Assembly: GCA_035255945.1 (NCBI GenBank)
Contig: DATEZA010000123.1
Coordinates: forward strand, 11,627-75,626
Direction of reading: 5' to 3'
DNA from: Thermoanaerobaculia bacterium
GTDB taxonomy: Bacteria > Acidobacteriota > Thermoanaerobaculia > Gp7-AA8
Length of the DNA stretch: 64,000 bases
Part shown: piece after piece, positions 1-64,000 of the stretch
Layout: every line of letters starts with the position of its first letter
Position numbering within the stretch: the stretch's first letter is position 1
Notes under the pieces: generated by a model
Told to the model about the DNA's origin: nothing
What the model saw: the letters and a program-made list of their open reading frames with translations, nothing else
Database searches by the model: none
Made by a program: the position numbers and the translations under genes

Positions 1-1
1 C

Positions 2-1005
2 CTCGGCGACGAAGCGAAACTGCGGCAGGTCCTGATCAATCTCCTCGGCAATGCGATGAAATTCACCGACCGCGGACGGGTGCGGCTCGCCGTGTCCTGG
101 CTCGACGGAACCGGCTCGTTCTTCGTCAAAGACACCGGCCGCGGCATCGCCCGCGAAGACCTCCCTCGCCTCTTCGAAGCGTTCACGCAGGCCGGAGCGG
201 CGCAGCACGAAGGGACAGGACTCGGCCTCGCCATCTGCCGCAACTACGTGCAGCTGATGGGAGGCGAGATCCGCGTGGAGAGCGAGCTCGGCGCCGGCGC
301 GCGCTTCTGGTTCGACATCCCGCTGCCGCTGTCCGACGAAGAGGTGATGTCCACCGCGCACCGGCGCAAGGTTGTGGCGATCGCGCCGGGACAGCCGTCG
401 TTTCGCCTCCTCATCGCCGACGACACGATGGAAAACCGCACGCTGCTCGAGCGGCTCTTCCGTACCGTGGGCTTCGAAGTGCGCACCGCGTGCGACGGCC
501 GCGAGGCGATCGACGTCTGGAGCGAATGGAAACCGGACCTCGTCTGGATGGACATCCGCATGCCGGTCATCGACGGCTACGGCGCGACGCGCGCAATCCG
601 CGAGGCGGAAGGGGCCGCACGACACACGATCGTCATCGCCATGACCGCCAGCGTCTTCGACCACGGCCGCGAAACGGTCTTCGCCGCCGGCTGCGACGAC
701 GTGGTCACGAAGCCGTATCTGGAAGACACGCTCTTCGCCAAGCTCACGCAGCACCTCGGCGTGGAATGGGAGTACGAGCGGCTTGCGCGCGAAGCACCGC
801 CGCCGAAGGCCGCCCCCGCGCCGCGGCTTCCGCGCGAGCTGCGCGACCGCATCCGGAACGCGCTCGACCGCGGCGACGTCGTCGACGCCGCGCGATGGGT
901 GGAGGACGTCGTGCCGATCGACCACCGGCTCGCCGCGAATCTCCATGAACTGATCCGCCACTACCGCTTCGATGAACTGCAGGACATGCTCGCTGCAGCG
1001 GAGGA

Positions 1006-1009
<4 letters not shown>
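2..1009 (+). CDS. hybrid sensor histidine kinase/response regulator (5' end outside window)
   Basis: Frame 2 is open from the window edge: LGDEAKLRQVLINLLGNAMKFT (HATPase N box), DTGRGI and GTGLGLAI G boxes, then a receiver domain (LLIADD...WMDIRMPVIDG...KP). Stop overlaps the next start (ATGA, 1006-1009). Confidence 0.9.
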
Positions 1010-2400
<1,391 letters not shown>

Positions 2401-3575
2401 ACTGCAGCACGTTGTTCGCGTACGTCCACGTGCCGTCGGAACAGCGCGAGGCCGCGGGCAGCGGTCGATGCTCCTTGATCGCCATCACCCGCTCCGCCGC
2501 CGAGCGCTCGAAATCGAAAACTGCGGCGCGCTGAAAATCAGTGCCGGCGCCGTTTGCGGAATCCCTGCTCGATTCGAACATGAAGTTCCAGCGGCCGCCC
2601 TTCCAGCGCTTGTTCCACGCATCGACGTCGAACGCACAATCATGGGAGCCGGCAATCGCCTCGGCCGCCCCGCGACGTTGATTGAGAAAGCTCGCCAGCG
2701 GCGCGTCGAACGCCGCCGACAACACGATCGAGCGGACGAACATACGCCTCCGCCAATTCTCGGACCACTTCCACCAGAGCCAGCTCTCACCCTGATACGC
2801 GGCGAGCACCGCGTGACGCGCATCGATGTCGCCGACCTCGCGCCACCACGGCGGAACCGGCGGCGGCAACTTGCGCGCGACGCCGTTCGCCAGTCGCGCC
2901 GAGCTGATCGCTCTCGCCACGCAATACGTGTCTTCGCGATGCCAGAGCGGACGCACGAGCAGTACGATCGCATGCAGGTCATCCCATGACGACGCATCGC
3001 GCTTGAGCAACGCATTCGCAGCGAGCAGGCGGCTCAGTCGCTGAATGCCCTCCAGCGGCGGATACGAACGGTTCTCCGCTTCGATCTCATCGTGCCAGTC
3101 GATCGATGATCCCGATTCGTTGACGTAGCGCGTGACGTCCGCGAGAAGCTGCTGATGTGCCCGCAGCGTCGCGGCGATCTCAGTCGGCGGCGCGGTGACC
3201 GAATCATCGGACCGCTGCAACTGCGCGTAGAGGTAATCGGTGAACTGGTTGTTGAGCTCTTTGCTCATCGGCACGAGCGCCACTTCCTCGCCCTTCATGC
3301 CGAGCTGAATGCCGGCCGGCGACACGAGCTCTGCGAGATTCCGCGCGGCGGTCGTGGTGGGATGCGACGGATAGCGCCGCGGCACGGTGTGCAACGTTCC
3401 GAGCTCCGCGGGCCACGGTTTGGAGAGCGCTTCGCGGACCGCGAGACGCGCCGTCGCGGTGATGACGAGCCAGATCGCCAACAGCGCGCCGGCGAGAATC
3501 ATCAGGAAGCGCATGACGTCATTTCACCTCGTGCGCGAGCGGTACGTCGAGTGAATTGTCTAGAATCCGCGAATC

Positions 3576-5546
3576 ATGGCTAACGAGATCGACGCACTCC
3601 TGCAGGAGCACCGCGAATTTCCTCCGTCCGATGAATTCCGCAAGCAGGCCAACATCAACGACGCCGCGATCTACGCGAAAGCGGCGCAGGACCGCGAAGG
3701 ATTCTGGGCCGGCTGGGCCGAGCAGCTCGACTGGAAAACGAAATGGGACAAAGTGCTGGAGTGGAATCCGCCGTACGCGAAGTGGTTCACCGGCGGAAAA
3801 CTGAACGCGTCGTACAACTGCCTCGATCGGCATCTCGCCACGCGCGGCGATAAGACCGCGATCATCTGGGAAGGTGAGCCGGCCGGCGAGATCAAGCGCT
3901 TCACGTATCGCGAGCTGCACGCCGAAGTCTCCAAGTTCGCGAACGTCCTCAAATCGCTCGGCGTGCAGACCGGCGACCGCATCGCGATCTATCTGCCGCT
4001 GATCCCCGAGGCTGTCGTCGCGATGCTCGCATGCGCGCGCGTCGGCGCCGTGCACTCGGTCGTCTTCGGAGGCTTCTCCGCCGAGGCGTTGCGCGATCGC
4101 ATTCAGGATGCGCAGGCGAAGCTGCTGATCACGGCGACGAGCGGCTATCGTCGCGGCAATCTCGTGCCGCTGAAGAAAACCGCGGACAGCGCGGCCGACG
4201 ATTGCCCATCGATCGAGCACGTGGTCGTCGTCATGCGCCGCACCGCGAGCGAAGAGCTCGACGACACCATCACCATGCATCCCGATCGCGACCGCTGGTA
4301 CCACGAGCTGATGGCGAGCGCGTCGCCCGAATGCGAGCCGGCCTGGGTCGATTCGGAGCAGATGCTCTACACGCTCTACACGTCCGGCACGACCGGCAAA
4401 CCGAAAGGCATCATCCACACCACCGGCGGCTATCTGACGCAGTGCTACGCGACGTGCAAATGGGTCTTCGATCTGAAGGACTCCGACGTTTACTGGTGCA
4501 CCGCGGACATCGGCTGGGTCACCGGACATTCGTACGTCGTCTACGGTCCGCTCGCGTGCGGCGCGACGGTGATGATTTACGAAGGCGCGCCCGACTGGCC
4601 GAAGAAGGACCGCTTCTGGGACATCATCGAGCGGCACAAGGTCACGATTTTTTACACCGCGCCGACGGCGATCCGCGCGTTCATGAAGTGGGGCGAAGAG
4701 CTGCCGAAAGCTCACGACATGTCATCGCTGCGCCTCCTCGGATCGGTCGGCGAGCCGATCAACCCCGAGGCGTGGATGTGGTACCACCGCAACATCGGCG
4801 GCGAGCGTTGCCCGATCGTCGACACATGGTGGCAGACCGAAACCGGCTCGATCCTCATCACGCCGCTGCCCGGTATCGTGCCGACGAAGCCCGGCTCCGC
4901 GACGAAGCCGTTCCCCGGCATCGACGCGCAGATCCTCGATGAAAAAGGGAATCCGGTCGAAGTCGGCGGCGGCTATCTCGCGGTCACATCACCGTGGCCG
5001 TCGATGCTGCGCGGCATCTGGGGCGATCCCGATCGTTACGTGACGCAGTACTGGTCGAAGTGGGACGGCATCTACTTCACCGGCGACGGCGCGAAGCGCG
5101 ATGAAGACGGGTACTTCTGGCTCCTCGGGCGCGTCGACGACGTCATGAATGTCGCAGGTCATCGCATCGGCACGATGGAAGTCGAATCGGCGCTCGTCGA
5201 TCACAACTCGGTCGCCGAGGCTGCGGTCGTCGGCATTTCGCACGACATCAAAGGGACGGCGATCGCTGCGTTCGTGATCGTGAAGGAATCGGAACGGCAG
5301 CACGCGATCGACGATCCGGTGCAGTTCGAGAACGAGCTCAAAGCGCACGTCGCGGAGAAAATCGGCGCGATCGCGAAGCCGGAAAAGATTCTCGTCACCG
5401 TCGATCTTCCGAAGACGCGCTCCGGAAAAATCATGCGCCGCCTGCTGCGCGATATCGCCGAAGGCCGCGCGCTCGGCGACGTGACGACGCTCGCCGATCC
5501 GACGGTCGTCGCTGCGTTGAAAGACAAATACGAGGAAGAGTCATGA
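3576..5546 (+). CDS. acs: acetyl-CoA synthetase
   Basis: 656 aa; AMP-binding motif [12 protein letters not shown]-terminal [12 protein letters not shown], and overall length and N-terminus typical of Acs. Confidence 0.95.
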
Positions 5547-5555
5547 CGCATCAAG

Positions 5556-5599
5556 TCCCCCTCGCCCCGCGTGCGGGGAGAGGGGCGAGGGGTGAGGGG
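5556..5599. repeat. GC-rich nested hairpin repeat (CCCCTCGCCCC...GGGGCGAGGGG)
   Basis: Intergenic acs/fabG. CCCCGC-GT-GCGGGG hairpin nested in CCCTCGCC/GGCGAGGG arms. A related motif occurs at about 44078-44100. Confidence 0.6.
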
Positions 5600-5601
5600 C
5601 G

Positions 5602-6327
5602 ATGACACGCGCAGCTCTCATCACCGGCGGCGCGCGCGGCATCGGCCGCGTGACTGCGATGCGCCTGCTGATGGACGGCTACTCCGTCGCGTTCACGTAC
5701 ACCACGTCGAAAGATGCGGCACGCGAGTTCGTCGCCTCTGATCCGGAGCGCATCCTTGCCTGCGAAGCGGACGTCGCCGATCGCAACGCGGCGAAGCACG
5801 TCATCGATGAAGTGGTGAAGCGCTTCGGCTCGCTCGACGCGCTGGTCAACAACGCCGGCATCCGCCGCGACGCGCTCACGTACAACATGACCGACGAGCA
5901 GTGGGACTCGGTCATCGCCACGAACCTCGGCGGCGCATTCGCGCTCACGCGTGCGGCGCTGCATCCAATGATGCAGAAGCGCCGCGGCGCAATCGTGAAC
6001 GTCGCATCGCTGTCAGGTTTGCACGGCGTCGTCGGACAGACGAATTACTCCGCGGCGAAAGGCGGCTTGATCGCGATGACCCGCTCGCTCGCACGCGAGG
6101 TCGCGCGCAGCGGGATCCGCGTGAACTGCGTCGCGCCGGGGCTGGTGGAGACCGACATGATCGCGGGACTCGACGAAGAGGTGAAGCGCGAGATGATCCG
6201 GCAGATCCCGATGCGGCGTTCGGTGAAAGCGGACGAAGTCGCGGCGGCGATCGCGTTCCTGCTCAGCGACGACGCGAGTGGAATCACCGGCCAGGTGCTC
6301 TGCGTCGACGGAGGCCTGTCGGCGTGA
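5602..6327 (+). CDS. fabG: SDR-family 3-oxoacyl-ACP reductase-like oxidoreductase
   Basis: 241 aa; TGGARGIG cofactor motif, NNAG, and the catalytic YSAAK pattern of classical SDRs (FabG-like). Confidence 0.8.
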   Translation: MTRAALITGGARGIGRVTAMRLLMDGYSVAFTYTTSKDAAREFVASDPERILACEADVADRNAAKHVIDEVVKRFGSLDALVNNAGIRRDALTYNMTDEQWDSVIATNLGGAFALTRAALHPMMQKRRGAIVNVASLSGLHGVVGQTNYSAAKGGLIAMTRSLAREVARSGIRVNCVAPGLVETDMIAGLDEEVKREMIRQIPMRRSVKADEVAAAIAFLLSDDASGITGQVLCVDGGLSA

Positions 6328-7229
6328 CGTATTTCTCCGTCGTCATTCCGACCTACAACCGCCTCGACATGCTGCTGCGCGTGCTCGATGCGCTGCAGGC
6401 GCAGCAGGACCCGCCGGAGTTCGAGACGATCGTGATCGATGACGGCTCGAAGGACGACACCGAGCGCGTCGTGTCACAGCGAAGCGGCATCACGTTTCGC
6501 ACGCAACCGAACGGCGGTCCCGGCCGCGCGCGCAATCACGGCGTCACGCTCGCGCGCGGCAGATTCGTGATCTTCATCGGCGATGACACGGTGCCGGAGC
6601 CGCGCTTTCTCGCGGAGCACGCGCGCGTGCATCGCGATGCGAACGACGATCCGCTCGTCGCATGCCTCGGCTACACCGGCTGGCCGGACGGCGAGCACGT
6701 CACTGCGTTCATGGACTACATCAACGACTACGGCCTGCAGTTCGGCTACAAGCTGATCGAAGACGGCGCCGTCGTTCCGTACAACTTCTTCTACACGTCG
6801 AACATCTCGATCGATCGTCAACTACTTGCCGATCATCCGTTCGACACGACGTTTCCCTCCGCCGCCTGGGAGGACATCGAGCTCGCCTATCGTCTCGATC
6901 ACCTCGGCCTGCGCATTCACTACAACGCCCGCGCCGTGACCCGCCACCACCACCCGATGACCATCGATTCGTTCGCGCGGCGGCAATACACGGTAGGCAA
7001 ATCGGGCGCGATCTTCTACCAGAAGCATCCCGAGCTCGGACACTTCCTCGGCGTCCACGAGCTGTCATCGCGCCGGCTCGCCGACGAAAAACATCTCGCC
7101 CGCCTCCGCCGCCGCGCCCGCCTCGGCGAACGCTTCCGCTTTCTCGCGAACAACACGACGTTCGAGACACTGATGCGCGAGCACTACCTGCGCGGTTTGC
7201 GCGACGGCCTGGCTACCGCGGCTTCGTGA
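6324..7229 (+). CDS. family 2 glycosyltransferase
   Basis: GTG at 6324 overlaps the fabG stop (GTGA). VVIPTYNR...IVIDDGSKDDT...FIGDD are GT2 hallmarks. The longer ORF from 5901 is an alternative frame of fabG. Confidence 0.8.
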   Translation: MTYFSVVIPTYNRLDMLLRVLDALQAQQDPPEFETIVIDDGSKDDTERVVSQRSGITFRTQPNGGPGRARNHGVTLARGRFVIFIGDDTVPEPRFLAEHARVHRDANDDPLVACLGYTGWPDGEHVTAFMDYINDYGLQFGYKLIEDGAVVPYNFFYTSNISIDRQLLADHPFDTTFPSAAWEDIELAYRLDHLGLRIHYNARAVTRHHHPMTIDSFARRQYTVGKSGAIFYQKHPELGHFLGVHELSSRRLADEKHLARLRRRARLGERFRFLANNTTFETLMREHYLRGLRDGLATAAS

Positions 7230-7959
7230 GCGGCCGCGCGATGCGGACGTCTGGCGAAACCGCGCGCGACTTAATGACTGCTGCGGCGAGATAGGGAAAC
7301 TCTGCGTTGATGTAGATCGGAAAGGCGCTGCCTGTCGGGTGCTCGGCACCGACGAGGGGGCCGAGAAATTTCGAATCGAGGTCAATCACCGCAATCGAAT
7401 TGGCGGCAACCAGCGTGGCGGCAGGTTTGCCGTAGTCGGAGTGGTACTCGAAGCGAATGGCGAAATCGTTTGGGTTGATCAGGTACAGCCTGAAGGTGCC
7501 GATCCATGGAATGCCGCGCGCGATCATCGACGGGCCCGTGATCCAGTCGCGGCCGACTTCGACTGATTGCCATCCGATCGCGTTGTTTGCGTCCTGACTA
7601 AAGATCTCGCTCGCCACTTCGATCGGCTGGTCGGACTCGATCTCCACTGCACCAAGGGCCAGCGCGTGCCCGTCGCCGTAGATCGCCGGCCCCTGATCGC
7701 TGATCACCTGCGTGCTGCGCCCGGACAACGTCCACTGCAGCAGCGTGCAGGATCCGACACAAGGCTGCTCGAGGATTGGAATGATCTTCTTGACGGTCAC
7801 GGTGGCAGGCGTGTCGCCGACGTTCGTAGTCACAATCGTGCCTGTATAAGTTGCGCTGGCGCCCTGAACGAACTGGCCCCAAACCGGAATGATGTAGCGC
7901 TCCGAGGCCGACGATGTCATCGTAACGGACAATAGCGCCAGTGTAAGTATGTGTCTCAA
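7213..7959 (-). CDS. secreted hypothetical protein, paralog A
   Basis: Signal peptide MRHILTLALLSVTMTSSA. About two-thirds identical by eye to the 8808-9563 product. Both end in VRIARPLTKPR. Confidence 0.75.
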   Translation of the reverse strand: MRHILTLALLSVTMTSSASERYIIPVWGQFVQGASATYTGTIVTTNVGDTPATVTVKKIIPILEQPCVGSCTLLQWTLSGRSTQVISDQGPAIYGDGHALALGAVEIESDQPIEVASEIFSQDANNAIGWQSVEVGRDWITGPSMIARGIPWIGTFRLYLINPNDFAIRFEYHSDYGKPAATLVAANSIAVIDLDSKFLGPLVGAEHPTGSAFPIYINAEFPYLAAAVIKSRAVSPDVRIARPLTKPR

Positions 7960-7971
7960 AGCCGGCCTCCG

Positions 7972-8699
7972 TCAGCAACACGCCCGGCGGCGTGGCACCG
8001 AGTTATACAGGAGAAGGTTTGGTGCACCATATAGAAAGCCGGTGATCACACCGACGGTTCCTGCGTCCTTGATGATTCCTTCAATACTGCCGGGACTATT
8101 GGTCAGCCCGTAACGCTCCATATGCATAGCCGCGACACCCGAAACAAGCGGAGCAGCAAATGATGTCCCAAATCCGCTCATCATACTTCCATCCTTGTCG
8201 AGGGTAGACACGAAACGCCCCGGCGCCAGCACATCGACACATCGCCCGTACGCCCGCAATCAGATCGCCGTTCCAGCCATCTTTGTTGCAATTCAACACA
8301 CGCACACTGACTACCTGTGCTGACTTTGCGACACCCCATCTGTAGCCGGCTGCCAGTGTCCCCACGCCGGTTCCATAACCATTGCAATCATTCACTGCGC
8401 TCGGATCGGCATAGCCAGCTGCGTCAGTAACGAACTTAACGCGCTGTCGAATACGCGTCTGAAAATCGGAAATCGGATTAACGCCGCTGTCAATCAAGAT
8501 CATAGACGTGGACGGGCTTTATGCCATGCGAACGTCCAAATTCTGATGCGATACCGCCAGGGTTGGAATCGCTGTCCGCAAGTACCACGATATAGGAGTC
8601 TGAAACCGGCTTATGGCTTCGAATGATCGAGCCATCGCCACCATAAAGCATCTCCGCAAAACACACCGCAACAAACCAGCTGATTAGACCTTGTTTCAC
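7972..8699 (-). pseudogene. degraded subtilisin-like (S8) serine protease
   Basis: Three consecutive minus-strand ORFs in different frames. 8699-8490: signal peptide plus I9-like propeptide. 8503-~8240: Asp box LIDSGV, and a His box reading NGYGTGVGTLAAG (His replaced by Tyr). 8259-7972: Ser box GTSFAAPLVSG. The SLGG...AAGN segment is missing. Local G+C about 52% (8041-8100). Confidence 0.7.
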
Positions 8700-8807
8700 A
8701 AACTTCCTTGCTGAAAAAAATGGTCGCGAAGACTGCAGGACGTGCGTCGCAAAAGCAAACGATCGTCGACGAATTCGCGCCGGTATGGCCTATGATCGAC
8801 GGCCTGA

Positions 8808-9563
8808 TTACCGCGGCTTCGTGAGCGGCCGCGCGATGCGGACGTTGGATGACACCACGCCCGATGCCGTAAAGGACGCCGCCAGGTACGGAAACTCGGC
8901 ATTGATGTAGAGCGGAAAGGCGGTGCCGGTCGGCACCTCCGCGCCGCCGCCTGCGCCGAGAAATGACGTCAGCTCGATGACGGCGATCGAATTCGCAGCA
9001 ACGGTTGCAGTGCCGGTTTTTCCATAATCGGAGTGATAGTCGAACCGGATCGCAAAATCGTTCGGATTGATCAGGTAGAGCCGGAATGCGGCGTCGAACG
9101 GAATCCCGCGCGGAATCATCGACGGCCCCGTGATCCAGTCGCGCGCGACTTCAACCGATTGCCAGCTGAGCGGATGACCCCATGTACCTTTGAAGATCTC
9201 GCTCGCCACTTCGATCGGCCGATCCGATTCGATCTCGACAGCGCCGAAATCCAGCACGCGGCCGCCGAAGATCACCGTCGCGCCTTGATCGCTGATGACG
9301 CGCGTGAGATGTGGCGGCACGGCCCACTGCTCGAATGCGCATGGACCGAATGCGCATGGATGACTGGCGATCGCAACAATCTTCGTCACCTTGACCGTCG
9401 CGTCGGCGTCGCCCAGGTTTGTCATGGCGATCGCGCCGGTGTATGTGCCGCTCGCTCCGTGAACGTCCATGCCCCAGATCGGAATGATGTATCGCTCCGC
9501 TGCCGCGCAGAGCGGCGCCGCGATCAACAGCAAAAGCAGAAACGTGTAGCATCGCGCGCGCAT
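8808..9563 (-). CDS. secreted hypothetical protein, paralog B
   Basis: Signal peptide MRARCYTFLLLLLIAAPLCAAA (alternative ATG at 9569). Paralog of 7213-7959. The ORF-track extension to 9830 is antisense to tmk and is rejected. Confidence 0.75.
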   Translation of the reverse strand: MRARCYTFLLLLLIAAPLCAAAERYIIPIWGMDVHGASGTYTGAIAMTNLGDADATVKVTKIVAIASHPCAFGPCAFEQWAVPPHLTRVISDQGATVIFGGRVLDFGAVEIESDRPIEVASEIFKGTWGHPLSWQSVEVARDWITGPSMIPRGIPFDAAFRLYLINPNDFAIRFDYHSDYGKTGTATVAANSIAVIELTSFLGAGGGAEVPTGTAFPLYINAEFPYLAASFTASGVVSSNVRIARPLTKPR

Positions 9564-10149
9564 GTTCATCACCTTCGAAGGGATCGACGGCTCCGGCAAG
9601 ACGACGCAGTTGCGGCGCGTCGCGGAGCGTTTTCGCGATCCGGTGATCACCAAGGAACCGGGCGGAACGCCGACCGCCGATCGCATCCGCTCCATTCTCC
9701 TCGATGCCGGCTCGAAACTCGATCCGCTGGCCGAGGTGTTTCTGTTCGCGGCGTCGCGGCACCAGCACGTCGTCGAGGTCATCAAGCCGGCACTCGATGC
9801 CGGACACGTCGTGCTCTGCGATCGCTTCACCGATGCGACGCTCGCCTACCAGGGCTTCGGACGCCTGCTCGATCTCGATCGCCTGCGCGCCCTGAACGAC
9901 TGGGCGACCGGCTCGCTGCGCCCCTACAAAACCCTGCTGTTCGACATCGATGAAGAGACCGGGCTGCGCCGCGCGCGCGGTCGCGGCGGCGATGAATTGC
10001 GCTTCGAAGCGGAGGACCTGCGCTTCTATCGGCGCGTGCGCGAAGGCTATTTGTCGCTCGCGAAATCGGAGCCCGATCGATTCGTCGTCATCGATGCGAA
10101 CGGATCGCTCGATGACGTGAGCAAGCGCGTCGACGAGGCGTTCCCATGA
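9562..10149 (+). CDS. tmk: thymidylate (dTMP) kinase
   Basis: MFITFEGIDGSGKTTQ P-loop, DRF...YQG core; 195 aa. Confidence 0.92.
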   Translation: MFITFEGIDGSGKTTQLRRVAERFRDPVITKEPGGTPTADRIRSILLDAGSKLDPLAEVFLFAASRHQHVVEVIKPALDAGHVVLCDRFTDATLAYQGFGRLLDLDRLRALNDWATGSLRPYKTLLFDIDEETGLRRARGRGGDELRFEAEDLRFYRRVREGYLSLAKSEPDRFVVIDANGSLDDVSKRVDEAFP

Positions 10150-10934
10150 GCTCCGCGGAGCTCGTCCTCGGCACCGCCCAACGCGGCGAGCTGCATCACG
10201 CCATCGTGCTGCACGGGCCTGCGCCGAGCGCGTTGCGCGAGACCGCGATCCGCATCGCGAAAACAATCCAATGTCTCAACGGCACGACAGGCGACAACTG
10301 CACCGCGTGCCGCCGCATCGAACAGCGGCTGCATCCCGACGTGCACTTCATCGAGGTCGGCGGCGACCGCAAGCTGATCTCCGTCGAGCAGGTGCGCGAG
10401 CTCGTGACTGCCGCGGCGATGCGGCCGTACGAAGGACGCGGCAAAGTCTTCATCATCGATCCCGCGGATGCGCTCAGCGTCGGCGGCTCGAACGCGATGC
10501 TCAAGACGCTCGAGGAGCCGGCACGCGACACATTCTTTGTGCTGCTGACGCGCTCGTACGACCTGCTCTTGCCGACGATCCGCTCTCGTTGCCAGCAGAT
10601 CCTCGTCAGCGGAAACGTGGTGATCGATCACGAGCTGCGGCGCGCGATCGTCGCTGCGCTGAATCGTTTCGCGGCGCAGAATGAGACCGTCGCGCTGCTC
10701 ACTGCGGCGGCGCTGATCGCCGGCGCCGATGACGTGAAGAGCGCGATCGCGCTCGCCGGCGAGATGCTGGCCGAGGCTGCGGCGGACAGCGAAGAATTGG
10801 AAGCGCTGCGCGGGAAAGCGGGACGCGAAAAGATCCTCGCTGCTGCAGACGGAATGCTTGCCGCGATCCGGTGGCTCGGCGTCAACGCCGATGCACGGCT
10901 GCTGGTGGAACAGGCGCTGAGCGCCCTCGTCTGA
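10146..10934 (+). CDS. holB: DNA polymerase III delta' subunit
   Basis: Follows tmk with a 4-nt overlap. Zn-module-like CxxCxxC region (DNCTACRRI), NAMLKTLEEP and SRC motifs typical of HolB. Confidence 0.8.
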   Translation: MSSAELVLGTAQRGELHHAIVLHGPAPSALRETAIRIAKTIQCLNGTTGDNCTACRRIEQRLHPDVHFIEVGGDRKLISVEQVRELVTAAAMRPYEGRGKVFIIDPADALSVGGSNAMLKTLEEPARDTFFVLLTRSYDLLLPTIRSRCQQILVSGNVVIDHELRRAIVAALNRFAAQNETVALLTAAALIAGADDVKSAIALAGEMLAEAAADSEELEALRGKAGREKILAAADGMLAAIRWLGVNADARLLVEQALSALV

Positions 10935-10945
10935 AACCGTTTACC

Positions 10946-10981
10946 AAAAAAAACGACCCCGCCCGGGTCCGGGCGGGGTCG
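10946..10981 (-). terminator. rho-independent terminator (minus strand)
   Basis: 13-bp GC stem CGACCCCGCCCGG/CCGGGCGGGGTCG (10954-10981), followed on the minus strand by eight T (10946-10953). Confidence 0.8.
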
Positions 10982-11140
10982 TGGGTATCTACTGGATCGG
11001 GCGATGCGTACTGCTCGGGGGTGAGCTTGACTTCGGTAAGGTTCAAAGAAGAGTTCAAGAGGTTGCGACTGAGGCAGGGTGTTACAACAGAAAGCGGCAC
11101 GCCTGCCCTATCCAGTATGCCTTTATCTTTAGTACGAACG
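10982..11140 (-). ncRNA. candidate small RNA or structured 3' UTR (class unknown)
   Basis: 43-50% G+C by hand count (11041-11220) versus the GC-rich backbone. No credible ORF. Ends at the strong terminator above. Possible promoter TTGAGA(11172-11167)-N19-TATACT(11147-11142) on the minus strand. The 5' end is a guess. Confidence 0.3.
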
Positions 11141-11287
11141 AAGTATAACGCAGATTGTGAAAAATTTCTCAATGTAACAGCATCGTGACAAGCCATTGAC
11201 TGCTCAGGCGATAGCCGTCGCATTTGGAAACTAGGACACTCTAGAACAAAACGAGCGTTCGGTCCATACCGACCGTCTGGTCGGCTT

Positions 11288-11824
11288 TTATCGCGAACCG
11301 GGCTCGACCAGCAAAGGCATCGGCTGCAACGATTTGCCCAGCCAGATGTGCCCGCCAAGAGTCTCCGCCGGCTCCCCGTTCACCAGCACCCGCACCCGCT
11401 TCGCCTCGGCGAAGTTCGCGGTCACCGTTTGTACGAGCGAATAGACCGCCATCAGCTCTTCGTGCGTGCCGGTTCCCCAACCCGCGGTGAGCGTCGGGCC
11501 GCCGAGGTCGACGAAGGCGGTGCCGTCGGGAAGCATGTAGGCGGCGCGGACGACTGTGTCAGCCGGCAGGAGCCGCGCGAGATTCGCGTTTGACGGACCC
11601 TTCGTCAACTCGCGCAGCACGGCCGGAATCGCGGCCGCGGGATTCTCCGGCAACGGCAGGTTGCGCGGCTCCGCGATGAGCAGCATGTTCGGAGATTCGA
11701 AGTAGACGCGCACGGCGCGCACCTCGACTTTGTTCGCCTCGTTCGGATTGTTCGGATTCGCTTTCTTCTCGCGACAACCGCCCGCAATTGCGAGAAGCGC
11801 AAGCGCGATCGCCACGCGACGCAC
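11288..11824 (-). CDS. GerMN domain lipoprotein
   Basis: Lipobox LAIAGGC. GerM-like core (LTKGPS...AYMLPDGTAFVDLG...LVQTVTANF...VRVLVNGEP). Confidence 0.75.
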   Translation of the reverse strand: MRRVAIALALLAIAGGCREKKANPNNPNEANKVEVRAVRVYFESPNMLLIAEPRNLPLPENPAAAIPAVLRELTKGPSNANLARLLPADTVVRAAYMLPDGTAFVDLGGPTLTAGWGTGTHEELMAVYSLVQTVTANFAEAKRVRVLVNGEPAETLGGHIWLGKSLQPMPLLVEPGSR

Positions 11825-13374
11825 TACGTTCCCGTCCTCGCCGTCGTGGTAGTCGTGGTGGTCGCCGGAGGCGCAGCGGGAGCCGGCGGCGCAGGTTGCG
11901 CGATCCCGATCCGCGTCTCGTAATCGGTCTTGTATCGCTGCACCGCGCGCGTCAATGCATCGACCACCGTGTTCTGGAACTGCTCATTCTTGATTTTGGC
12001 TTCTTCATCCGGATTCGAGATGAACGCGACTTCGACCAGCGCGGCCGGCATCGTCGCGCCGACCAGCACCTTGAACGGCGCCTGCTTCACGCCGCGATTC
12101 TGAATCCCGGCGAGCGCGTTCATCTCCTCCTGGATCGACTGCGCGAAGCGGCTCGATTCCGCGAGGTACTCCTGCTGGGCGAGGTCCCACAGGATCAATT
12201 TCAGATCGCCCTGCGTGCTCGGCGTGTGGCCGGACGACGACGCGTTCTCCGATTCCGCCGCCTTCTTCGCCAGCTCGTCCGATGCTTCCAGCGACAGGAA
12301 ATACACCTCGGAGCCATGCGCGCCTTTCACCGGCGCCGCGTTCATGTGGACCGAGAGAAAGAGGTCCGCCTTGTACTGATTCGCGACGCCCGTGCGCTGA
12401 TCGAGCGACACGACGCTGTCGTCCTCACGCGTCAGGATCACGCGCGCACCGAGCTTCGTCGCGAGCGATGCCGCGAGCTTGTTCGCGATCGCGAGCGTCG
12501 CATCTTTTTCGAGCAGGCCGCCGGGACCACTCGCACCGATGTCTTTGCCGCCGTGCCCGGGATCGATGACGATGGTGTGGATGCCGGGCTGCTCGACCGG
12601 CTTGTTCGACTGCGGCAGCACCGGTGCGTTCGGACTCGGCGCGACTTTGCGCACGTCGAGCACGACGCGATAAGGATTGTCGAGCTTGTACGCATCGCCG
12701 GCGACATCGGGACTGGTCAGCTGAATGCGCGCGTCGGTCCCGCTGAACGTGATCTTCGCGACATTCGGATCTTCGTACGCCTGTTCGTTGAACGGCGGAC
12801 GGATCTGCGCGGCGAAACGGATCGTGTAGCCGCCCTGCTCCTTCACGATCGCGTAGCCGGAGCTCTGGCTCAGCGTGAAGACGATTTTCGAAATGCCCTG
12901 CACGTTCGCCACGGAGACCTGCACGCCGACGACGGTGTGCTGCAGCGGACGGATCTGCATCAGCTTCGCGCGCTCGTCCCACACCACGTCGAGGTCGGCG
13001 GTCTTGGCGAGGAAGCCCTGGAAAAACTGGATGGTGACGAACGGATGGTTGTCGATGACCACCGGCGCGGCCGGCATCTCGATCAGGTCGTCGCGCACGA
13101 CGCCGAAGCGGCTGTCGGGTCCGAACGCGGCGACGTTGTTGTTGATGGTGACGCGATATCCGTGCGCGTCCGCCGCCACGCTTCCGCCCAACCCGGCCAC
13201 GACATCCTCGGCCGAAAAGTACGTCTGACCGTTCTGATGCGCGATCGCGATCTGGCGATCGCCGCTCTGCGTGCGCAGCGTGGCCGGCGTCGTCGATTGG
13301 ACCGTTGCTTGACCGAGTACGATCGAGGCTGCGGCGAGAAGGGCGAGGGATGTGAGGAGAATGAATCGCTTCAT
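11824..13374 (-). CDS. N-acetylmuramoyl-L-alanine amidase (AMIN + Amidase_3)
   Basis: Signal peptide. VVIDPGHGGKDIGA...DLFLSVHMNA zinc-amidase motifs. Its stop overlaps the GerMN gene start by 1 nt (11824). Confidence 0.88.
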   Translation of the reverse strand: MKRFILLTSLALLAAASIVLGQATVQSTTPATLRTQSGDRQIAIAHQNGQTYFSAEDVVAGLGGSVAADAHGYRVTINNNVAAFGPDSRFGVVRDDLIEMPAAPVVIDNHPFVTIQFFQGFLAKTADLDVVWDERAKLMQIRPLQHTVVGVQVSVANVQGISKIVFTLSQSSGYAIVKEQGGYTIRFAAQIRPPFNEQAYEDPNVAKITFSGTDARIQLTSPDVAGDAYKLDNPYRVVLDVRKVAPSPNAPVLPQSNKPVEQPGIHTIVIDPGHGGKDIGASGPGGLLEKDATLAIANKLAASLATKLGARVILTREDDSVVSLDQRTGVANQYKADLFLSVHMNAAPVKGAHGSEVYFLSLEASDELAKKAAESENASSSGHTPSTQGDLKLILWDLAQQEYLAESSRFAQSIQEEMNALAGIQNRGVKQAPFKVLVGATMPAALVEVAFISNPDEEAKIKNEQFQNTVVDALTRAVQRYKTDYETRIGIAQPAPPAPAAPPATTTTTTTARTGT

Positions 13375-13395
13375 TGAAGGCAGGCGGATTATCGC

Positions 13396-14013
13396 ATGCC
13401 GCTATACTCGGAGGTGATGCGTCGCCTCGCCATCTTCCTCATTCCATTGATGCTCGCCGCGTGCGGCGAGAAGCCGAAAGGCCCCGTGGTGAGCAAGGAA
13501 CCGGTGAGCGTCCGCGGCTGGGTTCTCGATGTCGAAGGAAGCGGCGGCGGCGACAACGCGCCGTTCCGGACGGTCGAGACGGAGGCGGCGCGGAAGATCG
13601 CGCTGTTCCAGTCGATGAACATCTGGGTCGAAGGCGCGCCGTACATCTCGGGCGGACTCGCGGAGAACGGCTCGTTCATCCTGCTCGACGTGCCGCCCGG
13701 CACGGTCACGATCGAGCTCAGCACGCCGACGATCCCGCAGGCGAAGCTCGTGCTGACGAATGTCCCCGGAAATGCGGATGTGCTCATCCCCGGAGTGATC
13801 GTGAAGAAGGATGGCGGGATTGCCGTCGCCGATCCGAAAGCGATCGAGGTGCGGACCGCGGCGAAGATCGACAAGCCACACGTGACCGCGCAGAAGGTGA
13901 TGGTGGCCGGGATTCCGATCCCGGTGATCGAGACGCCGCTCGCGCAGATGATCAGCCGCCGCGACTGGCCCGTGCCGCCCGGCAGCGCGCCGCCGGTAGT
14001 CACGATGAAGTAG
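13396..14013 (+). CDS. hypothetical lipoprotein
   Basis: Lipobox LMLAAC. Start ambiguous (ATG 13396 or ATG 13417 = MRRLAIF...). Confidence 0.65.
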   Translation: MPLYSEVMRRLAIFLIPLMLAACGEKPKGPVVSKEPVSVRGWVLDVEGSGGGDNAPFRTVETEAARKIALFQSMNIWVEGAPYISGGLAENGSFILLDVPPGTVTIELSTPTIPQAKLVLTNVPGNADVLIPGVIVKKDGGIAVADPKAIEVRTAAKIDKPHVTAQKVMVAGIPIPVIETPLAQMISRRDWPVPPGSAPPVVTMK

Positions 14014-14014
14014 C

Positions 14015-14117
14015 GGAGCGCGGGCATCCCTGCCCGCAGTGCGCGGGCGTCCCGCCCGGGCACGGTTGAGTCGCCGGACGGGACGTCCGGCGACTGCGGA
14101 CAGGATGTCCGCGCTCC
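14015..14117. repeat. 103-bp four-hairpin palindromic REP element
   Basis: GGAGCGC...GCGCTCC outer dyad enclosing four short GC hairpins (GCGGGCA-TCCC-TGCCCGC and similar). Homologous copy at 21212-21309. Confidence 0.8.
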
Positions 14118-14150
14118 ATCCTGGCATTACGGTTGAACCCGTAATCTTGC

Positions 14151-14630
14151 ATGAGAGACCGACGTGTCCGCGATGCGGGTGGGTGGGCGCGGCTCGCGAC
14201 GCGCGTGACTGACTGGGCCGGCTCGACGACCGGCTTCCTCTTCGCCGCCGGCACCATCGTCCTCTGGCTGATCACCGGCCCGTTTTTCCACTTCTCCGAC
14301 ACCTGGCAGCTGGTGATCAACACCGGCACGACCATCGTCACGTTCCTGATGGTCTTCCTGATCCAGCGCTCGCAGAACAAGGACGCGCTCGCGATTCAGT
14401 TGAAGCTGAACGAGCTCGTGGCGGGGCTGGAGGGAGCGAGCAACCGTCTGATCTCGGTCGAGGACCTATCCGAGGATGAATTGAAGGTGCTGCACATCCA
14501 CTATCAACGGCTCGCGGAGATGTCGAAGCGCGAGAGCGACGTGAAAGTCTCGCACTCCATCGAAGAAGCCGAGGCGCGGCACAACTTCAAGAAAGATCGA
14601 CGGAAAGGATCAACTCGGAAAACTTCTTGA
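14151..14630 (+). CDS. low-affinity iron permease family (PF04120-like) membrane protein
   Basis: HFSDTWQLVINTGTTIVTFLMVFLIQRSQNKD...IQLKLNEL is the signature core of this family. Confidence 0.8.
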   Translation: MRDRRVRDAGGWARLATRVTDWAGSTTGFLFAAGTIVLWLITGPFFHFSDTWQLVINTGTTIVTFLMVFLIQRSQNKDALAIQLKLNELVAGLEGASNRLISVEDLSEDELKVLHIHYQRLAEMSKRESDVKVSHSIEEAEARHNFKKDRRKGSTRKTS

Positions 14631-15570
14631 GGTCGATGTTGCCGCCGGACACGACGGCGACGATCGGTCCGTCGCCGGCTTTTCCCGACAGCGCCGCGGC
14701 GACGCCGAGCGCGCCCGCACCTTCCGCGATCACGCGCACTTTCTCCGCCACGAGCCGCATCGCGCGCTTCACTTCGTCGAGCGTGACCACGATCGAGCCG
14801 TCGACCACGCCATGCATCCGCTCCCACATGCGCGGGAAGATGCTCTTGCCGCCGGCGCCATCGACGAACGTCGCCTGCCAGCTGTCGAACTTGCGCGGCT
14901 CGCCTGCCGCGAACGACACCGCGCCGGGCGCTGCGGTCTCCGGCTCCGCGCCGAAGATGCGAACATCGGGCGCGACCGCGCGCACGGCGCTGCCGACGCC
15001 GGAGATCAATCCGCCGCCGCCGATCGCGGTGATCACGGCCCGCACGTTCGGCAGGTCTTCCATGATCTCCAGGCCGAGCGTTGCGTTGCCGGTGACGAAA
15101 TCCTGATCGTCGAACGGATGCACGAACGTCCCTTCGACGCCGCGGAACTCGCGCGCTTCCATCGCGTTCCAGCATGCATCGAACGGCGCACGGACGAGCG
15201 TCGCGCCGAGGGCTCGCATGCGGTCAATTTTCGTTTCGGGGGCGGTCTCGATCACGACGACCGTGCACGGAATGCCCGCCGCGCGCGCTGCGTACGCGAC
15301 GCCTTGTCCGGCGTTGCCGGCGCTGATGGTCCACACACCTCTCGCGCGCGCTTCATCGGACAGCATCGCGACCGCATTCGCCGCGCCGCGGATCTTGAAC
15401 GCGTTGATCGGCTGCAGGTTCTCGAGCTTCAGCCAGATCTCCGGCGCGTCGGTGCCGTGCAGGAAACGGATGAGCGGCGTGCGGACCGCAACGTTGCGAA
15501 TCCGTTCGCGCGCGGCACGGATCTCGGAAAGCGTGACGGGGCGGACGGGAGGAGGTGCAATCGCCGACAT
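14587..15570 (-). CDS. PLP-dependent threonine/serine dehydratase family protein
   Basis: Start at MSAIAPP (15570). LKLENLQPINAFKIRGA (PLP lysine) and the glycine-rich GGGGLISG loop. The upstream extension to 15705 runs through a repeat and is rejected. Confidence 0.85.
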   Translation of the reverse strand: MSAIAPPPVRPVTLSEIRAARERIRNVAVRTPLIRFLHGTDAPEIWLKLENLQPINAFKIRGAANAVAMLSDEARARGVWTISAGNAGQGVAYAARAAGIPCTVVVIETAPETKIDRMRALGATLVRAPFDACWNAMEAREFRGVEGTFVHPFDDQDFVTGNATLGLEIMEDLPNVRAVITAIGGGGLISGVGSAVRAVAPDVRIFGAEPETAAPGAVSFAAGEPRKFDSWQATFVDGAGGKSIFPRMWERMHGVVDGSIVVTLDEVKRAMRLVAEKVRVIAEGAGALGVAAALSGKAGDGPIVAVVSGGNIDLKKFSELILSVDLS

Positions 15571-15586
15571 CGGCCGATTAGACCAC

Positions 15587-15699
15587 GGAGTGCGGCGGCC
15601 ATGCCGCCGCTGCTGTTTTGACGCGCGGCCATGCCGCGCGACGGGCGGGCGGCATGGCCGCCCTGGCGAAAAGCAGCGGCGGCATGGCCGCCGCACTCC
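15587..15699. repeat. 113-bp palindromic element (four GGC-CATG-GCC hairpins)
   Basis: 28-nt perfect arms GGAGTGCGGCGGCCATGCCGCCGCTGCT / AGCAGCGGCGGCATGGCCGCCGCACTCC with two inner hairpins. Sits between divergent genes. Confidence 0.8.
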
Positions 15700-15728
15700 G
15701 GGCACGCCTCGTGCTCTTTTTGCGTCTC

Positions 15729-16394
15729 ATGCAAATGCACATCAAGTGGCTTTCCGTCATCACCGGAACGGCGCTCGCCGCATTCGGTCTGAAACGCCGC
15801 TCGCTCGGCGGACTCGCCATCGCCGGCATCGGCAGCGGCCTCGTCTGGCGTGGCCTGACGATGAACGACCACACCGCCGGCGACGACGATCACGTCAGCG
15901 TCCCGTATGGCCGCGGCATTCGCGTCGAGCGGTCGGTCACCGTCAACGCATCGCCCGAACAGCTCTACACGTTCTGGCGCGACTTCGAAAATCTCCCGCG
16001 CTTCATGCAGCACCTCGAGCGCGTCGACATCCTCGGCGGCACTCTTTCGCACTGGGTGGCGAAAGGTCCGGCGGGCCTGAAAGCGGAGTGGGACGCGGAG
16101 ATCATCAATGAAGTGCCGAACGAGCTGATCGGATGGCGCTCCGTCGACGGCTCGACGGTGCAGAACGCCGGCTCGGTGCACTTCACGCCGGCGACCGGCG
16201 GTCGCGGCACGGTGGTGAAAGTCGTGCTGCGCTACGACCCGCCCGGCGGCGCGCTCGGCGCGGCGATCGCGAAGCTCTTCAGCGAGGAGCCGAATTCCAC
16301 GGTGCGCGAAGACCTTCGCCGGCTGAAACAGCTGCTCGAAACGGGTGAAGTCGCGACGACCGCGGGACAGCCGTGGGGAAGGATGGCGTCATGA
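15729..16394 (+). CDS. SRPBCC (cyclase/dehydrase-like) protein with N-terminal membrane segment
   Basis: Start [13 protein letters not shown]. Core [27 protein letters not shown]...[18 protein letters not shown] is typical of the polyketide_cyc2/SRPBCC fold. Confidence 0.75.
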
Positions 16395-17569
16395 AAGCAG
16401 TCTGCTGGTGGGGCAAGGGCGAAGTGCGCGTGGTCGACACGCCCGATCCGACGATTCTCAATCCGCACGATGCGATCGTCCGCGTGACGCTCACCGCGAT
16501 CTGCGGCTCCGATCTGCACCTCTACGACGGCTACGTCCCGACGATGATGCGCGGCGACATCCTCGGCCACGAGTTCATGGGCGAGGTGGTGGAAGTGGGG
16601 AGCGACGTGCGCAACCTGCGCGTAGGCGATCGCGTGATCGTCCCGTTCCCGATCTGCTGCGGCAACTGCTTCTTCTGCAAGAACGGCCAGTGGTCGCTCT
16701 GCGACAACTCGAATCCGAATGCGTGGATGCTCGAGACGATGCAGGGCTTCGGCGGCGCCGCGTTGTACGGCTACTCGCATCTGTACGGCGGCTACGCGGG
16801 CGGACAGGCGGAGTACGTGCGCGTGCCGTTCGCCGATGTCAGTCCGCTGAAGATTCCGGACAACATCCCGGATGAGAAAGTGCTCTTCCTGACCGACGTC
16901 CTCCCGACCGGCTACCAGGCCGCGGAGCAGTGCAACATCAAGCCGGGTGACGTGGTCGCGGTGTGGGGCTGCGGTCCGGTCGGACAGTTCGCCATCGCCA
17001 GCGCGCGCCTTCTCGGCGCGGAGCGCGTGATCGCCATCGATCGCTTCCCCGAGCGTTTGCGTCTGGCGCAATTCCACAGCAAGGCGGAGATCCTCGACTA
17101 CAGCGAAGTCGACGATGTGTACGAAACGCTGAAGGAGATGACCGGCGGACGCGGTCCCGATGCGTGCATCGATGCGGTGGGCATGGAAGCGCACGGCACG
17201 ACGATCGATGCGTGGTACGACCGGGTGAAGCAGGCGATGCGGCTCGAGCTCGATCGCGCACACGTGCTGCGCCAGGTCCTGCACTGCTGCCGCAAAGGCG
17301 GGACGGTGTCGATCCCCGGCGTCTACGCGGGCTTCATCGACAAAGTGCCGTTCGGCAGCGCGTTCGGCAAAGGCCTGACGTTGCGGATGGGACAGACGCA
17401 CGTGCAGAACTACACACGCTCGCTGCTGAAGCGGATCGAGCGCGAGGAACTCGATCCATCGTTCATCATCACGCATCGCGTGACGCTCGACGACGCACCG
17501 GCGATGTATCAGACGTTCCGCGACAAGCAGGACGAATGCATCAAGGTGGTGATGCGCCCGGCGGCGTAA
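16391..17569 (+). CDS. zinc-dependent alcohol/formaldehyde dehydrogenase family
   Basis: ATGA overlap with the upstream gene. [17 protein letters not shown], and the CGNCFFC structural-zinc motif. Confidence 0.88.
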
Positions 17570-17581
17570 AATCCGCCCCGC

Positions 17582-19549
17582 GTGGGCAAACGATCACGGG
17601 AAAAGAAAGCACGTGTGGCGCCGGCGACCTCGCCGGCGATCTCGTCGGGGCCCGCCCCGGGGACCGCCGCGGGGACCGCCGCCGGGTCGGCGGCGCCACA
17701 CGTTTACATCCTCGCTGCGGCGATCTTTCTTGCAACGCTCGTCGCCTACTCGCACGTGCTGCGCGACGACTTCGTCTCCTTCGACGATCCGCTCTACGTC
17801 TCGCAAAACGGCCACGTCCGCACCGGGCTCACCTCGGCCAACATCGCCTGGGCGTTCACGACCTACCACGCTTACAACTGGCATCCGCTGACGTGGATCT
17901 CGCACATGCTCGACGTCACGCTGTTCGGCGCCGACGCCGGCCGCATGGCGATGATGAACGTGCTGTTCCACGCGCTCAGCTCGGTCCTCCTGCTCTTTCT
18001 CCTGCGCAAGATGACCGGCCGCACGTGGCCGAGCGCCGCGGTCGCCGCGCTGTTCGCGCTGCATCCCGCGCACGTCGAATCGGTCGCCTGGATCAGCGAG
18101 CGCAAAGACGTCCTCAGCACGCTCCTCTTCCTCGGCACGATCTGGTTCTATGTCGAAGAGCGCTACATCGCGATGTGCATCGTTTTCGCCCTCGCATTGA
18201 TGGCGAAGCCGATGGTCGTCACGCTGCCATTCGTGCTGCTGCTGCTCGATCGATGGCCGCTGAACCGCTGGTTCCGCATCAAGGAAAAGATCCCGCTGTT
18301 CGTGATGGTGATCCCCGCGATCATCCTCACGCTCAACGCGCAATCGAAAGGAATCGCGGTTGCCATTCCGCTCGCGCAGCGGCTCGCGAACGCAGCGCAG
18401 TCGTACATCTCGTACCTGCTGATGCTCGTGTGGCCGTCGAATCTGGCGATCATCTATCCATACCGTCCGCCGGGCGCGCTCGCGGTCGTCGCGGTGATTC
18501 TGCTGATCGTCATCACCATCGCCGCACTGCGCGCGCGTTTCGCCACGACCGGCTGGCTCTGGTACCTCGGTACGCTCGTACCGGTGATCGGCATCATCCA
18601 GGTCGGCCGCCAGTCGATGGCCGATCGCTACACGTACATCCCGAGCATCGGAATCTTCATCGCCGTCGTGTTTCTCGTAGATGGTGTAGGACAAGCTCTC
18701 AGCTTGTCCCGACAACCTGAGAGGTTGTCGTACACCCTCCGGGCGCTGACCTGCGCGATCCTCGCCCTCTTCGCCTTCCTCACCTTCCAGCAAACGCGCG
18801 TGTGGGAGAACAGCATCACGCTCTACACACACGCGATCGCCGTCACGAAGAACAACGACGTCGCGCACATGCTCCTCGGGGAGGCATACAACGGCGTCGG
18901 CGACGCGCAGGCCGCGGCGAAAGAGCTCGAGGCCGCGATTCAGATCGATCCGAACAGCGAAGAAGCGCTGCGCGATTACGGACGCCTGAAGCTCGCCACC
19001 GGCAAACCCGCGGAGGCGGTGCCGCTGCTCGAACGCGCGCTGCGGGCCCGTGACGACATCACGACGCGCGCATTGCTCGAAAGCGCGCGCGGCAATCTGC
19101 CCGCGGCGCTCGCCGCGTACGCCGGTGCGGTGAAGGAACATCCCGAGCTCGCCGATCGTCACAACGATTACGCCGCGATGCTCGCCCGCGCGGGCAGCGA
19201 CGACGCGGCGATCGCACAATACGAAGAAGCGCTGCGCATCGATCCCGGCATGTACGACGCGCGCATGAACCTCGGTGCAATCCTCAGCCGCCGCAATCGA
19301 TTTAATGACGCGATCGAGCAGTTCCGCGCGGCGGCGGCGAGTCGTCCGACATCACCCGAGCCGCATGTCTACATCGCGCTCGTGTACGCTTCGGAGAATC
19401 ACTCCGACCTCGCGTTGTCCGAGGTGAGGGCGGCGGCGGAGATCGACCACGATCAGGCCAACGCGCAGCTCACCAACGCGATGCACCTCGCGCCGAGTCC
19501 GACGAATATCGATGACTACCAAAAGTTCCTCGCCTCGCAAGGGCATTGA
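17582..19549 (+). CDS. GT-C (PMT/TMTC-like) membrane glycosyltransferase with C-terminal TPR repeats
   Basis: FDDPLYV...NWHPLTWISHMLD...ALHPAHVESVAWISERKDVL multi-pass N-terminal half; TPR-like C-terminal half. GTG start. Carries an in-frame repeat insertion at 18683-18736. Confidence 0.75.
   Translation: MGKRSREKKARVAPATSPAISSGPAPGTAAGTAAGSAAPHVYILAAAIFLATLVAYSHVLRDDFVSFDDPLYVSQNGHVRTGLTSANIAWAFTTYHAYNWHPLTWISHMLDVTLFGADAGRMAMMNVLFHALSSVLLLFLLRKMTGRTWPSAAVAALFALHPAHVESVAWISERKDVLSTLLFLGTIWFYVEERYIAMCIVFALALMAKPMVVTLPFVLLLLDRWPLNRWFRIKEKIPLFVMVIPAIILTLNAQSKGIAVAIPLAQRLANAAQSYISYLLMLVWPSNLAIIYPYRPPGALAVVAVILLIVITIAALRARFATTGWLWYLGTLVPVIGIIQVGRQSMADRYTYIPSIGIFIAVVFLVDGVGQALSLSRQPERLSYTLRALTCAILALFAFLTFQQTRVWENSITLYTHAIAVTKNNDVAHMLLGEAYNGVGDAQAAAKELEAAIQIDPNSEEALRDYGRLKLATGKPAEAVPLLERALRARDDITTRALLESARGNLPAALAAYAGAVKEHPELADRHNDYAAMLARAGSDDAAIAQYEEALRIDPGMYDARMNLGAILSRRNRFNDAIEQFRAAAASRPTSPEPHVYIALVYASENHSDLALSEVRAAAEIDHDQANAQLTNAMHLAPSPTNIDDYQKFLASQGH
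18683..18736. repeat. GTAGGACAAGCT-type double-hairpin repeat inside a CDS
   Basis: GGTGTAGGACAAGCTCTCAGCTTGTCC CGACAACCTGAGAGGTTGTCGTACACC. 54 bp = 18 codons (GVGQALSLSRQPERLSYT). Confidence 0.85.
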
Positions 19550-21239
19550 AATCTGGGTCTGCGCAGCGCTCGTCGTCCTGATCGCGATCATCTACGCGCA
19601 GGCCGCCACGCACACCTTCCTCAACTACGACGACGACCAGTACATCACCGCGAATCCGCACGTGCAGCACGGCTTCACGTCCGACGCGCTGCACTTCGCG
19701 TTCACCACGTTCAAGCCGAACTGGCATCCGCTGACGTGGATCACGTACCTCATCGACATCAGCGTCTTCGGCATCAGCGCGCCGCCGATGATCTACGCGA
19801 ACGTGCTGCTGCACATCGCGTCATCGCTGCTGTTGTTCTTCTTCCTCCGCCGTACGACGAAGCAGCTCTGGCCGAGCGCGATCGCCGCTGCGATCTTCGC
19901 CCTGCATCCGCTGCGCGTTGAATCCGTGGCGTGGGTCGCGGAGCGCAAAGACGTGCTCTGCGCGCTCTTCTTTTTTCTCGCCATCTGGTTTTACGCGCGC
20001 TGGACGGAATCGAAAGACCGCGGCTACTACATCGCCTCGGTGGCGATGTTCGCGATCGGACTGACCGCGAAAGGGATGATCGTCACGCTGCCGTTCGTCC
20101 TGCTGCTGATCGATTACTGGCCGCTGCAGCGCGGCCTGCACATCAAGGAAAAAATCCCGTTTTTTGTCGTGCTGGTCCCCGGCATCGCGACGATGTTCCT
20201 CACGCAGCGCAGCATCAACGCGATCGCGAGCGAGCAGCACGTGTCTCGGCTGGCGAGCATGGCGAATGCGGTGCTCTCGTACGTCGCGTACATCGGCAAG
20301 ATGCTCTGGCCGGTCGATCTCGTCGTGCCGTATCCGTTGCGGCTGGTGATTGCACCGTCGAAGGTTTTTCTCGCGCTCGTGCTGCTGATCGCGATCACGC
20401 TCGTCGCGTGGTCGATGCGCAAACGCCATCGCTATCTCCTCACCGGCTGGCTCTGGTACCTCGGCATGATGGTGCCGGTGATCGGCTTCATCCAGCTCGG
20501 ATCGGCGTCGATGGCGGATCGCTACACATACCTGCCGCAGGTCGGACTCACGTTCGCGATCGTCTGGCTCTTCGCGAAGAAGCCGTGGATCGCGGCCGTG
20601 CCGTTAGTGGTGCTCGTACCGCTGTCGTTCATGCAGGTGGGCTACTGGAAAAACGCGGAGACGCTGTTCCAGCACTCGATCGCGAACAGCGAGCGCAATC
20701 GCATTGCCATGGACATGCTCGGGCTCGAGTACAACAAGGAGAACCGCCATGCCGAAGCGGCGGAGACGTTCCGCGCCGCGCTCGCGCTGAAGCCGGATGA
20801 TGAGATCGCGGTGAACGGACTCGCGGAGGCGGGCGGCGCGGCGGCGGAGCACAACAATCGCGCCGCGGCATTCGCGCGTGCGGGACGCGATCGGGAGGCG
20901 CTCGCCGAATACGACGAAGCGCTCCGACTCGATCCGCACCAGTACGACGCACGCATGAACCTCGGCGCACTGCTGTCGCGCATGAACGACAACGCCGGCG
21001 CCGCCGCGCAGTTCGAAGCGGCGGCGAAGGAGCGGCCCACATCCGCCGAGCCGCATGTGTACCTCGCGCTGGTCTACGCAACCGCCGGACAGAACGCGCT
21101 GGCGATTCAGCAGGCGAATGCAGCGGTCGCGATCGATGCGGAAGCCGCGAATCGCGTGCTCGCATCCGCGCTGCAGCGGCCGGTCACGATCGACGAGTTC
21201 GTGCAGGAAATGGAGCGCGGGCGTCCTCGCCCGCAGTGA
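19512..21239 (+). CDS. GT-C (PMT/TMTC-like) membrane glycosyltransferase with TPR repeats, paralog
   Basis: Colinear with 17582-19549 (YDDDQYI...NWHPLTWITYLID...ALHPLRVESVAWVAERKDVL). Start overlaps the upstream paralog by 38 nt. Confidence 0.75.
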   Translation: MTTKSSSPRKGIEIWVCAALVVLIAIIYAQAATHTFLNYDDDQYITANPHVQHGFTSDALHFAFTTFKPNWHPLTWITYLIDISVFGISAPPMIYANVLLHIASSLLLFFFLRRTTKQLWPSAIAAAIFALHPLRVESVAWVAERKDVLCALFFFLAIWFYARWTESKDRGYYIASVAMFAIGLTAKGMIVTLPFVLLLIDYWPLQRGLHIKEKIPFFVVLVPGIATMFLTQRSINAIASEQHVSRLASMANAVLSYVAYIGKMLWPVDLVVPYPLRLVIAPSKVFLALVLLIAITLVAWSMRKRHRYLLTGWLWYLGMMVPVIGFIQLGSASMADRYTYLPQVGLTFAIVWLFAKKPWIAAVPLVVLVPLSFMQVGYWKNAETLFQHSIANSERNRIAMDMLGLEYNKENRHAEAAETFRAALALKPDDEIAVNGLAEAGGAAAEHNNRAAAFARAGRDREALAEYDEALRLDPHQYDARMNLGALLSRMNDNAGAAAQFEAAAKERPTSAEPHVYLALVYATAGQNALAIQQANAAVAIDAEAANRVLASALQRPVTIDEFVQEMERGRPRPQ

Positions 21240-21309
21240 GCCGGCGTCCCGCCGGATCACGGTCAGCGGGCGAGACGCCCGCCGACTGCGGCCGGGACGG
21301 CCGCGCTCC
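21212..21309. repeat. 98-bp four-hairpin palindromic REP element
   Basis: Same architecture as 14015-14117, with different but still complementary stems. Contains the stop codons of both convergent genes (21237-21239 and 21263-21265). Confidence 0.8.
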
Positions 21310-22018
21310 AGATCTCCATCGTCTTCCCGTCCTGCAGCAGCACGACATTCGTTCCCGCCGGCAGCGCGCGATCCGCTTTCCCGCGCACGTTGCCGACGCG
21401 CGTCAGCTTCTGCACGATCGCGTAATTCGTCAGCGTGCGTCCGCCGTTCTCGCCGCGCGCGACGTTCGTCGTCTGCGCGTCGCCGACCGTCAGCGCGATC
21501 AGCTCGAGCTCCCGCGGCGCGTTGATGTGCGCAACGTCCGCCTCGATCGACAGCGATGCATTCGCAGCGCGCTTCGACGCTTCTTCGATCGCGCCGAAGA
21601 GCCGCCGTTCATCCGAGCCGATGAATTCGCGTCGTCCATCGACGACGGCCTGCGGCGTGTACGCGCCGCTGATGCCGAGCGCGCGCACGTAATCCGACTG
21701 CCGTTGCGACCACTCGGCAGATGAAAACGGATCGCGCCAGCCGAGGTGATTCCAGTAGTCGACGTGAAAGGCGAGCGGGATCACGCGGCCGCGGAGCGAG
21801 GCGTCGCGCGCGATGCGCCCGAGGAGCTCGTCGGCGGGAGGACAGGAAGAACAACCCTGCGAGGTGAAGAGCTCGACCACCACCGGCGACGATCCGATGC
21901 GCGATGCGAGCGGTGCCGGTTGCGAGGTGACGTTCACAACGAATGCGATCGCGACGACTGCGACAGTGATCACAAGAACGCGGGACATGGCTGCGTTAGA
22001 ATCGCGAGAAATCTTCAC
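21263..22018 (-). CDS. DUF1223 domain protein
   Basis: VVVELFTSQGCSSCPPAD motif and length match DUF1223. True start may be the internal MSRVLVITVAV (21988). Confidence 0.75.
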   Translation of the reverse strand: MKISRDSNAAMSRVLVITVAVVAIAFVVNVTSQPAPLASRIGSSPVVVELFTSQGCSSCPPADELLGRIARDASLRGRVIPLAFHVDYWNHLGWRDPFSSAEWSQRQSDYVRALGISGAYTPQAVVDGRREFIGSDERRLFGAIEEASKRAANASLSIEADVAHINAPRELELIALTVGDAQTTNVARGENGGRTLTNYAIVQKLTRVGNVRGKADRALPAGTNVVLLQDGKTMEIWSAAVPAAVGGRLAR

Positions 22019-22030
22019 AGGAGTATCACG

Positions 22031-22957
22031 ATGCGTTTGATCACGCGGTCCGATTTCGACGGCCTCGTCTGTGCGGTTCTTTTAAAAGAAGTCATGGACA
22101 TCGATCCGATCGAGTTCGTCCATCCGAAAGATGTACAGGACGGCAAGATCGCGGTCGGCGCGAACGACATCCTGACCAATCTGCCGTACGTGCCGGGCGT
22201 CGGACTCTGGTTCGATCACCACTCGAGCGAAGCGGTGCGCAACGACATGGATGGCGTGTCGTACGCCGGCCGCTTCGAAGTCGCGCCGTCGGCCGCGCGC
22301 GTCGTCTACAACTATTACCAGGAGAAAGGCGACAGCGCGAAGTTCGGCAAATACGACGAGCTGCTCACGGTAGTGGACAAATCGGACTCCGCGAATCTCT
22401 CGCGCGAAGATGTGGTCAGCCCGAGCGGATGGATCCTGCTGTCGTACGTGATGGACCCGCGCACCGGACTGGCGTACTACCGCAATTACCGCATCAGCAA
22501 TCGCGACCTGATGATGAAGATGGTGGAGTGGATTCCGTCGAAATCGGTCGCCGAGATCCTCAACGAGCCGGACGTAAAAGAGCGCGTCGATCGCTACTTC
22601 GAAGGCGTCGAAGAGTTCCGGCGCATCAATCAGAAGCATTCGCGCGTCGACGGCAACGTGATCATCACCGACCTGCGCGACATCGGCGAGATGCCGACCG
22701 GCAATCGATTCCTGATCTACACGATGTTTCCCGAGCAGAACATCCAGGTGCGCATCTTCGACGGCAAGAGGGGCGAGTTCGTCGTCTGCGCCGTCGGTCA
22801 TTCGATCTTCAACCGCACGTCGAATACCGATGTCGGCAAGCTGATGGATCGCTACGGCGGCGGCGGCCATCGCGGCGCCGGCACGTGCCAGCTGCCGATC
22901 GAAGGCGCGGATTCGAAGATCCGCGAGATCATCGAGAAATGTAAGCGGGACGGTTGA
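22031..22957 (+). CDS. DHH-family phosphoesterase
   Basis: Start MRLITRSDFDGL (DHH motif I); WFDHHSSE (DHH motif III). The longer ORF from 21746 is antisense to the DUF1223 gene. Confidence 0.7.
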   Translation: MRLITRSDFDGLVCAVLLKEVMDIDPIEFVHPKDVQDGKIAVGANDILTNLPYVPGVGLWFDHHSSEAVRNDMDGVSYAGRFEVAPSAARVVYNYYQEKGDSAKFGKYDELLTVVDKSDSANLSREDVVSPSGWILLSYVMDPRTGLAYYRNYRISNRDLMMKMVEWIPSKSVAEILNEPDVKERVDRYFEGVEEFRRINQKHSRVDGNVIITDLRDIGEMPTGNRFLIYTMFPEQNIQVRIFDGKRGEFVVCAVGHSIFNRTSNTDVGKLMDRYGGGGHRGAGTCQLPIEGADSKIREIIEKCKRDG

Positions 22958-22958
22958 C

Positions 22959-23018
22959 GTCATCCCGAGCGTAGTCGAGGGCCCCCCGCGCAGGTCCCTC
23001 GACTACGCTCGGGATGAC
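22959..23018. repeat. perfect 23-nt-arm hairpin (GTCATCCCGAGCGTAGTCGAGGG)
   Basis: Arms at 22959-22981 and 22996-23018 are exact reverse complements with a 14-nt loop. Located immediately after the 22031-22957 stop. Confidence 0.8.
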
Positions 23019-23886
23019 GAGGCAACCGTGGGAACGTCCGGCCGACAAGATCGGCGCGTCCGCGATGGCCGCGCTCGAATCGCTTTCATCGAGTGAACTG
23101 ACCTCGCTCCTGCTCGAGCTCTTCACACGCCGCGCGCGCAAGCTCTCCGTGCACGACATCCGCCGCCGATTCGAGTCGGACGCGTTCGTCACGCCGTCGA
23201 CAGTCGATCAACTCGCGTTCATGAAGCTCGACGCGCACCTCCTCGGACAGATGCCGCCGCACTTCGAAGCTGTCGAGCTCTCGCCGCTCGCGCCGCACGG
23301 CACGGTGTCGACGCTCGGTCCCGTGCATCCGCACAACGTGATGGCGACGATCCGCGGACAGGAAGTGCTCGCCGATGCGACCGACGTGATGGCGCTGATG
23401 TGCGCACGTCTCCGCGACACGCGCGACGAAGTGCACCTCGTCACCTCGCAACGCCTCGTGCGCGCGCAACGCGTGCGCGAGACGTTCCACACGCAGCACT
23501 TCCGCATCCTCAGTCTGTGCAGCGCGGGACGCGGCGATGCGTTCGCGATGCGCAGCGTCGTCGAGCACATCCGCGTTCAGCTGCATCTTTTCTCCACACT
23601 GCCGCCGGAGTTCCGCCGCGCGCAGCTGCGGGTGACGCTCGCCGCGGAGAATTTCGACGAGCTGCGCGCGATGCTCGGCCCCGAGGTGGTGGTCGATCGC
23701 GATGAAGAGCGGCTGGTGAAAACGTCGTACTACCAGCGCGTCGCGTTCAAGGTTTGGGTCGATGAGTTGCCGTTGGGCGACGGCGGCTTCACCGACTGGA
23801 CGGCCAAGCTGCGGAACGACAAGCGCGAGCGACTGGTGACGAGTGCGATCGGCACGGAGATGCTGCTGAAGGGCTTCCGCGTTTGA
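23014..23886 (+). CDS. hypothetical protein
   Basis: 290-aa ORF with protein-like composition. The first ATG lies in the hairpin arm, so the start may be internal (MAALESL, 23065). No family recognised. Confidence 0.55.
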   Translation: MTRQPWERPADKIGASAMAALESLSSSELTSLLLELFTRRARKLSVHDIRRRFESDAFVTPSTVDQLAFMKLDAHLLGQMPPHFEAVELSPLAPHGTVSTLGPVHPHNVMATIRGQEVLADATDVMALMCARLRDTRDEVHLVTSQRLVRAQRVRETFHTQHFRILSLCSAGRGDAFAMRSVVEHIRVQLHLFSTLPPEFRRAQLRVTLAAENFDELRAMLGPEVVVDRDEERLVKTSYYQRVAFKVWVDELPLGDGGFTDWTAKLRNDKRERLVTSAIGTEMLLKGFRV

Positions 23887-23935
23887 CCGCAACTTCCGGA
23901 TAGCCGCACTTCGCGCGGCGACCGAAACTGGGTGC

Positions 23936-24400
23936 ATGCAAATCAACATCGCGCCTCTTCCCGCTGACTTTCTCCACCGCGTCCGCACCCTCGGCGTCGA
24001 CGATCAGGGACAGCCGGTCCGCCGCCTGATCGCGAAAGGCGGCGAGCCGTGCCGCGACGTGCTCCGTCGCGCGCAACCGGGCGAAGAGCTGATCCTCGCG
24101 TCGTTCTCGCCGTTCACGCAGAGCGGTCCGTACAAGGAGTTCGGACCGGTGTTCCTTCTGGCGAATGCGAGCGACGAGTCGACCGATCGCGACGCGTTCC
24201 CGACCACGCAGGGCTACCTCAGGGAGCGCTTCGTGCTGCGCGCGTATTCATCGGACGAGTCGATCCTCGACGCGGTGATGCTCACGCCGGAGGACTACGA
24301 CGCGACGCTGGCGAAGTACCTCGCATCGCCGGAAGTCGCGTTCGTGCACGCGCGCTTCCCGACGTACGGCTGCTTCGCGTGCCGCATCGATAGGACGTAG
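23936..24400 (+). CDS. DUF1203 domain protein
   Basis: GEPCRDVLRRAQPGEELILASFSPF...GPYKEFGPVFL resembles the DUF1203 core. Confidence 0.65.
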   Translation: MQINIAPLPADFLHRVRTLGVDDQGQPVRRLIAKGGEPCRDVLRRAQPGEELILASFSPFTQSGPYKEFGPVFLLANASDESTDRDAFPTTQGYLRERFVLRAYSSDESILDAVMLTPEDYDATLAKYLASPEVAFVHARFPTYGCFACRIDRT

Positions 24401-24483
24401 GTGTAGGACAAGCTCTCAGCTTGTCCCGGGACAACCTGAGAGGTTGTCCTACACCCGGGACAACCTGAGAGGTTGTCCTACAC
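24400..24483. repeat. GTAGGACAAGCT-type triple-hairpin repeat
   Basis: GGTGTAGGACAAGCTCTCAGCTTGTCC CG GGACAACCTGAGAGGTTGTCCTACACC CG GGACAACCTGAGAGGTTGTCCTACAC. Exactly fills the gap between two convergent stops. Confidence 0.85.
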
Positions 24484-25418
24484 TACGCTGCGCGCTGCTG
24501 CTCTTGCGCGACCGGCGCGGCGGGCTTCGACTCGCCGCGTGCGGTCTGCACGATCGCGACGCCGCCGAGAATCACCGCCATGGCCACGATTGACATCGAC
24601 GTCAGCTTCTCGTCGAGGATCAGCCATCCGAGAACGACGGCGACTGCCGGATTGACGTAGGCGTAGAGCGAGAGATTCGTCGCCTTCATGTGCGCGAGCG
24701 CGTAGATGAATGCGCTGTACGCGATCACCGAGCCGAAGAGCGTGAGGTACGCGGTCGCGGCGAACGTCTGCGTCGTGAAGACGTAGTTCTTGCCTTCGCC
24801 GATCGCGAGTCCCACCACCAGCACCAGCACGCCGCCGGCGAGCATCTGCACCGTCGCCGATTGCATCGGCGTGATGCCGTGCACGTTGTGCTTCCCGCGC
24901 ACCATGCCGTACTGCCAGCAGAACGAGCCGACCTGAATCGCGAATGCGCCGAGGAGGAACTTCGTCGAGTAATTGCCGGTCACCGCGCCCGGCGCGACGA
25001 GCAGCACGACGCCGAGAAATCCGACCAGCATGCCGGTGCCGCGGCGCAGTCCGATCTGTTCGCCGTTCTTGCGCACCGCTTCGAGGATCGCGGCCCAGAA
25101 CGGTGCGGTCGCGACGAGGAGCGCGGCCATGCCGCTCGGCACGTACTGTTCGGCCCAGATGACCGAGAGATTGCCGCCCGCGACGAGCAGCGTGCCGACG
25201 ATCGCCAGCTCGATCAGCGTGCGCCGGTCGCGCGGCAGTTTCTCGCCGCGAAGCTTCAGCACCGCGAGCATGATCAATCCGGCGATGGTGTAACGCGTGC
25301 CGGTGAGCATCATCGGCGGAACGGTGGTGACGGCGATGCGGATGGCGAGATACGTCGTGCCCCAAACGAGGCAGACGATGCCGAACGCCGCGTAGGCGAG
25401 CAGTTTTTCGTTCTTCAA
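24483..25418 (-). CDS. EamA/DMT-family transporter
   Basis: Ten-helix hydrophobic profile and WGTTYLAIR motif. TTG start at 25418 preceded by GGAGG and overlapping the asnC-type stop (TTGA). Confidence 0.8.
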   Translation of the reverse strand: MKNEKLLAYAAFGIVCLVWGTTYLAIRIAVTTVPPMMLTGTRYTIAGLIMLAVLKLRGEKLPRDRRTLIELAIVGTLLVAGGNLSVIWAEQYVPSGMAALLVATAPFWAAILEAVRKNGEQIGLRRGTGMLVGFLGVVLLVAPGAVTGNYSTKFLLGAFAIQVGSFCWQYGMVRGKHNVHGITPMQSATVQMLAGGVLVLVVGLAIGEGKNYVFTTQTFAATAYLTLFGSVIAYSAFIYALAHMKATNLSLYAYVNPAVAVVLGWLILDEKLTSMSIVAMAVILGGVAIVQTARGESKPAAPVAQEQQRAA

Positions 25419-25891
25419 AGTGCCTCCCCGAGAACGATGCCGCCGACTTTCTCGCAATGCGTCTGCATCACGATCGTGGTTCGCGTGCTGAGCGACAGCG
25501 GCGGCTCTTTCAGTCTGGCGACCAGCGTGTTGAGCGAAGGGATGGAATCGGTGCGGACCTTGAGCAGGTAGCAATCGTCGCCGGCGACGGTGTGCATCTC
25601 CAGCACTTCGTCCCCCTCGACGATGTCGCGGAACATCTTCAGCGCCTTTGGCGCGAGATGTACAGATCCGCGCGCAGCGACGAATGCGGTGATCTGCCGG
25701 CCCAGCGCCGTCGGATCGACGACGACGGTCGTGCCCCTGATGACGCCGAGGCGCTCGAGCTTTTCGATGCGGTCGGCGACGGCGGGACGGGAGAGGCCTA
25801 CCTGGTCCGCGATCTGGGACGCCGGAGAGCGCCCGTCGCGCAGAAGCAGGCCGACAATGCGAAGGTCGAGATCATCCAGATCGACAGCCAT
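25415..25891 (-). CDS. Lrp/AsnC-family transcriptional regulator
   Basis: LDDLDLRIVGLLLRDGRSPASQIADQVGLSRPAVADRIEKLE HTH followed by a RAM/ACT-like C-terminal domain. Confidence 0.88.
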   Translation of the reverse strand: MAVDLDDLDLRIVGLLLRDGRSPASQIADQVGLSRPAVADRIEKLERLGVIRGTTVVVDPTALGRQITAFVAARGSVHLAPKALKMFRDIVEGDEVLEMHTVAGDDCYLLKVRTDSIPSLNTLVARLKEPPLSLSTRTTIVMQTHCEKVGGIVLGEAL

Positions 25892-25953
25892 GGTGGGAGA
25901 GTAGCACCAAAACGTAGGCTGAAGTTGTGAACGACCTGCGAAAAGAAGGGTAA

Positions 25954-26012
25954 CTAGGTTGCTAGGTTGCTAGGTTGCTGGGGGGACTCAGCAACTCAGC
26001 AACTCAGCAACC
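25954..26012. repeat. inverted array of 8-mer tandem repeats (TAGGTTGC x3 / CTCAGCAA x3)
   Basis: CTAGGTTGCTAGGTTGCTAGGTTGCTGGGGGGACTCAGCAACTCAGCAACTCAGCAACC. Related element at 37617-37695. Confidence 0.8.
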
Positions 26013-26015
26013 AAT

Positions 26016-26351
26016 TCAAAAGATCCCACCCACCGCCAACATCCTCACCCTCACCGGCGCCGTGATCGGGTTATGCAGCCGCACCGGCCGCGGGTAGCGG
26101 TACTCGCTCCGCTGCGTCGCAGCCTGGGCGAGCTCGCGGGCGAGGTACTCCACTTTCACGTTGCGGGCGGGGTCGTTGACCAGCTTGCGGAGCGAGGAGC
26201 GGCGGAGCACGATCGAGCGAAGCTTCAGCGAACCGTCGCGGACGGCATACCGAATCGACTCCCGATCGTCGCTGCACACCCGCACCACACTCCCCTCCGG
26301 CAGCACTCGAACGATGTCGTCAGCGATTCGCGTTTCATCCGTGGCGTTCAT
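26016..26351 (-). CDS. hypothetical protein
   Basis: Start taken at MNATDETR (26351). 111 aa; no family recognised. Confidence 0.45.
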   Translation of the reverse strand: MNATDETRIADDIVRVLPEGSVVRVCSDDRESIRYAVRDGSLKLRSIVLRRSSLRKLVNDPARNVKVEYLARELAQAATQRSEYRYPRPVRLHNPITAPVRVRMLAVGGIF

Positions 26352-26425
26352 TGTGTCCTCCAAACGATCTGCTCTAATAGACGCGAATACTGCCTCGAAG
26401 TTTCTAAGCCGATGGCCAAGATCCT

Positions 26426-26707
26426 GTGAACACCTCGTCAAGAATCGTGACGTTCACGCCGCTCGGCCGCACCGCCTCGGCGAACCCCGACGAAACACTC
26501 CTCGACGTCGCCCGCCGCGCCGGCGCTCCGCTCGGCAACTCGTGCGGAGGCGTCGGCGTCTGCGCGCGCTGCCGCGTGCGAATCGTTGAAGGCGCGGTCA
26601 GTCCTCCGACCACGATGGAGATTCAGCGCGGCTTCACCGGCGACGAGCGCCTGGCGTGTCAGGCCATCGTTTTAGGGGATGTCGAGATCACGACCGGCTA
26701 TTGGTGA
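26426..26707 (+). CDS. 2Fe-2S ferredoxin-like protein
   Basis: GTG start. CGGVGVCARCRV...LACQ cysteine pattern of plant-type 2Fe-2S domains. Confidence 0.7.
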   Translation: MNTSSRIVTFTPLGRTASANPDETLLDVARRAGAPLGNSCGGVGVCARCRVRIVEGAVSPPTTMEIQRGFTGDERLACQAIVLGDVEITTGYW

Positions 26708-26758
26708 AACGTTTTCGTCCTTTTCGTCACTACCTCTCCGACGAAAGGAGAAACACCC

Positions 26759-27016
26759 ATGTCCCTACAGGTCAACGAGACTCTCGCAGTCACCAATCGG
26801 CTGGAGCTCTGGAAAGCGATTCATGGCGGCTGCTGGCCCGGACCGCCGATCGATCAGAAGCTGACCGAGGCTGCGCAGGAAGTCGTCGCGTCGCTGGCGC
26901 TGCTCCACATCGCGAAGTCGTTCCAGGACGACCGGACCGCGACGCAGATCACGCGCATCGCGACCGAGCGTTTCAACGCCGCAGCGGAAAAAGTCAACGC
27001 TGTCGTTCGCGGATGA
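26759..27016 (+). CDS. small hypothetical protein
   Basis: 85 aa; AAGGAGA Shine-Dalgarno 7 nt upstream of the ATG. 3' end overlaps queA by 23 nt. Confidence 0.55.
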   Translation: MSLQVNETLAVTNRLELWKAIHGGCWPGPPIDQKLTEAAQEVVASLALLHIAKSFQDDRTATQITRIATERFNAAAEKVNAVVRG

Positions 27017-28028
27017 ACATGCAGTCGCCGTAGCTGTAGAAGAAATACTGTTCCCGGATCGCTTCCGCATACGCGCTCCTGATTGTCTCGACGCCCGCGA
27101 ATGCCGACACCAGCATGATGAGCGTCGATTCCGGCAGGTGAAAATTGGTCAACAACTTGTCGACCGCGCGGAAATCGAATCCGGGTGTGATGAAAATCGA
27201 AGTCTCGGCCGGGCCGGCGACGAAACGACCGTTGCCGGCCCGGATCGCGCTCTCCAGCGTGCGCACGCTGGTCGTTCCGACCGCGACGATCGGCCGCTCT
27301 TCATCGAAGGCCTCATTCAATTTCGTCGCAGCCTCGGGCGAGATCGTGTAGCGCTCCGACTCCATCCGATGCTCGCTGATGTCGTCTGCCTTCACCGGCT
27401 TGAATGTGCCGAGGCCGACGTGCAGCGTGATGCGGACGATGTCGATGCCGCGCGCGGCGATGGCGTCGAGGATCTCCTGCGTGAAGTGCAGACCGGCGGT
27501 CGGTGCGGCGATCGCGCCGCGTTCGGCGGCGTAGACGGTCTGGTACGACTCCTTGTCCGATTCGCGCGGCGTCTCGCGTGCGATGTACGGCGGCAGCGGC
27601 GGCACGCCGACGCGCTCCAGTTCCTCGGGCGGTCCTTCGAAGCGGACGACGATCGAGCCGTCGTCGCGCTTCTCCATCACGTGCGCGATCAGCAGCGGCG
27701 AAAAACGCAGTTGATCGTTGATGCGAACGCGCTTCGCCGGCTTGCACCACGCTTCCCACATCTGATCGTCGAGTTGCCGCGTGAGCAGCAGCTCGATGCG
27801 ATTTTTCATCTGTCCCTTCGGCTCGGCGTAGAGCCGCGCGGGGATCACGCGCGTGTCGTTGATGACGAGCACGTCGCGCTCGCCGAGGCGGTTGGCGAAG
27901 TTGGCGAAGGAGTCGTGCTCGACCGGTGCGTCGGGGCTGACGACCATCATGCGCGAGCGTCCGCGCGGACGCGGCTCCTGCGCGATGAGAGCGCGCGGAA
28001 GGTCGTAGGCGAAGTCGGTGCGCTTCAT
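26994..28028 (-). CDS. queA: S-adenosylmethionine:tRNA ribosyltransferase-isomerase
   Basis: Start MKRTDFAYDLP. LPPYI, TAGLHFT, VGTTSVRTLES and NFHLPESTL motifs are canonical QueA. Confidence 0.93.
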   Translation of the reverse strand: MKRTDFAYDLPRALIAQEPRPRGRSRMMVVSPDAPVEHDSFANFANRLGERDVLVINDTRVIPARLYAEPKGQMKNRIELLLTRQLDDQMWEAWCKPAKRVRINDQLRFSPLLIAHVMEKRDDGSIVVRFEGPPEELERVGVPPLPPYIARETPRESDKESYQTVYAAERGAIAAPTAGLHFTQEILDAIAARGIDIVRITLHVGLGTFKPVKADDISEHRMESERYTISPEAATKLNEAFDEERPIVAVGTTSVRTLESAIRAGNGRFVAGPAETSIFITPGFDFRAVDKLLTNFHLPESTLIMLVSAFAGVETIRSAYAEAIREQYFFYSYGDCMFIRERQR

Positions 28029-28040
28029 TAGAATCGCGCG

Positions 28041-28511
28041 ATGATACGCGCCCGCATCATCACCTGCAGCGACGCCGCTTCGCGCGGCGAACGCGAGGAT
28101 CGTTCCGGTCCGGCGGTGCGCGAGCTCCTCCAATCGAACGGCTGCGAAGTCGACGCCATCATCGTCGTGCCGGATGACATCGACGCGATCGCCACTGCCA
28201 TCGAGAACGCGACCGGCGACGGCGCGCGGCTCGTCGTCACGACCGGCGGCACCGGCATCGCGGCGCGCGACGTGACGCCCGAGGCGACGGCGCGTGTGTG
28301 CGATCGCGAGGTGCCCGGATTCGGCGAGGTGATGCGGAGAACCGCGCATCCGATGGCTCCGCTGTCGCGCGCCGGCGCGGCGACACGTGGATCGGCACTC
28401 ATCGTGAACTTACCCGGCAGTGAGCGCGGCGCCGTCGAGAACCTGAAGGCCGTGCTCAATCTGATTCCGCACGCACTGCAGCTGCTCGCAGGCGATACAA
28501 AACACGCATGA
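28041..28511 (+). CDS. mogA: molybdenum cofactor biosynthesis protein (MogA/MoaB family)
   Basis: CSD...RGEREDRSGP...TTGGTGIAARDVTPEA...NLPGS pattern. Confidence 0.85.
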   Translation: MIRARIITCSDAASRGEREDRSGPAVRELLQSNGCEVDAIIVVPDDIDAIATAIENATGDGARLVVTTGGTGIAARDVTPEATARVCDREVPGFGEVMRRTAHPMAPLSRAGAATRGSALIVNLPGSERGAVENLKAVLNLIPHALQLLAGDTKHA

Positions 28512-29695
28512 CCGTACAGCCTGGCCTGGAAGTCCTTCTCGACGAGCCCGCTCCGATCCTCGGGCGCAAAATCGGACTCGTCACGCATCACAGCGCCGTC
28601 ACCTCCGACCTGCAGCATGCCGTGCGTCTGCTCAATGCAGGACGCGGCTGGCAGCTCACCGCGCTCTTCGGTCCCGAGCACGGCATCTGGGGCGAAGCGC
28701 AGGACATGGCGCACGTCGAGTCGTCGACCGATCCGGTCACCGGCCTGCCGGTCTACTCGCTCTACGGGCGCAGCGAAGCCGATCTCGTCCCGCGGCGCGA
28801 CGTGCTGAAGACGCTCGACGCGCTGGTCATCGATCTGCAGGACATCGGCTCGCGTTACTACACCTTCATCTACACGATGGCCATCTGCATGCGCGAGGCG
28901 GCATCCCTCGGCCTGAAAGTCATCGTGCTCGACCGGCCGAATCCGATCGACGGCTATCACCTCGAGGGCAACATCCGCGAAGAGAAGTACTCCAGCTTCG
29001 TCGGCATGTTCCCGCTGCCGACGCGCCACGGCATGACCGCAGGTGAACTAGCGCGCTATTTCAATGAAGTCTTTCATCTGCAGTGCGATCTGACCGTCGT
29101 GCCGATGCGCGGCTGGCGGCGCGGGATGTGGTGGGGCGACACGGGACTGCCGTGGGTGATCCCGTCGCCGAACATGCCGACGGTCTTCACCGCGGCCGTC
29201 TATCCCGGCATGTGCCTGATCGAGGGGACGAATCTGAGCGAAGGACGCGGCACGACGCATCCGTTCGAGTTCTTCGGCGCGCCGTGGCTGAATCCGTTCA
29301 AGCTCGCCGACCGCTTGAACGCGCTGGAGCTGCCCGGCATCCGCTTCCGTCCGCACTACTTCCTCCCGCAATTCCAGAAGCACGCGGGGAAGGTGTGCGG
29401 CGGCGTCGAGCTGCACGTGACGAATCGCGGCACGTTCGAGCCGTATCGCACGGGACTGTGGTGTGTGAAAGTCGCGCGCGATCTCGATCCGGAGCATTTC
29501 GACTGGCGCCGCGAGACGTACGAGTTCGTGTCGGACCGCCTGGCGATCGATCTGCTCGCGGGCAGCGCGCGCTATCGCGAGCTGGTCGAGAGCGGCGGCA
29601 ACATCGAGGAGTGGTTCATGGAGTGGGAGAGCCCGCTGCGCGAGTTCGCGCGGATACGCGAGCAGTTCTTGCTGTATCGAGCCGCGGACGCGTAG
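28508..29695 (+). CDS. DUF1343 protein (NamZ-like exo-beta-N-acetylmuramidase family)
   Basis: GPEHGIWGEAQD, VIDLQDIGSRYYTFIYTM, and PSPNMP motifs characteristic of DUF1343. Confidence 0.8.
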   Translation: MTVQPGLEVLLDEPAPILGRKIGLVTHHSAVTSDLQHAVRLLNAGRGWQLTALFGPEHGIWGEAQDMAHVESSTDPVTGLPVYSLYGRSEADLVPRRDVLKTLDALVIDLQDIGSRYYTFIYTMAICMREAASLGLKVIVLDRPNPIDGYHLEGNIREEKYSSFVGMFPLPTRHGMTAGELARYFNEVFHLQCDLTVVPMRGWRRGMWWGDTGLPWVIPSPNMPTVFTAAVYPGMCLIEGTNLSEGRGTTHPFEFFGAPWLNPFKLADRLNALELPGIRFRPHYFLPQFQKHAGKVCGGVELHVTNRGTFEPYRTGLWCVKVARDLDPEHFDWRRETYEFVSDRLAIDLLAGSARYRELVESGGNIEEWFMEWESPLREFARIREQFLLYRAADA

Positions 29696-29777
29696 CCGGA
29701 CAGCGGACGGACGATAATTGCGGGATGCGCAAGTTGGCTCTCGTCCGCTGTCCGCTATCCGTTGTCTGCTGTCCGGC

Positions 29778-30446
29778 GTGATCGAAATCCTCTACGAAGA
29801 TGACGCCCTCATCTTCGTCAACAAGCCTCCGAACCTGATCGTTCAGCGCGCCTATGACGCGGACGAGCCGGTGCTCCTCGAGCTCATCGCGAAGCAGCAC
29901 GGCCACGTCTTTCTCATGCAGCGGCTCGATCGCGGCACGAGCGGCGTGATGTTTTTCTCGAAGCGCGCGGACGTCAACGCGAAGCTCACCCGGCAGTTCG
30001 AGACGAAGCGGATTCGCAAGCGCTACCTCGCGCTGTGCGAAGGGGAGCTCGCGGAGCGGCAGACGATCGACGCACCGCTGGCGCGCGTCGGCGCGATCAA
30101 GTTCGCGGTGCGCGACGACGGCAAGCGCGCGGTCACGCACATCGAGCCGATCGAGGCGGCGAAAAACGGCTCGTTCGTCGGAATCATCCTGGAGACCGGA
30201 CGCACGCATCAGATCCGCGTGCACTGCGCGGCGATCGGACATCCGTTGGCAGGTGATTGGCTCTATGGAGAGAGAAATGCCGCGCGTCCGATGTTGCACG
30301 CGGCCGAGCTCGTGATGACTCATCCCGTTACAAATAAACCGCTTTCCGTCACTGCGCCGCTGCCCGAGGACTTCGTCGAAGAGGCGCGGCGGCGCGGCCT
30401 CGAAACAGGACGAACCGACCTCGATTCGCCACACCTAAGTCATTGA
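29778..30446 (+). CDS. RluA-family pseudouridine synthase
   Basis: GTG start at VIEILYEDD. HRLDRGTSG-type motif (MQRLDRGTSGVM) and GRTHQIRVH. Confidence 0.85.
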   Translation: MIEILYEDDALIFVNKPPNLIVQRAYDADEPVLLELIAKQHGHVFLMQRLDRGTSGVMFFSKRADVNAKLTRQFETKRIRKRYLALCEGELAERQTIDAPLARVGAIKFAVRDDGKRAVTHIEPIEAAKNGSFVGIILETGRTHQIRVHCAAIGHPLAGDWLYGERNAARPMLHAAELVMTHPVTNKPLSVTAPLPEDFVEEARRRGLETGRTDLDSPHLSH

Positions 30447-30488
30447 ATTTGTTAGAATAATCGCTCCACGACGGCAGTTACGACAGGC

Positions 30489-30938
30489 ATGAGGACGACC
30501 ATGAAACTCTGGACAAAAATGGCGATGGCGCTGTCGCTGATGCTCTTCCCCGTGATCGCATCGGCGCAGTTCAAGGACCTCGACACCGCGATGTCGAGCC
30601 TCTCCCGCGGCTTCGGCGGCGGTGACGCGTCGGCGATCGTCAGCGGCATCGGAGACGGAGATCAGGTCATGCTCCAGTTCCCCGGACTGGTGAACCAGAG
30701 CGGCTTCTTCGGCCGCGACCAGGCGACCTACCTGCTCGAGGGCCTTTTCAGCAAAGTGAAGCCCGCGTCGTTCGATCAGCGCAGCACGCGCAAGGTCAGC
30801 GCCGAAGGCCAGTACTACATCGTCGCGAGCTGGACGATCCAGAACAACGGCAAGCCCGAAGCGCGCGACCTCTACATCACGCTGAAGACGAAGGGCGATC
30901 ACTGGTCGGTCGTATCGGTGCGCTCCGCGAGCAAGTGA
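30489..30938 (+). CDS. secreted NTF2-like small protein (DUF4783-like)
   Basis: Signal peptide ending VIASAQ; 149 aa. The family call is tentative. Confidence 0.55.
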
Positions 30939-30939
30939 T

Positions 30940-33900
30940 GTGCGCAGAGCAGTCCACGCAGCCTTATTCTTCCTGATCATCGCCGGCCTCATCGAGGCCG
31001 GCTCCTTTTTTTCTCTTCGCTCCATCGAGCAGACGTTCAACCGCCGCGCGGCGGATCACATCCGCGATGACGTGAGCTACGTCCGCCAGCGCGTGGCGAC
31101 GGTCGAAGCGGAGCTCGACGCCACCGCCGACCGCATCGAAGGACGTCTCGCTGCGTTCCATCGCCAGCCGACGCAGGCCGAGCTCTTCGCGTTGCTGCGC
31201 GACGAAGTGCCGCCCTCGCGCACGCGCGGCGCGCGCATCCGCACGCCCGAGGGCGATCTGCTCGCGTGGTGGGGAGAAGAGCTGCGCGGCGCGGCGGCGA
31301 AGACGTACGAGTTCGATGCGACGAACCTCTACATCGTCCGCACGCGCGTCACCGGACGCTACGTCGTCGAGAGCTTCAAGCGCGTCGTCAATGCGCCGGG
31401 CATGGAGAGCTCGATCGATCCGAAGGACGATGAGTGGACCACCGACGCGATGTTCCACGCCGGATTCCTGCGGCAGGAACCGGGCACGGTGCGGCAGCTG
31501 ATCGAGAAGCGTCCCGACGGCGAGCTCTGGATCGACATTACGCCGCGCTCGGTGCGCGAAGTGCTCGACACGACGCGGATGAATGCGAACGATGCGGCGG
31601 CGACGCTGCTGAGCATCGGCGCGATCGTGGTGCTGTTGCTGCTGCGCAATCGCATCGCGACGGTGATCCTGATCGTCCTCGCGCGCGTCGCACTGCTCCC
31701 CGTCCACATCGTCGACGACCCCTTCCGCCTCCTCAAGTTCGACCTCTACGGCTCCCGCCTCCTCGGTCCCTTCAGTAAATCGCCCTTCGACCTCCTCGCG
31801 ACGTCGGCCGCCATCGCCGCGATCGTCTTCGTCCTGACGAAGAAAAGTGTGGCGCCGCCGACCCGGCGGCGATCCCCCACCGAGATCGCCGGCGCCACAC
31901 TCGTCCGGCTGCTCATCGCGGCTGCGGCCGCCGTCGGATACGTGCTGCTCGTCAGCAATCTCGTCGACAACTCGCGCGTGTCATCGCTCCCCGATCACAT
32001 CGTGCCGTCGTCCGCCGCGCAGGCCGTGCTGCTCGCCTCGCTGCTCTGCCTCGCGTACGCCGTGCTGCGGCTGGCGCGCGTGTGGGAGTGGGGCGCGTGG
32101 GCTCCGCATCCCGCGCTGCGGATGCTCGTCACCGCGGTGCTCTGCGGAGTCGCGGTCTGGTATCCGGTGCAGCGCTTCGAGCGCGACGGCGCGCGGCGTT
32201 TCATCGCCGACACCTACGCGCCGCTCGTCGTCGGCGAAGCGGGACAGCTGCGCACGATGATCGAGGACACGCTGCACAACGAGTTCTCGCGCACGGAGCT
32301 GAGCAGCCTGCTGCCCGACGACTACCGGCGCATGAACCTCGAGGACCTCGCATACGCGCTCTGGCTTCGCAGCGATCTGTCGAAGTGGCGCATCCCCGCC
32401 GTCATCACCGTCAGCGATGATTTCACCGGCAACCTGATCAGCCGCTTCGGTGTCGGACTGCCGCAATTCAACGAGCGCGGCACGACCATGGGGCACGAGG
32501 TGCTGCAGATCGGCAGCCTCACGCGCGACCTTTTGCATCACGACTTCGACGTGACCGCGTTCGGCACGACCATCGCGCGCGGCAGCGTGCACGTGGTCAA
32601 TCCCGCCGATCCCGGCGCGACGTCGTTCGCCGATGTCTATCGCGACTTCTTCGAAACGGGGAGCGAGGACCTCACCACCGGCCTGCACGGGCAGGGCGAG
32701 CCGGCGGTGTACGACAAGGACGGCAACTCGCACGGCTCGGCGAGCGTCCGCCTGCCGCAGAGCCCCGCGTGGTACATCGCCACGCTGAAGCCGGGACGCG
32801 GCGTCTGGGTCACCGGCCCGCTCAACGATTCATCGGCGATCTATCTGCGCCGTACCGACGACGCGGTCTTCGCCTTTCCGCTCGCCATTCCCACCTTCGC
32901 GCAGCAGCTGCGCCGCGCGGGCGGCGTGGTGATCTGGGCCATCGCCGCGGCGCTGGCGGCGATCTTCATCCATTCCATTCCGACGCTCATCGACCTGCTC
33001 CGCCGCTTCCCGCACGGCTTCGGCTTCCGCGCGCGGACGGCGATGTATCTGACTACGGTTGTAGTCGTTCCGCTCGTCGTCTTCGTCCTCTTCGTCCGCG
33101 CCTATCTGGCGAACCGGCTCGAAGCGGAGTACGTCGACCGCGGACAGACCGCGCTCAATGCCGCGCAACGCGTGATCGAGGATTACCTCGCATCGACGAC
33201 GTCCGCGCCGCCGGAACAGGTGCTCGACGACGAGATCCTCAGCTGGCTCGCGCGCGTGATCGGGCACGACCTGCACCTCTACCGCGGCGAGCAGCTCGTC
33301 GCGTCGAGCCGCCGCGATCTCTTCGCCGCACACGTCGAGTCGGAGCGATTGCCGGGCGACGTCTATTCGGCGATCGTGGTCAACGGCAGGCAGCTCTTCC
33401 GCGCCATGCGTCGCGCCGGCTCGACGCAGTACGTCGAGATCTACAGTCCCATCTCGCTGGTGCGCGGCCGCAGCTACACGCTCGCGCTGCCGTTCATCGT
33501 GCAGGGACGGCAGATCGAAGCGCAGGTGAACGATCTGGCGACGACGATCTACATGCTCCTCGTGTTCATCGTGATCGCCGCGATCGGTGTCGCGTTCCGC
33601 ACCGCGAGCAGCGTCACGCGTCCGGTGCAGAGCCTCGTGGTCGGCGCGCGCGAAGTGGCCCGCGGCCATTTCGATGTCGATGTCCGCGCCCCTTCCGATC
33701 CCGACCTCGGACTCCTCGTCACGACGTTCCGCGACATGGCGCAATCGCTTCGCCGTCAGCAAAACGATCTGCGCCACGAGCGCGATCGGTTGCAGACGCT
33801 GCTGGAGAACATCAACGCGGCCGTCGTCGTGCTCGACGGCGCGCGCAACGCCGGCACGATGAACGAAGCGGCGCGGCATCTCTTCCCCGCCGGCGAATTG

Positions 33901-34728
33901 CCGCCGGAGATCCGGGCGATGATCGACGATCACGTCGAATCGAAGGAGCTCGAGCTCGAGCACGATGGCAACGCGCGCACGTTCCGCGTCTCGATCATTC
34001 CGCTCCCCGAAAGCGAAGAGGAGATGGTGATTGCCGAGGACGTGACGGAGATCCTCCGCTCGAACCGGCTCGAGGCGTGGGGCGAGATGGCGCGGCAGGT
34101 CGCCCACGAGATCAAGAATCCGCTGACCCCGATCCAGCTCACTGCGGAGCATCTGCGCGCGGTGGCGGAGCGCGACGATCCGGCGCTGCCGAGTGTCGTG
34201 CGCAGTGCGGTCGACAACATCCTGCGGCAGGTGGTGACGCTGCGCGAGACGTCGAAGGAGTTCAGCGATTACGCGTCGCTGCGGCAGGTGCATCGCCGTC
34301 CGTTGGATCTGAAGAAATTGCTGAGCGACATCGCGGCCGACTACTCCGCGAGCTCGGAGCGCGGCATCGATTTCCGCGCCGACATCGAGCCGACGACGCC
34401 GGGCAACTACTCCGGCGACGCACGCCTGCTGCGCGGCGCGATCGCCAATCTGATCGAGAACGCGTTCCAGTCCGCGCCCGGCGGACGCGTGCGGCTGATC
34501 AGTCAGGGCATCGATTCGAAGGCCGTGATCTCCATCGAAGACGATGGTCCCGGCGTCCCGGCCGAGCTGCTTCCGCGCATCTTCGACCCGTACTTTTCGA
34601 CAAAGTCGACCGGCACCGGCCTCGGCCTTGCAATCGCGCGCAAGGCGATCGAGGAGCACGGCGGCAGCGTCCGCGCGGAAAACCTCGAGCCGGGATTCAG
34701 AGTGGAGATCGAGTTGCCGTTGAAATGA
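30940..34728 (+). CDS. large multi-pass membrane sensor histidine kinase (HAMP-PAS-HisKA-HATPase, NtrY-like)
   Basis: GTG start. Several TM segments; HAMP ([10 protein letters not shown]); H box [13 protein letters not shown]; N box and G boxes ([20 protein letters not shown]). No adjacent response regulator. Confidence 0.9.
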
Positions 34729-34732
34729 CGAT

Positions 34733-34815
34733 GGGTACGTGGGCGCGTGGGCTCGTGGGCGCGTGGGAACTGCGCCCCCGAGCCTACGAACCCACGTACC
34801 CACGCCCCCGTACCC
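34733..34815. repeat. GTGGGCGCGTGGG-type inverted repeat
   Basis: GGGTACGTGGGCGCGTGGGCTCGTGGGCGCGTGGG ... CCCACGTACCCACGCCCCCGTACCC, immediately after the kinase stop. Likely terminator/REP. Confidence 0.65.
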
Positions 34816-34830
34816 GCTAGAATCAAAACA

Positions 34831-35712
34831 ATGAAACGCGCCCTCATCAGCATCCTCGTTCTCTTCGCGAGCGCGCTCGCGCTGGGCGAGGGGCCGCTCG
34901 ATGAAGTGCGCTTCACGCTGCGCCAGGAGTTCCTCCGCCTCATCAACTCCGACCGCAAACATCACGGACTGAAGCCGGTCGAGCTCGACGCGTGGACCTC
35001 GACGCTCGCCGACGAGTACTGCCGCACGCAGATCAAAAACGGCACGACCGGGCACTTCACCACCGACGGCCAGTCGCCGTACATGCGCTATTCGTTCGCC
35101 GGCGGCAACGACGGCGTCAGCGAGAACGCGGCCGCGTGGTCGGCGTCGTATCGCTTCAGCGACCGCGCGCTGTACGAAATGATCCGCCGTTCCGAGGAAG
35201 CGATGATCGCGGAACGGTCACCGCATGACGGGCACCGGCGCACGATCCTCGATCCGTACGCGACGCACGTCGGCATCGGCCTGGCGTGGGAAAAGGGGGA
35301 GTTCCGGCTGACGCAGGAGTTCGTCCGGCACTACATCGCGTGGTCACGCCGGCTGCCGCGCGCGGCGATGCTCAACGACAGGATCACCGCCACGGGCCGG
35401 GTCGAACATGGCTATGTCGCCGACGCGATCAGCGTGCATTACGAGCCGCTCCCGCAGCCGATCTCGCCGATCACCGCGAACGCGATCGACAGCTACTCGC
35501 TCCCCGATCGCCGCCGCGATTACGGCATCGGCGCCGGCGACGAGTTCTCGTTCAACGTCCCGTTCACCGAGGGGCCGGGGATTTACACCGTCGTGGTGTG
35601 GGTGCGGCATCCGGGCGGGAAGGAATCGTTCCCCGCGAGCAACGTCTCGATCCGCGTCGATCGTTCGGCGACGGGCGAGCCGTACCTGCTCTCCGGCGGC
35701 GGCATGCGATGA
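34831..35712 (+). CDS. secreted CAP/SCP-domain protein
   Basis: Start MKRALISILVLFASALALG (signal peptide). LINSDRKHHGLKPVELD...GHF region resembles a CAP domain. Confidence 0.65.
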   Translation: MKRALISILVLFASALALGEGPLDEVRFTLRQEFLRLINSDRKHHGLKPVELDAWTSTLADEYCRTQIKNGTTGHFTTDGQSPYMRYSFAGGNDGVSENAAAWSASYRFSDRALYEMIRRSEEAMIAERSPHDGHRRTILDPYATHVGIGLAWEKGEFRLTQEFVRHYIAWSRRLPRAAMLNDRITATGRVEHGYVADAISVHYEPLPQPISPITANAIDSYSLPDRRRDYGIGAGDEFSFNVPFTEGPGIYTVVVWVRHPGGKESFPASNVSIRVDRSATGEPYLLSGGGMR

Positions 35713-35713
35713 C

Positions 35714-36631
35714 ATGCCCGACTCCAACTCCATCTACGACTGCATCATCATCGGCGGCGGTCCCGCGGGCCTGACCTGCGCGATCTTCCTCGGACGTTAC
35801 CGCCGCCGCGTCCTCCTCTGCGACAACGGACGTCCGCGCAACTACGCATCGCGCGCGATTCATGGCTTCATCGGGCAGCACAACATCCCGCCCGGTGAGC
35901 TGCTGCGGCGCGGACGCGAAGAAGCGATCGCCGCAGGGGTCGAGGTCTGCGACTGCACCGTGTCGAGCATCGAGCGTGTCGGCGCCGACTTCTGCGTGAC
36001 CACGACCGCCGGCACGATGCGCACGCGCCGCGTCGTGCTCGCGTACGGCGTGCGCGACATCGTTCCCGACATCCCGCACCTCACCGATTTCTATCCCGGC
36101 AGCGTCTATCACTGTCCCGACTGCGACGGCTACGAAGTCACCGGCAAGCGCGTCGGGATCATCGGCCGCGGCAAGCGCGCGGCGGGCCTCGCGCTCAAAC
36201 TTTTGCAGTGGAGCAATGAGCTCACGATCTTCGTCGACGGGCAGCCGCGCGATTTTTCGCAGGAGCACACCTCGAAGTTGCTGGCCGAGGGGATCGGCGT
36301 GAAAGATGAAAAAGTGCTGGCGGTGACAGGGCACGGCGATCAGATCGCGCATGCGGTGCTGGAGACCGGCGAGCGCGTGGCGATCGATGCGCTCTTCTTT
36401 TCGATCGGCACCGTTCGCAGTTGCACGCTCGCCGAGGACCTCGGATGCAAGGTCTTCGAAGGTGAGCCGTGCATCGTCGTTGACGATTACAAACAGACCA
36501 GCGTCGAAGGCGTGTACGCGATCGGCGACCTCGCCCCCGGCTCCCAACTCGCGGTGACCTCGGCCGCGGATGGTGCCGTCGCCGCGGTGGCGATCAACAA
36601 GTCCCTCCTCCCCCCGTCCCGCCTGGTGTAG
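35714..36631 (+). CDS. thioredoxin-reductase-like NAD(P)/FAD-dependent oxidoreductase
   Basis: DCIIIGGGPAGL FAD motif, CPDCDG redox motif, second GRGKRA dinucleotide motif, GDLAPG. Confidence 0.85.
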   Translation: MPDSNSIYDCIIIGGGPAGLTCAIFLGRYRRRVLLCDNGRPRNYASRAIHGFIGQHNIPPGELLRRGREEAIAAGVEVCDCTVSSIERVGADFCVTTTAGTMRTRRVVLAYGVRDIVPDIPHLTDFYPGSVYHCPDCDGYEVTGKRVGIIGRGKRAAGLALKLLQWSNELTIFVDGQPRDFSQEHTSKLLAEGIGVKDEKVLAVTGHGDQIAHAVLETGERVAIDALFFSIGTVRSCTLAEDLGCKVFEGEPCIVVDDYKQTSVEGVYAIGDLAPGSQLAVTSAADGAVAAVAINKSLLPPSRLV

Positions 36632-37108
36632 GACAAGCTCTCAGCTTGTCCCCCAGGGTTTCCCACCCCTCGCCGGGGGGACAAGCTGAGAGCTTGTCCT
36701 ACACCAGGCGATCCAGAGCGCCTGTCCGCGTGCCGCCGTTCTCGGAGGAGCACGTCTCGACCGCGGCGGTGGGCCGATCAACAAGTCCCTCCTGCCACCG
36801 TCCCGCCCTGGTGTAGGACAAGCTCTCAGCTTGTCCCCCCAAGGGTTTCCCACCCCTCGCCGGGGGGACAAGCTGAGAGCTTGTCCTACACCAGGCGATC
36901 CAGAGCGCCTGTCCGCGTGCCGCCGTTCTCGGAGGAGCACGGCTCGACCGCGGTGGTGGCGATCAACAAGTCCCTCCCTGCCACCGTCCCGCTTGGTGTA
37001 GGACAAGCTCTCAGCTTGTCCCCCCAAGGTTTCCACCCTCCGCCGAGGGACAAGCTGAGAGCTTGTCCTACACCGCCGCGATCCAGAGCGCCTGCCGGCG
37101 TGCCGCCG
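36582..37108. repeat. 185-bp tandem repeat, about 2.85 copies, each with an ~80-bp nested palindrome
   Basis: GGTGTAGGACAAGCTC starts at 36625, 36810 and 36995 (period 185). The units also copy the last ~45 nt of the plus-strand gene and the last ~35 nt of the minus-strand gene. Confidence 0.9.
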
Positions 37109-37589
37109 CCTGCTTCGCCGCGAGCATGAGCTGCACGTAGGTCTGGATCTCGAGGTCTTTGTCGAACGCGAGGTCGTCCTCGAGATAATGCGCGGCGAGC
37201 TCCATCAGCTCGACATCATCGGTCGGCAGCGACGCCGCGCCCGCAAACACGCGCAACTCATCGAGCAGCGCCGGCAGACTTCCGACCTGCAACGGATCGG
37301 CCGCGTTCGGAATGGCGATGTGCTCCACGTTCGCGAACGGCGCCGGCACCCACACCATCTGATACGCATCGACACCCGCGAGCTGCGACGGATGCCCGCC
37401 ACCTAGCATCGACGTCGCGAGCTGCTGCAACAGCTTCCATCCATCGTGCTCGACGATGTCCGATCGCCACGCCTCGTCGTTACCACCCCCGGGCGCCGCA
37501 TACCGCTTCCACAGCTCCGCATCAACGGAACGCGCGAAGTCCGCCGGAAAAACATCCGACGCGGAACCGACGACGAATGACATGGGCAT
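37068..37589 (-). CDS. hypothetical protein
   Basis: Start taken at MPMSFVV (37589). The ORF-track N-terminus runs into the 8-mer repeat. No family recognised. Confidence 0.55.
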   Translation of the reverse strand: MPMSFVVGSASDVFPADFARSVDAELWKRYAAPGGGNDEAWRSDIVEHDGWKLLQQLATSMLGGGHPSQLAGVDAYQMVWVPAPFANVEHIAIPNAADPLQVGSLPALLDELRVFAGAASLPTDDVELMELAAHYLEDDLAFDKDLEIQTYVQLMLAAKQAAARRQALWIAAV

Positions 37590-37616
37590 GGGACGAAGGA
37601 GGAGAGTAACAAAAAA

Positions 37617-37695
37617 GGGTTGTTGAGTTGTTGAGTTGTTCGGTTGTTGCGCAAACCCACTCAATAACCCAACAACTCAACAACCCAACAACCCA
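37617..37695. repeat. inverted array of 8-mer tandem repeats (GTTGTTGA / CAACAACC)
   Basis: GGGTTGTTGAGTTGTTGAGTTGTTCGGTT ... AACCCAACAACTCAACAACCCAACAACCC. Arms of about 29 nt with 2 mismatches. Sits in a divergent promoter region. Confidence 0.8.
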
Positions 37696-37710
37696 TACAA
37701 TCCCCCCGCG

Positions 37711-40254
37711 GTGCATCGACTCAAACGGCTCCTGCCGTTCCTCAAACCGCTGCTGATCCTGGCCCTCTTTGGAGTTGCGTTGCGCGTGCTCCAGGACACG
37801 CTCACGCACTACCGCTACCGCGACGTGATGCATTACCTGCGCTCGATTCCGAGCGATCAGATCGCGCTCTCGATCCTGCTCACGATTCTCGGTTACCTCA
37901 CCATGACCGGCTACGACGCGCTGGCGTTTCGCTACATCCGCCATCGCCTCGCGTATCGCCGCATCGCGCTCGCGTCGTTCATCGGCTATGCGTTCAACAA
38001 CAACGTCGGACTCTCCGGCGTCGTCGGCGGCTCGCTGCGTTATCGGCTGTACAACGCGTGGCGATTGTCGGCGGTCGAGATCGCAAAAGTCATCGCGTTC
38101 TGCACCATCAGTTTCTGGTTGGGCTTCGTCGTCCTCGGCGGCACGGTGTTCATCTTCATGCCGCCCGACGTGCCGCCGTCGGTCCGCCTGCCGATCCATT
38201 CCGTGCGGCTCATCGGCCTGCTGATGATCATCCCCGCGGCCGCGTATCTGCTCTGGATCGCGATCCGGCGCGAGCCGCTGCGATTGCGCCAGTGGGAGTT
38301 CGAGCTGCCGCAGCCGGGCCTCTTCATCGCGCAGACGCTGATCTCGTCCATCGACTGGATCCTCGCCGCGGCGGTGCTCTACATCCTGCTCCCCGACCGC
38401 CTGCCGATCGGCTTCCATCATTTCCTCGGCATCTTCCTGCTCGCGCAGATTGCGGGCGTCGTATCGAACTTGCCGGGCGGCCTCGGCATCTTCGAAGCGG
38501 TCATCCTCGTCTTCCTCGCGCAGTTCTATCCGGCCGGCGCGATCCTCGGCTCGCTCGTCGCGTTCCGCGCGATCTACTACCTCCTGCCGCTCGGCCTCGC
38601 GACACTGCTGCTCGCCATTCACGAACTGCTCGAGCGGCGCGAAGGCGTCGCACGCGTGGCGCGCGTGTTCGGACGATGGGCGCCCGGCATCGCGCCGCAC
38701 CTGCTCTCGTTCACGATCTTCGTCGGCGGCGCGGTGATGCTCTTATCCGGCGCGACGCCGGCGCTCGTCCATCGATTGCATTTCGTCCCGCTGCCGATCG
38801 TGGAGGTCTCGCACTTCTTCGGCTCGCTCGCGGGCGCCGCGCTGCTCGTGCTCGCGCGCGGACTGCAGCGGCGGCTCGACGCTGCGTATCAACTGACCGC
38901 GGTGGTCCTCGGCGCGTCGATCTTCTTCCAGATTTTCAAGGGATTCGATTACGAGGAAGCGGTGATCGCCGCGATCCTGCTGCTCGGACTGGTCGCATCA
39001 CGCCGGCACTTCTACCGAAAGGCGACGCTCGTCAACGAGAGCTTCGGCCCCGGCTGGCTCCTGGCGATCGGACTCGTGCTGCTGTCGTCGATGTGGCTCG
39101 GCTTCTTCAGCTACAAGCACGTCGAGTACTCGAGCGATCTCTGGTGGCACTTCTCGTTGCGCGGCGATGCGCCGCGGTTTCTGCGCGCATCGATCGGCGT
39201 GTTCAGCGTGCTGATGCTCGTCGCGATTCGACGACTGCTGCGGCCAGCGGCGCCCGATCAGAATCCGCCGGCGATCGACGAGATCGAGCGCGCGCACGCG
39301 ATCGTCACGACCGATCCGAACAGTCAGGCGAACCTCGCGCTCCTCGGCGACAAGCCGTTCCTCTTCAGCGAGAGCGGACGCTCCTTCGTCATGTACGGCG
39401 TCGAAGGACGGAGCTGGATCGCGATGGGCGATCCGGTCGGCGCGGACGACGAGAAATCGGAATTGCTCTGGAAGTTTCGCGAGCTCGTCGACCTGCACGC
39501 CGGCTGGACCGTGTTCTACGAAGTGCAGCGCGCGAACATCCATCTCTATCTCGACCTCGGGCTCACGCTGCTGAAGATCGGCGAAGAGGCGCGCGTCGAT
39601 CTCAAAGAGTTCTCGCTCGAAGGGGGCTCGCGCAAATGGATGCGCAAGATGATGCGCCGCGTCGAGGCGGAGAACTGCGGCTTCGAGATCGTTCGCGATG
39701 CATCGCCGCTGCTGCCCGAGCTGCGCACGATCTCCGATTCGTGGCTCTCCGAAAAGAAGGCGCGCGAGAAAGGCTTCTCCCTCGGATTCTTCGCCGAAGA
39801 TTACGTGAAACGGTTTCCGATCGCGGTGGTGAAGAGGGAGGGACGCATCGTCGCGTTCTCGAATTTGTGGGAGAGCGCGGGACGCGAAGAGTTGTCGGTC
39901 GATCTCATGCGCCACGCGCTCGACGCACCGTCCGGCGTGATGGATTACATGTTCTCGCAGCTGATGATTTGGGGGCAGCAGGAAGGCTACCGCTGGTTCA
40001 ACCTCGGCATGGCGCCGCTGTCGGGACTGGAGAACCGTTCGCTCGGCACGCTGTGGAATCGCGTCGGCGCGCTCGCGTATCGATTCGGCGAGGATTACTA
40101 CAACTTCCAGGGCCTCCGTCAGTACAAGGAGAAGTTCGATCCGGTGTGGGAACCGACCTACCTCGCATCGCCGGGCGGCCTCGCGCTGCCGCGAATATTG
40201 ACCAACCTTGCGGCGTTGATCGCGGGCGGGCTGCGAGGAGTCGTAGCCAAATGA
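37711..40254 (+). CDS. mprF: lysylphosphatidylglycerol synthase/flippase MprF
   Basis: GTG start proposed at VHRLKRLLPF (the ATG at 37636 lies in the repeat). Multi-pass N-terminal half plus a C-terminal DUF2156-type synthase half (FVMYGVEGRSWIAMGDPVG...FSLGFF...FNLGMAPLSG...GLRQYKEKFDP). Confidence 0.88.
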   Translation: MHRLKRLLPFLKPLLILALFGVALRVLQDTLTHYRYRDVMHYLRSIPSDQIALSILLTILGYLTMTGYDALAFRYIRHRLAYRRIALASFIGYAFNNNVGLSGVVGGSLRYRLYNAWRLSAVEIAKVIAFCTISFWLGFVVLGGTVFIFMPPDVPPSVRLPIHSVRLIGLLMIIPAAAYLLWIAIRREPLRLRQWEFELPQPGLFIAQTLISSIDWILAAAVLYILLPDRLPIGFHHFLGIFLLAQIAGVVSNLPGGLGIFEAVILVFLAQFYPAGAILGSLVAFRAIYYLLPLGLATLLLAIHELLERREGVARVARVFGRWAPGIAPHLLSFTIFVGGAVMLLSGATPALVHRLHFVPLPIVEVSHFFGSLAGAALLVLARGLQRRLDAAYQLTAVVLGASIFFQIFKGFDYEEAVIAAILLLGLVASRRHFYRKATLVNESFGPGWLLAIGLVLLSSMWLGFFSYKHVEYSSDLWWHFSLRGDAPRFLRASIGVFSVLMLVAIRRLLRPAAPDQNPPAIDEIERAHAIVTTDPNSQANLALLGDKPFLFSESGRSFVMYGVEGRSWIAMGDPVGADDEKSELLWKFRELVDLHAGWTVFYEVQRANIHLYLDLGLTLLKIGEEARVDLKEFSLEGGSRKWMRKMMRRVEAENCGFEIVRDASPLLPELRTISDSWLSEKKAREKGFSLGFFAEDYVKRFPIAVVKREGRIVAFSNLWESAGREELSVDLMRHALDAPSGVMDYMFSQLMIWGQQEGYRWFNLGMAPLSGLENRSLGTLWNRVGALAYRFGEDYYNFQGLRQYKEKFDPVWEPTYLASPGGLALPRILTNLAALIAGGLRGVVAK

Positions 40255-40263
40255 TCGAGCCCG

Positions 40264-40893
40264 ATGTTTCTCATTCTCGCCACCTTACTTTCACTCCCTC
40301 TCGTCGAAGTCCCGGCCACGCACGGCACGTCCGACACGCTCGTCGTCTTCGTCTCCGGTGACGGCGGCTGGGCGTCGATCGATAAATCGATCGCGCGCGT
40401 GATGGCCGGCAACGGCATGCCGGTGGTCGGTCTCAACTCGCTCCAGTATTTCTGGACGAAGCGCACGCCCGACGCGGCTTCGAAAGACCTGCAGTCGATC
40501 ATCACCACGTACTCGACGCGCTGGAACAAATCGCGTGTCGTGGTCATCGGCTACTCGCGCGGCGCGGACGTGTTGCCTGCGATGATCAACCGCATGCCGC
40601 CCGAGGTGCAGTCGAAGATTCGGTTGGTGTCGCTGCTCGGACCGAGTCCGTATGTCGAGTTCGAGTTTCACGTCGCCGACTGGTTGCGCGACAAAAAAGC
40701 GGGCTACGCCGTGCAGCCCGAGCTCGCGCGCGTGCACGGCAAAGTGCTCTGTTTGTGGGGCGAGGACGACAAGGACTCGCTCTGCAGGGGACTCGCGCAA
40801 GCGAACGTGCACGTCGTGACGATGAAAGGTGCGCATCACTTCGACGGCGGCTACGACAAGCTCGCGCACATCATCCTGGACGAGCTCCAGTGA
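40264..40893 (+). CDS. VirJ/AcvB-family alpha/beta hydrolase, copy 1
   Basis: TLVVFVSGDGGW...IGYSRGADVLP (GxSxG) pattern of the VirJ domain, with an N-terminal hydrophobic segment. Confidence 0.78.
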   Translation: MFLILATLLSLPLVEVPATHGTSDTLVVFVSGDGGWASIDKSIARVMAGNGMPVVGLNSLQYFWTKRTPDAASKDLQSIITTYSTRWNKSRVVVIGYSRGADVLPAMINRMPPEVQSKIRLVSLLGPSPYVEFEFHVADWLRDKKAGYAVQPELARVHGKVLCLWGEDDKDSLCRGLAQANVHVVTMKGAHHFDGGYDKLAHIILDELQ

Positions 40894-41540
40894 TCGCGCT
40901 GCTGCTCCTGCTCGCGCAGCTCGCAGGCCTTCCGCTCCGCGAATTTCCGGCGAAGACGAACGGCGACACGATTGCGATCATCCTCACCGGCGACGGCGGC
41001 TGGCGCCGCATCGACGACAAGCTGACGCAGCATCTGCACGAGCACGGCGTGGCGGTGGTCGGATTTCTCACGCCCGACTATTTCGAAACGCGCCGCTCGC
41101 CGCTCGAATCGTCGCGCGCGCTCGAGCGCACGATCCGCTTCTATCAGGCGAAATGGCATCGTCCGCGCGTGATCCTCATCGGCTATTCGCGCGGCGCCGA
41201 CGTGCTGCCGTTCATGGCCAACCGCCTCTCGCCGCAGCTGAAGAGCCAGATCGATCTCATCGCCCTCCTCGGCCTCGAATCGACCATCGACTTCCGCTAT
41301 CACCCGAGCTGGATTCCGTTCTATCACCCGAAAGAGCCGGAGTTCCCGGTGAAGCCCGAGCTCGAAAAACTGCGCGGCCAGAAAATCCTCTGCGTCTACG
41401 GCGAGAAGGAAAAGTCCACGCTCTGCAAGCAGCTCGATCCGTCGCTCGCGATGGTGGTCAGGACAAAAGGCGCGCATCACTTCGCCGGCAACTACAAGAA
41501 GATCGCCGAGGCGATCGTCGACGCCGCCAGCACGGAGTGA
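40890..41540 (+). CDS. VirJ/AcvB-family alpha/beta hydrolase, copy 2
   Basis: GTG at 40890 overlaps the upstream stop (GTGA). TIAIILTGDGGW...IGYSRGADVLP. Confidence 0.75.
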   Translation: MIALLLLLAQLAGLPLREFPAKTNGDTIAIILTGDGGWRRIDDKLTQHLHEHGVAVVGFLTPDYFETRRSPLESSRALERTIRFYQAKWHRPRVILIGYSRGADVLPFMANRLSPQLKSQIDLIALLGLESTIDFRYHPSWIPFYHPKEPEFPVKPELEKLRGQKILCVYGEKEKSTLCKQLDPSLAMVVRTKGAHHFAGNYKKIAEAIVDAASTE

Positions 41541-41579
41541 GTTGTGAACCCGCCTTAACTTTCTCCGTATAACCGCGTC

Positions 41580-42437
41580 ATGCTGACGCTGGAATCGGTC
41601 TCCAAAAAATTCAAGGGTGGCAACTACGGCGTACGCGACGTCTCCATGAGCGTCAGCGGAGGCGTGCTCGGTCTGCTCGGCCCGAACGGTGCGGGCAAGA
41701 CCACGCTGATGCAGATGATCGCCACGATCACCCGGCCCACCGCGGGCCGCATCCTCTTCCGCGATCAGGACCTCGCGCGCGATCCCGAACGGATGCGCCG
41801 CACGCTCGGCTACCTGCCGCAGGACTTCGGCGTCTACGAGAACCTGACCGCGCACGAGTTCCTCGCCTACTTCGCCGCGCTGAAAGGAGTGCATGGCTCC
41901 GCGCGCGTCCGCGAGATGCTCGAATCGGTGAACCTGCACCACGTCGCGAATCGCACCATCAGCGGATTCTCCGGCGGCATGAAGCAGCGGCTCGGAATCG
42001 CACAGGCGCTGATCAACGATCCCGAAGTGGTCGTCGTCGATGAGCCGACGGCGGGACTCGATCCCGAAGAGCGCGTGCGGTTTCGCAACCTCCTCTCCGA
42101 CCTCGGCGTGGGACGGCTGGTCATCCTCTCCACGCACATCGTCAGCGACATCGAATCGATCGCCACAGAGATCGCGATCATGAAGCACGGGCAGCTCGTG
42201 GCCCTCGCGACGCCGGAAGAATTGCTGCGCCGCGCGGACGGCAACGTCTGGGAGAGCATCGTCAGCTCCGAGCACTTCGAGCGCTTTCGCGGACAGCTCA
42301 CCGTCTCGAATGCCGTCCGCCGTCCCGACGGCGTGCACGTGCGCACCGTCGGCGCGAAGCCGCTCGACGATGCGACTCCCGCCGAGCCGCGGCTGGAGGA
42401 TGCGTTCCTCTCCGTGATGAGCGGAGCCGCCGCGTGA
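41580..42437 (+). CDS. ABC transporter ATP-binding protein
   Basis: Walker A GPNGAGKTT, signature FSGGMKQR, Walker B VVVVDEP. Confidence 0.92.
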   Translation: MLTLESVSKKFKGGNYGVRDVSMSVSGGVLGLLGPNGAGKTTLMQMIATITRPTAGRILFRDQDLARDPERMRRTLGYLPQDFGVYENLTAHEFLAYFAALKGVHGSARVREMLESVNLHHVANRTISGFSGGMKQRLGIAQALINDPEVVVVDEPTAGLDPEERVRFRNLLSDLGVGRLVILSTHIVSDIESIATEIAIMKHGQLVALATPEELLRRADGNVWESIVSSEHFERFRGQLTVSNAVRRPDGVHVRTVGAKPLDDATPAEPRLEDAFLSVMSGAAA

Positions 42438-43939
42438 GAATCGCGGCGATCATCCTCGCCGACTTTCGCATCCGCTTCCGGCGGCTCTCCACGCTGGTCA
42501 TCTTTCTGCTGCTCAGCGCGATGGCGTACGCGTGGGTGCCCGATCCGGCGACCGGCCGCGCGCTGCTGCAGATCAACGGCCAACGCGCGCTCTACAACTC
42601 CGCCGCGGTCGGCATGGCCACCGCCGCGCTGTGCGGACTCTTCATCGGACTCGTCGGCTTCTACGTCATCTCGAACACGATCGGGCGCGATGCACGCTCG
42701 CGTTGCGGCTTCGTCATCGCATCGACGAACGCCGGCAGCCTCGAATACCTCATCGGCAAATTCGCCGGCAACGTCGTCTTCCTCGCCACGTTCACCTTCG
42801 GCTTCATGTGCAGCTCGATGCTGATGATCCTCGTGCGCGGCGAGGCCGCTCTCCAGCCGTTCATCTTCGCGAAGCAGTACCTGCTCATCGTGCCGTCGGT
42901 GATCGTCTCCGTCTCCGCGATCGCGCTCCTGTTCGAATCGATCCCGTTCCTTTCCGGCCGCTTCGGCGATGTCGCGTATTTCTTCGTCTGGATCGTGCTC
43001 CTCGGCGTGACGGTGTCGGCGATCGAGAACGGCGGCTCGCCCGGGATCTACGGCGCGTTCGACATCTCCGGCCTCGGTTTCATGATTCATTCGCTCAAGC
43101 ACCAGCTGCACACGAGCTCGATCTCCGTCGGCGCGATGACGTTCGACGCGCACAAAGGGACCTTCATCTTCGACGGATTGCATCTCACCCGCGCGTGGAT
43201 CGTGCCGCGGTTGCTCTCGATGCTGATGCCGGTCCCGATCCTGCTGTTGTCGCGCGTCTTCTTTCACCGCTTCGACCCGGTGCGCGTGAAGCAGTCGTCA
43301 GTGAAGCAGCGCGATTCGGTGCTCGCGCGCATCAACCGGTTGTTCAAGCCGCTCACCGCCGGCTCGATGTCGCTCGTGGCGCGCGGCCGCGGACCGTCGC
43401 TCGTGCGTTCCGCCGTTGCCGATGCGCTCCTAACCATCACCGCGGCGCCGCTGCTCGCACTGGCCATGCTCCTCGTGTCGTTCGTTGCGCCGCCGTACGT
43501 CGTCATCGCGGGACTGGGGATCGCGATCGCCGGCATCGCCTCGCGCGAGACGCAGGCCGGCACGAGCGCGCTCGCATTCGCCGCGCCGTACATCCAGCCG
43601 CGCTTCGTCGCGTTCAAGCTGCTCTCGACGCTGTTCGTGCTCCTCCCGTTCGCCGTCGTTCCGCTGCTGCGCAGCAGGTCGATCGGATTCGCCGTCGGCA
43701 TCTTCTTCCTCGCCGCCGCCGCGACATTCCTCGGCTTCGTCAGCAGCAACGCAAAAACGTTCACCGTCCTCTTCCTCACGTTCTGGTACGTCGCCGTGAA
43801 CGACAAAGGCGCGACGCCCGCCCTCGACTTCGCCGGCTTCAATCACAGCGCGACACCGCTCGTGACTGTGACCTACGCGCTGATCGCCCTCGGCTTCATC
43901 GCCGCCGCCCAAGCGACACACGCCGCCCGCACCAACTAG
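42434..43939 (+). CDS. ABC-transporter-associated multi-pass membrane protein (putative permease)
   Basis: 4-nt overlap with the ATPase gene; 501 aa with many hydrophobic segments. Confidence 0.7.
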   Translation: MRIAAIILADFRIRFRRLSTLVIFLLLSAMAYAWVPDPATGRALLQINGQRALYNSAAVGMATAALCGLFIGLVGFYVISNTIGRDARSRCGFVIASTNAGSLEYLIGKFAGNVVFLATFTFGFMCSSMLMILVRGEAALQPFIFAKQYLLIVPSVIVSVSAIALLFESIPFLSGRFGDVAYFFVWIVLLGVTVSAIENGGSPGIYGAFDISGLGFMIHSLKHQLHTSSISVGAMTFDAHKGTFIFDGLHLTRAWIVPRLLSMLMPVPILLLSRVFFHRFDPVRVKQSSVKQRDSVLARINRLFKPLTAGSMSLVARGRGPSLVRSAVADALLTITAAPLLALAMLLVSFVAPPYVVIAGLGIAIAGIASRETQAGTSALAFAAPYIQPRFVAFKLLSTLFVLLPFAVVPLLRSRSIGFAVGIFFLAAAATFLGFVSSNAKTFTVLFLTFWYVAVNDKGATPALDFAGFNHSATPLVTVTYALIALGFIAAAQATHAARTN

Positions 43940-43953
43940 CCTTCAGCCCCCGA

Positions 43954-44078
43954 TTCTGGTACGTCGCCGTGACGACAAAGGCGCGACGCCCGCTCGTTAC
44001 CGCGGTCTACGCACTCATCGCCCTCGGCTTCATCGCGGCCGCACAAGCGACGCACGCCGCACGCGCCAACTAGCCTTC
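43954..44078 (+). repeat. degenerate tandem copy of the permease gene 3' end
   Basis: TTCTGGTACGTCGCCGTGA...CCAACTAGCCTTC repeats 43781-43944 with a ~39-nt internal deletion and a 1-nt indel. It includes its own TAG. Confidence 0.85.
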
Positions 44079-44174
44079 GCCCCCGCCACGCGGGGGAGAA
44101 GGTGGCCGACGGCCGGATGAGGGGGTCGCGCATCGCACGAAAGACCAACCCATCCCGCGCGGAGGGGAGAAGGC

Positions 44175-45125
44175 TTAATAGGTGGCAAAGATCGCCTGCA
44201 GCGGCGCGCGGAATCGCTCGGGCGTCGATTCGTACGGCTCATCAGCCGACTCCGCGATCGCCATGCAGAACAGCGCCTTCTCGCGAATGGTGAGCCGCCG
44301 CTCCTCGCGTGGCGGATGACTCGCCGCGATCCGCATCAGCTGCTCCGCGAACGAGGCGTCCTCGAGCTCGATCGCGAAAACCATCAGCGTGTGCATCTCC
44401 TGCAGCGGACGCTGATCGGGACGCAAGCGTCCGTGCACCGTGAGGCCCGCGCGCACGTGGCGCAGCAGCGCCTGCAAGCCGGTCTCGTCGTCGGTGCGGA
44501 ACCAGGCCGCGGGCAGCTTCGACGCGATCGCCACCGTGCCCGGCTCGTAGTGATCGCCGCTCAGCACGTGCGCGATCGCGACCGCCATCGTGGCCATGTC
44601 GCCGCTCGGGTTGTACGGACTGAACTCGCGGCTGATGAAGCCGACGCCGGCCGCGGTCACGATCTCGTCGTGGCCCCAGGAGCGGCGGAGGTCCTTGTAT
44701 TTTTCATCGCCGCGCACAAACGAGCGGATCAGCTCCGCCGGATTCCTGTCCGCCAGCGACGCGGCGGCTTCGAACTTTTTCTTCGCGTCGATGCCGATCC
44801 GTTCCGCGGCGTGATGCACGACGCTCAGCGCGCGCGGGATGTCGCTCGCATCGATGCGATGCGCGTCGATGATGGCGATGCCGTTCAGCGCGTCGGTGAT
44901 CCATTGCGCGTCCTTCGAGCGCATGGCGAACACCGACGCCCGCCGCGCGAACGTGAGCAGCGAGTAGAAGTCGTTCATGCTCATGTCGTCGCGCATCTCC
45001 GCGCGCGCCGACGAGCTCGCGGAGGCGAACGCGCGCGTCACGCGGCGCAGCTCGTCATCGGCCGCCGCGGGCCGCGGATCGATGAGACTCGTCTCACCGC
45101 GCCAGAAGTCGTAGCTAAGGACCAT
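44175..45125 (-). CDS. hypothetical protein
   Basis: 316-aa ORF with protein-like composition. No family recognised. Confidence 0.6.
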   Translation of the reverse strand: MVLSYDFWRGETSLIDPRPAAADDELRRVTRAFASASSSARAEMRDDMSMNDFYSLLTFARRASVFAMRSKDAQWITDALNGIAIIDAHRIDASDIPRALSVVHHAAERIGIDAKKKFEAAASLADRNPAELIRSFVRGDEKYKDLRRSWGHDEIVTAAGVGFISREFSPYNPSGDMATMAVAIAHVLSGDHYEPGTVAIASKLPAAWFRTDDETGLQALLRHVRAGLTVHGRLRPDQRPLQEMHTLMVFAIELEDASFAEQLMRIAASHPPREERRLTIREKALFCMAIAESADEPYESTPERFRAPLQAIFATY

Positions 45126-45546
45126 TCGAATTGAAGATGTCCACGATCGCGCGCCATTCGCCGTTCGCGCGGCGCCATGTCAGTGCGTACTTCCCGGTCT
45201 CCGTTTTGCCGCCGATGATCAGTTCGTACGTCCCGATCTCCGTCGCCATGTCGCCCGACTCGATCACCTGCTGCGTGTTCAGCGTGACGTGCGGCTTCGC
45301 TGCGACGAGGCCCGACCAGAACTGGCGGATCGCCGCGCGGCCGCGCATCTCGGGTGCTCCCGGCGGCAGGAGCACCGCGTCATTCGCGTAGATCGCCATC
45401 ATCCCGTCGATGTTCCCGCTGTTCGCGGCGTCGCCGAACTCGCGCGCCATGCGGCGCACGGCAGGCTCCGCGCTGCCGGGCTGAATGTCGCTCGTGATGT
45501 GCGCGCACGCGGTGGTGAAGAGCAGAATCGTTATCAGTTTTTTCAT
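45115..45546 (-). CDS. SnoaL/DUF4440-like (NTF2 fold) lipoprotein
   Basis: Start MKKLITILLFTTAC (lipobox). GNIDGMMAIYANDAVLLPPGAP...GEWRAIVDIFN pattern. Confidence 0.75.
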   Translation of the reverse strand: MKKLITILLFTTACAHITSDIQPGSAEPAVRRMAREFGDAANSGNIDGMMAIYANDAVLLPPGAPEMRGRAAIRQFWSGLVAAKPHVTLNTQQVIESGDMATEIGTYELIIGGKTETGKYALTWRRANGEWRAIVDIFNSNGP

Positions 45547-45555
45547 TCCGCCTCC

Positions 45556-45583
45556 GGAGTGCGGCGGCAAGCCGCCGCACTCC
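45556..45583. repeat. GGAGTGCGGCGGC hairpin (mini version of 15587-15699)
   Basis: GGAGTGCGGCGGC-AA-GCCGCCGCACTCC, flanked by the direct repeat TTTCATTCCG (45541-45550 and 45589-45598). Confidence 0.8.
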
Positions 45584-45590
45584 ATCCGTT

Positions 45591-47000
45591 TCATTCCGAG
45601 TACCAGTCGATGATGCGCGCGATCGCGCGCTGACACACTTTGCAGAACCCCACTTCATCGCGCGTAAACATCATGCAGTCGGTCTGCGGACGGAACAGCC
45701 CCTTCGCTTCGTAACCCGCCCCTTCGAAAGCGCCGACCTTGCCGGCGTACTTCTGATCGTGATCGAGGAACTTCGTCTCCCACACCTGCTCCTCGCGGAA
45801 GAGCGCATCCATCTCCGTCTCCGGACGATTCTCCGCGCGGATCTTGCGGCGCCGCGCCTGGATGTCGCGGCTGTGCTTCTCGAACTCTTCCTTGTCCCAC
45901 GGCGTCGGCAGCGGCACGTCCTTGTCCACCATGTCGAACCACTTCGGATGCGCGCCGTTCGCGGTGATGTTCGGCTCCCACGGCTCCGGATGTTCCACGC
46001 CTGTTTCATACGCGACATCGGACGTGTAGTACTCGTCCGCCAGTCCGGCGAAGTGATGTCCGAACTCGTGCACGAACACATACTCCGCGAAGCCGGTATC
46101 GACCGCCGCCGTCGCCTGATCGTTGAAGATCCCGCCGCCACCGTACTGCTTCTCGTTCACCAGCACCTCGAGGAAGTCGTACGGCGCCGCCGACGCGACG
46201 TCGCGCAGCGCGCGATTGTCGAGCGTCAGCACGTACCGCTCCGAATCGAAGATGTTGTACTCGGTGCCGATCGTCGTGCGGCGATCGTCGCGGGTGCGCG
46301 GACGATGCACGCCGCTCTGCGACGACGGCAGATCGATCGCCCGCACGTTGAAGTTTTTCTTGTGCGACTTGAACGGCTCGGTGTCGAAGAGCTTCGCGCT
46401 CAGCCGCTGCACGTCTTTGTGGAACTTCGGCAGCTCCGCCTCGGTGTAGCCCTCGCCGATGATCAGCAGGTCGACCTTTTCCGATGCGGGTCCGTTCTCG
46501 AACACCGTCCACACTTTGCCGATCGGCTTCAGGTCCGCCTTGTTGACGAACTGCGAATCGGGATTGACGAGCGCCGACCAGAGCTGCTGAAACGCGTTCT
46601 GTTTGTCGCGCTTCTTCAGCACCACCTGCACCGGTTTGCGCGGCCACGGAAAGCGCACCGACTCGGTGAACGTGCCGGCGTGCTCCTTCGCATCGTCCGT
46701 CGTCTGCCACTCGCCGAACACAGACGCGAATCCGTGCGAGTAAATCACCTGATTCGTCGTGCGATCGATGACTTCGAAGTAGTAGTTGCCGAGGTTCGTC
46801 GTATCGATCAGATGAGTCCGCGAGCCGGACCATGGGCCGTCGGATACGACACGATCGAGCGCCACGATCTCCTCGCCGTGATTGCCCGTGTGGAAGTAAT
46901 CGACGCGCATCGTTTTGTCGAGGAACAGGTCGTCGAACTTCGCTGCGCGCGCGGAGAATGCAAGCAGAAGTGTTGCGAGAATGATCCGAATTCGATGCAT
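45591..47000 (-). CDS. M64-family (IgA-peptidase-like) zinc metallopeptidase
   Basis: Start MHRIRIILATLLLAFSARA (signal peptide). FVHEFGHHFAGLADEY zinc motif. Confidence 0.85.
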   Translation of the reverse strand: MHRIRIILATLLLAFSARAAKFDDLFLDKTMRVDYFHTGNHGEEIVALDRVVSDGPWSGSRTHLIDTTNLGNYYFEVIDRTTNQVIYSHGFASVFGEWQTTDDAKEHAGTFTESVRFPWPRKPVQVVLKKRDKQNAFQQLWSALVNPDSQFVNKADLKPIGKVWTVFENGPASEKVDLLIIGEGYTEAELPKFHKDVQRLSAKLFDTEPFKSHKKNFNVRAIDLPSSQSGVHRPRTRDDRRTTIGTEYNIFDSERYVLTLDNRALRDVASAAPYDFLEVLVNEKQYGGGGIFNDQATAAVDTGFAEYVFVHEFGHHFAGLADEYYTSDVAYETGVEHPEPWEPNITANGAHPKWFDMVDKDVPLPTPWDKEEFEKHSRDIQARRRKIRAENRPETEMDALFREEQVWETKFLDHDQKYAGKVGAFEGAGYEAKGLFRPQTDCMMFTRDEVGFCKVCQRAIARIIDWYSE

Positions 47001-47022
47001 GAGTAAATTGTAGACTCGACGC

Positions 47023-48060
47023 ATGCGGGCACTCGTGCTATCTGTAATCTGCTGTCTGCTGTCCGGCGTCGCCGCCGCCCAGGTCACCGAGAAGATCTCC
47101 GTCGAGCGCGTCATCGTCGACGCCCGCGTCACCGACGATCACGGCGACCCGATCACCGATCTCGAACCGAAAGACTTTCGCGTGAAGATCGACGGCAAAT
47201 TGGTGAAGGTCGAATCGGCCGAGTGGATCCCGGAGACCGCGGCCGCGCGCGGACTGGCGAGCATCGGCAAAACGCAAGTCGAGAATCCGAACCCCGATCA
47301 GCAGACCGCGCCCGCGGGACGCCTCCTCGTCTTTCTCATCCAGACCGATTTCGCGCGCAACAAGTTCCGCCTCGGCGGACAGATGAAAGTCATCAGCAAC
47401 GCCGACGAGATGATCGAGTCGCTCGAGCCCGAGGACAAAGTCGCGGTGTTCCAGTTCGACTCACATCTCAAGTTCCGGCTCGATTTCACCGACGACAAAG
47501 CGCGCGTGAAGAATGCGATCCGCGACGCGCTGGCGATCGACGAGCCGAACGAGCCGCCGACGGTGCCGAATCCGTCGTTAAAGCGGCATCTCAACAAGGA
47601 CGAGATGTTCCACGCGACGAAGCCGGAGATGGCGCTGCTCATCGTTGGCAACGCGCTCCGCTCCATCCCCGGTCCGAAGTCGCTCATCCTCCTCGGATGG
47701 GGACTCGGTGAGCGCGTCAACGGCAGGATCATCATGCCGCGCGAGTATCCGATCGCGCGGCACGTGCTCGACGTCGCCCGCACCAGCGTGTTCTCGCTCG
47801 ACGTCACCGAAGCCGATTACCACGATCTCGCGGTCGGCATGGCGCAGGCCTCGGGCGATACCGGCGGCTTTTACCAAAGCACGTTCCGCTTCCCGCAGAT
47901 GGCGTTCGATCGTCTGAAGTCGACGCTGCAAGGTCACTACGAGCTCGAGGTGCACAAGCCGGAGAAGATCGTCCTCGGCACGCATCACATCGAGGTCGAT
48001 GTCGATCGGAAGAACGCGACGGTGATGGCGCGATCGACATACATCGAAGACGGCCAGTGA
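47023..48060 (+). CDS. VWA-domain protein (TIGR03436-like, Acidobacteria-type)
   Basis: Signal peptide, then ERVIVDARVTDDHGDPITDLEPKDFRVKIDGK, typical of the VWFA-related acidobacterial domain. Confidence 0.75.
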   Translation: MRALVLSVICCLLSGVAAAQVTEKISVERVIVDARVTDDHGDPITDLEPKDFRVKIDGKLVKVESAEWIPETAAARGLASIGKTQVENPNPDQQTAPAGRLLVFLIQTDFARNKFRLGGQMKVISNADEMIESLEPEDKVAVFQFDSHLKFRLDFTDDKARVKNAIRDALAIDEPNEPPTVPNPSLKRHLNKDEMFHATKPEMALLIVGNALRSIPGPKSLILLGWGLGERVNGRIIMPREYPIARHVLDVARTSVFSLDVTEADYHDLAVGMAQASGDTGGFYQSTFRFPQMAFDRLKSTLQGHYELEVHKPEKIVLGTHHIEVDVDRKNATVMARSTYIEDGQ

Positions 48061-48108
48061 TGCAGCACGGCGTGTCTCTTGCACATTTTCTTGTGCAGGA
48101 GGAATCAC

Positions 48109-48390
48109 ATGGCGTCGAAGTACGGCAAGAAGGCCTCGAAAAAAGTCGAAAAGGCGATGCACGAGCGCAAGCGCGGAACGCTGAAGAGCGGCAGCTCGGG
48201 CAAGAAGGTGAAGAGCCGCAAGCAGGCGATCGCCATCGGACTCTCCGAAGCGCGTCGCGAAGGCGCGAAGGTGCCGTCGAAGAAATCTTCGAAGAAGTCG
48301 GCGAAGAAATCGACTAAGAAATCTTCGAAGAAGTCGACGACGAAGAAGTCTTCGAAGAAGTCGGCGAAGAAATCTTCGAAGAAGAGCTGA
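48109..48390 (+). CDS. small basic protein with Lys/Ser-rich repeat tail
   Basis: AGGAGGA 5 nt upstream of ATG 48109. MASKYGKKASKKVEKAMHERKRGTLKSG... then (K/S)-rich repeats SKKSAKKSTKKSSKKS. Confidence 0.7.
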   Translation: MASKYGKKASKKVEKAMHERKRGTLKSGSSGKKVKSRKQAIAIGLSEARREGAKVPSKKSSKKSAKKSTKKSSKKSTTKKSSKKSAKKSSKKS

Positions 48391-48739
48391 CGCCGCGGTA
48401 GTTCGTCAGCAGCGCGATCACTCCGATCAGCACACCGATGGCGATGAAGAAGTTCCGCGACTGAACGCCGCGGAAGAAATTCGCCATCCACGGCAGCAGG
48501 ATCAGCAGGATCGAAACGAGCGCTTCGATCGCGCCATGCAGCGGGAAGCCGATGATCTTTTTCGCGCCGAGCGGGAAGCGCGTCAGCACCGTCATCAGGA
48601 AATGCACGGCGGCGAGGATGTAGCAGAAGATCGCCTGCTTTCCGGTGAATCCCGCCACGCCGGGACCGACGGCCAGGATGATGACCATCGCGTAGTCGAT
48701 GATTCCGTGCGAGACGGGGCCGAGTGTTCGAAGCAGCAT
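48314..48739 (-). CDS. small multi-pass membrane protein
   Basis: Four hydrophobic segments. Starts 1 nt after the upstream MBL gene stop. The last ~25 codons are antisense to the KKS repeat of the convergent gene, so the true C-terminus is uncertain. Confidence 0.6.
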   Translation of the reverse strand: MLLRTLGPVSHGIIDYAMVIILAVGPGVAGFTGKQAIFCYILAAVHFLMTVLTRFPLGAKKIIGFPLHGAIEALVSILLILLPWMANFFRGVQSRNFFIAIGVLIGVIALLTNYRGVSSSSKISSPTSSKTSSSSTSSKIS

Positions 48740-49771
48740 TCAGACCTCTCTTCCTTCGCCATGTTCGAGGATCGCGATGTTGGGATTTCCCGCCTCGCCG
48801 ATCGCGCGGCGGAGATGCTCGATCGGTTCCAGCTCGCCGTCGTCGCCGAGATCGAACGTGCCGTAGTGAATCGGGATCGAAGTCTGCGCGCCGAGGATTT
48901 GGTGTGCGCGGACCATGTCGTCGGGCGACATGTGCATCGGCTGCATGAACCAGCGCGGCAGATACGCGCCGATCGGCAGCAGCGCGACGCGCAGGTCCGG
49001 GAAGCGCGCTTTGATCTGCTCGAAGTGCGCGCCGAATCCGGTGTCGCCGGCGAAGTACGCGTTGCCTGAAGGCCCGCCGATCATGAATCCGCCCCACAGG
49101 TTCGCATCGCGATCGGAGAGACCGCGCGAGCAGAAGTGGCGCGCCGGAACGAGCGTGATGTTCTGATGCGAGTCCCACCAATCGAGTGCGATCACGTTTC
49201 GGATGCCGTGGCGTTTCAGGAAGACATCGTTCCCCAGCGGCGTGATGATGCGCGGCCAGAACCGCTTGCGCAGCGCGTGCAGCGTCGGGAGATCGAGATG
49301 GTCGTAGTGGTTATGACTGACGAGCACGAAATCGATCGGCGGCAGATCGCGGAACCGAATGCCCGGCACGCGATGCCGCTTCGGTCCGGCGAACGCAAAC
49401 GGCGAGCAGCGCTCCGACCAGATCGGATCGGTCAACATGTTGACGTTGTCCATCTGCAGCAGGAGCGTCGAGTGATTGATGAACGTCACGCGCATCCGCC
49501 CGCCGCCCACCCGCTCCGGCGGCTTCTCCCCCGGCGCGTCGTCCACCCATTCGCGCCAGTACCCGTGATCGCGGTTGAGCATCCACTTGAGGAACGCGTC
49601 CCGGCCATGCTCCCCGCTCTCCGCGTTGAAGAACCTCTTCCCATCGAAGTGATCGCTCTCCGGTCCGCGGTAATGCGGCGCCGCGATCAGCTGCTTCTCG
49701 ATGACCTCAGCAAGCGCAGCCGCCCCCGCCACCCCGAACGCCGCGCGAATGATCCCCTTCATCGGTATCAT
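48740..49771 (-). CDS. MBL-fold metallo-hydrolase (NAPE-PLD-like)
   Basis: VSHNHYDHLD metal-binding motif; overall beta-lactamase-fold pattern. Confidence 0.82.
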   Translation of the reverse strand: MIPMKGIIRAAFGVAGAAALAEVIEKQLIAAPHYRGPESDHFDGKRFFNAESGEHGRDAFLKWMLNRDHGYWREWVDDAPGEKPPERVGGGRMRVTFINHSTLLLQMDNVNMLTDPIWSERCSPFAFAGPKRHRVPGIRFRDLPPIDFVLVSHNHYDHLDLPTLHALRKRFWPRIITPLGNDVFLKRHGIRNVIALDWWDSHQNITLVPARHFCSRGLSDRDANLWGGFMIGGPSGNAYFAGDTGFGAHFEQIKARFPDLRVALLPIGAYLPRWFMQPMHMSPDDMVRAHQILGAQTSIPIHYGTFDLGDDGELEPIEHLRRAIGEAGNPNIAILEHGEGREV

Positions 49772-49841
49772 TCTCCGGCAGGTTGACGCGACCTCGCGGG
49801 AGAAATACGATGTCCCGGTCGTTCGTTGACAGAGATCCCAT

Positions 49842-49917
49842 AGGCGCTTAGCTCAGTCGGTAGAGCATCACCTTCACACGGTGGGGGTCAACGGTTCGAG
49901 TCCGTTAGCGCCTACCA
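49842..49917 (+). tRNA. tRNA-Val (anticodon CAC)
   Basis: Hand-folded cloverleaf: acceptor AGGCGCT/AGCGCCT, D arm GCTC-AGTCGGTA-GAGC, anticodon arm TCACC-TTCACAC-GGTGG, T arm AACGG-TTCGAGT-CCGTT, encoded CCA. Confidence 0.9.
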
Positions 49918-49930
49918 GATAACTCGTTGA

Positions 49931-49967
49931 AGCCGCTCAGGTTGCGCAGACCGGGCGGCTTTTTTTT
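49931..49967 (+). terminator. hairpin + T7 terminator after tRNA-Val
   Basis: AGCCGC...GCGGCT stem followed by TTTTTTT (49961-49967). Confidence 0.6.
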
Positions 49968-49983
49968 GCCTTCCTTCTGCCGA

Positions 49984-50005
49984 AAGTGTTCACGCAAGTG
50001 TTCAC
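49984..50005 (+). promoter_or_regulatory. paired AAGTGTTCAC direct repeats (candidate recombinase arm sites, attL side)
   Basis: AAGTGTTCAC at 49984-49993 and 49996-50005. The same 9-mer pair occurs at the other island end. Confidence 0.35.
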
Positions 50006-50140
50006 CGGGTCGCGGTTGGGTCCGAGACCGCGTCGCATCCGGCGCTCTTTCCTGCGCGACGAACGACAAATCAAGTTGTTGCGAGAGCATCGGACTCTGT
50101 AATGATCGACTGACAATGCTTGCTCGCGCCGTGAGCTCCG

Positions 50141-52819
50141 TCAGCGCCTCTTCGCGGCCGGGATCACGTTGACTGTCGCGCTCCCGCTAGTCCTGCTGGA
50201 ATCGTTCTCGATCATGATGGTGTAGGTCGTGGTTTGCCGAGGTGAGAGGCGCAACTGTCCTTGCAAAGGAACTGCGCCCACATCTGGCGTGATGACCACA
50301 CGCGTGGCATCGAATGAGTTCCATTGCAGGAGTATCTGTTCGCCGCGTTGGATCGTGTCGGGAGTCACGATGATGGATCCTGAGACAGGTTTCGAGGCTG
50401 GCGCAGCGACAACGAGTGTTGCGGTACCTTGTGCATGATCCTGTCCGTTCGACACGGTTATTGTGTACGTCGTCGTCTCTAGGGGCGATACGTCAACTTG
50501 GCCTGATGGTGCAACGAATCCAATTCCTGGTGTGATTTTGATTCGCGTAGCGTTGATACTTTTCCAGTCGAGATGAGCTGATTGGCCTGGCGCAATCGAA
50601 GCAGGTGAGACGCTCATTATTGCCGCCGGCGCCGCGTTTTGTGGAGCCACGCTGGCTTGCTGCCCTACGACCTGTGGTCGTTGGACGTCGAGCGTCACAG
50701 ACGCTTTCGCCGGACGACCGCTTGCGCTCCAGCCTTGGAGGGTATACGTCGTCGTTTGTGTCGGTGCGACGGTGATCTTGCCGCGTGGCTCGACCGTGCC
50801 AACGAGCGGGTTGAGTGCCAGCGTGGTCGTATCAATCGACGACCAATCGAGGTGCGCTGTCTCTCCGCGCCTGATGATCCCAGGCGTGACGCCCATTTCC
50901 AAAGCCGCCGCCGCGTCTCGTGTCAGGAGATGCACGATGGCCTTTCCGTACACCTCGCCAGATGGCGTACCGTCAGCGTTCGGGGCGTTTCGTGCCTCGA
51001 CCTTGACGAGGAAGCTCTTGCCGGCCGCGAATAGTTCTAGCGGAAGGGTGACGGTACCTTCGCGGGGGCCCACGCTTGGTGCCTTCGTGAACACGTTTCT
51101 TCCATTGATCGAGATGGTCCCGCCGTCATCCAGGGTGTAGTTCAGCCTTGCCTGCGTAACCGTGCGGTGTGCCGGTACGGAGCAGGACGTCGAGTCCGAT
51201 GTCAGTATCCCTACTCCTGCCTGTGTCTCAGCAGTGCAGGCCACGGCAAGGCCTGGAGGCGCAACTATCCCCGTGGGAGTAGCGGCGGGTTCGACGTGTA
51301 CCGTTGCGGATGCCTGCGCGCTGTCGCCGGTATCGTTGCTGATGGTCATCGTGTACGTCGTCGTGGCGCGTGGTGTGACTTGGATCCTGCCGTGTAGGGG
51401 GACGATGCCGATGCTTGGCGTGATCACCACATGCGTCGCGCCAAAGGAGTTCCATCGCAGTTCCGGAACCGTTCCGTTGCGACTGATGGTGTCAGGCGAC
51501 GCGATGAGCGATCCTGTTACCGGGGCGACCTCGTAGTCGGCCGGTCGGTTCGTGACGGTGACCATTACTGCGCCGCGTGCGATGACACCGTCGGCGTTCG
51601 TCGACACGATTTCATACGTTGTCGTAGCGCGTGGAGAGACGTCGATGCTGCCCGTCGGACCGACGATGCCGATGTTCGGGCTGATGACGACATCCACGGC
51701 GTCGGTAGATGACCACGTGAGCTTGGCGGACCCTCCGAAGGTGATGGTGCCGGGTGATGCCGTCAGGCCACACGCCGGGAGGTGTTGCGTCGTTGCCGTG
51801 GCCGGTGCCGTGTGGAACCGCGGGGGTGCTACACGAGGTCGTCGCTCTTGGTGTAACGTGATCGCGCCTGCCAGTAAGAGCGTTACCAGCAACGCCATCA
51901 GCAGCGAGCGGCGCGGAAAAGCTGGTGGCGGCACAACGTCGCCATCGGTGACCTTAACCGTCGTCGCATCCTGAGTGATGGCTGGGGCGACGGTCGCTTT
52001 GGCGCTTCGGGCTGGTGGTAGTTCTCGGAGGGCCCGTCCAATATCAGCAGCAGAGTCGTATCGCTTGCGGGGTTCTTTTTGCAAGCAGCGAGCGACGATG
52101 TCGCCGACAGGCTCGCGAAGGGGGGCAGGGAATTCACAATTGATAGCGTGGATCGTGTGATATGGCGTTGCGCGATGAAACGGATGGCGTCCGGTAAGCG
52201 CTTCATAGAGGACGATACCGAATGAAAAAATATCCGTACGGTAATCGACTTTTTTCGAGGCGTCCGTTTGTTCGGGCGAGAGGTAGTCAATTGTTCCTAC
52301 AATCGTGTTTGTCGTCGTAATCGTCGCGCCTTCGGTTCTTGCCAGTCCGAAGTCGACGATGCGCGCGCGGTCGTCCGTCCCGATCATGATGTTCGCGGGT
52401 TTCAGATCGCGATGCATGAACCCCTTGCGGTGGAGTTCCTCAAGCCCATCGGCGACCTCACTCATCCAGCGGACGAGTTGGTCGTTGCTTGCCTTGCCGA
52501 TGTGGTCGCGCAACGTCGTCCCGTCGATGAACTCCATGACGAGGTAGGGACGCTCGTGACCATCGTGCAGAAAGGCGCCAACGTCGTATACGCTGACGAC
52601 GTTCGGATGCTTGAAGGCCGCTCCGGCTTGTCCTTCGCGAACAAATCGTTGGATATCGTGGGGCGTGGTGCCCAAGAGGAGCTTGATCGCAACATCGCGC
52701 TGGAGTTCGGCGTCTCTTGCTCGGTATACCTCGCCCATACCACCGGCGGGCAAGACATCGGTGATCTCAAAACGACCGTCGAGGCGCTCGCCGATCCGAA
52801 GCGTAGGAGTCTTGTCCAT
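50141..52819 (-). CDS. receptor-type Hanks Ser/Thr kinase with five extracellular Ig-like repeats
   Basis: Kinase motifs GGMGEVY, VAIK, HRDLKPAN, DFGLAR, SPE. One TM segment (LLMALLVTLLLAGAI). Five ~75-90-aa repeats with consensus SP..I..G.SA.L.W.S..AT.V.I.P.IG.V...G...VSP..TTTYT, plus one unrelated central domain. Confidence 0.88.
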   Translation of the reverse strand: MDKTPTLRIGERLDGRFEITDVLPAGGMGEVYRARDAELQRDVAIKLLLGTTPHDIQRFVREGQAGAAFKHPNVVSVYDVGAFLHDGHERPYLVMEFIDGTTLRDHIGKASNDQLVRWMSEVADGLEELHRKGFMHRDLKPANIMIGTDDRARIVDFGLARTEGATITTTNTIVGTIDYLSPEQTDASKKVDYRTDIFSFGIVLYEALTGRHPFHRATPYHTIHAINCEFPAPLREPVGDIVARCLQKEPRKRYDSAADIGRALRELPPARSAKATVAPAITQDATTVKVTDGDVVPPPAFPRRSLLMALLVTLLLAGAITLHQERRPRVAPPRFHTAPATATTQHLPACGLTASPGTITFGGSAKLTWSSTDAVDVVISPNIGIVGPTGSIDVSPRATTTYEIVSTNADGVIARGAVMVTVTNRPADYEVAPVTGSLIASPDTISRNGTVPELRWNSFGATHVVITPSIGIVPLHGRIQVTPRATTTYTMTISNDTGDSAQASATVHVEPAATPTGIVAPPGLAVACTAETQAGVGILTSDSTSCSVPAHRTVTQARLNYTLDDGGTISINGRNVFTKAPSVGPREGTVTLPLELFAAGKSFLVKVEARNAPNADGTPSGEVYGKAIVHLLTRDAAAALEMGVTPGIIRRGETAHLDWSSIDTTTLALNPLVGTVEPRGKITVAPTQTTTYTLQGWSASGRPAKASVTLDVQRPQVVGQQASVAPQNAAPAAIMSVSPASIAPGQSAHLDWKSINATRIKITPGIGFVAPSGQVDVSPLETTTYTITVSNGQDHAQGTATLVVAAPASKPVSGSIIVTPDTIQRGEQILLQWNSFDATRVVITPDVGAVPLQGQLRLSPRQTTTYTIMIENDSSRTSGSATVNVIPAAKRR

Positions 52820-53011
52820 AGAGGAGCGCGAGGGATCCTACCGGAAATCCTGCACTCCGGCACTGCGGAATGCGGATCTTCGCACTTGGTAGCTGACGCG
52901 TAACCCAGGCTACGGTCAGTGTCGCCCCGTCACAGCCGCGTTCGTGGAAACCGATCAGACGAGCGCCTGTAAAACGGCGTCCAGCGCCTCGGCACTAGCG
53001 ATGCCGCGCGG

Positions 53012-53395
53012 TTGCTCGGCATGACGCGCGGCCGACTGGAACGCGAAGCGCGACGCGACCAGGAAGACGCGTACCGCATCAACGGCCGCTGGCGCTTCAC
53101 GTGGCGACAGGTCGCCTACCTCGCGCTGCGGCAGTGGTCGCTCGCGCACCTTCACGAGGCGCTCGGAACGGACGCAGCGAGCGTTCTGCCGTCGCTGCTC
53201 GCGTTGCGCACGATTTCCGTTCGGCTACCCGAGTACCTCGTGCGGGCCATTGAACACTCGGCCGTAAGCGACGACACCACGATGGACGACTGGCTGCACC
53301 ATGAGTTGGTCGACTTCGCCGGCACCGTGGTTGATCAGATGGAGCGCGTTGCGCCTGGTTTTCGTCGCGCGTACATCTTTCCGGGCAACGAGTAG
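53012..53395 (+). CDS. excisionase-type HTH protein (N-terminally compromised)
   Basis: Open frame from 52973 reads GTSDAARLLGMTRGRL...AYRINGRWRF (HTH_17-like). The first possible starts (TTG 53012, ATG 53021) lie inside the HTH. An in-frame TAA is at 52970. Confidence 0.5.
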   Translation: MLGMTRGRLEREARRDQEDAYRINGRWRFTWRQVAYLALRQWSLAHLHEALGTDAASVLPSLLALRTISVRLPEYLVRAIEHSAVSDDTTMDDWLHHELVDFAGTVVDQMERVAPGFRRAYIFPGNE

Positions 53396-53543
53396 CCGCG
53401 CGCCGTCACCGAATCTACTCTAAGTAGAATTGGCTGCGCACGTGATCCACTGCGTGTGGACGGGCGAACTTCACCTCGTCGAGTTGGCGTCCTACCAGCT
53501 AAATTTATGTAGAACATGCGCATCACGCGCATGGAGGAACTAC

Positions 53544-56500
53544 ATGCCTGAACCCCAAGGACGAATCGCGAGCCCCGCGTCGTCCGGCGGCGAAGGGACG
53601 TACTTCGAGCAGCACACGAACGCCTACTGGCTCGCTCTACTGCTTGTGGACGCAATCCCTCCGATGGCGCTGGACGGCACGATCTCCAAGGTCAGCTTTC
53701 AGACGGAGCATCTCGGCTGGTCAACTGACGACGTGCTCGTCACGAGTCGCACGAGCACCAGCGACATCCGGCAACTCGCCTGTCAGGTGAAGAAGTCGCT
53801 GACGATTGGTGCCGACGATGCTGAGTTCTCCGGCACGATCATCGATGCCTGGAAGGACTTCTCCAACGCGACCGTGTTTCGCGAGAACATCGACGCGCTC
53901 GCGCTCATCACGCAGCTCGGAACGAATGTGGTGCTGCGCGACTTTGCAGCACTCCTTGACTGCGCACGTGGGTCCTCAACCATCGCGGATTTCGAGCACC
54001 GCCTCGGGACTCCCGGATTCGTCAACGCACGAGTCCGCACCCACGCTACCGTCATCGAGGAGATTCTCCAGACCCACGAAGGAGGAGCCGTCGACCGCGA
54101 GCGCATGTGGGCGTTTCTCCGACACCTGTACGTCCTCAGCCTCGACCTGAACACCGCGACATCGCAGACTGCAGCGCACGTACAAACACTGCTCGCCCAC
54201 ACCGCGACGGAGAAGGACCGCCTCGCAGCTGCCGCGGCAACTTGGAATGAACTCCTCGCCGAAGTCTCGCACGGCGCGCCCGAGGCGCACGAGTACGAGC
54301 GCACCTCGCTACCGGCATCGGTTCTCGCCCGACACGCGCCGCTCTCAACAGCCGATCGGCGCGCCCTTGATCGTCTCGCGCATCACTCACGCGTGATCCT
54401 CGACGGTATCCGTACCACGATCGGCGACGAGCTGCATCTGCCACGCACGAAGGTCCTGACGCAGCTGATCGAGCAAATGGAACGTTCGCGCGTGCTTCTC
54501 GTGGCCGGAGCAGCGGGTAGCGGCAAGTCTGCCGTCGTGAAAGAGGCCGCGGAGGTGCTCGCGCGTGATCACTTCGTGTTTGCGTTCCGCGCCGAAGAAC
54601 TGGCGCAACCGCACTTCGACACTACGCTGACAACCATAGGCGTCATGCTGAGCGCCGAAGAACTCTCTGGCGTCCTCGCCGGCCAAGCTCGAAAAGTGCT
54701 CATCATCGAAAGCGTCGAGCGACTCCTCGAAACGACCTTTCGCGACGCATTCACTGACCTCCTTCGCTTCGCACGAAAAGATCCCACCTGGCGCCTGATT
54801 CTCACGTGTCGCGACTACTCAATCGAATTGCTGCGTGCGGCGTTCCTCCATGCTGCGGCGACACCCCACGACACCCTCCACATCCCTCCGCTCGACGACG
54901 ACGAAATCGCAGACGTTGGGGCACACGCGCCGATACTTCGTCGCCTGTTGGAAAGCAGCCGCCTGCGCAAGCTACTGGGCAACCCGTACGTCCTGAACAT
55001 CGCCGTTCGAACGCCTTGGCGAGAGGATGATCGCCTACCGGAATCAGAGCGTGACTTCCGCGGGCACTTCTGGCGGTCAAGGGTGCGTGCAGAAGAGCGA
55101 CGCGAGGGTGGCCTGCCACAGCGGCGCGCCGATGCGTTCATGCAGATCTGTGCGCGCCGCGCGCAAGCGCTGAAGCTCTTCGCGCCGATCTCTGGCCTCG
55201 ACGCGGAGGCCGTCACGGAGTTGGAGAACGACAGCCTCGTCGTGTCGTCTCCCGAGAATCGCGCGCTCGCTGCACCCGCGCACGATGTACTCGAGGACTG
55301 GGGCGTTCTTGAATGGATCGAGCACCTGTATCAGCAGGCAAATGACTCGGTGGAGGAGTTCGCGCGCACCCTCGGAGACTACCCTGCGGTGCGGCGCACG
55401 TACCGCACGTGGATCAGTGAACTCCTGGAGCGCGATCCCGTCACCGCGGACGCGTTCTTCGACGCTGTCGTCACGGACGAAGCGCTCCCGCAACACTTTC
55501 GTGATGACACGATTCTCGCGTTTCTCCGCTCAACCCACGCGCCAGCGCTCCTGACGCGACACGCAACGCGGCTGGTCGAGAACGATAAGCGTTTGTTGAG
55601 GCGCATCGTGCACCTCTTGCGCGTCGGCTGCGTGACGGTACCTGCGTGGCTTCCATCGCCAACCGCATCAAGCATTCTTGCCTATCCCGAAGGGGAAGCA
55701 TGGCCGACCGTGCTCGCGATCGTTCGCGATCATCTGCCGTTGTTCGATGAGCGAGATCGACAACTCCTTCTCGGGTTCGTGGAGGATTGGGCGAAAGGCG
55801 TGAACTGGCAGGTGCAGTATCCGGCGGGTCATGAAGCCGCCGCCGCCATCACGCTGTGGCTCATCCCTCGCTGCGACGGTTACCTGTCCGAGGATCTTCT
55901 GAAGCGCGCGCTGAAGGTACTCGTGAAGATCCCCGCATCTGATGCAGCGGCGTTTGCCAGTGTTCTTCGAGGGCATGCTGGCGAGGAACGTGACCGCACG
56001 GCGGAAGAACTCCAAGAGCTCGTGTTCGACGGGATGGAGGGAAATGCGGTCGCTCGCGATCTGCCGGATCTCCTCATCGAAGTCGGCAAAGCATACTTTC
56101 TCGCCCCGCCAGAAGACCTGGACAATCCCTACGGGTACTCGCTCGGCGTTGAGCTGTTTTTCGGCATCAACGAGTCGCGCGGCCACGGTCACTTCCCGCC
56201 CAGCGTTTGGCGCGGCCCGTTCCGACCGCTGCTCCAGCATCACTGGAAGAAGGGTCGTGATTTCATCGTGGACTTGCTCAACTACAGTGCCGAATGGTAC
56301 GGCCAAGGCCTCGGCCCCGATCGCGACATCGAGCCAGCATTCGAGATCACGCTGATGTTCGCGGACGGCACGCGGAAGAAGCAGTGGGCGAATGCGCGAC
56401 TCTGGCAGCTGTATCGCGGGACATCAGTCACGCCCTACCCGCTGCAGTCGGCGGCGATGGCGCTTGAAGCGTTTCTCTTTGAAGTGGCGAAGCAGGATGT

Positions 56501-56966
56501 GAACCTCCTCGATCCCGTGCTGCTGCAGTTGCTGCGGGCCAGCACGTCCGTGTCCGTGACTGCGATTGTCGCGAGCCTCGCGGTCGCCTACCCGCGATCG
56601 TGCGGCGAAACACTGCTCGTGCTGCTCTCCAGTCCCGAGTGCATACGACTGGACCGCGCGCGCATGGGAACGACGGGTCAGGTTCCCCGTATTCACGGCT
56701 CCCGCAGCACGATACTTGGGGTGAAATCTTCGCGAAGGAGCGCACGGAGGCCGACGCGCAGCAGCATCGCCAGCAGGATCTCGAAGCCGCAATTACGCAA
56801 CTGCAGGCGAGCGCGTACGGGCCTCGCGTGTGTGAAGCAATCGACAACCACCGGGCGGCGATCCCGGCCACGACCGAACAGACGGAAGAGCATCGCCTCT
56901 GGCGACTCGCGCTGCATCGTATGGACCTGCGCAACTACGTGCCCGCCGAAAAGACGGCAGCCATGA
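53544..56966 (+). CDS. NACHT/STAND-like P-loop NTPase with nuclease-like N-terminal domain (N-terminal ORF of a frameshifted gene)
   Basis: GGAGG 6 nt before ATG 53544. E..DD..QVK signature (53706-53792). Walker A GAAGSGKS (54507-54530), Walker B-like KVLIIES, LILTCR sensor motif, then helical repeats. Beyond about 56690 the frame turns into Arg/Ser-rich nonsense. Confidence 0.75.
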   Translation: MPEPQGRIASPASSGGEGTYFEQHTNAYWLALLLVDAIPPMALDGTISKVSFQTEHLGWSTDDVLVTSRTSTSDIRQLACQVKKSLTIGADDAEFSGTIIDAWKDFSNATVFRENIDALALITQLGTNVVLRDFAALLDCARGSSTIADFEHRLGTPGFVNARVRTHATVIEEILQTHEGGAVDRERMWAFLRHLYVLSLDLNTATSQTAAHVQTLLAHTATEKDRLAAAAATWNELLAEVSHGAPEAHEYERTSLPASVLARHAPLSTADRRALDRLAHHSRVILDGIRTTIGDELHLPRTKVLTQLIEQMERSRVLLVAGAAGSGKSAVVKEAAEVLARDHFVFAFRAEELAQPHFDTTLTTIGVMLSAEELSGVLAGQARKVLIIESVERLLETTFRDAFTDLLRFARKDPTWRLILTCRDYSIELLRAAFLHAAATPHDTLHIPPLDDDEIADVGAHAPILRRLLESSRLRKLLGNPYVLNIAVRTPWREDDRLPESERDFRGHFWRSRVRAEERREGGLPQRRADAFMQICARRAQALKLFAPISGLDAEAVTELENDSLVVSSPENRALAAPAHDVLEDWGVLEWIEHLYQQANDSVEEFARTLGDYPAVRRTYRTWISELLERDPVTADAFFDAVVTDEALPQHFRDDTILAFLRSTHAPALLTRHATRLVENDKRLLRRIVHLLRVGCVTVPAWLPSPTASSILAYPEGEAWPTVLAIVRDHLPLFDERDRQLLLGFVEDWAKGVNWQVQYPAGHEAAAAITLWLIPRCDGYLSEDLLKRALKVLVKIPASDAAAFASVLRGHAGEERDRTAEELQELVFDGMEGNAVARDLPDLLIEVGKAYFLAPPEDLDNPYGYSLGVELFFGINESRGHGHFPPSVWRGPFRPLLQHHWKKGRDFIVDLLNYSAEWYGQGLGPDRDIEPAFEITLMFADGTRKKQWANARLWQLYRGTSVTPYPLQSAAMALEAFLFEVAKQDVNLLDPVLLQLLRASTSVSVTAIVASLAVAYPRSCGETLLVLLSSPECIRLDRARMGTTGQVPRIHGSRSTILGVKSSRRSARRPTRSSIASRISKPQLRNCRRARTGLACVKQSTTTGRRSRPRPNRRKSIASGDSRCIVWTCATTCPPKRRQP

Positions 56967-58636
56967 AAGACACCGTGCCCGCGAACTGCATCGTCATCAC
57001 CCCAGCCGCTCCTGAGACGGACTTGCAGGAAATGATGGAGGAGAGTTCGACACGCCACGCGCGCGTGAGCGAGCGCATCGGCAACCAGATGTGGGGCATC
57101 AAGATGTTCGAGCGCGATCCCGGCACCTACGATCCGGCGGAGTGGCGCAGCCGGCTCGCCGCAGTTCGAGCAGGCGAGGCAGCCGCTGATGTTCCTGCGG
57201 ACGAGATGTTCTTTGGTGACGGTGCGGGAGTCACTGCCGCCGTGTGTGTCCGCGATCACTGGGAGGAGATGAACGAGGAGGAGCACACGTGGTGTGTGCG
57301 CCGCGTCTGCGATGAAATTGCGCGAACAGCGGATGACTGGTCTGAGACCCCTCAGATGCTTGGCCTGATGAACGGAGCCGTACCAGCGGCGACTGTCGTC
57401 CCACAGATCGTCATGCACGGGAAGCCCACAGATCGCGCAGCCGCGCTAGAAGCGCTCGCTGTGGCGCTAACGCATCCAAATCGTGAGGTGTACCTGGCCG
57501 CGGCTCGTGGAAGCCGGGAGCTTTGGAGTGAGCACCGCGACCTCGCATTGCGCTGCGTCCACGCGTTGCGCGTGCAAGCCATGACCTTCCAGCAGACCTT
57601 CGACGCAGAGCAGACCAAGCCGTACCGGAAACGTGCGGAGACCGGAAAACTTCGCAGCAAGGCGGCATCGATAGCGCGCAAGATCATCCGCGGGCGTCGT
57701 GCACTCACAGCAGACGATGTCTCGGCCTTCACGCTTGACGGATGGTTTACGGCCGACGCGAGCATCGCCATTCTCATCATGCTCTCGAACGCGCCAGAGG
57801 AGCGAACCACCTTCGACGCGTTCGCACAAGTAGCGACGACACTCGTGGCGTGGTGGGAGGCAGATCGACACGACCGGTCGCACCGGCGTGAGAGTCGCTC
57901 ACACGAGACTGAGTACGCCCTCAAGGAGCTGCTCGCCGAAGGACTCTTCCGCGTGCCGGAGAGCGACGCAGCGAAGATCCTCCAGCCACTCCTCGATGCC
58001 GTCGACACGCACGCGGACAAAGTCGCCGATATCCTCCACGACATCATCGTGCGTGAAGACCGAAACCGCTCGACCGCGCGGTTCTGGTTCCTCTGGAAGC
58101 TGTTTGCTAATCGAATCCGCACGGCCCGATGGCTTCCGAACATCGATGCGGACCATGCCTGGGGACGCCAACTCCTCGACCACGTACTCCTCTCCCGTGG
58201 CTGGAAGGACAGCACGCGGCACTGGACGAGCCTTGAAGGGTACGCGCAACACGTTCACAGCTTGTTCGAGCAACTCCCACTCTCGCGAGCGGCACTTCGT
58301 CGATATCTCGCCTTCCTGTACCACGTCGGAGAGCAGTCGCTCCCGGAGGCGTTTATCCGACTGCACGCGAAGCTGCGCCACGCAAATGCGCCGGAACTCC
58401 TCGGCGGAGGCGACAGCGCATTTGTACTTGAGTCGCTTTTGCTGCGGTACGTGTACGCGAAGCCGTTTGAGCTCAAACGCCGCCCCGACATGCGCGCGGC
58501 GGTCCTATTCCTCCTCGACGCGCTCGTAGAAACCGGTTCGTCCGCAGCGTTTCGAATGCGCGACGACTTCGTAACCCCACTCTCGGTGGCGAGCGAGCAA
58601 CATCAGCAAGCGCAACCTGAGCCGGTTAACGCGTAG
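56600..58636 (+). CDS. C-terminal helical-repeat part of the same NTPase (second ORF, frame +2)
   Basis: Sensible sequence only from about 56690 (SPYSRLPQHDTWGEIFAKERTEAD...). There is no plausible start near that point. Continues as an alpha-helical repeat-like sequence to 58636. Confidence 0.65.
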   Translation: MRRNTARAALQSRVHTTGPRAHGNDGSGSPYSRLPQHDTWGEIFAKERTEADAQQHRQQDLEAAITQLQASAYGPRVCEAIDNHRAAIPATTEQTEEHRLWRLALHRMDLRNYVPAEKTAAMKDTVPANCIVITPAAPETDLQEMMEESSTRHARVSERIGNQMWGIKMFERDPGTYDPAEWRSRLAAVRAGEAAADVPADEMFFGDGAGVTAAVCVRDHWEEMNEEEHTWCVRRVCDEIARTADDWSETPQMLGLMNGAVPAATVVPQIVMHGKPTDRAAALEALAVALTHPNREVYLAAARGSRELWSEHRDLALRCVHALRVQAMTFQQTFDAEQTKPYRKRAETGKLRSKAASIARKIIRGRRALTADDVSAFTLDGWFTADASIAILIMLSNAPEERTTFDAFAQVATTLVAWWEADRHDRSHRRESRSHETEYALKELLAEGLFRVPESDAAKILQPLLDAVDTHADKVADILHDIIVREDRNRSTARFWFLWKLFANRIRTARWLPNIDADHAWGRQLLDHVLLSRGWKDSTRHWTSLEGYAQHVHSLFEQLPLSRAALRRYLAFLYHVGEQSLPEAFIRLHAKLRHANAPELLGGGDSAFVLESLLLRYVYAKPFELKRRPDMRAAVLFLLDALVETGSSAAFRMRDDFVTPLSVASEQHQQAQPEPVNA

Positions 58637-58657
58637 ATCCGAAGGGGCGTCTTAGTC

Positions 58658-58678
58658 TAGTGTTCACCTAGTGTTCAC
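58658..58678 (+). promoter_or_regulatory. paired TAGTGTTCAC direct repeats (candidate arm sites, attR side)
   Basis: TAGTGTTCAC at 58658-58667 and 58669-58678, followed by TATCCTAGG x2 and AGGATGTCC/GGACATCC inverted motifs (58700-58770). Confidence 0.35.
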
Positions 58679-58782
58679 GCGGTCGCCGTACGGCTATCCT
58701 AGGCTGTCTTAGGATGTCCATGGTCGCTCGTAAAGCATTGAAACTACGTATATCCTAGGACATCCGCGGACCGGGACAGCTT

Positions 58783-58827
58783 TTCACACGGTGGGGGTCA
58801 ACGGTTCGAGTCCGTTAGCGCCTACCA
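58783..58827 (+). repeat. attR-like copy of the tRNA-Val 3' half
   Basis: TTCACACGGTGGGGGTCAACGGTTCGAGTCCGTTAGCGCCTACCA, identical to 49873-49917. Lacks the tRNA 5' half. Confidence 0.9.
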
Positions 58828-58845
58828 AAATGTAATTGCTTTCAG

Positions 58846-58883
58846 GGCCACGAGTTACATGACTCGTGGCCTTTCGTTTTTTT
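58846..58883 (+). terminator. rho-independent terminator (probable original tRNA-Val terminator)
   Basis: GGCCACGAGT-TACATG-ACTCGTGGCC followed by TTTCGTTTTTTT. Confidence 0.8.
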
Positions 58884-58974
58884 GTCCGAACCTCTGGCCA
58901 ATTTGCCTCTCAACTCTTCATAGAAGTCTTCAATGACTTAGCGGCGCCGCACTGTAGATATTCACCCGCGAAAG

Positions 58975-59454
58975 GTGAGCTTCGTCGGTTCGGCACTCCT
59001 TCGACTTTCTTTCGCGATCTTCCGGACTTCTTTCGACGTCGATCGCCAGAATGATTCGGTGAAGAGTGGCAGCGTGGCGATTGCCGTTCCACGTGATCCG
59101 GATCGTGCGCGCGCGATCATTACGCGCGGCCGCCGCATCGCGCGTTATCTCGGGATTGAGTGGATTGCCGTACGAATTGAGCGTGCCGCACTTCCTCGCG
59201 ATCGACGCGGCATGGGGACCGATCTTCGGGATCTCGTAACTGGTCTTGGCGGTCGTTTTCTCTGCGCTGAGGCGCGCGACATCGCGGCGGGACTCATCGA
59301 GGTGTCGCGACGCGAGCACGCGCGGCTCCTTGTGATCGGCAGATCGCGAAGGCCACGGCTCCTGCGTCGGCTGAAGCGCGGCACGACGGAGCGGATTCTG
59401 AGTGCGAAACGACCGTTCGATGTCGTCGTGGCCGATGAAGGAGTGGATCGTTGA
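58975..59454 (+). CDS. universal-stress-protein-like domain protein (KdpD-linker type), possibly a remnant
   Basis: VAIAVPRDPDRARAIITRGRRIARYLG...LLVIGRSRRPRLL...RPFDVVVA resembles a USP fold. GTG start and N-terminus uncertain. Confidence 0.45.
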   Translation: MSFVGSALLRLSFAIFRTSFDVDRQNDSVKSGSVAIAVPRDPDRARAIITRGRRIARYLGIEWIAVRIERAALPRDRRGMGTDLRDLVTGLGGRFLCAEARDIAAGLIEVSRREHARLLVIGRSRRPRLLRRLKRGTTERILSAKRPFDVVVADEGVDR

Positions 59455-59581
59455 ACGATCACGAAGAAGAGCCATCGAAGATTCAGCGCATCAAACGACT
59501 CATCATCGGCCCACCACGTGATGTAACGGACCCGGAGATTTTTCATCACGTCTCGCTGATCGCATTCTTCGCCTGCCACAA

Positions 59582-59624
59582 GCGGGCGTAGCTCAGTTGG
59601 TAGAGTAGGAGCTTCCCAAGCTCT
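59582..59624 (+). pseudogene. 5' fragment of a tRNA-Gly(CCC) gene
   Basis: GCGGGCG-TA-GCTC-AGTTGGTA-GAGT-A-GGAGC-TTCCCAA-GCTCT gives acceptor 5' strand, D arm and anticodon arm. No T arm or acceptor 3' strand follows. Confidence 0.55.
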
Positions 59625-59644
59625 TTGCTCCCTTGGCGCGATCC

Positions 59645-61012
59645 TCACTTTGATCCGTTGGCGTAGCTTCGCGGCAGGATCACGCGAAACGTGGATCCCT
59701 GGCCCCGCTTTGTCGCGAGCTCCAAGCCGGCGTCGAGCAGCTCACACAGCCGCTTGACGATCGATAGTCCGACGCCTTCTCCAGTATGCGCGTCATGGGG
59801 AACTTCTGACGATTCGGAGGGAAGGGTTGTGGCGGGAGGTATGCCGAGGCGCCGATCCGTGCTCATTTCCTGCGCATCCTCAGCCACCTCCGTCGCTTTG
59901 TGAATTTCCTGCGCGAGTGGCGCCGCGTGCTCTTCATCGATGCCCGGCCCTGTGTCGCTGACAGAGAACATCCATCGGTCGGTGTCGCGTCCTTTGTCCT
60001 CTCCCCATGTGACTGATACCCCACCACGCTGCGTGTACTTCACCGCGTTGAGCAACAGATTTTGAAGGATGCGCAGGACCTTCGGCTTGTCGCCCTCGAC
60101 CTGCAGCTCGCCGGGGCCGTCGATCTTCAGAAACAGCCCGCGGTCGGTGGCCGTCACCTGCGAGGCAGTGCAGAAATCGCGGAGGAGCACTGCCGCATCG
60201 AACGTGGTGATCTCGCGTTGTTCCTGCCCCGCTTCGAGACGGGCCAGGCTCAACAGATCATTCAGCATCTCGTGGAGCGACGAGACGCTCTTGCTGAGCA
60301 TGTCGGCGACTTCCGACCGAACTGGATCGGGCATCGCCCCACCTCCCTCATTGAGCAGCGTCGTGGCCCCCTTCACCACCGTGACGCTGCCGCGCAAGTC
60401 GTGCGCAGCCGCGCGCCACCCTTCGGCACGCGAGCGCTCCAGGTTGTGCAGAGTGGTGAGAGCGCGTTCAAGATCGCTGACGTGTCCCGCCGATTCGGTT
60501 TGCTGGAGCCGACCGTACTGAGTCGCGCTCTCGGCGACTCCCTCCGCACACAGCTTGGACCACGCCATACGCGCAGCCGGCATAACGCCGGCATCGAGCG
60601 AGGGATGAGCCGCGGCGTACCGCTCCAATTCCGCGGCCACACACATCTGCAGGTAGCCCCACTCCCGGATCAACTCATTGAGTTGATAGCCTTGCTGCCA
60701 GCGCTGTAAGCCGTGTTCCAGAACCTTCTCAGACTCTTCTTCTTCGGCGCGCGCGCTCGGCATGTCCGGCCACGCCGCGAGCGTATCCGTCAGACAATCG
60801 AGAACAGCTGGGATGTGATCGTTGAACTGGACGCGGGAGAGGGATGACCCGACGTTACGTCCCGGCGCCGCGTCACCATAGGCTCGCCATGAGTCGAGAA
60901 TGATGTCCCGCCGTGCAAGCAGCTCCGCGGCGAGAGCGCTCAACTGCTCTTTGGCGGCTCTTCCCGCAAAGACGGTGTGGACGTCGTGTGCGTCACTGCG
61001 ATCCTGAGTCAT
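59645..61012 (-). CDS. cytoplasmic sensor histidine kinase (orphan)
   Basis: H box AAHDLRGSVTVV, N box LLLNAVKYT, G boxes DTGPGI and GEGVGLSIV, with a long insertion in the ATP lid. N-terminal helical sensor domain (RsbRD_N-like, tentative). No TM segment. Confidence 0.85.
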   Translation of the reverse strand: MTQDRSDAHDVHTVFAGRAAKEQLSALAAELLARRDIILDSWRAYGDAAPGRNVGSSLSRVQFNDHIPAVLDCLTDTLAAWPDMPSARAEEEESEKVLEHGLQRWQQGYQLNELIREWGYLQMCVAAELERYAAAHPSLDAGVMPAARMAWSKLCAEGVAESATQYGRLQQTESAGHVSDLERALTTLHNLERSRAEGWRAAAHDLRGSVTVVKGATTLLNEGGGAMPDPVRSEVADMLSKSVSSLHEMLNDLLSLARLEAGQEQREITTFDAAVLLRDFCTASQVTATDRGLFLKIDGPGELQVEGDKPKVLRILQNLLLNAVKYTQRGGVSVTWGEDKGRDTDRWMFSVSDTGPGIDEEHAAPLAQEIHKATEVAEDAQEMSTDRRLGIPPATTLPSESSEVPHDAHTGEGVGLSIVKRLCELLDAGLELATKRGQGSTFRVILPRSYANGSK

Positions 61013-61031
61013 CGTTCTTTCGCGCGGACAT

Positions 61032-61355
61032 TCAATGAATACCGTTCACGATCTGGAGGACGAGAGTGCTCTGCTCGTCGTTGGTGCATGGGGCCTGCCA
61101 ATATCTCGCTTCTCCCGTGGTAATTAAATTCGCCGGAGCGGATCACGGCCAGCCATTCTTCCTTCCGTGTACGTATCCGGTGATATGCACGAGTGAGTAC
61201 TCGCGCGTAAGGAGTCTGTCGAGATCGTCGGTGCGCGCGCGGATCACCGCCGCGTGGTAGGCGTCGACCGTTCGACGGATCTCGGCCCCACCAGCGTCGT
61301 GCTGCTCACCGGTCGTCATCGTCTTCACGCGCTCTGGTGATTCATTGCCAGTCAC
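61032..61355 (-). pseudogene. frameshifted SnoaL/DUF4440-like gene
   Basis: The 70-aa ORF (61143-61355) ends prematurely. The expected continuation LAVIRSGEFNYHGRSEI and the C-terminal STLVLQIVNGIH are in the other two frames. Confidence 0.45.
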
Positions 61356-61638
61356 TTCATGCCGACGCCGAATCCATGTCCGACGCCACTGTACTTTCGG
61401 TACGCGACCTCGATAGCCGCTCTGCGGAGCGCGGCGACACGGCGCTCCATTGTTGCAGGAGGTGCGATGGCGTCATGCTCACCCGCGACAACAAACGTCG
61501 GTGGCTCGCTCGATGAGAGATCTGCATGACCCGCCGCTGGATGTGATGGACCGGATCAAAGTCCCGGTACAGGGTCACTATGCGGAGATGATCCGGAGAT
61601 TCCGTTGACCAACTCCGGAGCTTCGAGCGCAGCCTCAA
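61352..61638 (-). pseudogene. C-terminal remnant of an alpha/beta hydrolase
   Basis: A start-less 67-codon frame (61555-61352) reads PPTFVVAGEHDAIAPP...AAIEVAYRKYSGVGHGFG (catalytic Asp/His region of esterase/DLH-type hydrolases). Upstream sequence is in another frame and is truncated. Confidence 0.4.
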
Positions 61639-61710
61639 AAGCGCGCGGCGTCGACGCGCAAAAATCTCATGGCAAAGAACGGTGGAGTTCTCCCATGAGC
61701 TCCTGGGCCA

Positions 61711-62664
61711 CTAATCCTCCCGCAACGCGCTCTTGATCACATCCTCGAGCCCGTCCTTCGACCCGTCGTGCCTTTGCGTGTACACCGCGTCGAGCGCCTT
61801 CCGCGCGGAGGCGTTCAGCTGCGATTGCGTCTCCTTGCCGTCGCTCAGTGCGACTGCACGCGCGTAGCAGGTGATCACTTTGTCCAGTTTCTGATTCACC
61901 TGGTCGCGAAGGGCGTTCCCTTCCGGCGAAACGGCCTTGCCGGCGAAGGTCGACTGGTACTTCGTGATCAGAGGCTCGACCTCCGTTTTGTAGGTCAGTC
62001 CGCCGAGCAACTGGTACGTCGTCGCATCCGCGCTGAAGGTGTTCTTCGAACGCGTGACCTCGAGCAGATTGGCGACCGCCTGCTCCGGCGCGGTTTCGGC
62101 GCAGAACACGGCGCTGTAGTAGCGCAGACCGTCCGGCGCATCCTGCGCGGTCGTGAACGGCGCCCAGTCGTCCGTCGTCTTGCCGCTCTCGATCAGCTTG
62201 AGTGCGGCCTGCGAGGCGGCGAGCGATTCGGCGATGTGCGAATGGTCGCCCGCCTTCAGCAGCTTCACGCCGGCAAGCACGAGCGCGAGCTGTAAGCCGA
62301 GGTCGTCGGAATGGGCGGTGAGAAGCGGCTGTGCGGCGGCGAATGCCTGCGCCGGGTTGTTGTTCACCGCGTCGAAGAATGCGAGCTCGACCGCGTTGTC
62401 GTTCTGCTTCTGCCAGTCGCGAACCGTCGAGGCCGCGCTCCGGCTGTTCGGATCGGGACAGTTGCCGTAGATGCGAACGAACGATCTCGCGGTCTTGATG
62501 GCATCGCGCTGCTGCTTGGTGGTGCCGCGCGTCTGCATGATGAACGTGTTGAATAGCGTGTTCCTCGCGTTGACATCGCCGCACGACGACGGCGGCAGTC
62601 CGGCGAAGAGGGACACGGTGGTAAAGGTCAAGAAGATGGAGAAGACGATTTTTGCCTTGATCAT
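61711..62664 (-). CDS. secreted hypothetical helical protein
   Basis: Signal peptide MIKAKIVFSIFLTFTTVSLFA; 317 aa. No family recognised. Confidence 0.6.
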   Translation of the reverse strand: MIKAKIVFSIFLTFTTVSLFAGLPPSSCGDVNARNTLFNTFIMQTRGTTKQQRDAIKTARSFVRIYGNCPDPNSRSAASTVRDWQKQNDNAVELAFFDAVNNNPAQAFAAAQPLLTAHSDDLGLQLALVLAGVKLLKAGDHSHIAESLAASQAALKLIESGKTTDDWAPFTTAQDAPDGLRYYSAVFCAETAPEQAVANLLEVTRSKNTFSADATTYQLLGGLTYKTEVEPLITKYQSTFAGKAVSPEGNALRDQVNQKLDKVITCYARAVALSDGKETQSQLNASARKALDAVYTQRHDGSKDGLEDVIKSALRED

Positions 62665-62726
62665 GGGTCACCCTTGCGCCTCTCTTCTTCAACTTTCATG
62701 CTCGCGCGGTTACCCTCGCGGTCACG

Positions 62727-63365
62727 ATGCAGCGAAACGTCGTCGACCGGACCAGACTGAACAGCAGCGCGACACTCCCCTTCCAGCTGCGGCTCGAGGA
62801 TTTCGCGCTGGCGATGCAGGACGTGTACGACTTCTTCTACGACGTGAACGTCGGACTGGTGGCGAAGGGACTGGAGCGGCTCGATGACATGCTGCGCCCG
62901 GCGAACATGTCGGGCACGATCTCGGACATGCTGACGGCGAGCCTCGCCAAACACTCGCGGACGCTGACGCAGAACCACTACCACAATGGACATCCCGACC
63001 TCGTCGTCCGCGGCGTCTATCCCGCCAATGCCGTGCAAGCCGGCACGGACGGCGTGGAGATCAAGACGACGCGCAAAGCGGGCGGTGCTGTCGACACACA
63101 CGGCGGCCGCGATCAGTGGATGTGCGTGTTCGTGTACGAGGTCGACAACAAATCAGAGCCCGCGCGCGAACGACGGCCGATGCGATTCACTGAGGTGTAC
63201 CTGGGCCAGGTCTGCGAGGCCGACTTCCGCCGCAATCTGCGCGGAGAGAAGGGCACGCCGACGTCGACGTTGAATCGCGAAGCCATGAAGCGGCTTCGCG
63301 AGCACTGGATTTACACGCTGAACGCCGCCAACCTGGCAATCGCGTTCGACGCAATCGCGAAATAG
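62727..63365 (+). CDS. putative type II restriction endonuclease
   Basis: PD-(D/E)xK-like signature HPDLVV...DGVEIKTT (62997-63065). Convergent with, and overlapping by 55 nt, a DNA methyltransferase gene. Confidence 0.55.
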   Translation: MQRNVVDRTRLNSSATLPFQLRLEDFALAMQDVYDFFYDVNVGLVAKGLERLDDMLRPANMSGTISDMLTASLAKHSRTLTQNHYHNGHPDLVVRGVYPANAVQAGTDGVEIKTTRKAGGAVDTHGGRDQWMCVFVYEVDNKSEPARERRPMRFTEVYLGQVCEADFRRNLRGEKGTPTSTLNREAMKRLREHWIYTLNAANLAIAFDAIAK

Positions 63366-64000
63366 CGCGGATCCTTCTCGATCCCGATGCTGCGATAGCC
63401 GACCGCCTCCGCCGCGGCAAGCGTCGACCCCGAGCCTGCGAACGGATCGAGCACGATGCCCGTCCCGAGCGGCAGCACGCCACGCACCAGCGCGCGGAGA
63501 AACGCCTGCGGCTTCAAACTCGGATGCGGCGCGAGGTCGCGCTCTTTCTTGTGCGTCGGCGACGACGGAATCACATCGCCGAACGGCTTGTCCGCCGACG
63601 GCCTCCGAAACCCGCCCGTCCCCCACTTCCGCAAGTTGTCCTGCACGCGCCCCTCGGGCTGTTTGCGGAACAGCACCCACGGCTCCCACATCGAGCGCGG
63701 CATCACGCTCACACCGCTGAACTCTTCGTGCGCATGCTTCGGCCGGTCGCCGCCGCGCATCGTCATCACCAGCCGCACGATCTCGCCGCGCCGCTCCAGA
63801 CCTGCTCGCGACAGCGCCGATGAAACGACGTGCGAGAGCAGCGGATTGCTCGCCACGACGACGTTCGCTCCCGGCACGAGCACCGGCAGCAGCGCCTGCG
63901 CCCACTCGAAAAAGAATCGCGACAACTCCTCGAGATCCTCGGCGGAGAGCACCGTGAAGCGCGGCAGCGGCGATCGCTTCGTGCCGTCGAAGCTCGGCGG
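63311..64000 (-). CDS. beta-class N4/N6 DNA methyltransferase (5' end outside window)
   Basis: C-terminal DPFAGSGSTLAAAEAVGYRSIGIE (AdoMet motif I) and HPSLKPQAFLRALV, typical of PF01555 methylases. The frame is open to the window end. Confidence 0.85.
   Translation of the reverse strand, partial: PPSFDGTKRSPLPRFTVLSAEDLEELSRFFFEWAQALLPVLVPGANVVVASNPLLSHVVSSALSRAGLERRGEIVRLVMTMRGGDRPKHAHEEFSGVSVMPRSMWEPWVLFRKQPEGRVQDNLRKWGTGGFRRPSADKPFGDVIPSSPTHKKERDLAPHPSLKPQAFLRALVRGVLPLGTGIVLDPFAGSGSTLAAAEAVGYRSIGIEKDPRYFAIASNAIARLAAFSV

What the first reader, a model, noticed from the sequence alone, without database searches (positions are those of the whole stretch)
49842..58827. 8.9-kb lower-GC island bounded by a 45-bp direct repeat of the tRNA-Val 3' half, with no recombinase gene
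Seen: an intact tRNA-Val(CAC) lies at 49842-49917. Its last 45 nt (49873-49917) recur exactly at 58783-58827, and the flanks diverge immediately on both sides. Each copy is followed by its own hairpin plus T-run (49931-49967 and 58846-58883). Hand G+C counts are about 53% inside the island (50461-50520) versus about 72% in a backbone line (4021-4080). Established: tyrosine-integrase islands insert into tRNA 3' ends and leave this kind of attL/attR duplication. Inference: 49918-58782 is an integrated element. It is unusual because its only three genes (kinase, HTH, giant NTPase) include no integrase. It is therefore either an immobilised remnant or an element that depends on a recombinase supplied in trans.
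Basis: partly seen in the sequence, partly recalled or inferred. Interest (0 to 1): 0.8.

Follow-up and report, generated by a model that had tools for sequence, protein, structure and literature searches.

The report
Integrase-less defence island at tRNA-Val
This is a real 8.9-kb mobile island inserted into a tRNA-Val gene of a soil Acidobacteriota (Thermoanaerobaculia) genome; it has lost its own integrase, carries a broken anti-phage gene, and sits next to the scar of a second element, which makes it an ordinary decayed island rather than a new kind of element.

Summary
The tRNA-Val(CAC) gene, the exact 45-bp repeat, both terminators and the missing recombinase are all present as described. 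The GC contrast is real but small: 61.7% in the island against 64.4% in the backbone, not 53 against 72%.

The island belongs to a widespread family of tRNA-Val-specific integrative elements in soil metagenomes. I call it family 1 and define it here by its site layout. GTGTTCRC pairs lie at -123/-112 (P arm) and +70/+82 (P' arm) around a core that begins at the first base of the anticodon loop. Some members encode a PF00589 tyrosine integrase. Most members seen over 3 kb or more, and all 11 seen end to end, have none or only a fragment.

The window copy has perfect att sites but no trace of an integrase. Its cargo is a Ser/Thr kinase, a 5'-truncated HTH gene and an Avs4-like STAND NTPase. The NTPase has a Cap4-like nuclease head and is split by a frameshift seen in independent assemblies.

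The supposed backbone to the right begins with the P' arm of a second att family (CTCTTCAT sites). The locus is therefore a tandem accretion. The closest known analogue is a CIME (cis-mobilizable element), a decayed island that keeps attL and attR. Whether it can still be mobilised in trans is untested.

The parts
49842..49917 (+). Intact tRNA-Val(CAC) gene. A sigma-70-like promoter lies at 49783-49811.
   Evidence: ARAGORN; promoter scan.
49873..49917 (+). attL core: repeat copy 1, running from the first base of the anticodon loop to CCA.
   Evidence: Exact 45-mer, two copies, 0 expected by chance. The same core with a degenerate T-stem occurs 118 or more times in soil metagenome contigs, as both intact and partial tRNA copies.
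49918..50030 (+). Family-1 P' arm. It holds the element's own tRNA terminator (hairpin 49929-49962 plus T-run) and two arm-type sites AGTGTTCAC at 49985-49993 and 49997-50005.
   Evidence: Fold at -21 kcal/mol. AGTGTTCAC occurs only 4 times in the window, all at the island ends. The arm is 90-95% identical to P' arms in L103, L117, L137 and L194. GTGTTCRC pairs lie at +70/+82 in 27 of 72 intact-tRNA loci.
50141..52819 (-). Cargo gene: an 892-aa Ser/Thr protein kinase with repeated Ig-like C-terminal domains.
   Evidence: Pfam Pkinase 3.7e-46. PADLOC PD-T4-6 models hit only through the generic kinase domain. An identical gene is present in Logan contigs L216 and L217.
53012..53395 (+). HTH-like gene that appears 5'-truncated. 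Homology to the 162-aa L214 protein starts at 52997 (DNA similarity from 52989), an in-frame stop lies at 52970-52972, and there is no start codon ahead of helix 1.
   Evidence: Translation. 70% aa identity to L214 residues 31-162. No Pfam, NCBIfam or PADLOC family. Gene callers give 124 aa starting at ATG 53022.
53544..58636 (+). Cargo gene: an Avs4-like STAND NTPase with a Cap4-like nuclease N-terminal domain. A frameshift at about 56672-56678 splits it into 1140-aa and roughly 650-aa parts (gene callers give 571 aa for the second).
   Evidence: NCBIfam and PADLOC Avs4 profiles are matched in two pieces. Intact homologues are about 1690 aa, 80-86% identical. The frameshift is mapped with P0002 and P0003. 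The same split appears in JGI and Logan assemblies that are 100% identical. P0003 matches PDB 8dgf (Avs4) at 4e-71. The N-terminal model matches LmuA, Cap4, HamA and Avs3.
58655..58782 (+). Family-1 P arm. It holds arm-type sites AGTGTTCAC at 58659-58667 and 58670-58678, and conserved ATCCTAGG motifs at 58696-58703 and 58752-58759.
   Evidence: The arm is 77-84% identical to P arms in at least 16 metagenome loci. GTGTTCRC pairs lie at -123/-112 ahead of 30 of 49 partial tRNA copies. Conservation profile.
58783..58827 (+). Repeat copy 2. It serves as the attR core of the family-1 element and also as the attL-type core for the family-2 arm that follows.
58828..58979 (+). P' arm of a second att family. 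It holds a terminator hairpin at 58844-58873 and sites CTCTTCAT (58914-58921) and GTCTTCAA (58926-58933). It carries a deletion of about 59 nt relative to L164 and L211.
   Evidence: 85% identity to L164 positions +1 to +104, then window +103..+152 matches L164 +163..+212. CTCTTCAT pairs lie at +85/+97 in L162, L164, L192 and L211 (+75/+87 in L119) and at about -149/-138 in L132, L168, L183, L192, L194, L200 and L201. Fold at -22.2 kcal/mol, z = -5.

Best explanation
The segment 49918-58782 is a non-autonomous, decaying member of a family of small integrative islands, here called family 1. A tyrosine integrase inserts these islands into the tRNA-Val(CAC) gene of soil Acidobacteriota.

How integration works (inferred). 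The element's attP carries the 3' 45 nt of the tRNA plus its own terminator. Recombination within this core, most likely at the 7-nt anticodon loop where identity begins, rebuilds a functional tRNA at attL. The original 3' part is displaced to attR. Integrase is positioned by paired arm-type sites, AGTGTTCAC twice in each arm.

What is shown for this copy. The integrase gene has been lost and no remnant remains. The 5' end of the HTH gene is missing, and the Avs4-like defence gene is frameshifted. Both cores and all four arm sites are intact.

The element lies in a tandem array. Immediately beyond its attR core sits the P' arm of a different tRNA-Val element family, family 2. The locus is best described as a CIME-like remnant produced by integration, decay and accretion at a hot-spot tRNA.

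What remains open. It could be excised only by a family-1 integrase supplied from elsewhere. Whether that still happens is not known.
For: Structure in the window:
- tRNA, exact 45-bp repeat and the two terminators.
- Four AGTGTTCAC sites, found only at the island ends.

Family-level architecture in 118 metagenome loci:
- Site pairs at fixed offsets -123/-112 and +70/+82.
- Window arms are 77-95% identical to arms in unrelated host contexts.

The family's integrase:
- PF00589 integrase (about 1e-30) inside family members L203 and L137. Truncated copies or remnants occur in L166, L103, L176, L174 and L143. The gene is always on the strand opposite the tRNA, apart from the weak fragment in L143.
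- No integrase signal in any frame of the 64-kb window (best E 0.26).

Mobility in the family:
- Empty against occupied alleles on the same chromosomal flank in another lineage: L098 against L105, 92.5% identical over 1345 bp.

Decay of this copy:
- Frameshift.
- Truncated HTH gene.
- A relative (L221) carries the orthologous NTPase in an older family-1 array with eroded cores and arm sites.

Tandem arrangement:
- Family-2 arm at 58828-58979.
- L194 and L132 show the reverse order of the two families.

Other:
- Atypical composition.
- Defence cargo in relatives (pAgo, OLD/GajA-like plus AbiEii).
Against: - No orthologous empty site was found for this lineage. The nearest relatives on the left flank are themselves occupied: L234 by a family-1 arm and L145 by a third type of arm. 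The right-flank genes have no counterpart in any fetched locus.
- The perfect 45/45 core and four consensus arm sites are not what a long-dead remnant would show (compare L221). The element may be recent or still active.
- The crossover position and the binding of integrase to GTGTTCRC are inferred from layout, not shown.
- The frameshift is seen in several assemblies, but these may draw on related samples.
- Only about 67 kb of the genome was visible, so an integrase elsewhere in the genome cannot be excluded.
Confidence: 0.78

Rival explanations
1. The island is still a mobile, non-autonomous element. It would be excised and integrated in trans by a family-1 integrase encoded elsewhere in the cell, for example on an incoming autonomous relative. 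In this reading integrase-less family-1 elements behave as exchangeable defence cassettes rather than dead remnants.
For: - Both cores are identical (45/45) and all four arm-type sites match the consensus.
- In contrast, the att sites of the L221 array are eroded.
- Integrase-less but att-flanked members are the majority of family members seen.
- Junctions with both a P arm and a P' arm around a partial core exist (L126, L147 and the third core of L187; L138 has variant GAGTTCAC sites). They could be attP circles or tandem joints.
- The arms are far more conserved than host flanks across loci.
Against: - No integrase was found in the roughly 67 kb visible.
- No excised circle or empty-site contig was recovered for this element; every contig 100% identical to the window that was recovered (L210, L216-L219, L227-L229) agrees with the integrated arrangement.
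- Two of the three cargo genes are damaged, which argues against recent selection on the element.
- The P-plus-P' junctions are equally explained by tandem arrays such as L187.
Confidence: 0.2
2. The 8.9 kb is only the first module of a larger composite island that continues beyond 58828. The integrase that moves it lies further right, outside the window, so mobilisation would be in cis as in CIME-ICE tandems.
For: - A family-2 P' arm follows directly after the second core.
- The right flank is also compositionally atypical: 62.4% GC, and a tetranucleotide distance of 0.177 against 0.126 (sd 0.020) for backbone windows of the same size.
- It carries an N6/N4 DNA methyltransferase and has no synteny with any relative.
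- In L164 a tyrosine-integrase fragment lies about 600 nt after the same kind of arm.
Against: - There is no integrase and no third core copy up to about 67.4 kb.
- The family-2 arm sites (CTCTTCAT) differ from family-1 sites (GTGTTCAC). A family-2 integrase would not be expected to use the family-1 arms at attL.
- The family-2 arm in the window has a 59-nt deletion and one degenerate site, so it may itself be a scar.
Confidence: 0.25
3. The repeat is not an att duplication. It would be a chance or duplicative copy of a tRNA fragment, and the 8.9 kb would be ordinary chromosome.
For: No orthologous empty site was found for this lineage. The GC difference is only 2.7 points.
Against: - An exact 45-mer is expected 0 times by chance.
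- The arm-site layout is identical to dozens of independent loci.
- Integrases occur inside family members.
- An empty/occupied pair exists in another lineage.
- The tetranucleotide distance is twice the largest value among backbone windows.
Confidence: 0.02

Closest known systems
CIME (cis-mobilizable element): a decayed integrative element that keeps attL and attR, often in tandem accretion with another element (Pavlovic 2004 and Bellanger 2011, as reviewed in PMC5704250)
   Same: It has lost its integration gene but keeps both att sites. It sits at the 3' end of a tRNA gene. Another element's att arm is joined to its attR core, which is the outcome of the three-step model of integration, decay and accretion.
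   Different: CIMEs are defined as derivatives of ICEs or IMEs. No relaxase or conjugation genes were seen in integrase-bearing relatives over 8-10 kb. The neighbouring arm belongs to a different arm-site family, and no neighbouring integrase was found, so cis-mobilisation is not demonstrated. The host is a soil Acidobacteriota, not a Firmicute.
tRNA-targeting tyrosine-integrase genomic islands with an anticodon-loop crossover (Williams 2002 sublocation classes; recalled from memory)
   Same: The repeat spans from the first base of the anticodon loop to CCA. The element supplies a replacement 3' half and a terminator. Arm-type repeats lie on both sides of the core. The family integrase is PF00589 with a SAM-like N-domain.
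   Different: This copy has no integrase. The sequence just 5' of the window's attR core (GGGACAGCTT) does not mimic the anticodon stem, unlike many family members that have GGTGGnnTCACC there. The crossover site is therefore inferred, not shown.
Avs4 (AVAST type 4) anti-phage STAND NTPase, PDB 8dgf
   Same: The NTPase core and the long C-terminal sensor region are homologous. The intact orthologue P0003 hits PADLOC Avs4 at 9e-143 over profile positions 164-1569, and PDB 8dgf at 4e-71.
   Different: The N-terminal effector is not matched by the Avs4 profile or by the 8dgf alignment (which start at profile position 164 and chain residue 182); it is a Cap4/LmuA/HamA-like nuclease fold. Scores fall far below the NCBIfam equivalog cut-off: 370 and 120 bits against 1500. 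The window copy is frameshifted.
Tandem genomic islands at the Dehalococcoides ssrA (tmRNA) gene (PMC3146451)
   Same: A single small-RNA gene serves as a hot spot where several islands accumulate in tandem, separated by direct repeats of the gene's 3' end.
   Different: The target gene and the phylum differ. The comparison rests only on the abstract seen, and I did not examine that system's arm-site structure.

Membership tests
tRNA-integrated tyrosine-integrase island | Flanked by a direct repeat that equals the 3' part of the target tRNA gene | tested here: met
   45/45 identical, 49873-49917 = 58783-58827.
tRNA-integrated tyrosine-integrase island | Arm-type recombinase sites on both sides of the core (attP architecture) | tested here: met
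   AGTGTTCAC twice in each arm, at offsets conserved in dozens of loci. Binding itself was not tested.
tRNA-integrated tyrosine-integrase island | Encodes its own integrase | tested here: not met
   Family HMM against six frames of the window gives a best E of 0.26. The island ORFs have no recombinase domain. Relatives L203 and L137 do encode PF00589.
tRNA-integrated tyrosine-integrase island | An empty-site allele exists in relatives | tested here: inconclusive
   No orthologous empty site for this lineage. For the family in another lineage the feature is met: L098 (empty) against L105 (occupied) share a flank at 92.5% over 1345 bp.
tRNA-integrated tyrosine-integrase island | Composition differs from the backbone | tested here: met
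   61.7% against 64.4% GC, with 0 of 164 backbone windows as low. Tetranucleotide distance 0.237 against a maximum of 0.12.
CIME (cis-mobilizable element) | Has lost integration and transfer genes but keeps attL and attR | tested here: met
   Definition taken from PMC5704250.
CIME (cis-mobilizable element) | Derived from an ICE or IME (relatives carry conjugation or mobilisation genes) | tested here: inconclusive
   Integrase-bearing relatives show an integrase plus defence or unknown genes over 8-10 kb, with no relaxase or T4SS domain among the ORFs scanned. Their full extent was not seen.
CIME (cis-mobilizable element) | Lies in tandem with an integrase-encoding element of the same att specificity that can excise it in cis | tested here: inconclusive
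   A second element's arm abuts attR, but it is a different arm family and no integrase occurs within 8.6 kb.
Avs4 (AVAST type 4) | STAND NTPase core and C-terminal sensor homologous to Avs4 | tested here: met
   PADLOC Avs4 at 7e-104 and 3e-32 for the two halves. Orthologue P0003 at 9e-143, and PDB 8dgf at 4e-71.
Avs4 (AVAST type 4) | The family's own N-terminal effector domain (Avs4 profile positions 1-163; described as an Mrr-like nuclease, recalled from memory) and the NCBIfam equivalog score | tested here: not met
   Profile positions 1-163 are unmatched. The N-terminal domain folds like Cap4, LmuA and HamA nucleases. Scores of 370 and 120 bits against a cut-off of 1500.
Prophage or phage satellite | Phage structural or replication genes, or presence in viral contig collections | tested here: not met
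   No such domains in the island. The 38-nt 3' part of the core, and the P arm plus core, are both absent from IMG/VR. The arm motif alone gives only chance hits without the tRNA core.

The most novel reading that the evidence does not exclude
Family-1 elements may form an integron-like exchange system at tRNA-Val in soil Acidobacteriota. Short integrase-less units flanked by att sites, each carrying one or two defence genes (Avs-like, pAgo, OLD/AbiEii, kinases), would be kept recombination-competent. A minority of integrase-bearing relatives would shuffle them in trans, stacking them in tandem arrays with a second, orthogonal att family. The window copy, with perfect cores and arm sites, would be one such live cassette rather than a fossil.
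Probability: 0.15. Interest if true: 0.6.

Novelty: new member of a known kind. Interest (0 to 1): 0.3.

Why it matters
For annotation, the repeat at 58783-58827 marks a joint between two elements, not the end of foreign DNA. The split "ATP-binding protein" (HJW93458.1) is a frameshifted Avs4-like defence gene.

More broadly, the analysis defines two att families for tRNA-Val(CAC) in an under-studied soil phylum: core, arm lengths and arm-site motifs. It also links them to a specific integrase clade and to defence cargo. This gives a simple sequence rule for delimiting such islands in Acidobacteriota metagenomes.

If the integrase-less copies proved to be trans-mobilised, the locus would be a natural array of exchangeable immune genes. 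As things stand it is a well-documented example of island decay and accretion, not a new mechanism.

Tried and rejected
1. Empty site through the left-flank MBL gene in species-representative genomes. The nearest genome is only 62% identical at the protein level (L001). Its tRNA-Val lies 4.5 kb from the MBL gene, so it is no use as an empty site. Its terminator resembled the window's attL terminator. I first read this as meaning the attL trailer was native. I rejected that once the metagenome loci showed that element P' arms carry a terminator homologous to native tRNA-Val terminators.

2. L164 and L162 as empty sites (intact tRNA followed by the window's attR trailer). Rejected. The shared trailer is the P' arm of a second att family with its own CTCTTCAT site pairs.

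3. Closer relatives found through the MBL protein. L232 has no tRNA next to the gene. L233 ends inside the tRNA. L234 is occupied by a family-1 arm. L145 is occupied by a third kind of arm.

4. The right-flank genes (181-aa protein, histidine kinase, 317-aa, 212-aa) have no homologue in any fetched locus.

5. Viral-contig scans for the arm motif, for the 3' part of the core, and for the P arm plus core gave chance hits or nothing.

6. The histidine kinase at 59645-61012 as a possible misread integrase. Rejected by Pfam.

7. An integrase to the right of the window. The identical contig L227 extends only to about 67.4 kb and holds none.

8. The PD-T4-6 PADLOC hits of the kinase were not taken as evidence of a defence role, because only the generic kinase domain matches.

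Full report
**Observation**

ARAGORN finds one tRNA in the window, tRNA-Val(CAC) at 49842-49917. Its last 45 nt recur exactly at 58783-58827. There is no other copy at up to 3 mismatches, and none is expected by chance. Flanking identity drops to background straight away: 8 of 30 and 6 of 30 bases. The repeat begins at tRNA position 32, the first base of the anticodon loop. Each copy is followed by a stable hairpin and a T-run, at -21.0 and -22.2 kcal/mol.

The island is 61.7% GC against 64.4% for the left backbone. That is lower than all 164 backbone windows of equal size. Its tetranucleotide distance is about twice the largest backbone value.

**Gene content**

The island is filled by four features.
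- A Ser/Thr kinase with Ig-like repeats lies at 50141-52819 on the - strand.
- A small HTH-like gene lies at 53012-53395.
- One large STAND NTPase gene appears as two overlapping ORFs (53430/53544-56966 and 56600-58636).

The Avs4 profiles of NCBIfam and PADLOC are matched first by one ORF (profile about 161-936) and then by the other (about 954-1577). Intact homologues are about 1690 aa and 80-86% identical. Alignment with them places a frameshift at about 56672-56678. The same split occurs in a JGI contig and a Logan contig that are 100% identical to the window, so it is unlikely to be an assembly error.

The intact orthologue P0003 matches the Avs4 structure 8dgf (4e-71) and the PADLOC Avs4 profile from position 164 to the end. 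The N-terminal region of about 290 residues is not matched by the Avs4 profile or by 8dgf. An AlphaFold model (pLDDT 77.5) best matches the nuclease domains of LmuA, Cap4, HamA and Avs3.

The HTH gene is 70% identical to residues 31-162 of a 162-aa protein in L214. In the window the frame is closed by a stop eight codons before the homology starts, and no start codon precedes helix 1. It looks 5'-truncated.

**No recombinase**

None of the island ORFs has a recombinase domain. After finding the family's integrase (see below), I built an HMM from six copies and searched all six frames of the 64-kb window. The best E-value is 0.26. The gene downstream at 59645-61012 is a histidine kinase.

**The element family**

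AGTGTTCAC occurs four times in the window, and only there: twice 68-88 nt after the first core and twice 105-124 nt before the second, all on the + strand.
- 72 copies are intact tRNAs and 49 are partial copies.
- GTGTTCRC pairs lie at exactly -123/-112 in front of 30 partial copies.
- The same pairs lie at about +70/+82 after 27 intact tRNAs.
- An alignment shows further conserved blocks, including two ATCCTAGG motifs in the P arm and a conserved terminator in the P' arm.

This is the layout of a tyrosine-integrase attP with arm-type sites. That reading is an inference from position, since binding was not tested. The window's arms are 77-95% identical to arms in loci whose host flanks are unrelated.

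Clustering of ORFs inside these elements recovered a 391-aa protein in L203 and L137 that is a PF00589 tyrosine integrase (about 1e-30). The gene lies on the strand opposite the tRNA, 0.4-4 kb from the core.

**Integrase loss is the rule**

Among 13 loci with at least 3 kb of sequence after a family-1 P' arm, two have a full integrase, four have fragments and seven have none. All 11 elements seen from core to core lack a complete integrase: L116, L128, L143, L166, L187a, L187b, L191, L195, L221a, L221b and the window. L143 is reduced to 632 bp containing an integrase fragment. This count is biased towards short elements, because loci are at most about 15 kb. The absence of an integrase is therefore ordinary for this family.

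**Evidence of mobility**

I could not find an orthologous empty site for the window's lineage.
- The nearest species-level genome is only 62% identical in the flanking MBL protein.
- Closer metagenomic relatives are occupied. L234 (80-83% nt) has a family-1 P' arm. L145 (82% nt) has a different pair of arm repeats. L233 breaks inside the tRNA.
- In another lineage the test does succeed. L098 (intact tRNA, no arm sites) and L105 (family-1 P arm plus partial core) share the downstream flank at 92.5% over 1345 bp.
- DNA downstream of the tRNA is hypervariable among relatives that share the left flank.

**The right boundary is a joint between two elements**

The trailer after the second core (58828-58932) is 85% identical to the sequence that follows an intact tRNA-Val in L164. 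I first took this for an empty site. The trailer, however, carries its own site pair, CTCTTCAT and GTCTTCAA.
- In L162, L164, L192 and L211, CTCTTCAT pairs lie at +85/+97 after cores (+75/+87 in L119).
- In L132, L168, L183, L192, L194, L200 and L201 they lie at about -149/-138 before partial cores.

This is a second att family with the same geometry and different arm sites. L194 and L132 show the reverse order: a family-2 P arm, the core, then a family-1 P' arm. The L194 arm is 95% identical to the window's.

The window locus is therefore a tandem array. The right-hand DNA is compositionally atypical, has no synteny with any relative and includes an N6/N4 methyltransferase. It holds no integrase and no third core up to about 67.4 kb. 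The window's family-2 arm has a 59-nt deletion and one degenerate site, so it may be a scar.

**A terminator puzzle resolved**

The terminator after the intact tRNA resembles the one downstream of tRNA-Val in the distant genome L001. That would be odd if it were element DNA. The metagenome loci show that family-1 P' arms carry a terminator homologous to native tRNA-Val terminators of the clade. The element brings a replacement 3' half and a replacement terminator.

**Interpretation**

The best-supported reading is an integrated family-1 element that has lost its integrase and is decaying, in tandem with at least the arm of a family-2 element. This matches the published three-step route of integration, decay to a CIME, and accretion (PMC5704250).

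Membership of the CIME class is incomplete. Descent from an ICE or IME is not shown, and neither is a cis-acting partner integrase.

The intact cores and arm sites contrast with the eroded sites of the L221 array, which holds the orthologous NTPase. They keep open the possibility that the element is recent or still mobilisable in trans. I put that at about 0.2.

**Cargo and context**

Relatives carry a class II pAgo next to the integrase (L137) and an OLD/GajA-like ATPase plus AbiEii (L214). The window carries an Avs4-like NTPase. The family is a vehicle for defence genes. Orthologues of the NTPase also occur as single-gene inserts at non-tRNA sites (L220, L223).

The host is a Thermoanaerobaculia (Acidobacteriota) MAG. 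The NTPase N-part is HJW93458.1.

**Verdict**

It is a new member of a known kind, with low-to-moderate interest. Its most useful products are the two att-site definitions and the corrected right boundary.

Noticed in passing
window 58828-58979; L119, L132, L162, L164, L168, L183, L192, L194, L200, L201, L211: A second family of tRNA-Val att arms. CTCTTCAT pairs lie at about -149/-138 (P arm) and +85/+97 (P' arm; +75/+87 in L119). The core is the same as in family 1 but the arm sites differ. The two families stack in either order.
   Followed up: partly
L145 about 5270-5320 (Ga0157375_10000014): This is the closest left-flank relative found in the first metagenome scan (82% nt). It has a third kind of arm repeat after its intact tRNA-Val, AAAGGGTGAGGTTCAACCGT twice, which implies yet another element family at this site.
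   Followed up: no
L138, L148, L157: GAGTTCAC sites replace GTGTTCAC at the P' positions (+72 to +87). This may be a family-1 subtype with altered arm specificity.
   Followed up: no
window 58696-58703 and 58752-58759; P arms of 26 loci: Two conserved ATCCTAGG motifs lie in the family-1 P arm between the arm-type sites and the core. They are candidate binding sites for an accessory factor such as an excisionase or a bending protein.
   Followed up: no
window 53544-54470: The N-terminal domain of the STAND NTPase is predicted to be a Cap4/LmuA/HamA-like nuclease. E22, D62-D63 and K83 are invariant and Q81 is nearly so. The domain sits in front of an Avs4-like NTPase and sensor, a swap of effector relative to Avs4.
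   Followed up: partly
L220 10001-15094; L223 10001-15064: Orthologues of the NTPase (81-82% nt identity) sit as single-gene inserts at non-tRNA sites next to toxin-antitoxin genes (HicA, PhdYeFM). The gene therefore also moves independently of the tRNA-Val elements.
   Followed up: no
L137 4685-6748 (locus + strand): A class II prokaryotic Argonaute (PADLOC 5.6e-158) lies directly beside the family-1 integrase.
   Followed up: no
L143 1265-1896: A 632-bp miniature family-1 element lies between two perfect cores and contains only an integrase-fragment ORF. It is an extreme deletion derivative.
   Followed up: partly
L001 5523-8504: In the nearest species-level genome a kinase-NB-ARC-TPR protein sits immediately 5' of tRNA-Val. 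Ser/Thr kinases also recur inside family-1 elements (L103, L193, L198, L215).
   Followed up: no
window 63311-64000 and beyond (L227 5695-6816): An N6/N4 DNA methyltransferase gene runs off the right end of the window, within the compositionally atypical right-hand region.
   Followed up: no
window 8001-9000, 22001-23000, 38001-39000: Other compositional outliers occur in the backbone: 55.2% and 59.8% GC, and an AT skew of -0.325.
   Followed up: no

What the first reader, a model, noticed from the sequence alone, without database searches (positions are those of the whole stretch)
53544..58636. A roughly 1700-aa NACHT/STAND-like NTPase with a nuclease-like N-terminus and long helical C-terminus (candidate antiphage sensor), interrupted by a frameshift
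Seen: a strong SD plus ATG lies at 53544. The N-terminal ~330 aa carry an E...DD...QVK pattern (53706-53792). Next come Walker A GAAGSGKS (54507-54530), a Walker B-like KVLIIES (~54693), an LILTCR motif (~54795) and PLDDDEI, followed by more than 1200 aa of helical, repeat-like sequence. Around 56690-56720 the first frame degenerates into Arg/Ser-rich sequence while frame +2 becomes sensible, with no start codon nearby. Established: a tripartite layout of N-terminal effector, central STAND/NACHT ATPase and C-terminal repeat sensor characterises Avs and bacterial NACHT antiphage proteins, and Cap4/DUF4297-type PD-(D/E)xK nucleases are common effectors in them. Inference: this is a single Avs/bNACHT-like defence gene carried as island cargo. 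The C-terminal sensor and the N-terminal domain do not match anything I can name. The frameshift means the gene is either inactivated or affected by an assembly error.
Basis: partly seen in the sequence, partly recalled or inferred. Interest (0 to 1): 0.85.

Follow-up and report, generated by a model that had tools for sequence, protein, structure and literature searches.

The report
Frameshifted Avs4 antiphage gene, Cap4-like nuclease
This is a roughly 1,700-residue bacterial antiphage sensor of the known Avs4 family, carrying a divergent Cap4-like DNA-cutting domain and sitting at the end of a small tRNA-Val island; in this genome a single missing base breaks it, so it is an ordinary, probably dead, copy of a known defence gene.

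Summary
One gene (53544-58636, +) is split into two frames, and every motif sits at the stated coordinates. It is not an unknown STAND protein. The ATPase and the whole C-terminal sensor align collinearly with Avs4 (AVAST type 4), in PADLOC (E=6e-104 and 3e-32), in NCBIfam Avs4, and against the solved EcAvs4 structure 8DGF (E=7e-74). The N-terminal 285 residues match no sequence profile. A confident AlphaFold model (pLDDT 91) has a PD-(D/E)xK core, and its best structural matches are Cap4-type nucleases (LmuA, CBASS Cap4, the Avs3 N-terminus). More than 100 full-length single-ORF homologues (about 1,690 aa) share the architecture, so this is one gene and not two. DNA alignment to an 85%-identical orthologue puts the lesion at a 1-nt deletion at 56670/56671. 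Three assemblies carry the same lesion. No other decay is visible, so the lesion is either recent or a read-level error. The gene lies at the attR end of an 8.9-kb island bounded by exact 45-bp tRNA-Val repeats, with no integrase. Verdict: a new member of a known kind. Interest is low.

The parts
53533..53537 (+). Shine-Dalgarno GGAGG, 6 nt before the start codon
   Evidence: the start position is shared by 92% of homologues
53544..56670 (+). Avs4-family gene, 5' part in the original frame (codons 1 to about 1043)
56670..56671 (+). Site of the 1-nt deletion (frameshift); the orthologue has one extra base here
   Evidence: DNA alignment to L003; protein alignment
56671..58636 (+). Avs4-family gene, 3' part, now in frame +2, stop at 58634-58636
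   Evidence: (Avs4 model positions 943-1569)
56671..56966 (+). Out-of-frame Arg/Ser-rich tail (about 97 codons) that ends the truncated 1140-aa product
53544..54398 (+). N-terminal effector domain (aa 1-285): divergent Cap4-like PD-(D/E)xK nuclease fold plus a helical bundle
   Evidence: AlphaFold model with pLDDT 91.1 and pTM 0.87; Foldseek best matches LmuA 9hr5, Cap4 6vm5/6wam/6vm6 and Avs3 8dgc
53586..53615 (+). GGEGTYFEQH motif on and before helix 1; G18 and E22 are invariant in 44 diverse homologues
53727..53732 (+). D62-D63, invariant, at the start of strand 2 (predicted metal-binding Asp of the PD motif)
53784..53792 (+). Q81-V-K83 at the end of strand 3 (the (D/E/Q)xK of the nuclease motif), at least 90% conserved
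54369..55493 (+). STAND NTPase module (about aa 276-650; the outer limits are approximate)
   Evidence: Pfam AAA_16 and nSTAND1 above cut-off at aa 300-457; the Avs4 profile match starts at aa 275
54507..54530 (+). Walker A GAAGSGKS (Lys328)
54693..54713 (+). Walker B region KVLIIES; the family consensus ESVERLLE aligns with DSAEKLLE of EcAvs4
54795..54812 (+). LILTCR (family consensus LTCRDYS), which aligns with VVFTTR of EcAvs4; I take it to be the sensor-1 arginine motif
55494..58633 (+). C-terminal helical sensor homologous to the EcAvs4 sensor (interrupted at 56670/56671; start approximate)
   Evidence: 8dgf_A aligned at residues 184-1214 and 1359-1585; PADLOC and NCBIfam Avs4 to the model end
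49842..49917 (+). tRNA-Val (CAC); its last 45 nt (49873-49917) form attL of the island
58783..58827 (+). attR: exact 45-bp copy of the tRNA-Val 3' end, 147 nt after the gene's stop codon
   Evidence: 0 chance matches in 100 shuffles
58659..58782 (+). Conserved island arm before attR, with tandem AGTGTTCAC, two copies of ATCCTAGG and inverted GGATGTCC; the AGTGTTCAC pair recurs near attL at 49985-50005
58844..58883 (+). Strong hairpin plus T-run just after attR, probably the displaced tRNA terminator

Best explanation
The locus encodes one Avs4-family (AVAST type 4) antiviral STAND NTPase of about 1,697 aa. It has three parts. The N-terminal effector (aa 1-285) is a divergent Cap4-like PD-(D/E)xK nuclease. 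The central part is a STAND ATPase (Walker A GAAGSGKS, Walker B-like IIESVE, LTCR). The C-terminal part is a long helical sensor homologous to the portal-binding sensor of EcAvs4. By analogy with characterised Avs3, Avs4 and Avs7 proteins, the intact protein would stay autoinhibited until its sensor binds a phage portal protein. It would then oligomerise through the ATP-bound NTPase. That would bring the Cap4-like domains together into an active nuclease that degrades DNA indiscriminately, aborting the infection. The domain identities, the single-gene structure and the lesion are shown here. The trigger, the oligomerisation and the DNase activity are inferred. In this genome a 1-nt deletion at 56670/56671 (codon about 1043) shifts the frame. 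The product is then 1,140 aa and lacks about 650 residues of sensor, so this copy is most likely non-functional. The lesion looks recent. The gene is the attR-proximal cargo of an 8.9-kb integrase-less island inserted in tRNA-Val.
For: Avs4 identity:
- PADLOC Avs4 matches both halves collinearly, at E=6.4e-104 (model positions 166-927) and E=2.8e-32 (model positions 943-1569), and no other AVAST model matches.
- NCBIfam Avs4 matches in the same way.
- EcAvs4 8dgf_A matches at E=7e-74 over its residues 184-1585.

STAND NTPase:
- AAA_16 scores 33.7 bits (cut-off 32.6) and nSTAND1 scores 27.7 bits (cut-off 27.1).
- The NTPase motifs are conserved across 116 homologues.

Nuclease domain:
- The AlphaFold model has pLDDT 91 and an alpha-beta-beta-beta-alpha-beta core.
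- Invariant E22 lies on helix 1, D62/D63 lie before strand 2, and Q81-x-K83 lie on strand 3.
- The best 15 Foldseek matches are all Cap4-type nucleases (LmuA, Cap4, Avs3), at E from 5e-6 to 5e-4 and probability 1.0. HamA follows at rank 16.

Single gene:
- 613 homologues were found. The best ones are 1,680-1,740 aa and cover 99% of the repaired protein.

Lesion:
- A single-base gap appears against the orthologue DNA.
- The sequence is identical in the JGI and Logan assemblies.

Recent origin of the lesion:
- Identity to orthologues is 85-87% before the lesion and 83-84% after it.
- At family columns conserved at 95% or more, mismatches are 1/215 before and 2/92 after.

Mechanism, from the literature:
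- Avs4 senses the portal and its effectors are exchangeable, including PD-DExK nucleases (PMC12642450).
- Avs3 and Avs4 are phage-activated non-specific DNases (PMC11564622).
- Cap4 domains are activated by tetramerisation in SeAvs3, SeAvs7 and LmuA (PMC13581612, PMC12663957).

Island:
-.
Against: - The NCBIfam Avs4 equivalog cut-off of 1,500 bits is far from met (370 + 120 bits). This is a distant relative of EcAvs4, and portal specificity is not shown.
- The N-terminal domain has no sequence-profile match to DUF4297/Cap4 or to anything else.
- TM-scores to Cap4 structures are moderate (0.44-0.52).
- The catalytic role of E22, D62/D63 and Q81/K83 is inferred from their positions in a model, not from a superposition I could inspect.
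- The three assemblies that share the frameshift may all derive from one read set, so a read-level artefact is not excluded.
- No integrase was found in the island.
Confidence: 0.8

Rival explanations
1. The gene is intact in the organism, and the missing base is a sequencing or consensus error in the metagenome data. On this reading the locus encodes a working Avs4-type defence protein.
For: There is no second lesion in 1,697 codons. Family-invariant residues are kept equally well on both sides of the shift, and conservation against orthologues is equal on both sides. The JGI contig, the Logan contig and the NCBI third-party MAG may all come from the same reads.
Against: The site (GGGAA|CGAC) is not a long homopolymer, where indel errors concentrate. 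Three different assemblies give the same base string, 100% identical over 7-9 kb. No near-identical intact allele exists in the protein database: the best hit apart from the exact 1140-aa product is 85% identical.
Confidence: 0.3
2. The two frames are used on purpose, either through programmed -1 ribosomal frameshifting or as a split two-protein Avs4 (effector plus NTPase, with a separate sensor).
For: Frame +2 stays open for 678 codons, and the gene caller found a 571-aa product with its own ATG at 56921.
Against: There is no slippery X XXY YYZ heptamer at or before the site (CGC ATG GGA ACG ACG GGT). All close and distant homologues listed are single ORFs through this conserved segment. The shift falls inside a conserved sensor segment, not at a domain boundary.
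Confidence: 0.03
3. It is an Avs4-like STAND protein by descent, but its sensor recognises something other than the phage portal. Alternatively, its N-terminal domain is not a DNase (for example an RNase, or an inactive scaffold).
For: The similarity to EcAvs4 is distant: 490 bits in total against the 1,500-bit equivalog cut-off. Another Avs type has been shown to recognise several unrelated phage proteins (PMC11564622). The third motif reads QxK rather than ExK or DxK. No Cap4 sequence profile matches.
Against: The sensor aligns with EcAvs4 over nearly its whole length. Avs4 homologues from Streptomyces, a distant phylum, still respond to portals (PMC12642450). All the best structural matches are dsDNA nucleases of defence systems. 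The motif residues are invariant or nearly so across 44 diverse sequences.
Confidence: 0.15

Closest known systems
EcAvs4 (AVAST type 4, PDB 8DGF)
   Same: The STAND NTPase and the whole C-terminal sensor are homologous and collinear (E=7e-74, EcAvs4 residues 184-1585; PADLOC and NCBIfam Avs4). It has the same tripartite layout and a similar size (1,587 against 1,697 aa).
   Different: The effector differs. The first roughly 180 residues of EcAvs4 (described as an Mrr-like nuclease, from my memory of Gao et al. 2022) have no counterpart here. They are replaced by a 285-aa Cap4-like domain. The relationship is distant, far below the NCBIfam equivalog cut-off. This copy is frameshifted.
SeAvs3 and SeAvs7 N-terminal Cap4 nuclease domains (PDB 8DGC; PMC13581612)
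   Same: These are N-terminal Cap4-type PD-(D/E)xK domains fused to a STAND NTPase. 8dgc_A has the highest query-normalised TM-score of the matches (0.52 over 284 columns). In those proteins activation is by tetramerisation of the Cap4 domains.
   Different: Their sensors differ: Avs3 senses the large terminase and Avs7 the major capsid protein. There is no detectable sequence similarity (11% identity in the structural alignment). The regulatory loops described for Avs3 and Avs7 were not examined here.
Cap4 of CBASS (PDB 6VM5, 6WAM, 6VM6) and LmuA of Lamassu (PDB 9HR5)
   Same: These give the best Foldseek E-values (5e-6 to 5e-4, probability 1.0). They are defence nucleases switched on by oligomerisation (PMC12663957).
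   Different: They are coupled to SAVED or SMC-type sensors, not to a STAND NTPase. Pfam DUF4297 does not match this domain.
Streptomyces Avs4 homologues with exchangeable effectors (PMC12642450)
   Same: They show that Avs4 sensors from distant phyla still respond to portals, and that a PD-DExK nuclease domain is a natural Avs4 effector that can be swapped in.
   Different: Those proteins were not compared by sequence here. SsAvs4 uses a protease plus Pepco module.

Membership tests
Avs4 (AVAST type 4) | Collinear profile match over the NTPase and the C-terminal sensor | tested here: met
   PADLOC PDLC02169 matches model positions 166-927 (E=6.4e-104) and 943-1569 (E=2.8e-32). EcAvs4 8dgf_A matches at E=7e-74.
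Avs4 (AVAST type 4) | Score above the NCBIfam NF041815 equivalog cut-off (1,500 bits) | tested here: not met
   The two halves score 370.1 and 119.6 bits. This makes it a distant family member, not an equivalog of EcAvs4. The model's N-terminal 160 positions (a different effector) are unmatched.
Avs4 (AVAST type 4) | Intact STAND NTPase motifs (Walker A, Walker B, sensor-1 Arg) | tested here: met
   GAAGSGKS, IIESVE and LTCR are present and conserved in 116 homologues.
Avs4 (AVAST type 4) | Activation by phage portal protein | not testable with these tools
   Inferred from sensor homology and from the literature (PMC12642450).
Avs4 (AVAST type 4) | Single uninterrupted reading frame | tested here: not met
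   There is a 1-nt deletion at 56670/56671. Homologues are single ORFs of about 1,690 aa.
Cap4 / DUF4297-type PD-(D/E)xK nuclease | Alpha-beta-beta-beta-alpha-beta core carrying an acidic residue on helix 1, Asp before strand 2 and (D/E/Q)xK on strand 3 | tested here: met
   The model has pLDDT 91. E22 lies in H17-34, D62/D63 lie before E64-70, and Q81/K83 lie in E75-83. These residues are invariant or at least 90% conserved.
Cap4 / DUF4297-type PD-(D/E)xK nuclease | Structural similarity to solved Cap4-type domains | tested here: met
   The best 15 Foldseek PDB matches are LmuA, Cap4 and Avs3, at probability 1.0, E from 5e-6 to 5e-4 and TM-score 0.44-0.52.
Cap4 / DUF4297-type PD-(D/E)xK nuclease | Sequence-profile match to the Pfam family (DUF4297) | tested here: not met
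   No Pfam family matched at E<=1 in more than one of 44 members. NCBIfam, PADLOC and a PDB profile search gave nothing for this domain. I therefore call it Cap4-like by fold, not a DUF4297 member.
Cap4 / DUF4297-type PD-(D/E)xK nuclease | Metal-dependent dsDNA cleavage | not testable with these tools
   Needs biochemistry.
NACHT (Pfam PF05729) / bNACHT | Score above the Pfam NACHT gathering cut-off | tested here: not met
   NACHT scores 20.1 bits against a cut-off of 26.7. nSTAND1 and AAA_16 pass their cut-offs. It is a STAND NTPase, but NACHT membership is not shown.
tRNA-integrated genomic island | Direct repeat of the tRNA 3' end bounding the segment | tested here: met
   The exact 45-bp repeat lies at 49873-49917 and 58783-58827, with 0 matches in 100 shuffles.
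tRNA-integrated genomic island | Content differs between related genomes at the same tRNA | tested here: met
   L003 is syntenic up to tRNA-Val and carries different genes around the orthologous Avs4.
tRNA-integrated genomic island | Integrase or recombinase gene inside the island | tested here: not met
   Pfam finds only a Ser/Thr kinase, plus one ORF with no family match. No integrase was found in the L003 island either.

The most novel reading that the evidence does not exclude
The N-terminal 285-aa domain is a large, un-annotated effector family: 1,521 representative clusters at 50% identity, found mainly in Acidobacteriota, Myxococcota and Planctomycetota. It shares only its fold with Cap4, and it could have a distinct substrate or regulation, given its GGxGxxFE...TDD...QxK signature. 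Separately, the Avs4-arm-att module on an integrase-less tRNA-Val islet could be a mobilisable defence cassette that borrows a recombinase in trans.
Probability: 0.15. Interest if true: 0.4.

Novelty: new member of a known kind. Interest (0 to 1): 0.22.

Why it matters
This finding matters mainly for annotation. A widespread Avs4 clade from soil phyla carries an effector domain that Pfam, NCBIfam and PADLOC do not recognise. Here that domain is assigned by structure to the Cap4-like nucleases. The assignment extends the known mix-and-match pattern of Avs sensors and effectors, pairing a type-4 sensor with the effector type seen in Avs3 and Avs7. It also gives point mutants to test. The copy in this window is frameshifted, so it adds nothing functional for this organism. 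It does not open a new question.

Tried and rejected
- **Sequence-profile searches of the N-terminal domain.** Pfam on the protein and on 44 diverse members, NCBIfam, PADLOC and an HMM profile against all PDB sequences gave nothing credible. Only structure prediction plus Foldseek resolved it.
I first repaired the frame in the C run. Protein and DNA alignments to orthologues then moved the lesion to 56670/56671.
- **Looking for the same strain with or without the extra base.** Exact pattern scans of the metagenome and genome collections found no matches.
- **Integrase search.** Pfam scans of the island ORFs here and in L003 were negative.
- **Sigma-70 promoter scan.** No site was found upstream of the gene. 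This is uninformative for this phylum.
- **Gao et al. 2022 (Science).** The paper is not held in the library. Statements about the Mrr-like domain of EcAvs4 and about the range of Avs4 effectors in that paper rest on my memory and on later papers.
- **The PADLOC PD-T4-6 hit of the neighbouring kinase.** I do not take it as evidence of a defence role, because it covers only the generic kinase domain.
- **Programmed frameshifting.** Rejected for lack of a slippery site and because all homologues are single ORFs.


Full report
**Observation.**
- The region holds two long + strand ORFs in different frames. ORF A runs from ATG 53544 to a stop at 56964-56966 (1,140 aa). ORF B is in frame +2 and ends at 58636.
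- GGAGG lies 6 nt before the ATG.
These are QTE...DD...QVK (53700-53795), Walker A GAAGSGKS (54507-54530), KVLIIES (54693-54713), LILTCR (54795-54812) and PLDDDEI (54888-54908).
- Inserting a single base restores one ORF of 1,697 codons with no other stop.

**Where the frameshift is.**
- Close homologues read ...DRARM-x-x-D-(R)-x-SGSPY-x-RLPQ-x-D. In the window, DRARM is in the first frame and SGSPYSRLPQHD is already in frame +2.
- DNA alignment with the orthologous gene in L003 (85% protein identity) shows exactly one gap: window ATGGGAA-CGACGGGT against ATGGCAAGCGACCGGT. One base is therefore missing between 56670 and 56671.
- The site is not a long homopolymer. The C run is at 56685-56688 and is not involved.
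- No slippery heptamer precedes the site, so programmed frameshifting is not plausible.

**Is the lesion real?**
- The exact 1,140-aa product is on record from an NCBI third-party MAG annotated as Thermoanaerobaculia (Acidobacteriota), from a JGI metagenome contig and from a Logan assembly.
- The two shorter contigs are 100% identical to the window over 8,994 and 7,069 bases, including the lesion.
- These three assemblies may share one read set. Assembler error is therefore excluded, but read-level error is not.
- There is no other sign of decay.
  - Identity to six orthologues is 78-88% in the segments before the lesion and 77-84% in those after it; for the closest, P0001, the figures are 85-87% and 83-84%.
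  - At family columns conserved at 95% or more, the window protein deviates at 1 of 215 positions before the lesion and 2 of 92 after it. At 98% or more it deviates at none.
- The lesion is either recent or an error. I put about 0.65-0.7 on a true pseudogene.
- Exact pattern scans for the junction, with or without the extra base, found nothing in the metagenome and genome collections.

**What the gene is.**
- PADLOC gives a single strong family, Avs4.
  - ORF A residues 275-1045 match model positions 166-927 (E=6.4e-104).
  - ORF B residues 41-657 match model positions 943-1569 (E=2.8e-32).
  - The two halves are therefore collinear parts of one Avs4-type protein.
- NCBIfam Avs4 (NF041815) matches the same way, at 370 and 120 bits. 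That is far below its 1,500-bit equivalog cut-off, so this is a distant relative.
- The solved EcAvs4 (8dgf_A) aligns at E=7e-74 over its residues 184-1214 and 1359-1585. That span covers the NTPase and nearly the whole sensor.
- Pfam places the ATPase in STAND. AAA_16 and nSTAND1 score just above their cut-offs, and NACHT scores below its cut-off.
- The Walker A, Walker B-like ESVERLLE and LTCRDYS motifs are conserved across 116 full-length homologues.

**One gene, not two.**
- A database search with the repaired protein returned 613 homologues.
- The best 120 are almost all 1,680-1,740 aa and cover 99% of the query, N-terminal domain included. They come from Acidobacteriota, Sorangium, Gemmataceae, Phycisphaerae and others.
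- None of them is split at this junction.

**The N-terminal domain.**
- Residues 1-275 lie outside the Avs4 models. They match nothing in Pfam, NCBIfam or PADLOC, nor in a profile search of PDB sequences.
- An exhaustive HMMER search found the domain in 1,521 representative clusters at E<=0.001 (820 at E<=1e-10). Among the best 150, the long proteins are nearly all about 1,690 aa.
- An alignment of 44 diverse copies (30-56% identical to the window) has these invariant residues: G18, E22, Q53, D62, D63, D105, D117. Q81 and K83 are nearly invariant.
- AlphaFold2 on that alignment gave a confident model (pLDDT 91.1, pTM 0.87).
  - The order of elements is helix 17-34, strands 45-52, 64-70 and 75-83, helix 93-107, strand 118-124, then a helical bundle.
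  - This is the PD-(D/E)xK core. E22 is on helix 1, D62/D63 are at the start of strand 2 and Q81-x-K83 are on strand 3.
- Foldseek against the PDB returned only Cap4-type defence nucleases among its best matches.
  - These are Lamassu LmuA (9hr5, E=5e-6), CBASS Cap4 (6vm5, 6wam, 6vm6, 6wan) and the Avs3 N-terminus (8dgc_A, TM-score 0.52 over 284 columns), followed by HamA (8zue).
Membership of the Pfam family is not shown.

**How it most likely works.**
- The literature establishes three points.
  - Avs4 recognises phage portal protein, and Avs4 effectors are exchangeable, including PD-DExK nucleases (PMC12642450).
  - Avs3 and Avs4 are phage-activated non-specific DNases (PMC11564622).
  - Cap4 domains in SeAvs3, SeAvs7 and LmuA become active when tetramerised (PMC13581612, PMC12663957).
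- By inference, the intact protein would bind portal through its sensor, oligomerise through the ATP-bound NTPase and assemble its Cap4-like domains into an active DNase, aborting infection.
- The truncated product here keeps the nuclease, the NTPase and about 40% of the sensor, followed by a 97-residue out-of-frame tail. It should not be able to sense.

**Context.**
- tRNA-Val (CAC) lies at 49842-49917.
- Its last 45 nt recur exactly at 58783-58827, 147 nt after the gene's stop. No shuffled sequence gave a match.
- The 8.9-kb segment between the repeats holds three ORFs:
  - an 892-aa Ser/Thr kinase on the minus strand;
  - a 127-aa ORF with no family match;
  - the Avs4 gene.
- No integrase was found.
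- The related genome L003 is syntenic up to the same tRNA-Val and carries the orthologous Avs4 with different neighbours. It has two copies of the roughly 125-bp arm that precedes attR.
- Tandem AGTGTTCAC motifs occur near both island ends.
- Two other orthologues, in L005 and L007, sit elsewhere with no tRNA nearby, next to toxin-antitoxin genes. Homology there is confined to the gene plus 50-230 bp upstream.
- The island-cargo inference is supported.

**Verdict.**
- This is a known kind of system: an Avs4 STAND sensor with a nuclease effector.
- The combination is a type-4 sensor with a divergent, un-annotated Cap4-like effector. It is common in soil phyla, and this copy is broken.
- I file it as a new member of a known kind, with low interest.
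- The useful outputs are the structural assignment of the effector domain, the corrected frameshift position and the island boundaries.

Noticed in passing
window 49842-58883: An 8.9-kb island sits in tRNA-Val, bounded by exact 45-bp direct repeats (49873-49917 and 58783-58827). It contains no recognisable integrase. A strong terminator hairpin (58844-58873) follows attR.
   Followed up: partly
window 49985-50005 and 58659-58782; L003 15119-15258 and 20055-20222: Tandem AGTGTTCAC motifs lie near both island ends in the same orientation. The arm before attR also has two ATCCTAGG copies and inverted GGATGTCC/GGACATCC. That arm is about 80% conserved and duplicated in the related island of L003. 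These are possible recombinase arm sites.
   Followed up: partly
window 50141-52819 (-): An 892-aa Hanks-type Ser/Thr kinase with Ig-like repeats lies inside the island. It hits PADLOC PD-T4-6 models (E=6e-79), but only over the generic kinase domain, so a defence role is not shown.
   Followed up: partly
window 53012-53395 (+): A 127-aa ORF lies directly upstream of the Avs4 gene. It contains an 'RINGRWRF' stretch that reminds me of excisionase-type HTH proteins. It has no Pfam hit and only a weak PADLOC hit (PDC-M02B, E=0.007), and it is not conserved in the orthologous loci.
   Followed up: partly
L003 7479-9714 and 15633-19889: The orthologous island carries other cargo. One group is a 463-aa protein (weak PADLOC PDC-M14A hit, E=2e-11) and a DUF4238 protein. 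The other is a three-gene block (314, 317 and 786 aa) with no family hits, bounded by its own arm and degenerate att copy. This suggests tandem accretion at tRNA-Val.
   Followed up: partly
L005 15156-15374 and 23471-24411; L007 9142-9542: Orthologous Avs4 genes in other genomes lie next to toxin-antitoxin genes: a PhdYeFM antitoxin and Xre-RES in L005, and a HicA toxin in L007. No tRNA lies within 10 kb.
   Followed up: no
window 34085-37579, 45607-46967, 48108-48296: The segments upstream of the tRNA are syntenic with L003 at 69-77% DNA identity, including an M64 peptidase gene (45591-47132, -). The two MAGs are therefore related, and the island is the variable part.
   Followed up: partly
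window 58930-59475 (-) and 58975-59454 (+): Overlapping ORFs of 181 and 159 aa on opposite strands lie just after the island. Neither has a Pfam hit, and which one (if either) is a gene is unclear.
   Followed up: no
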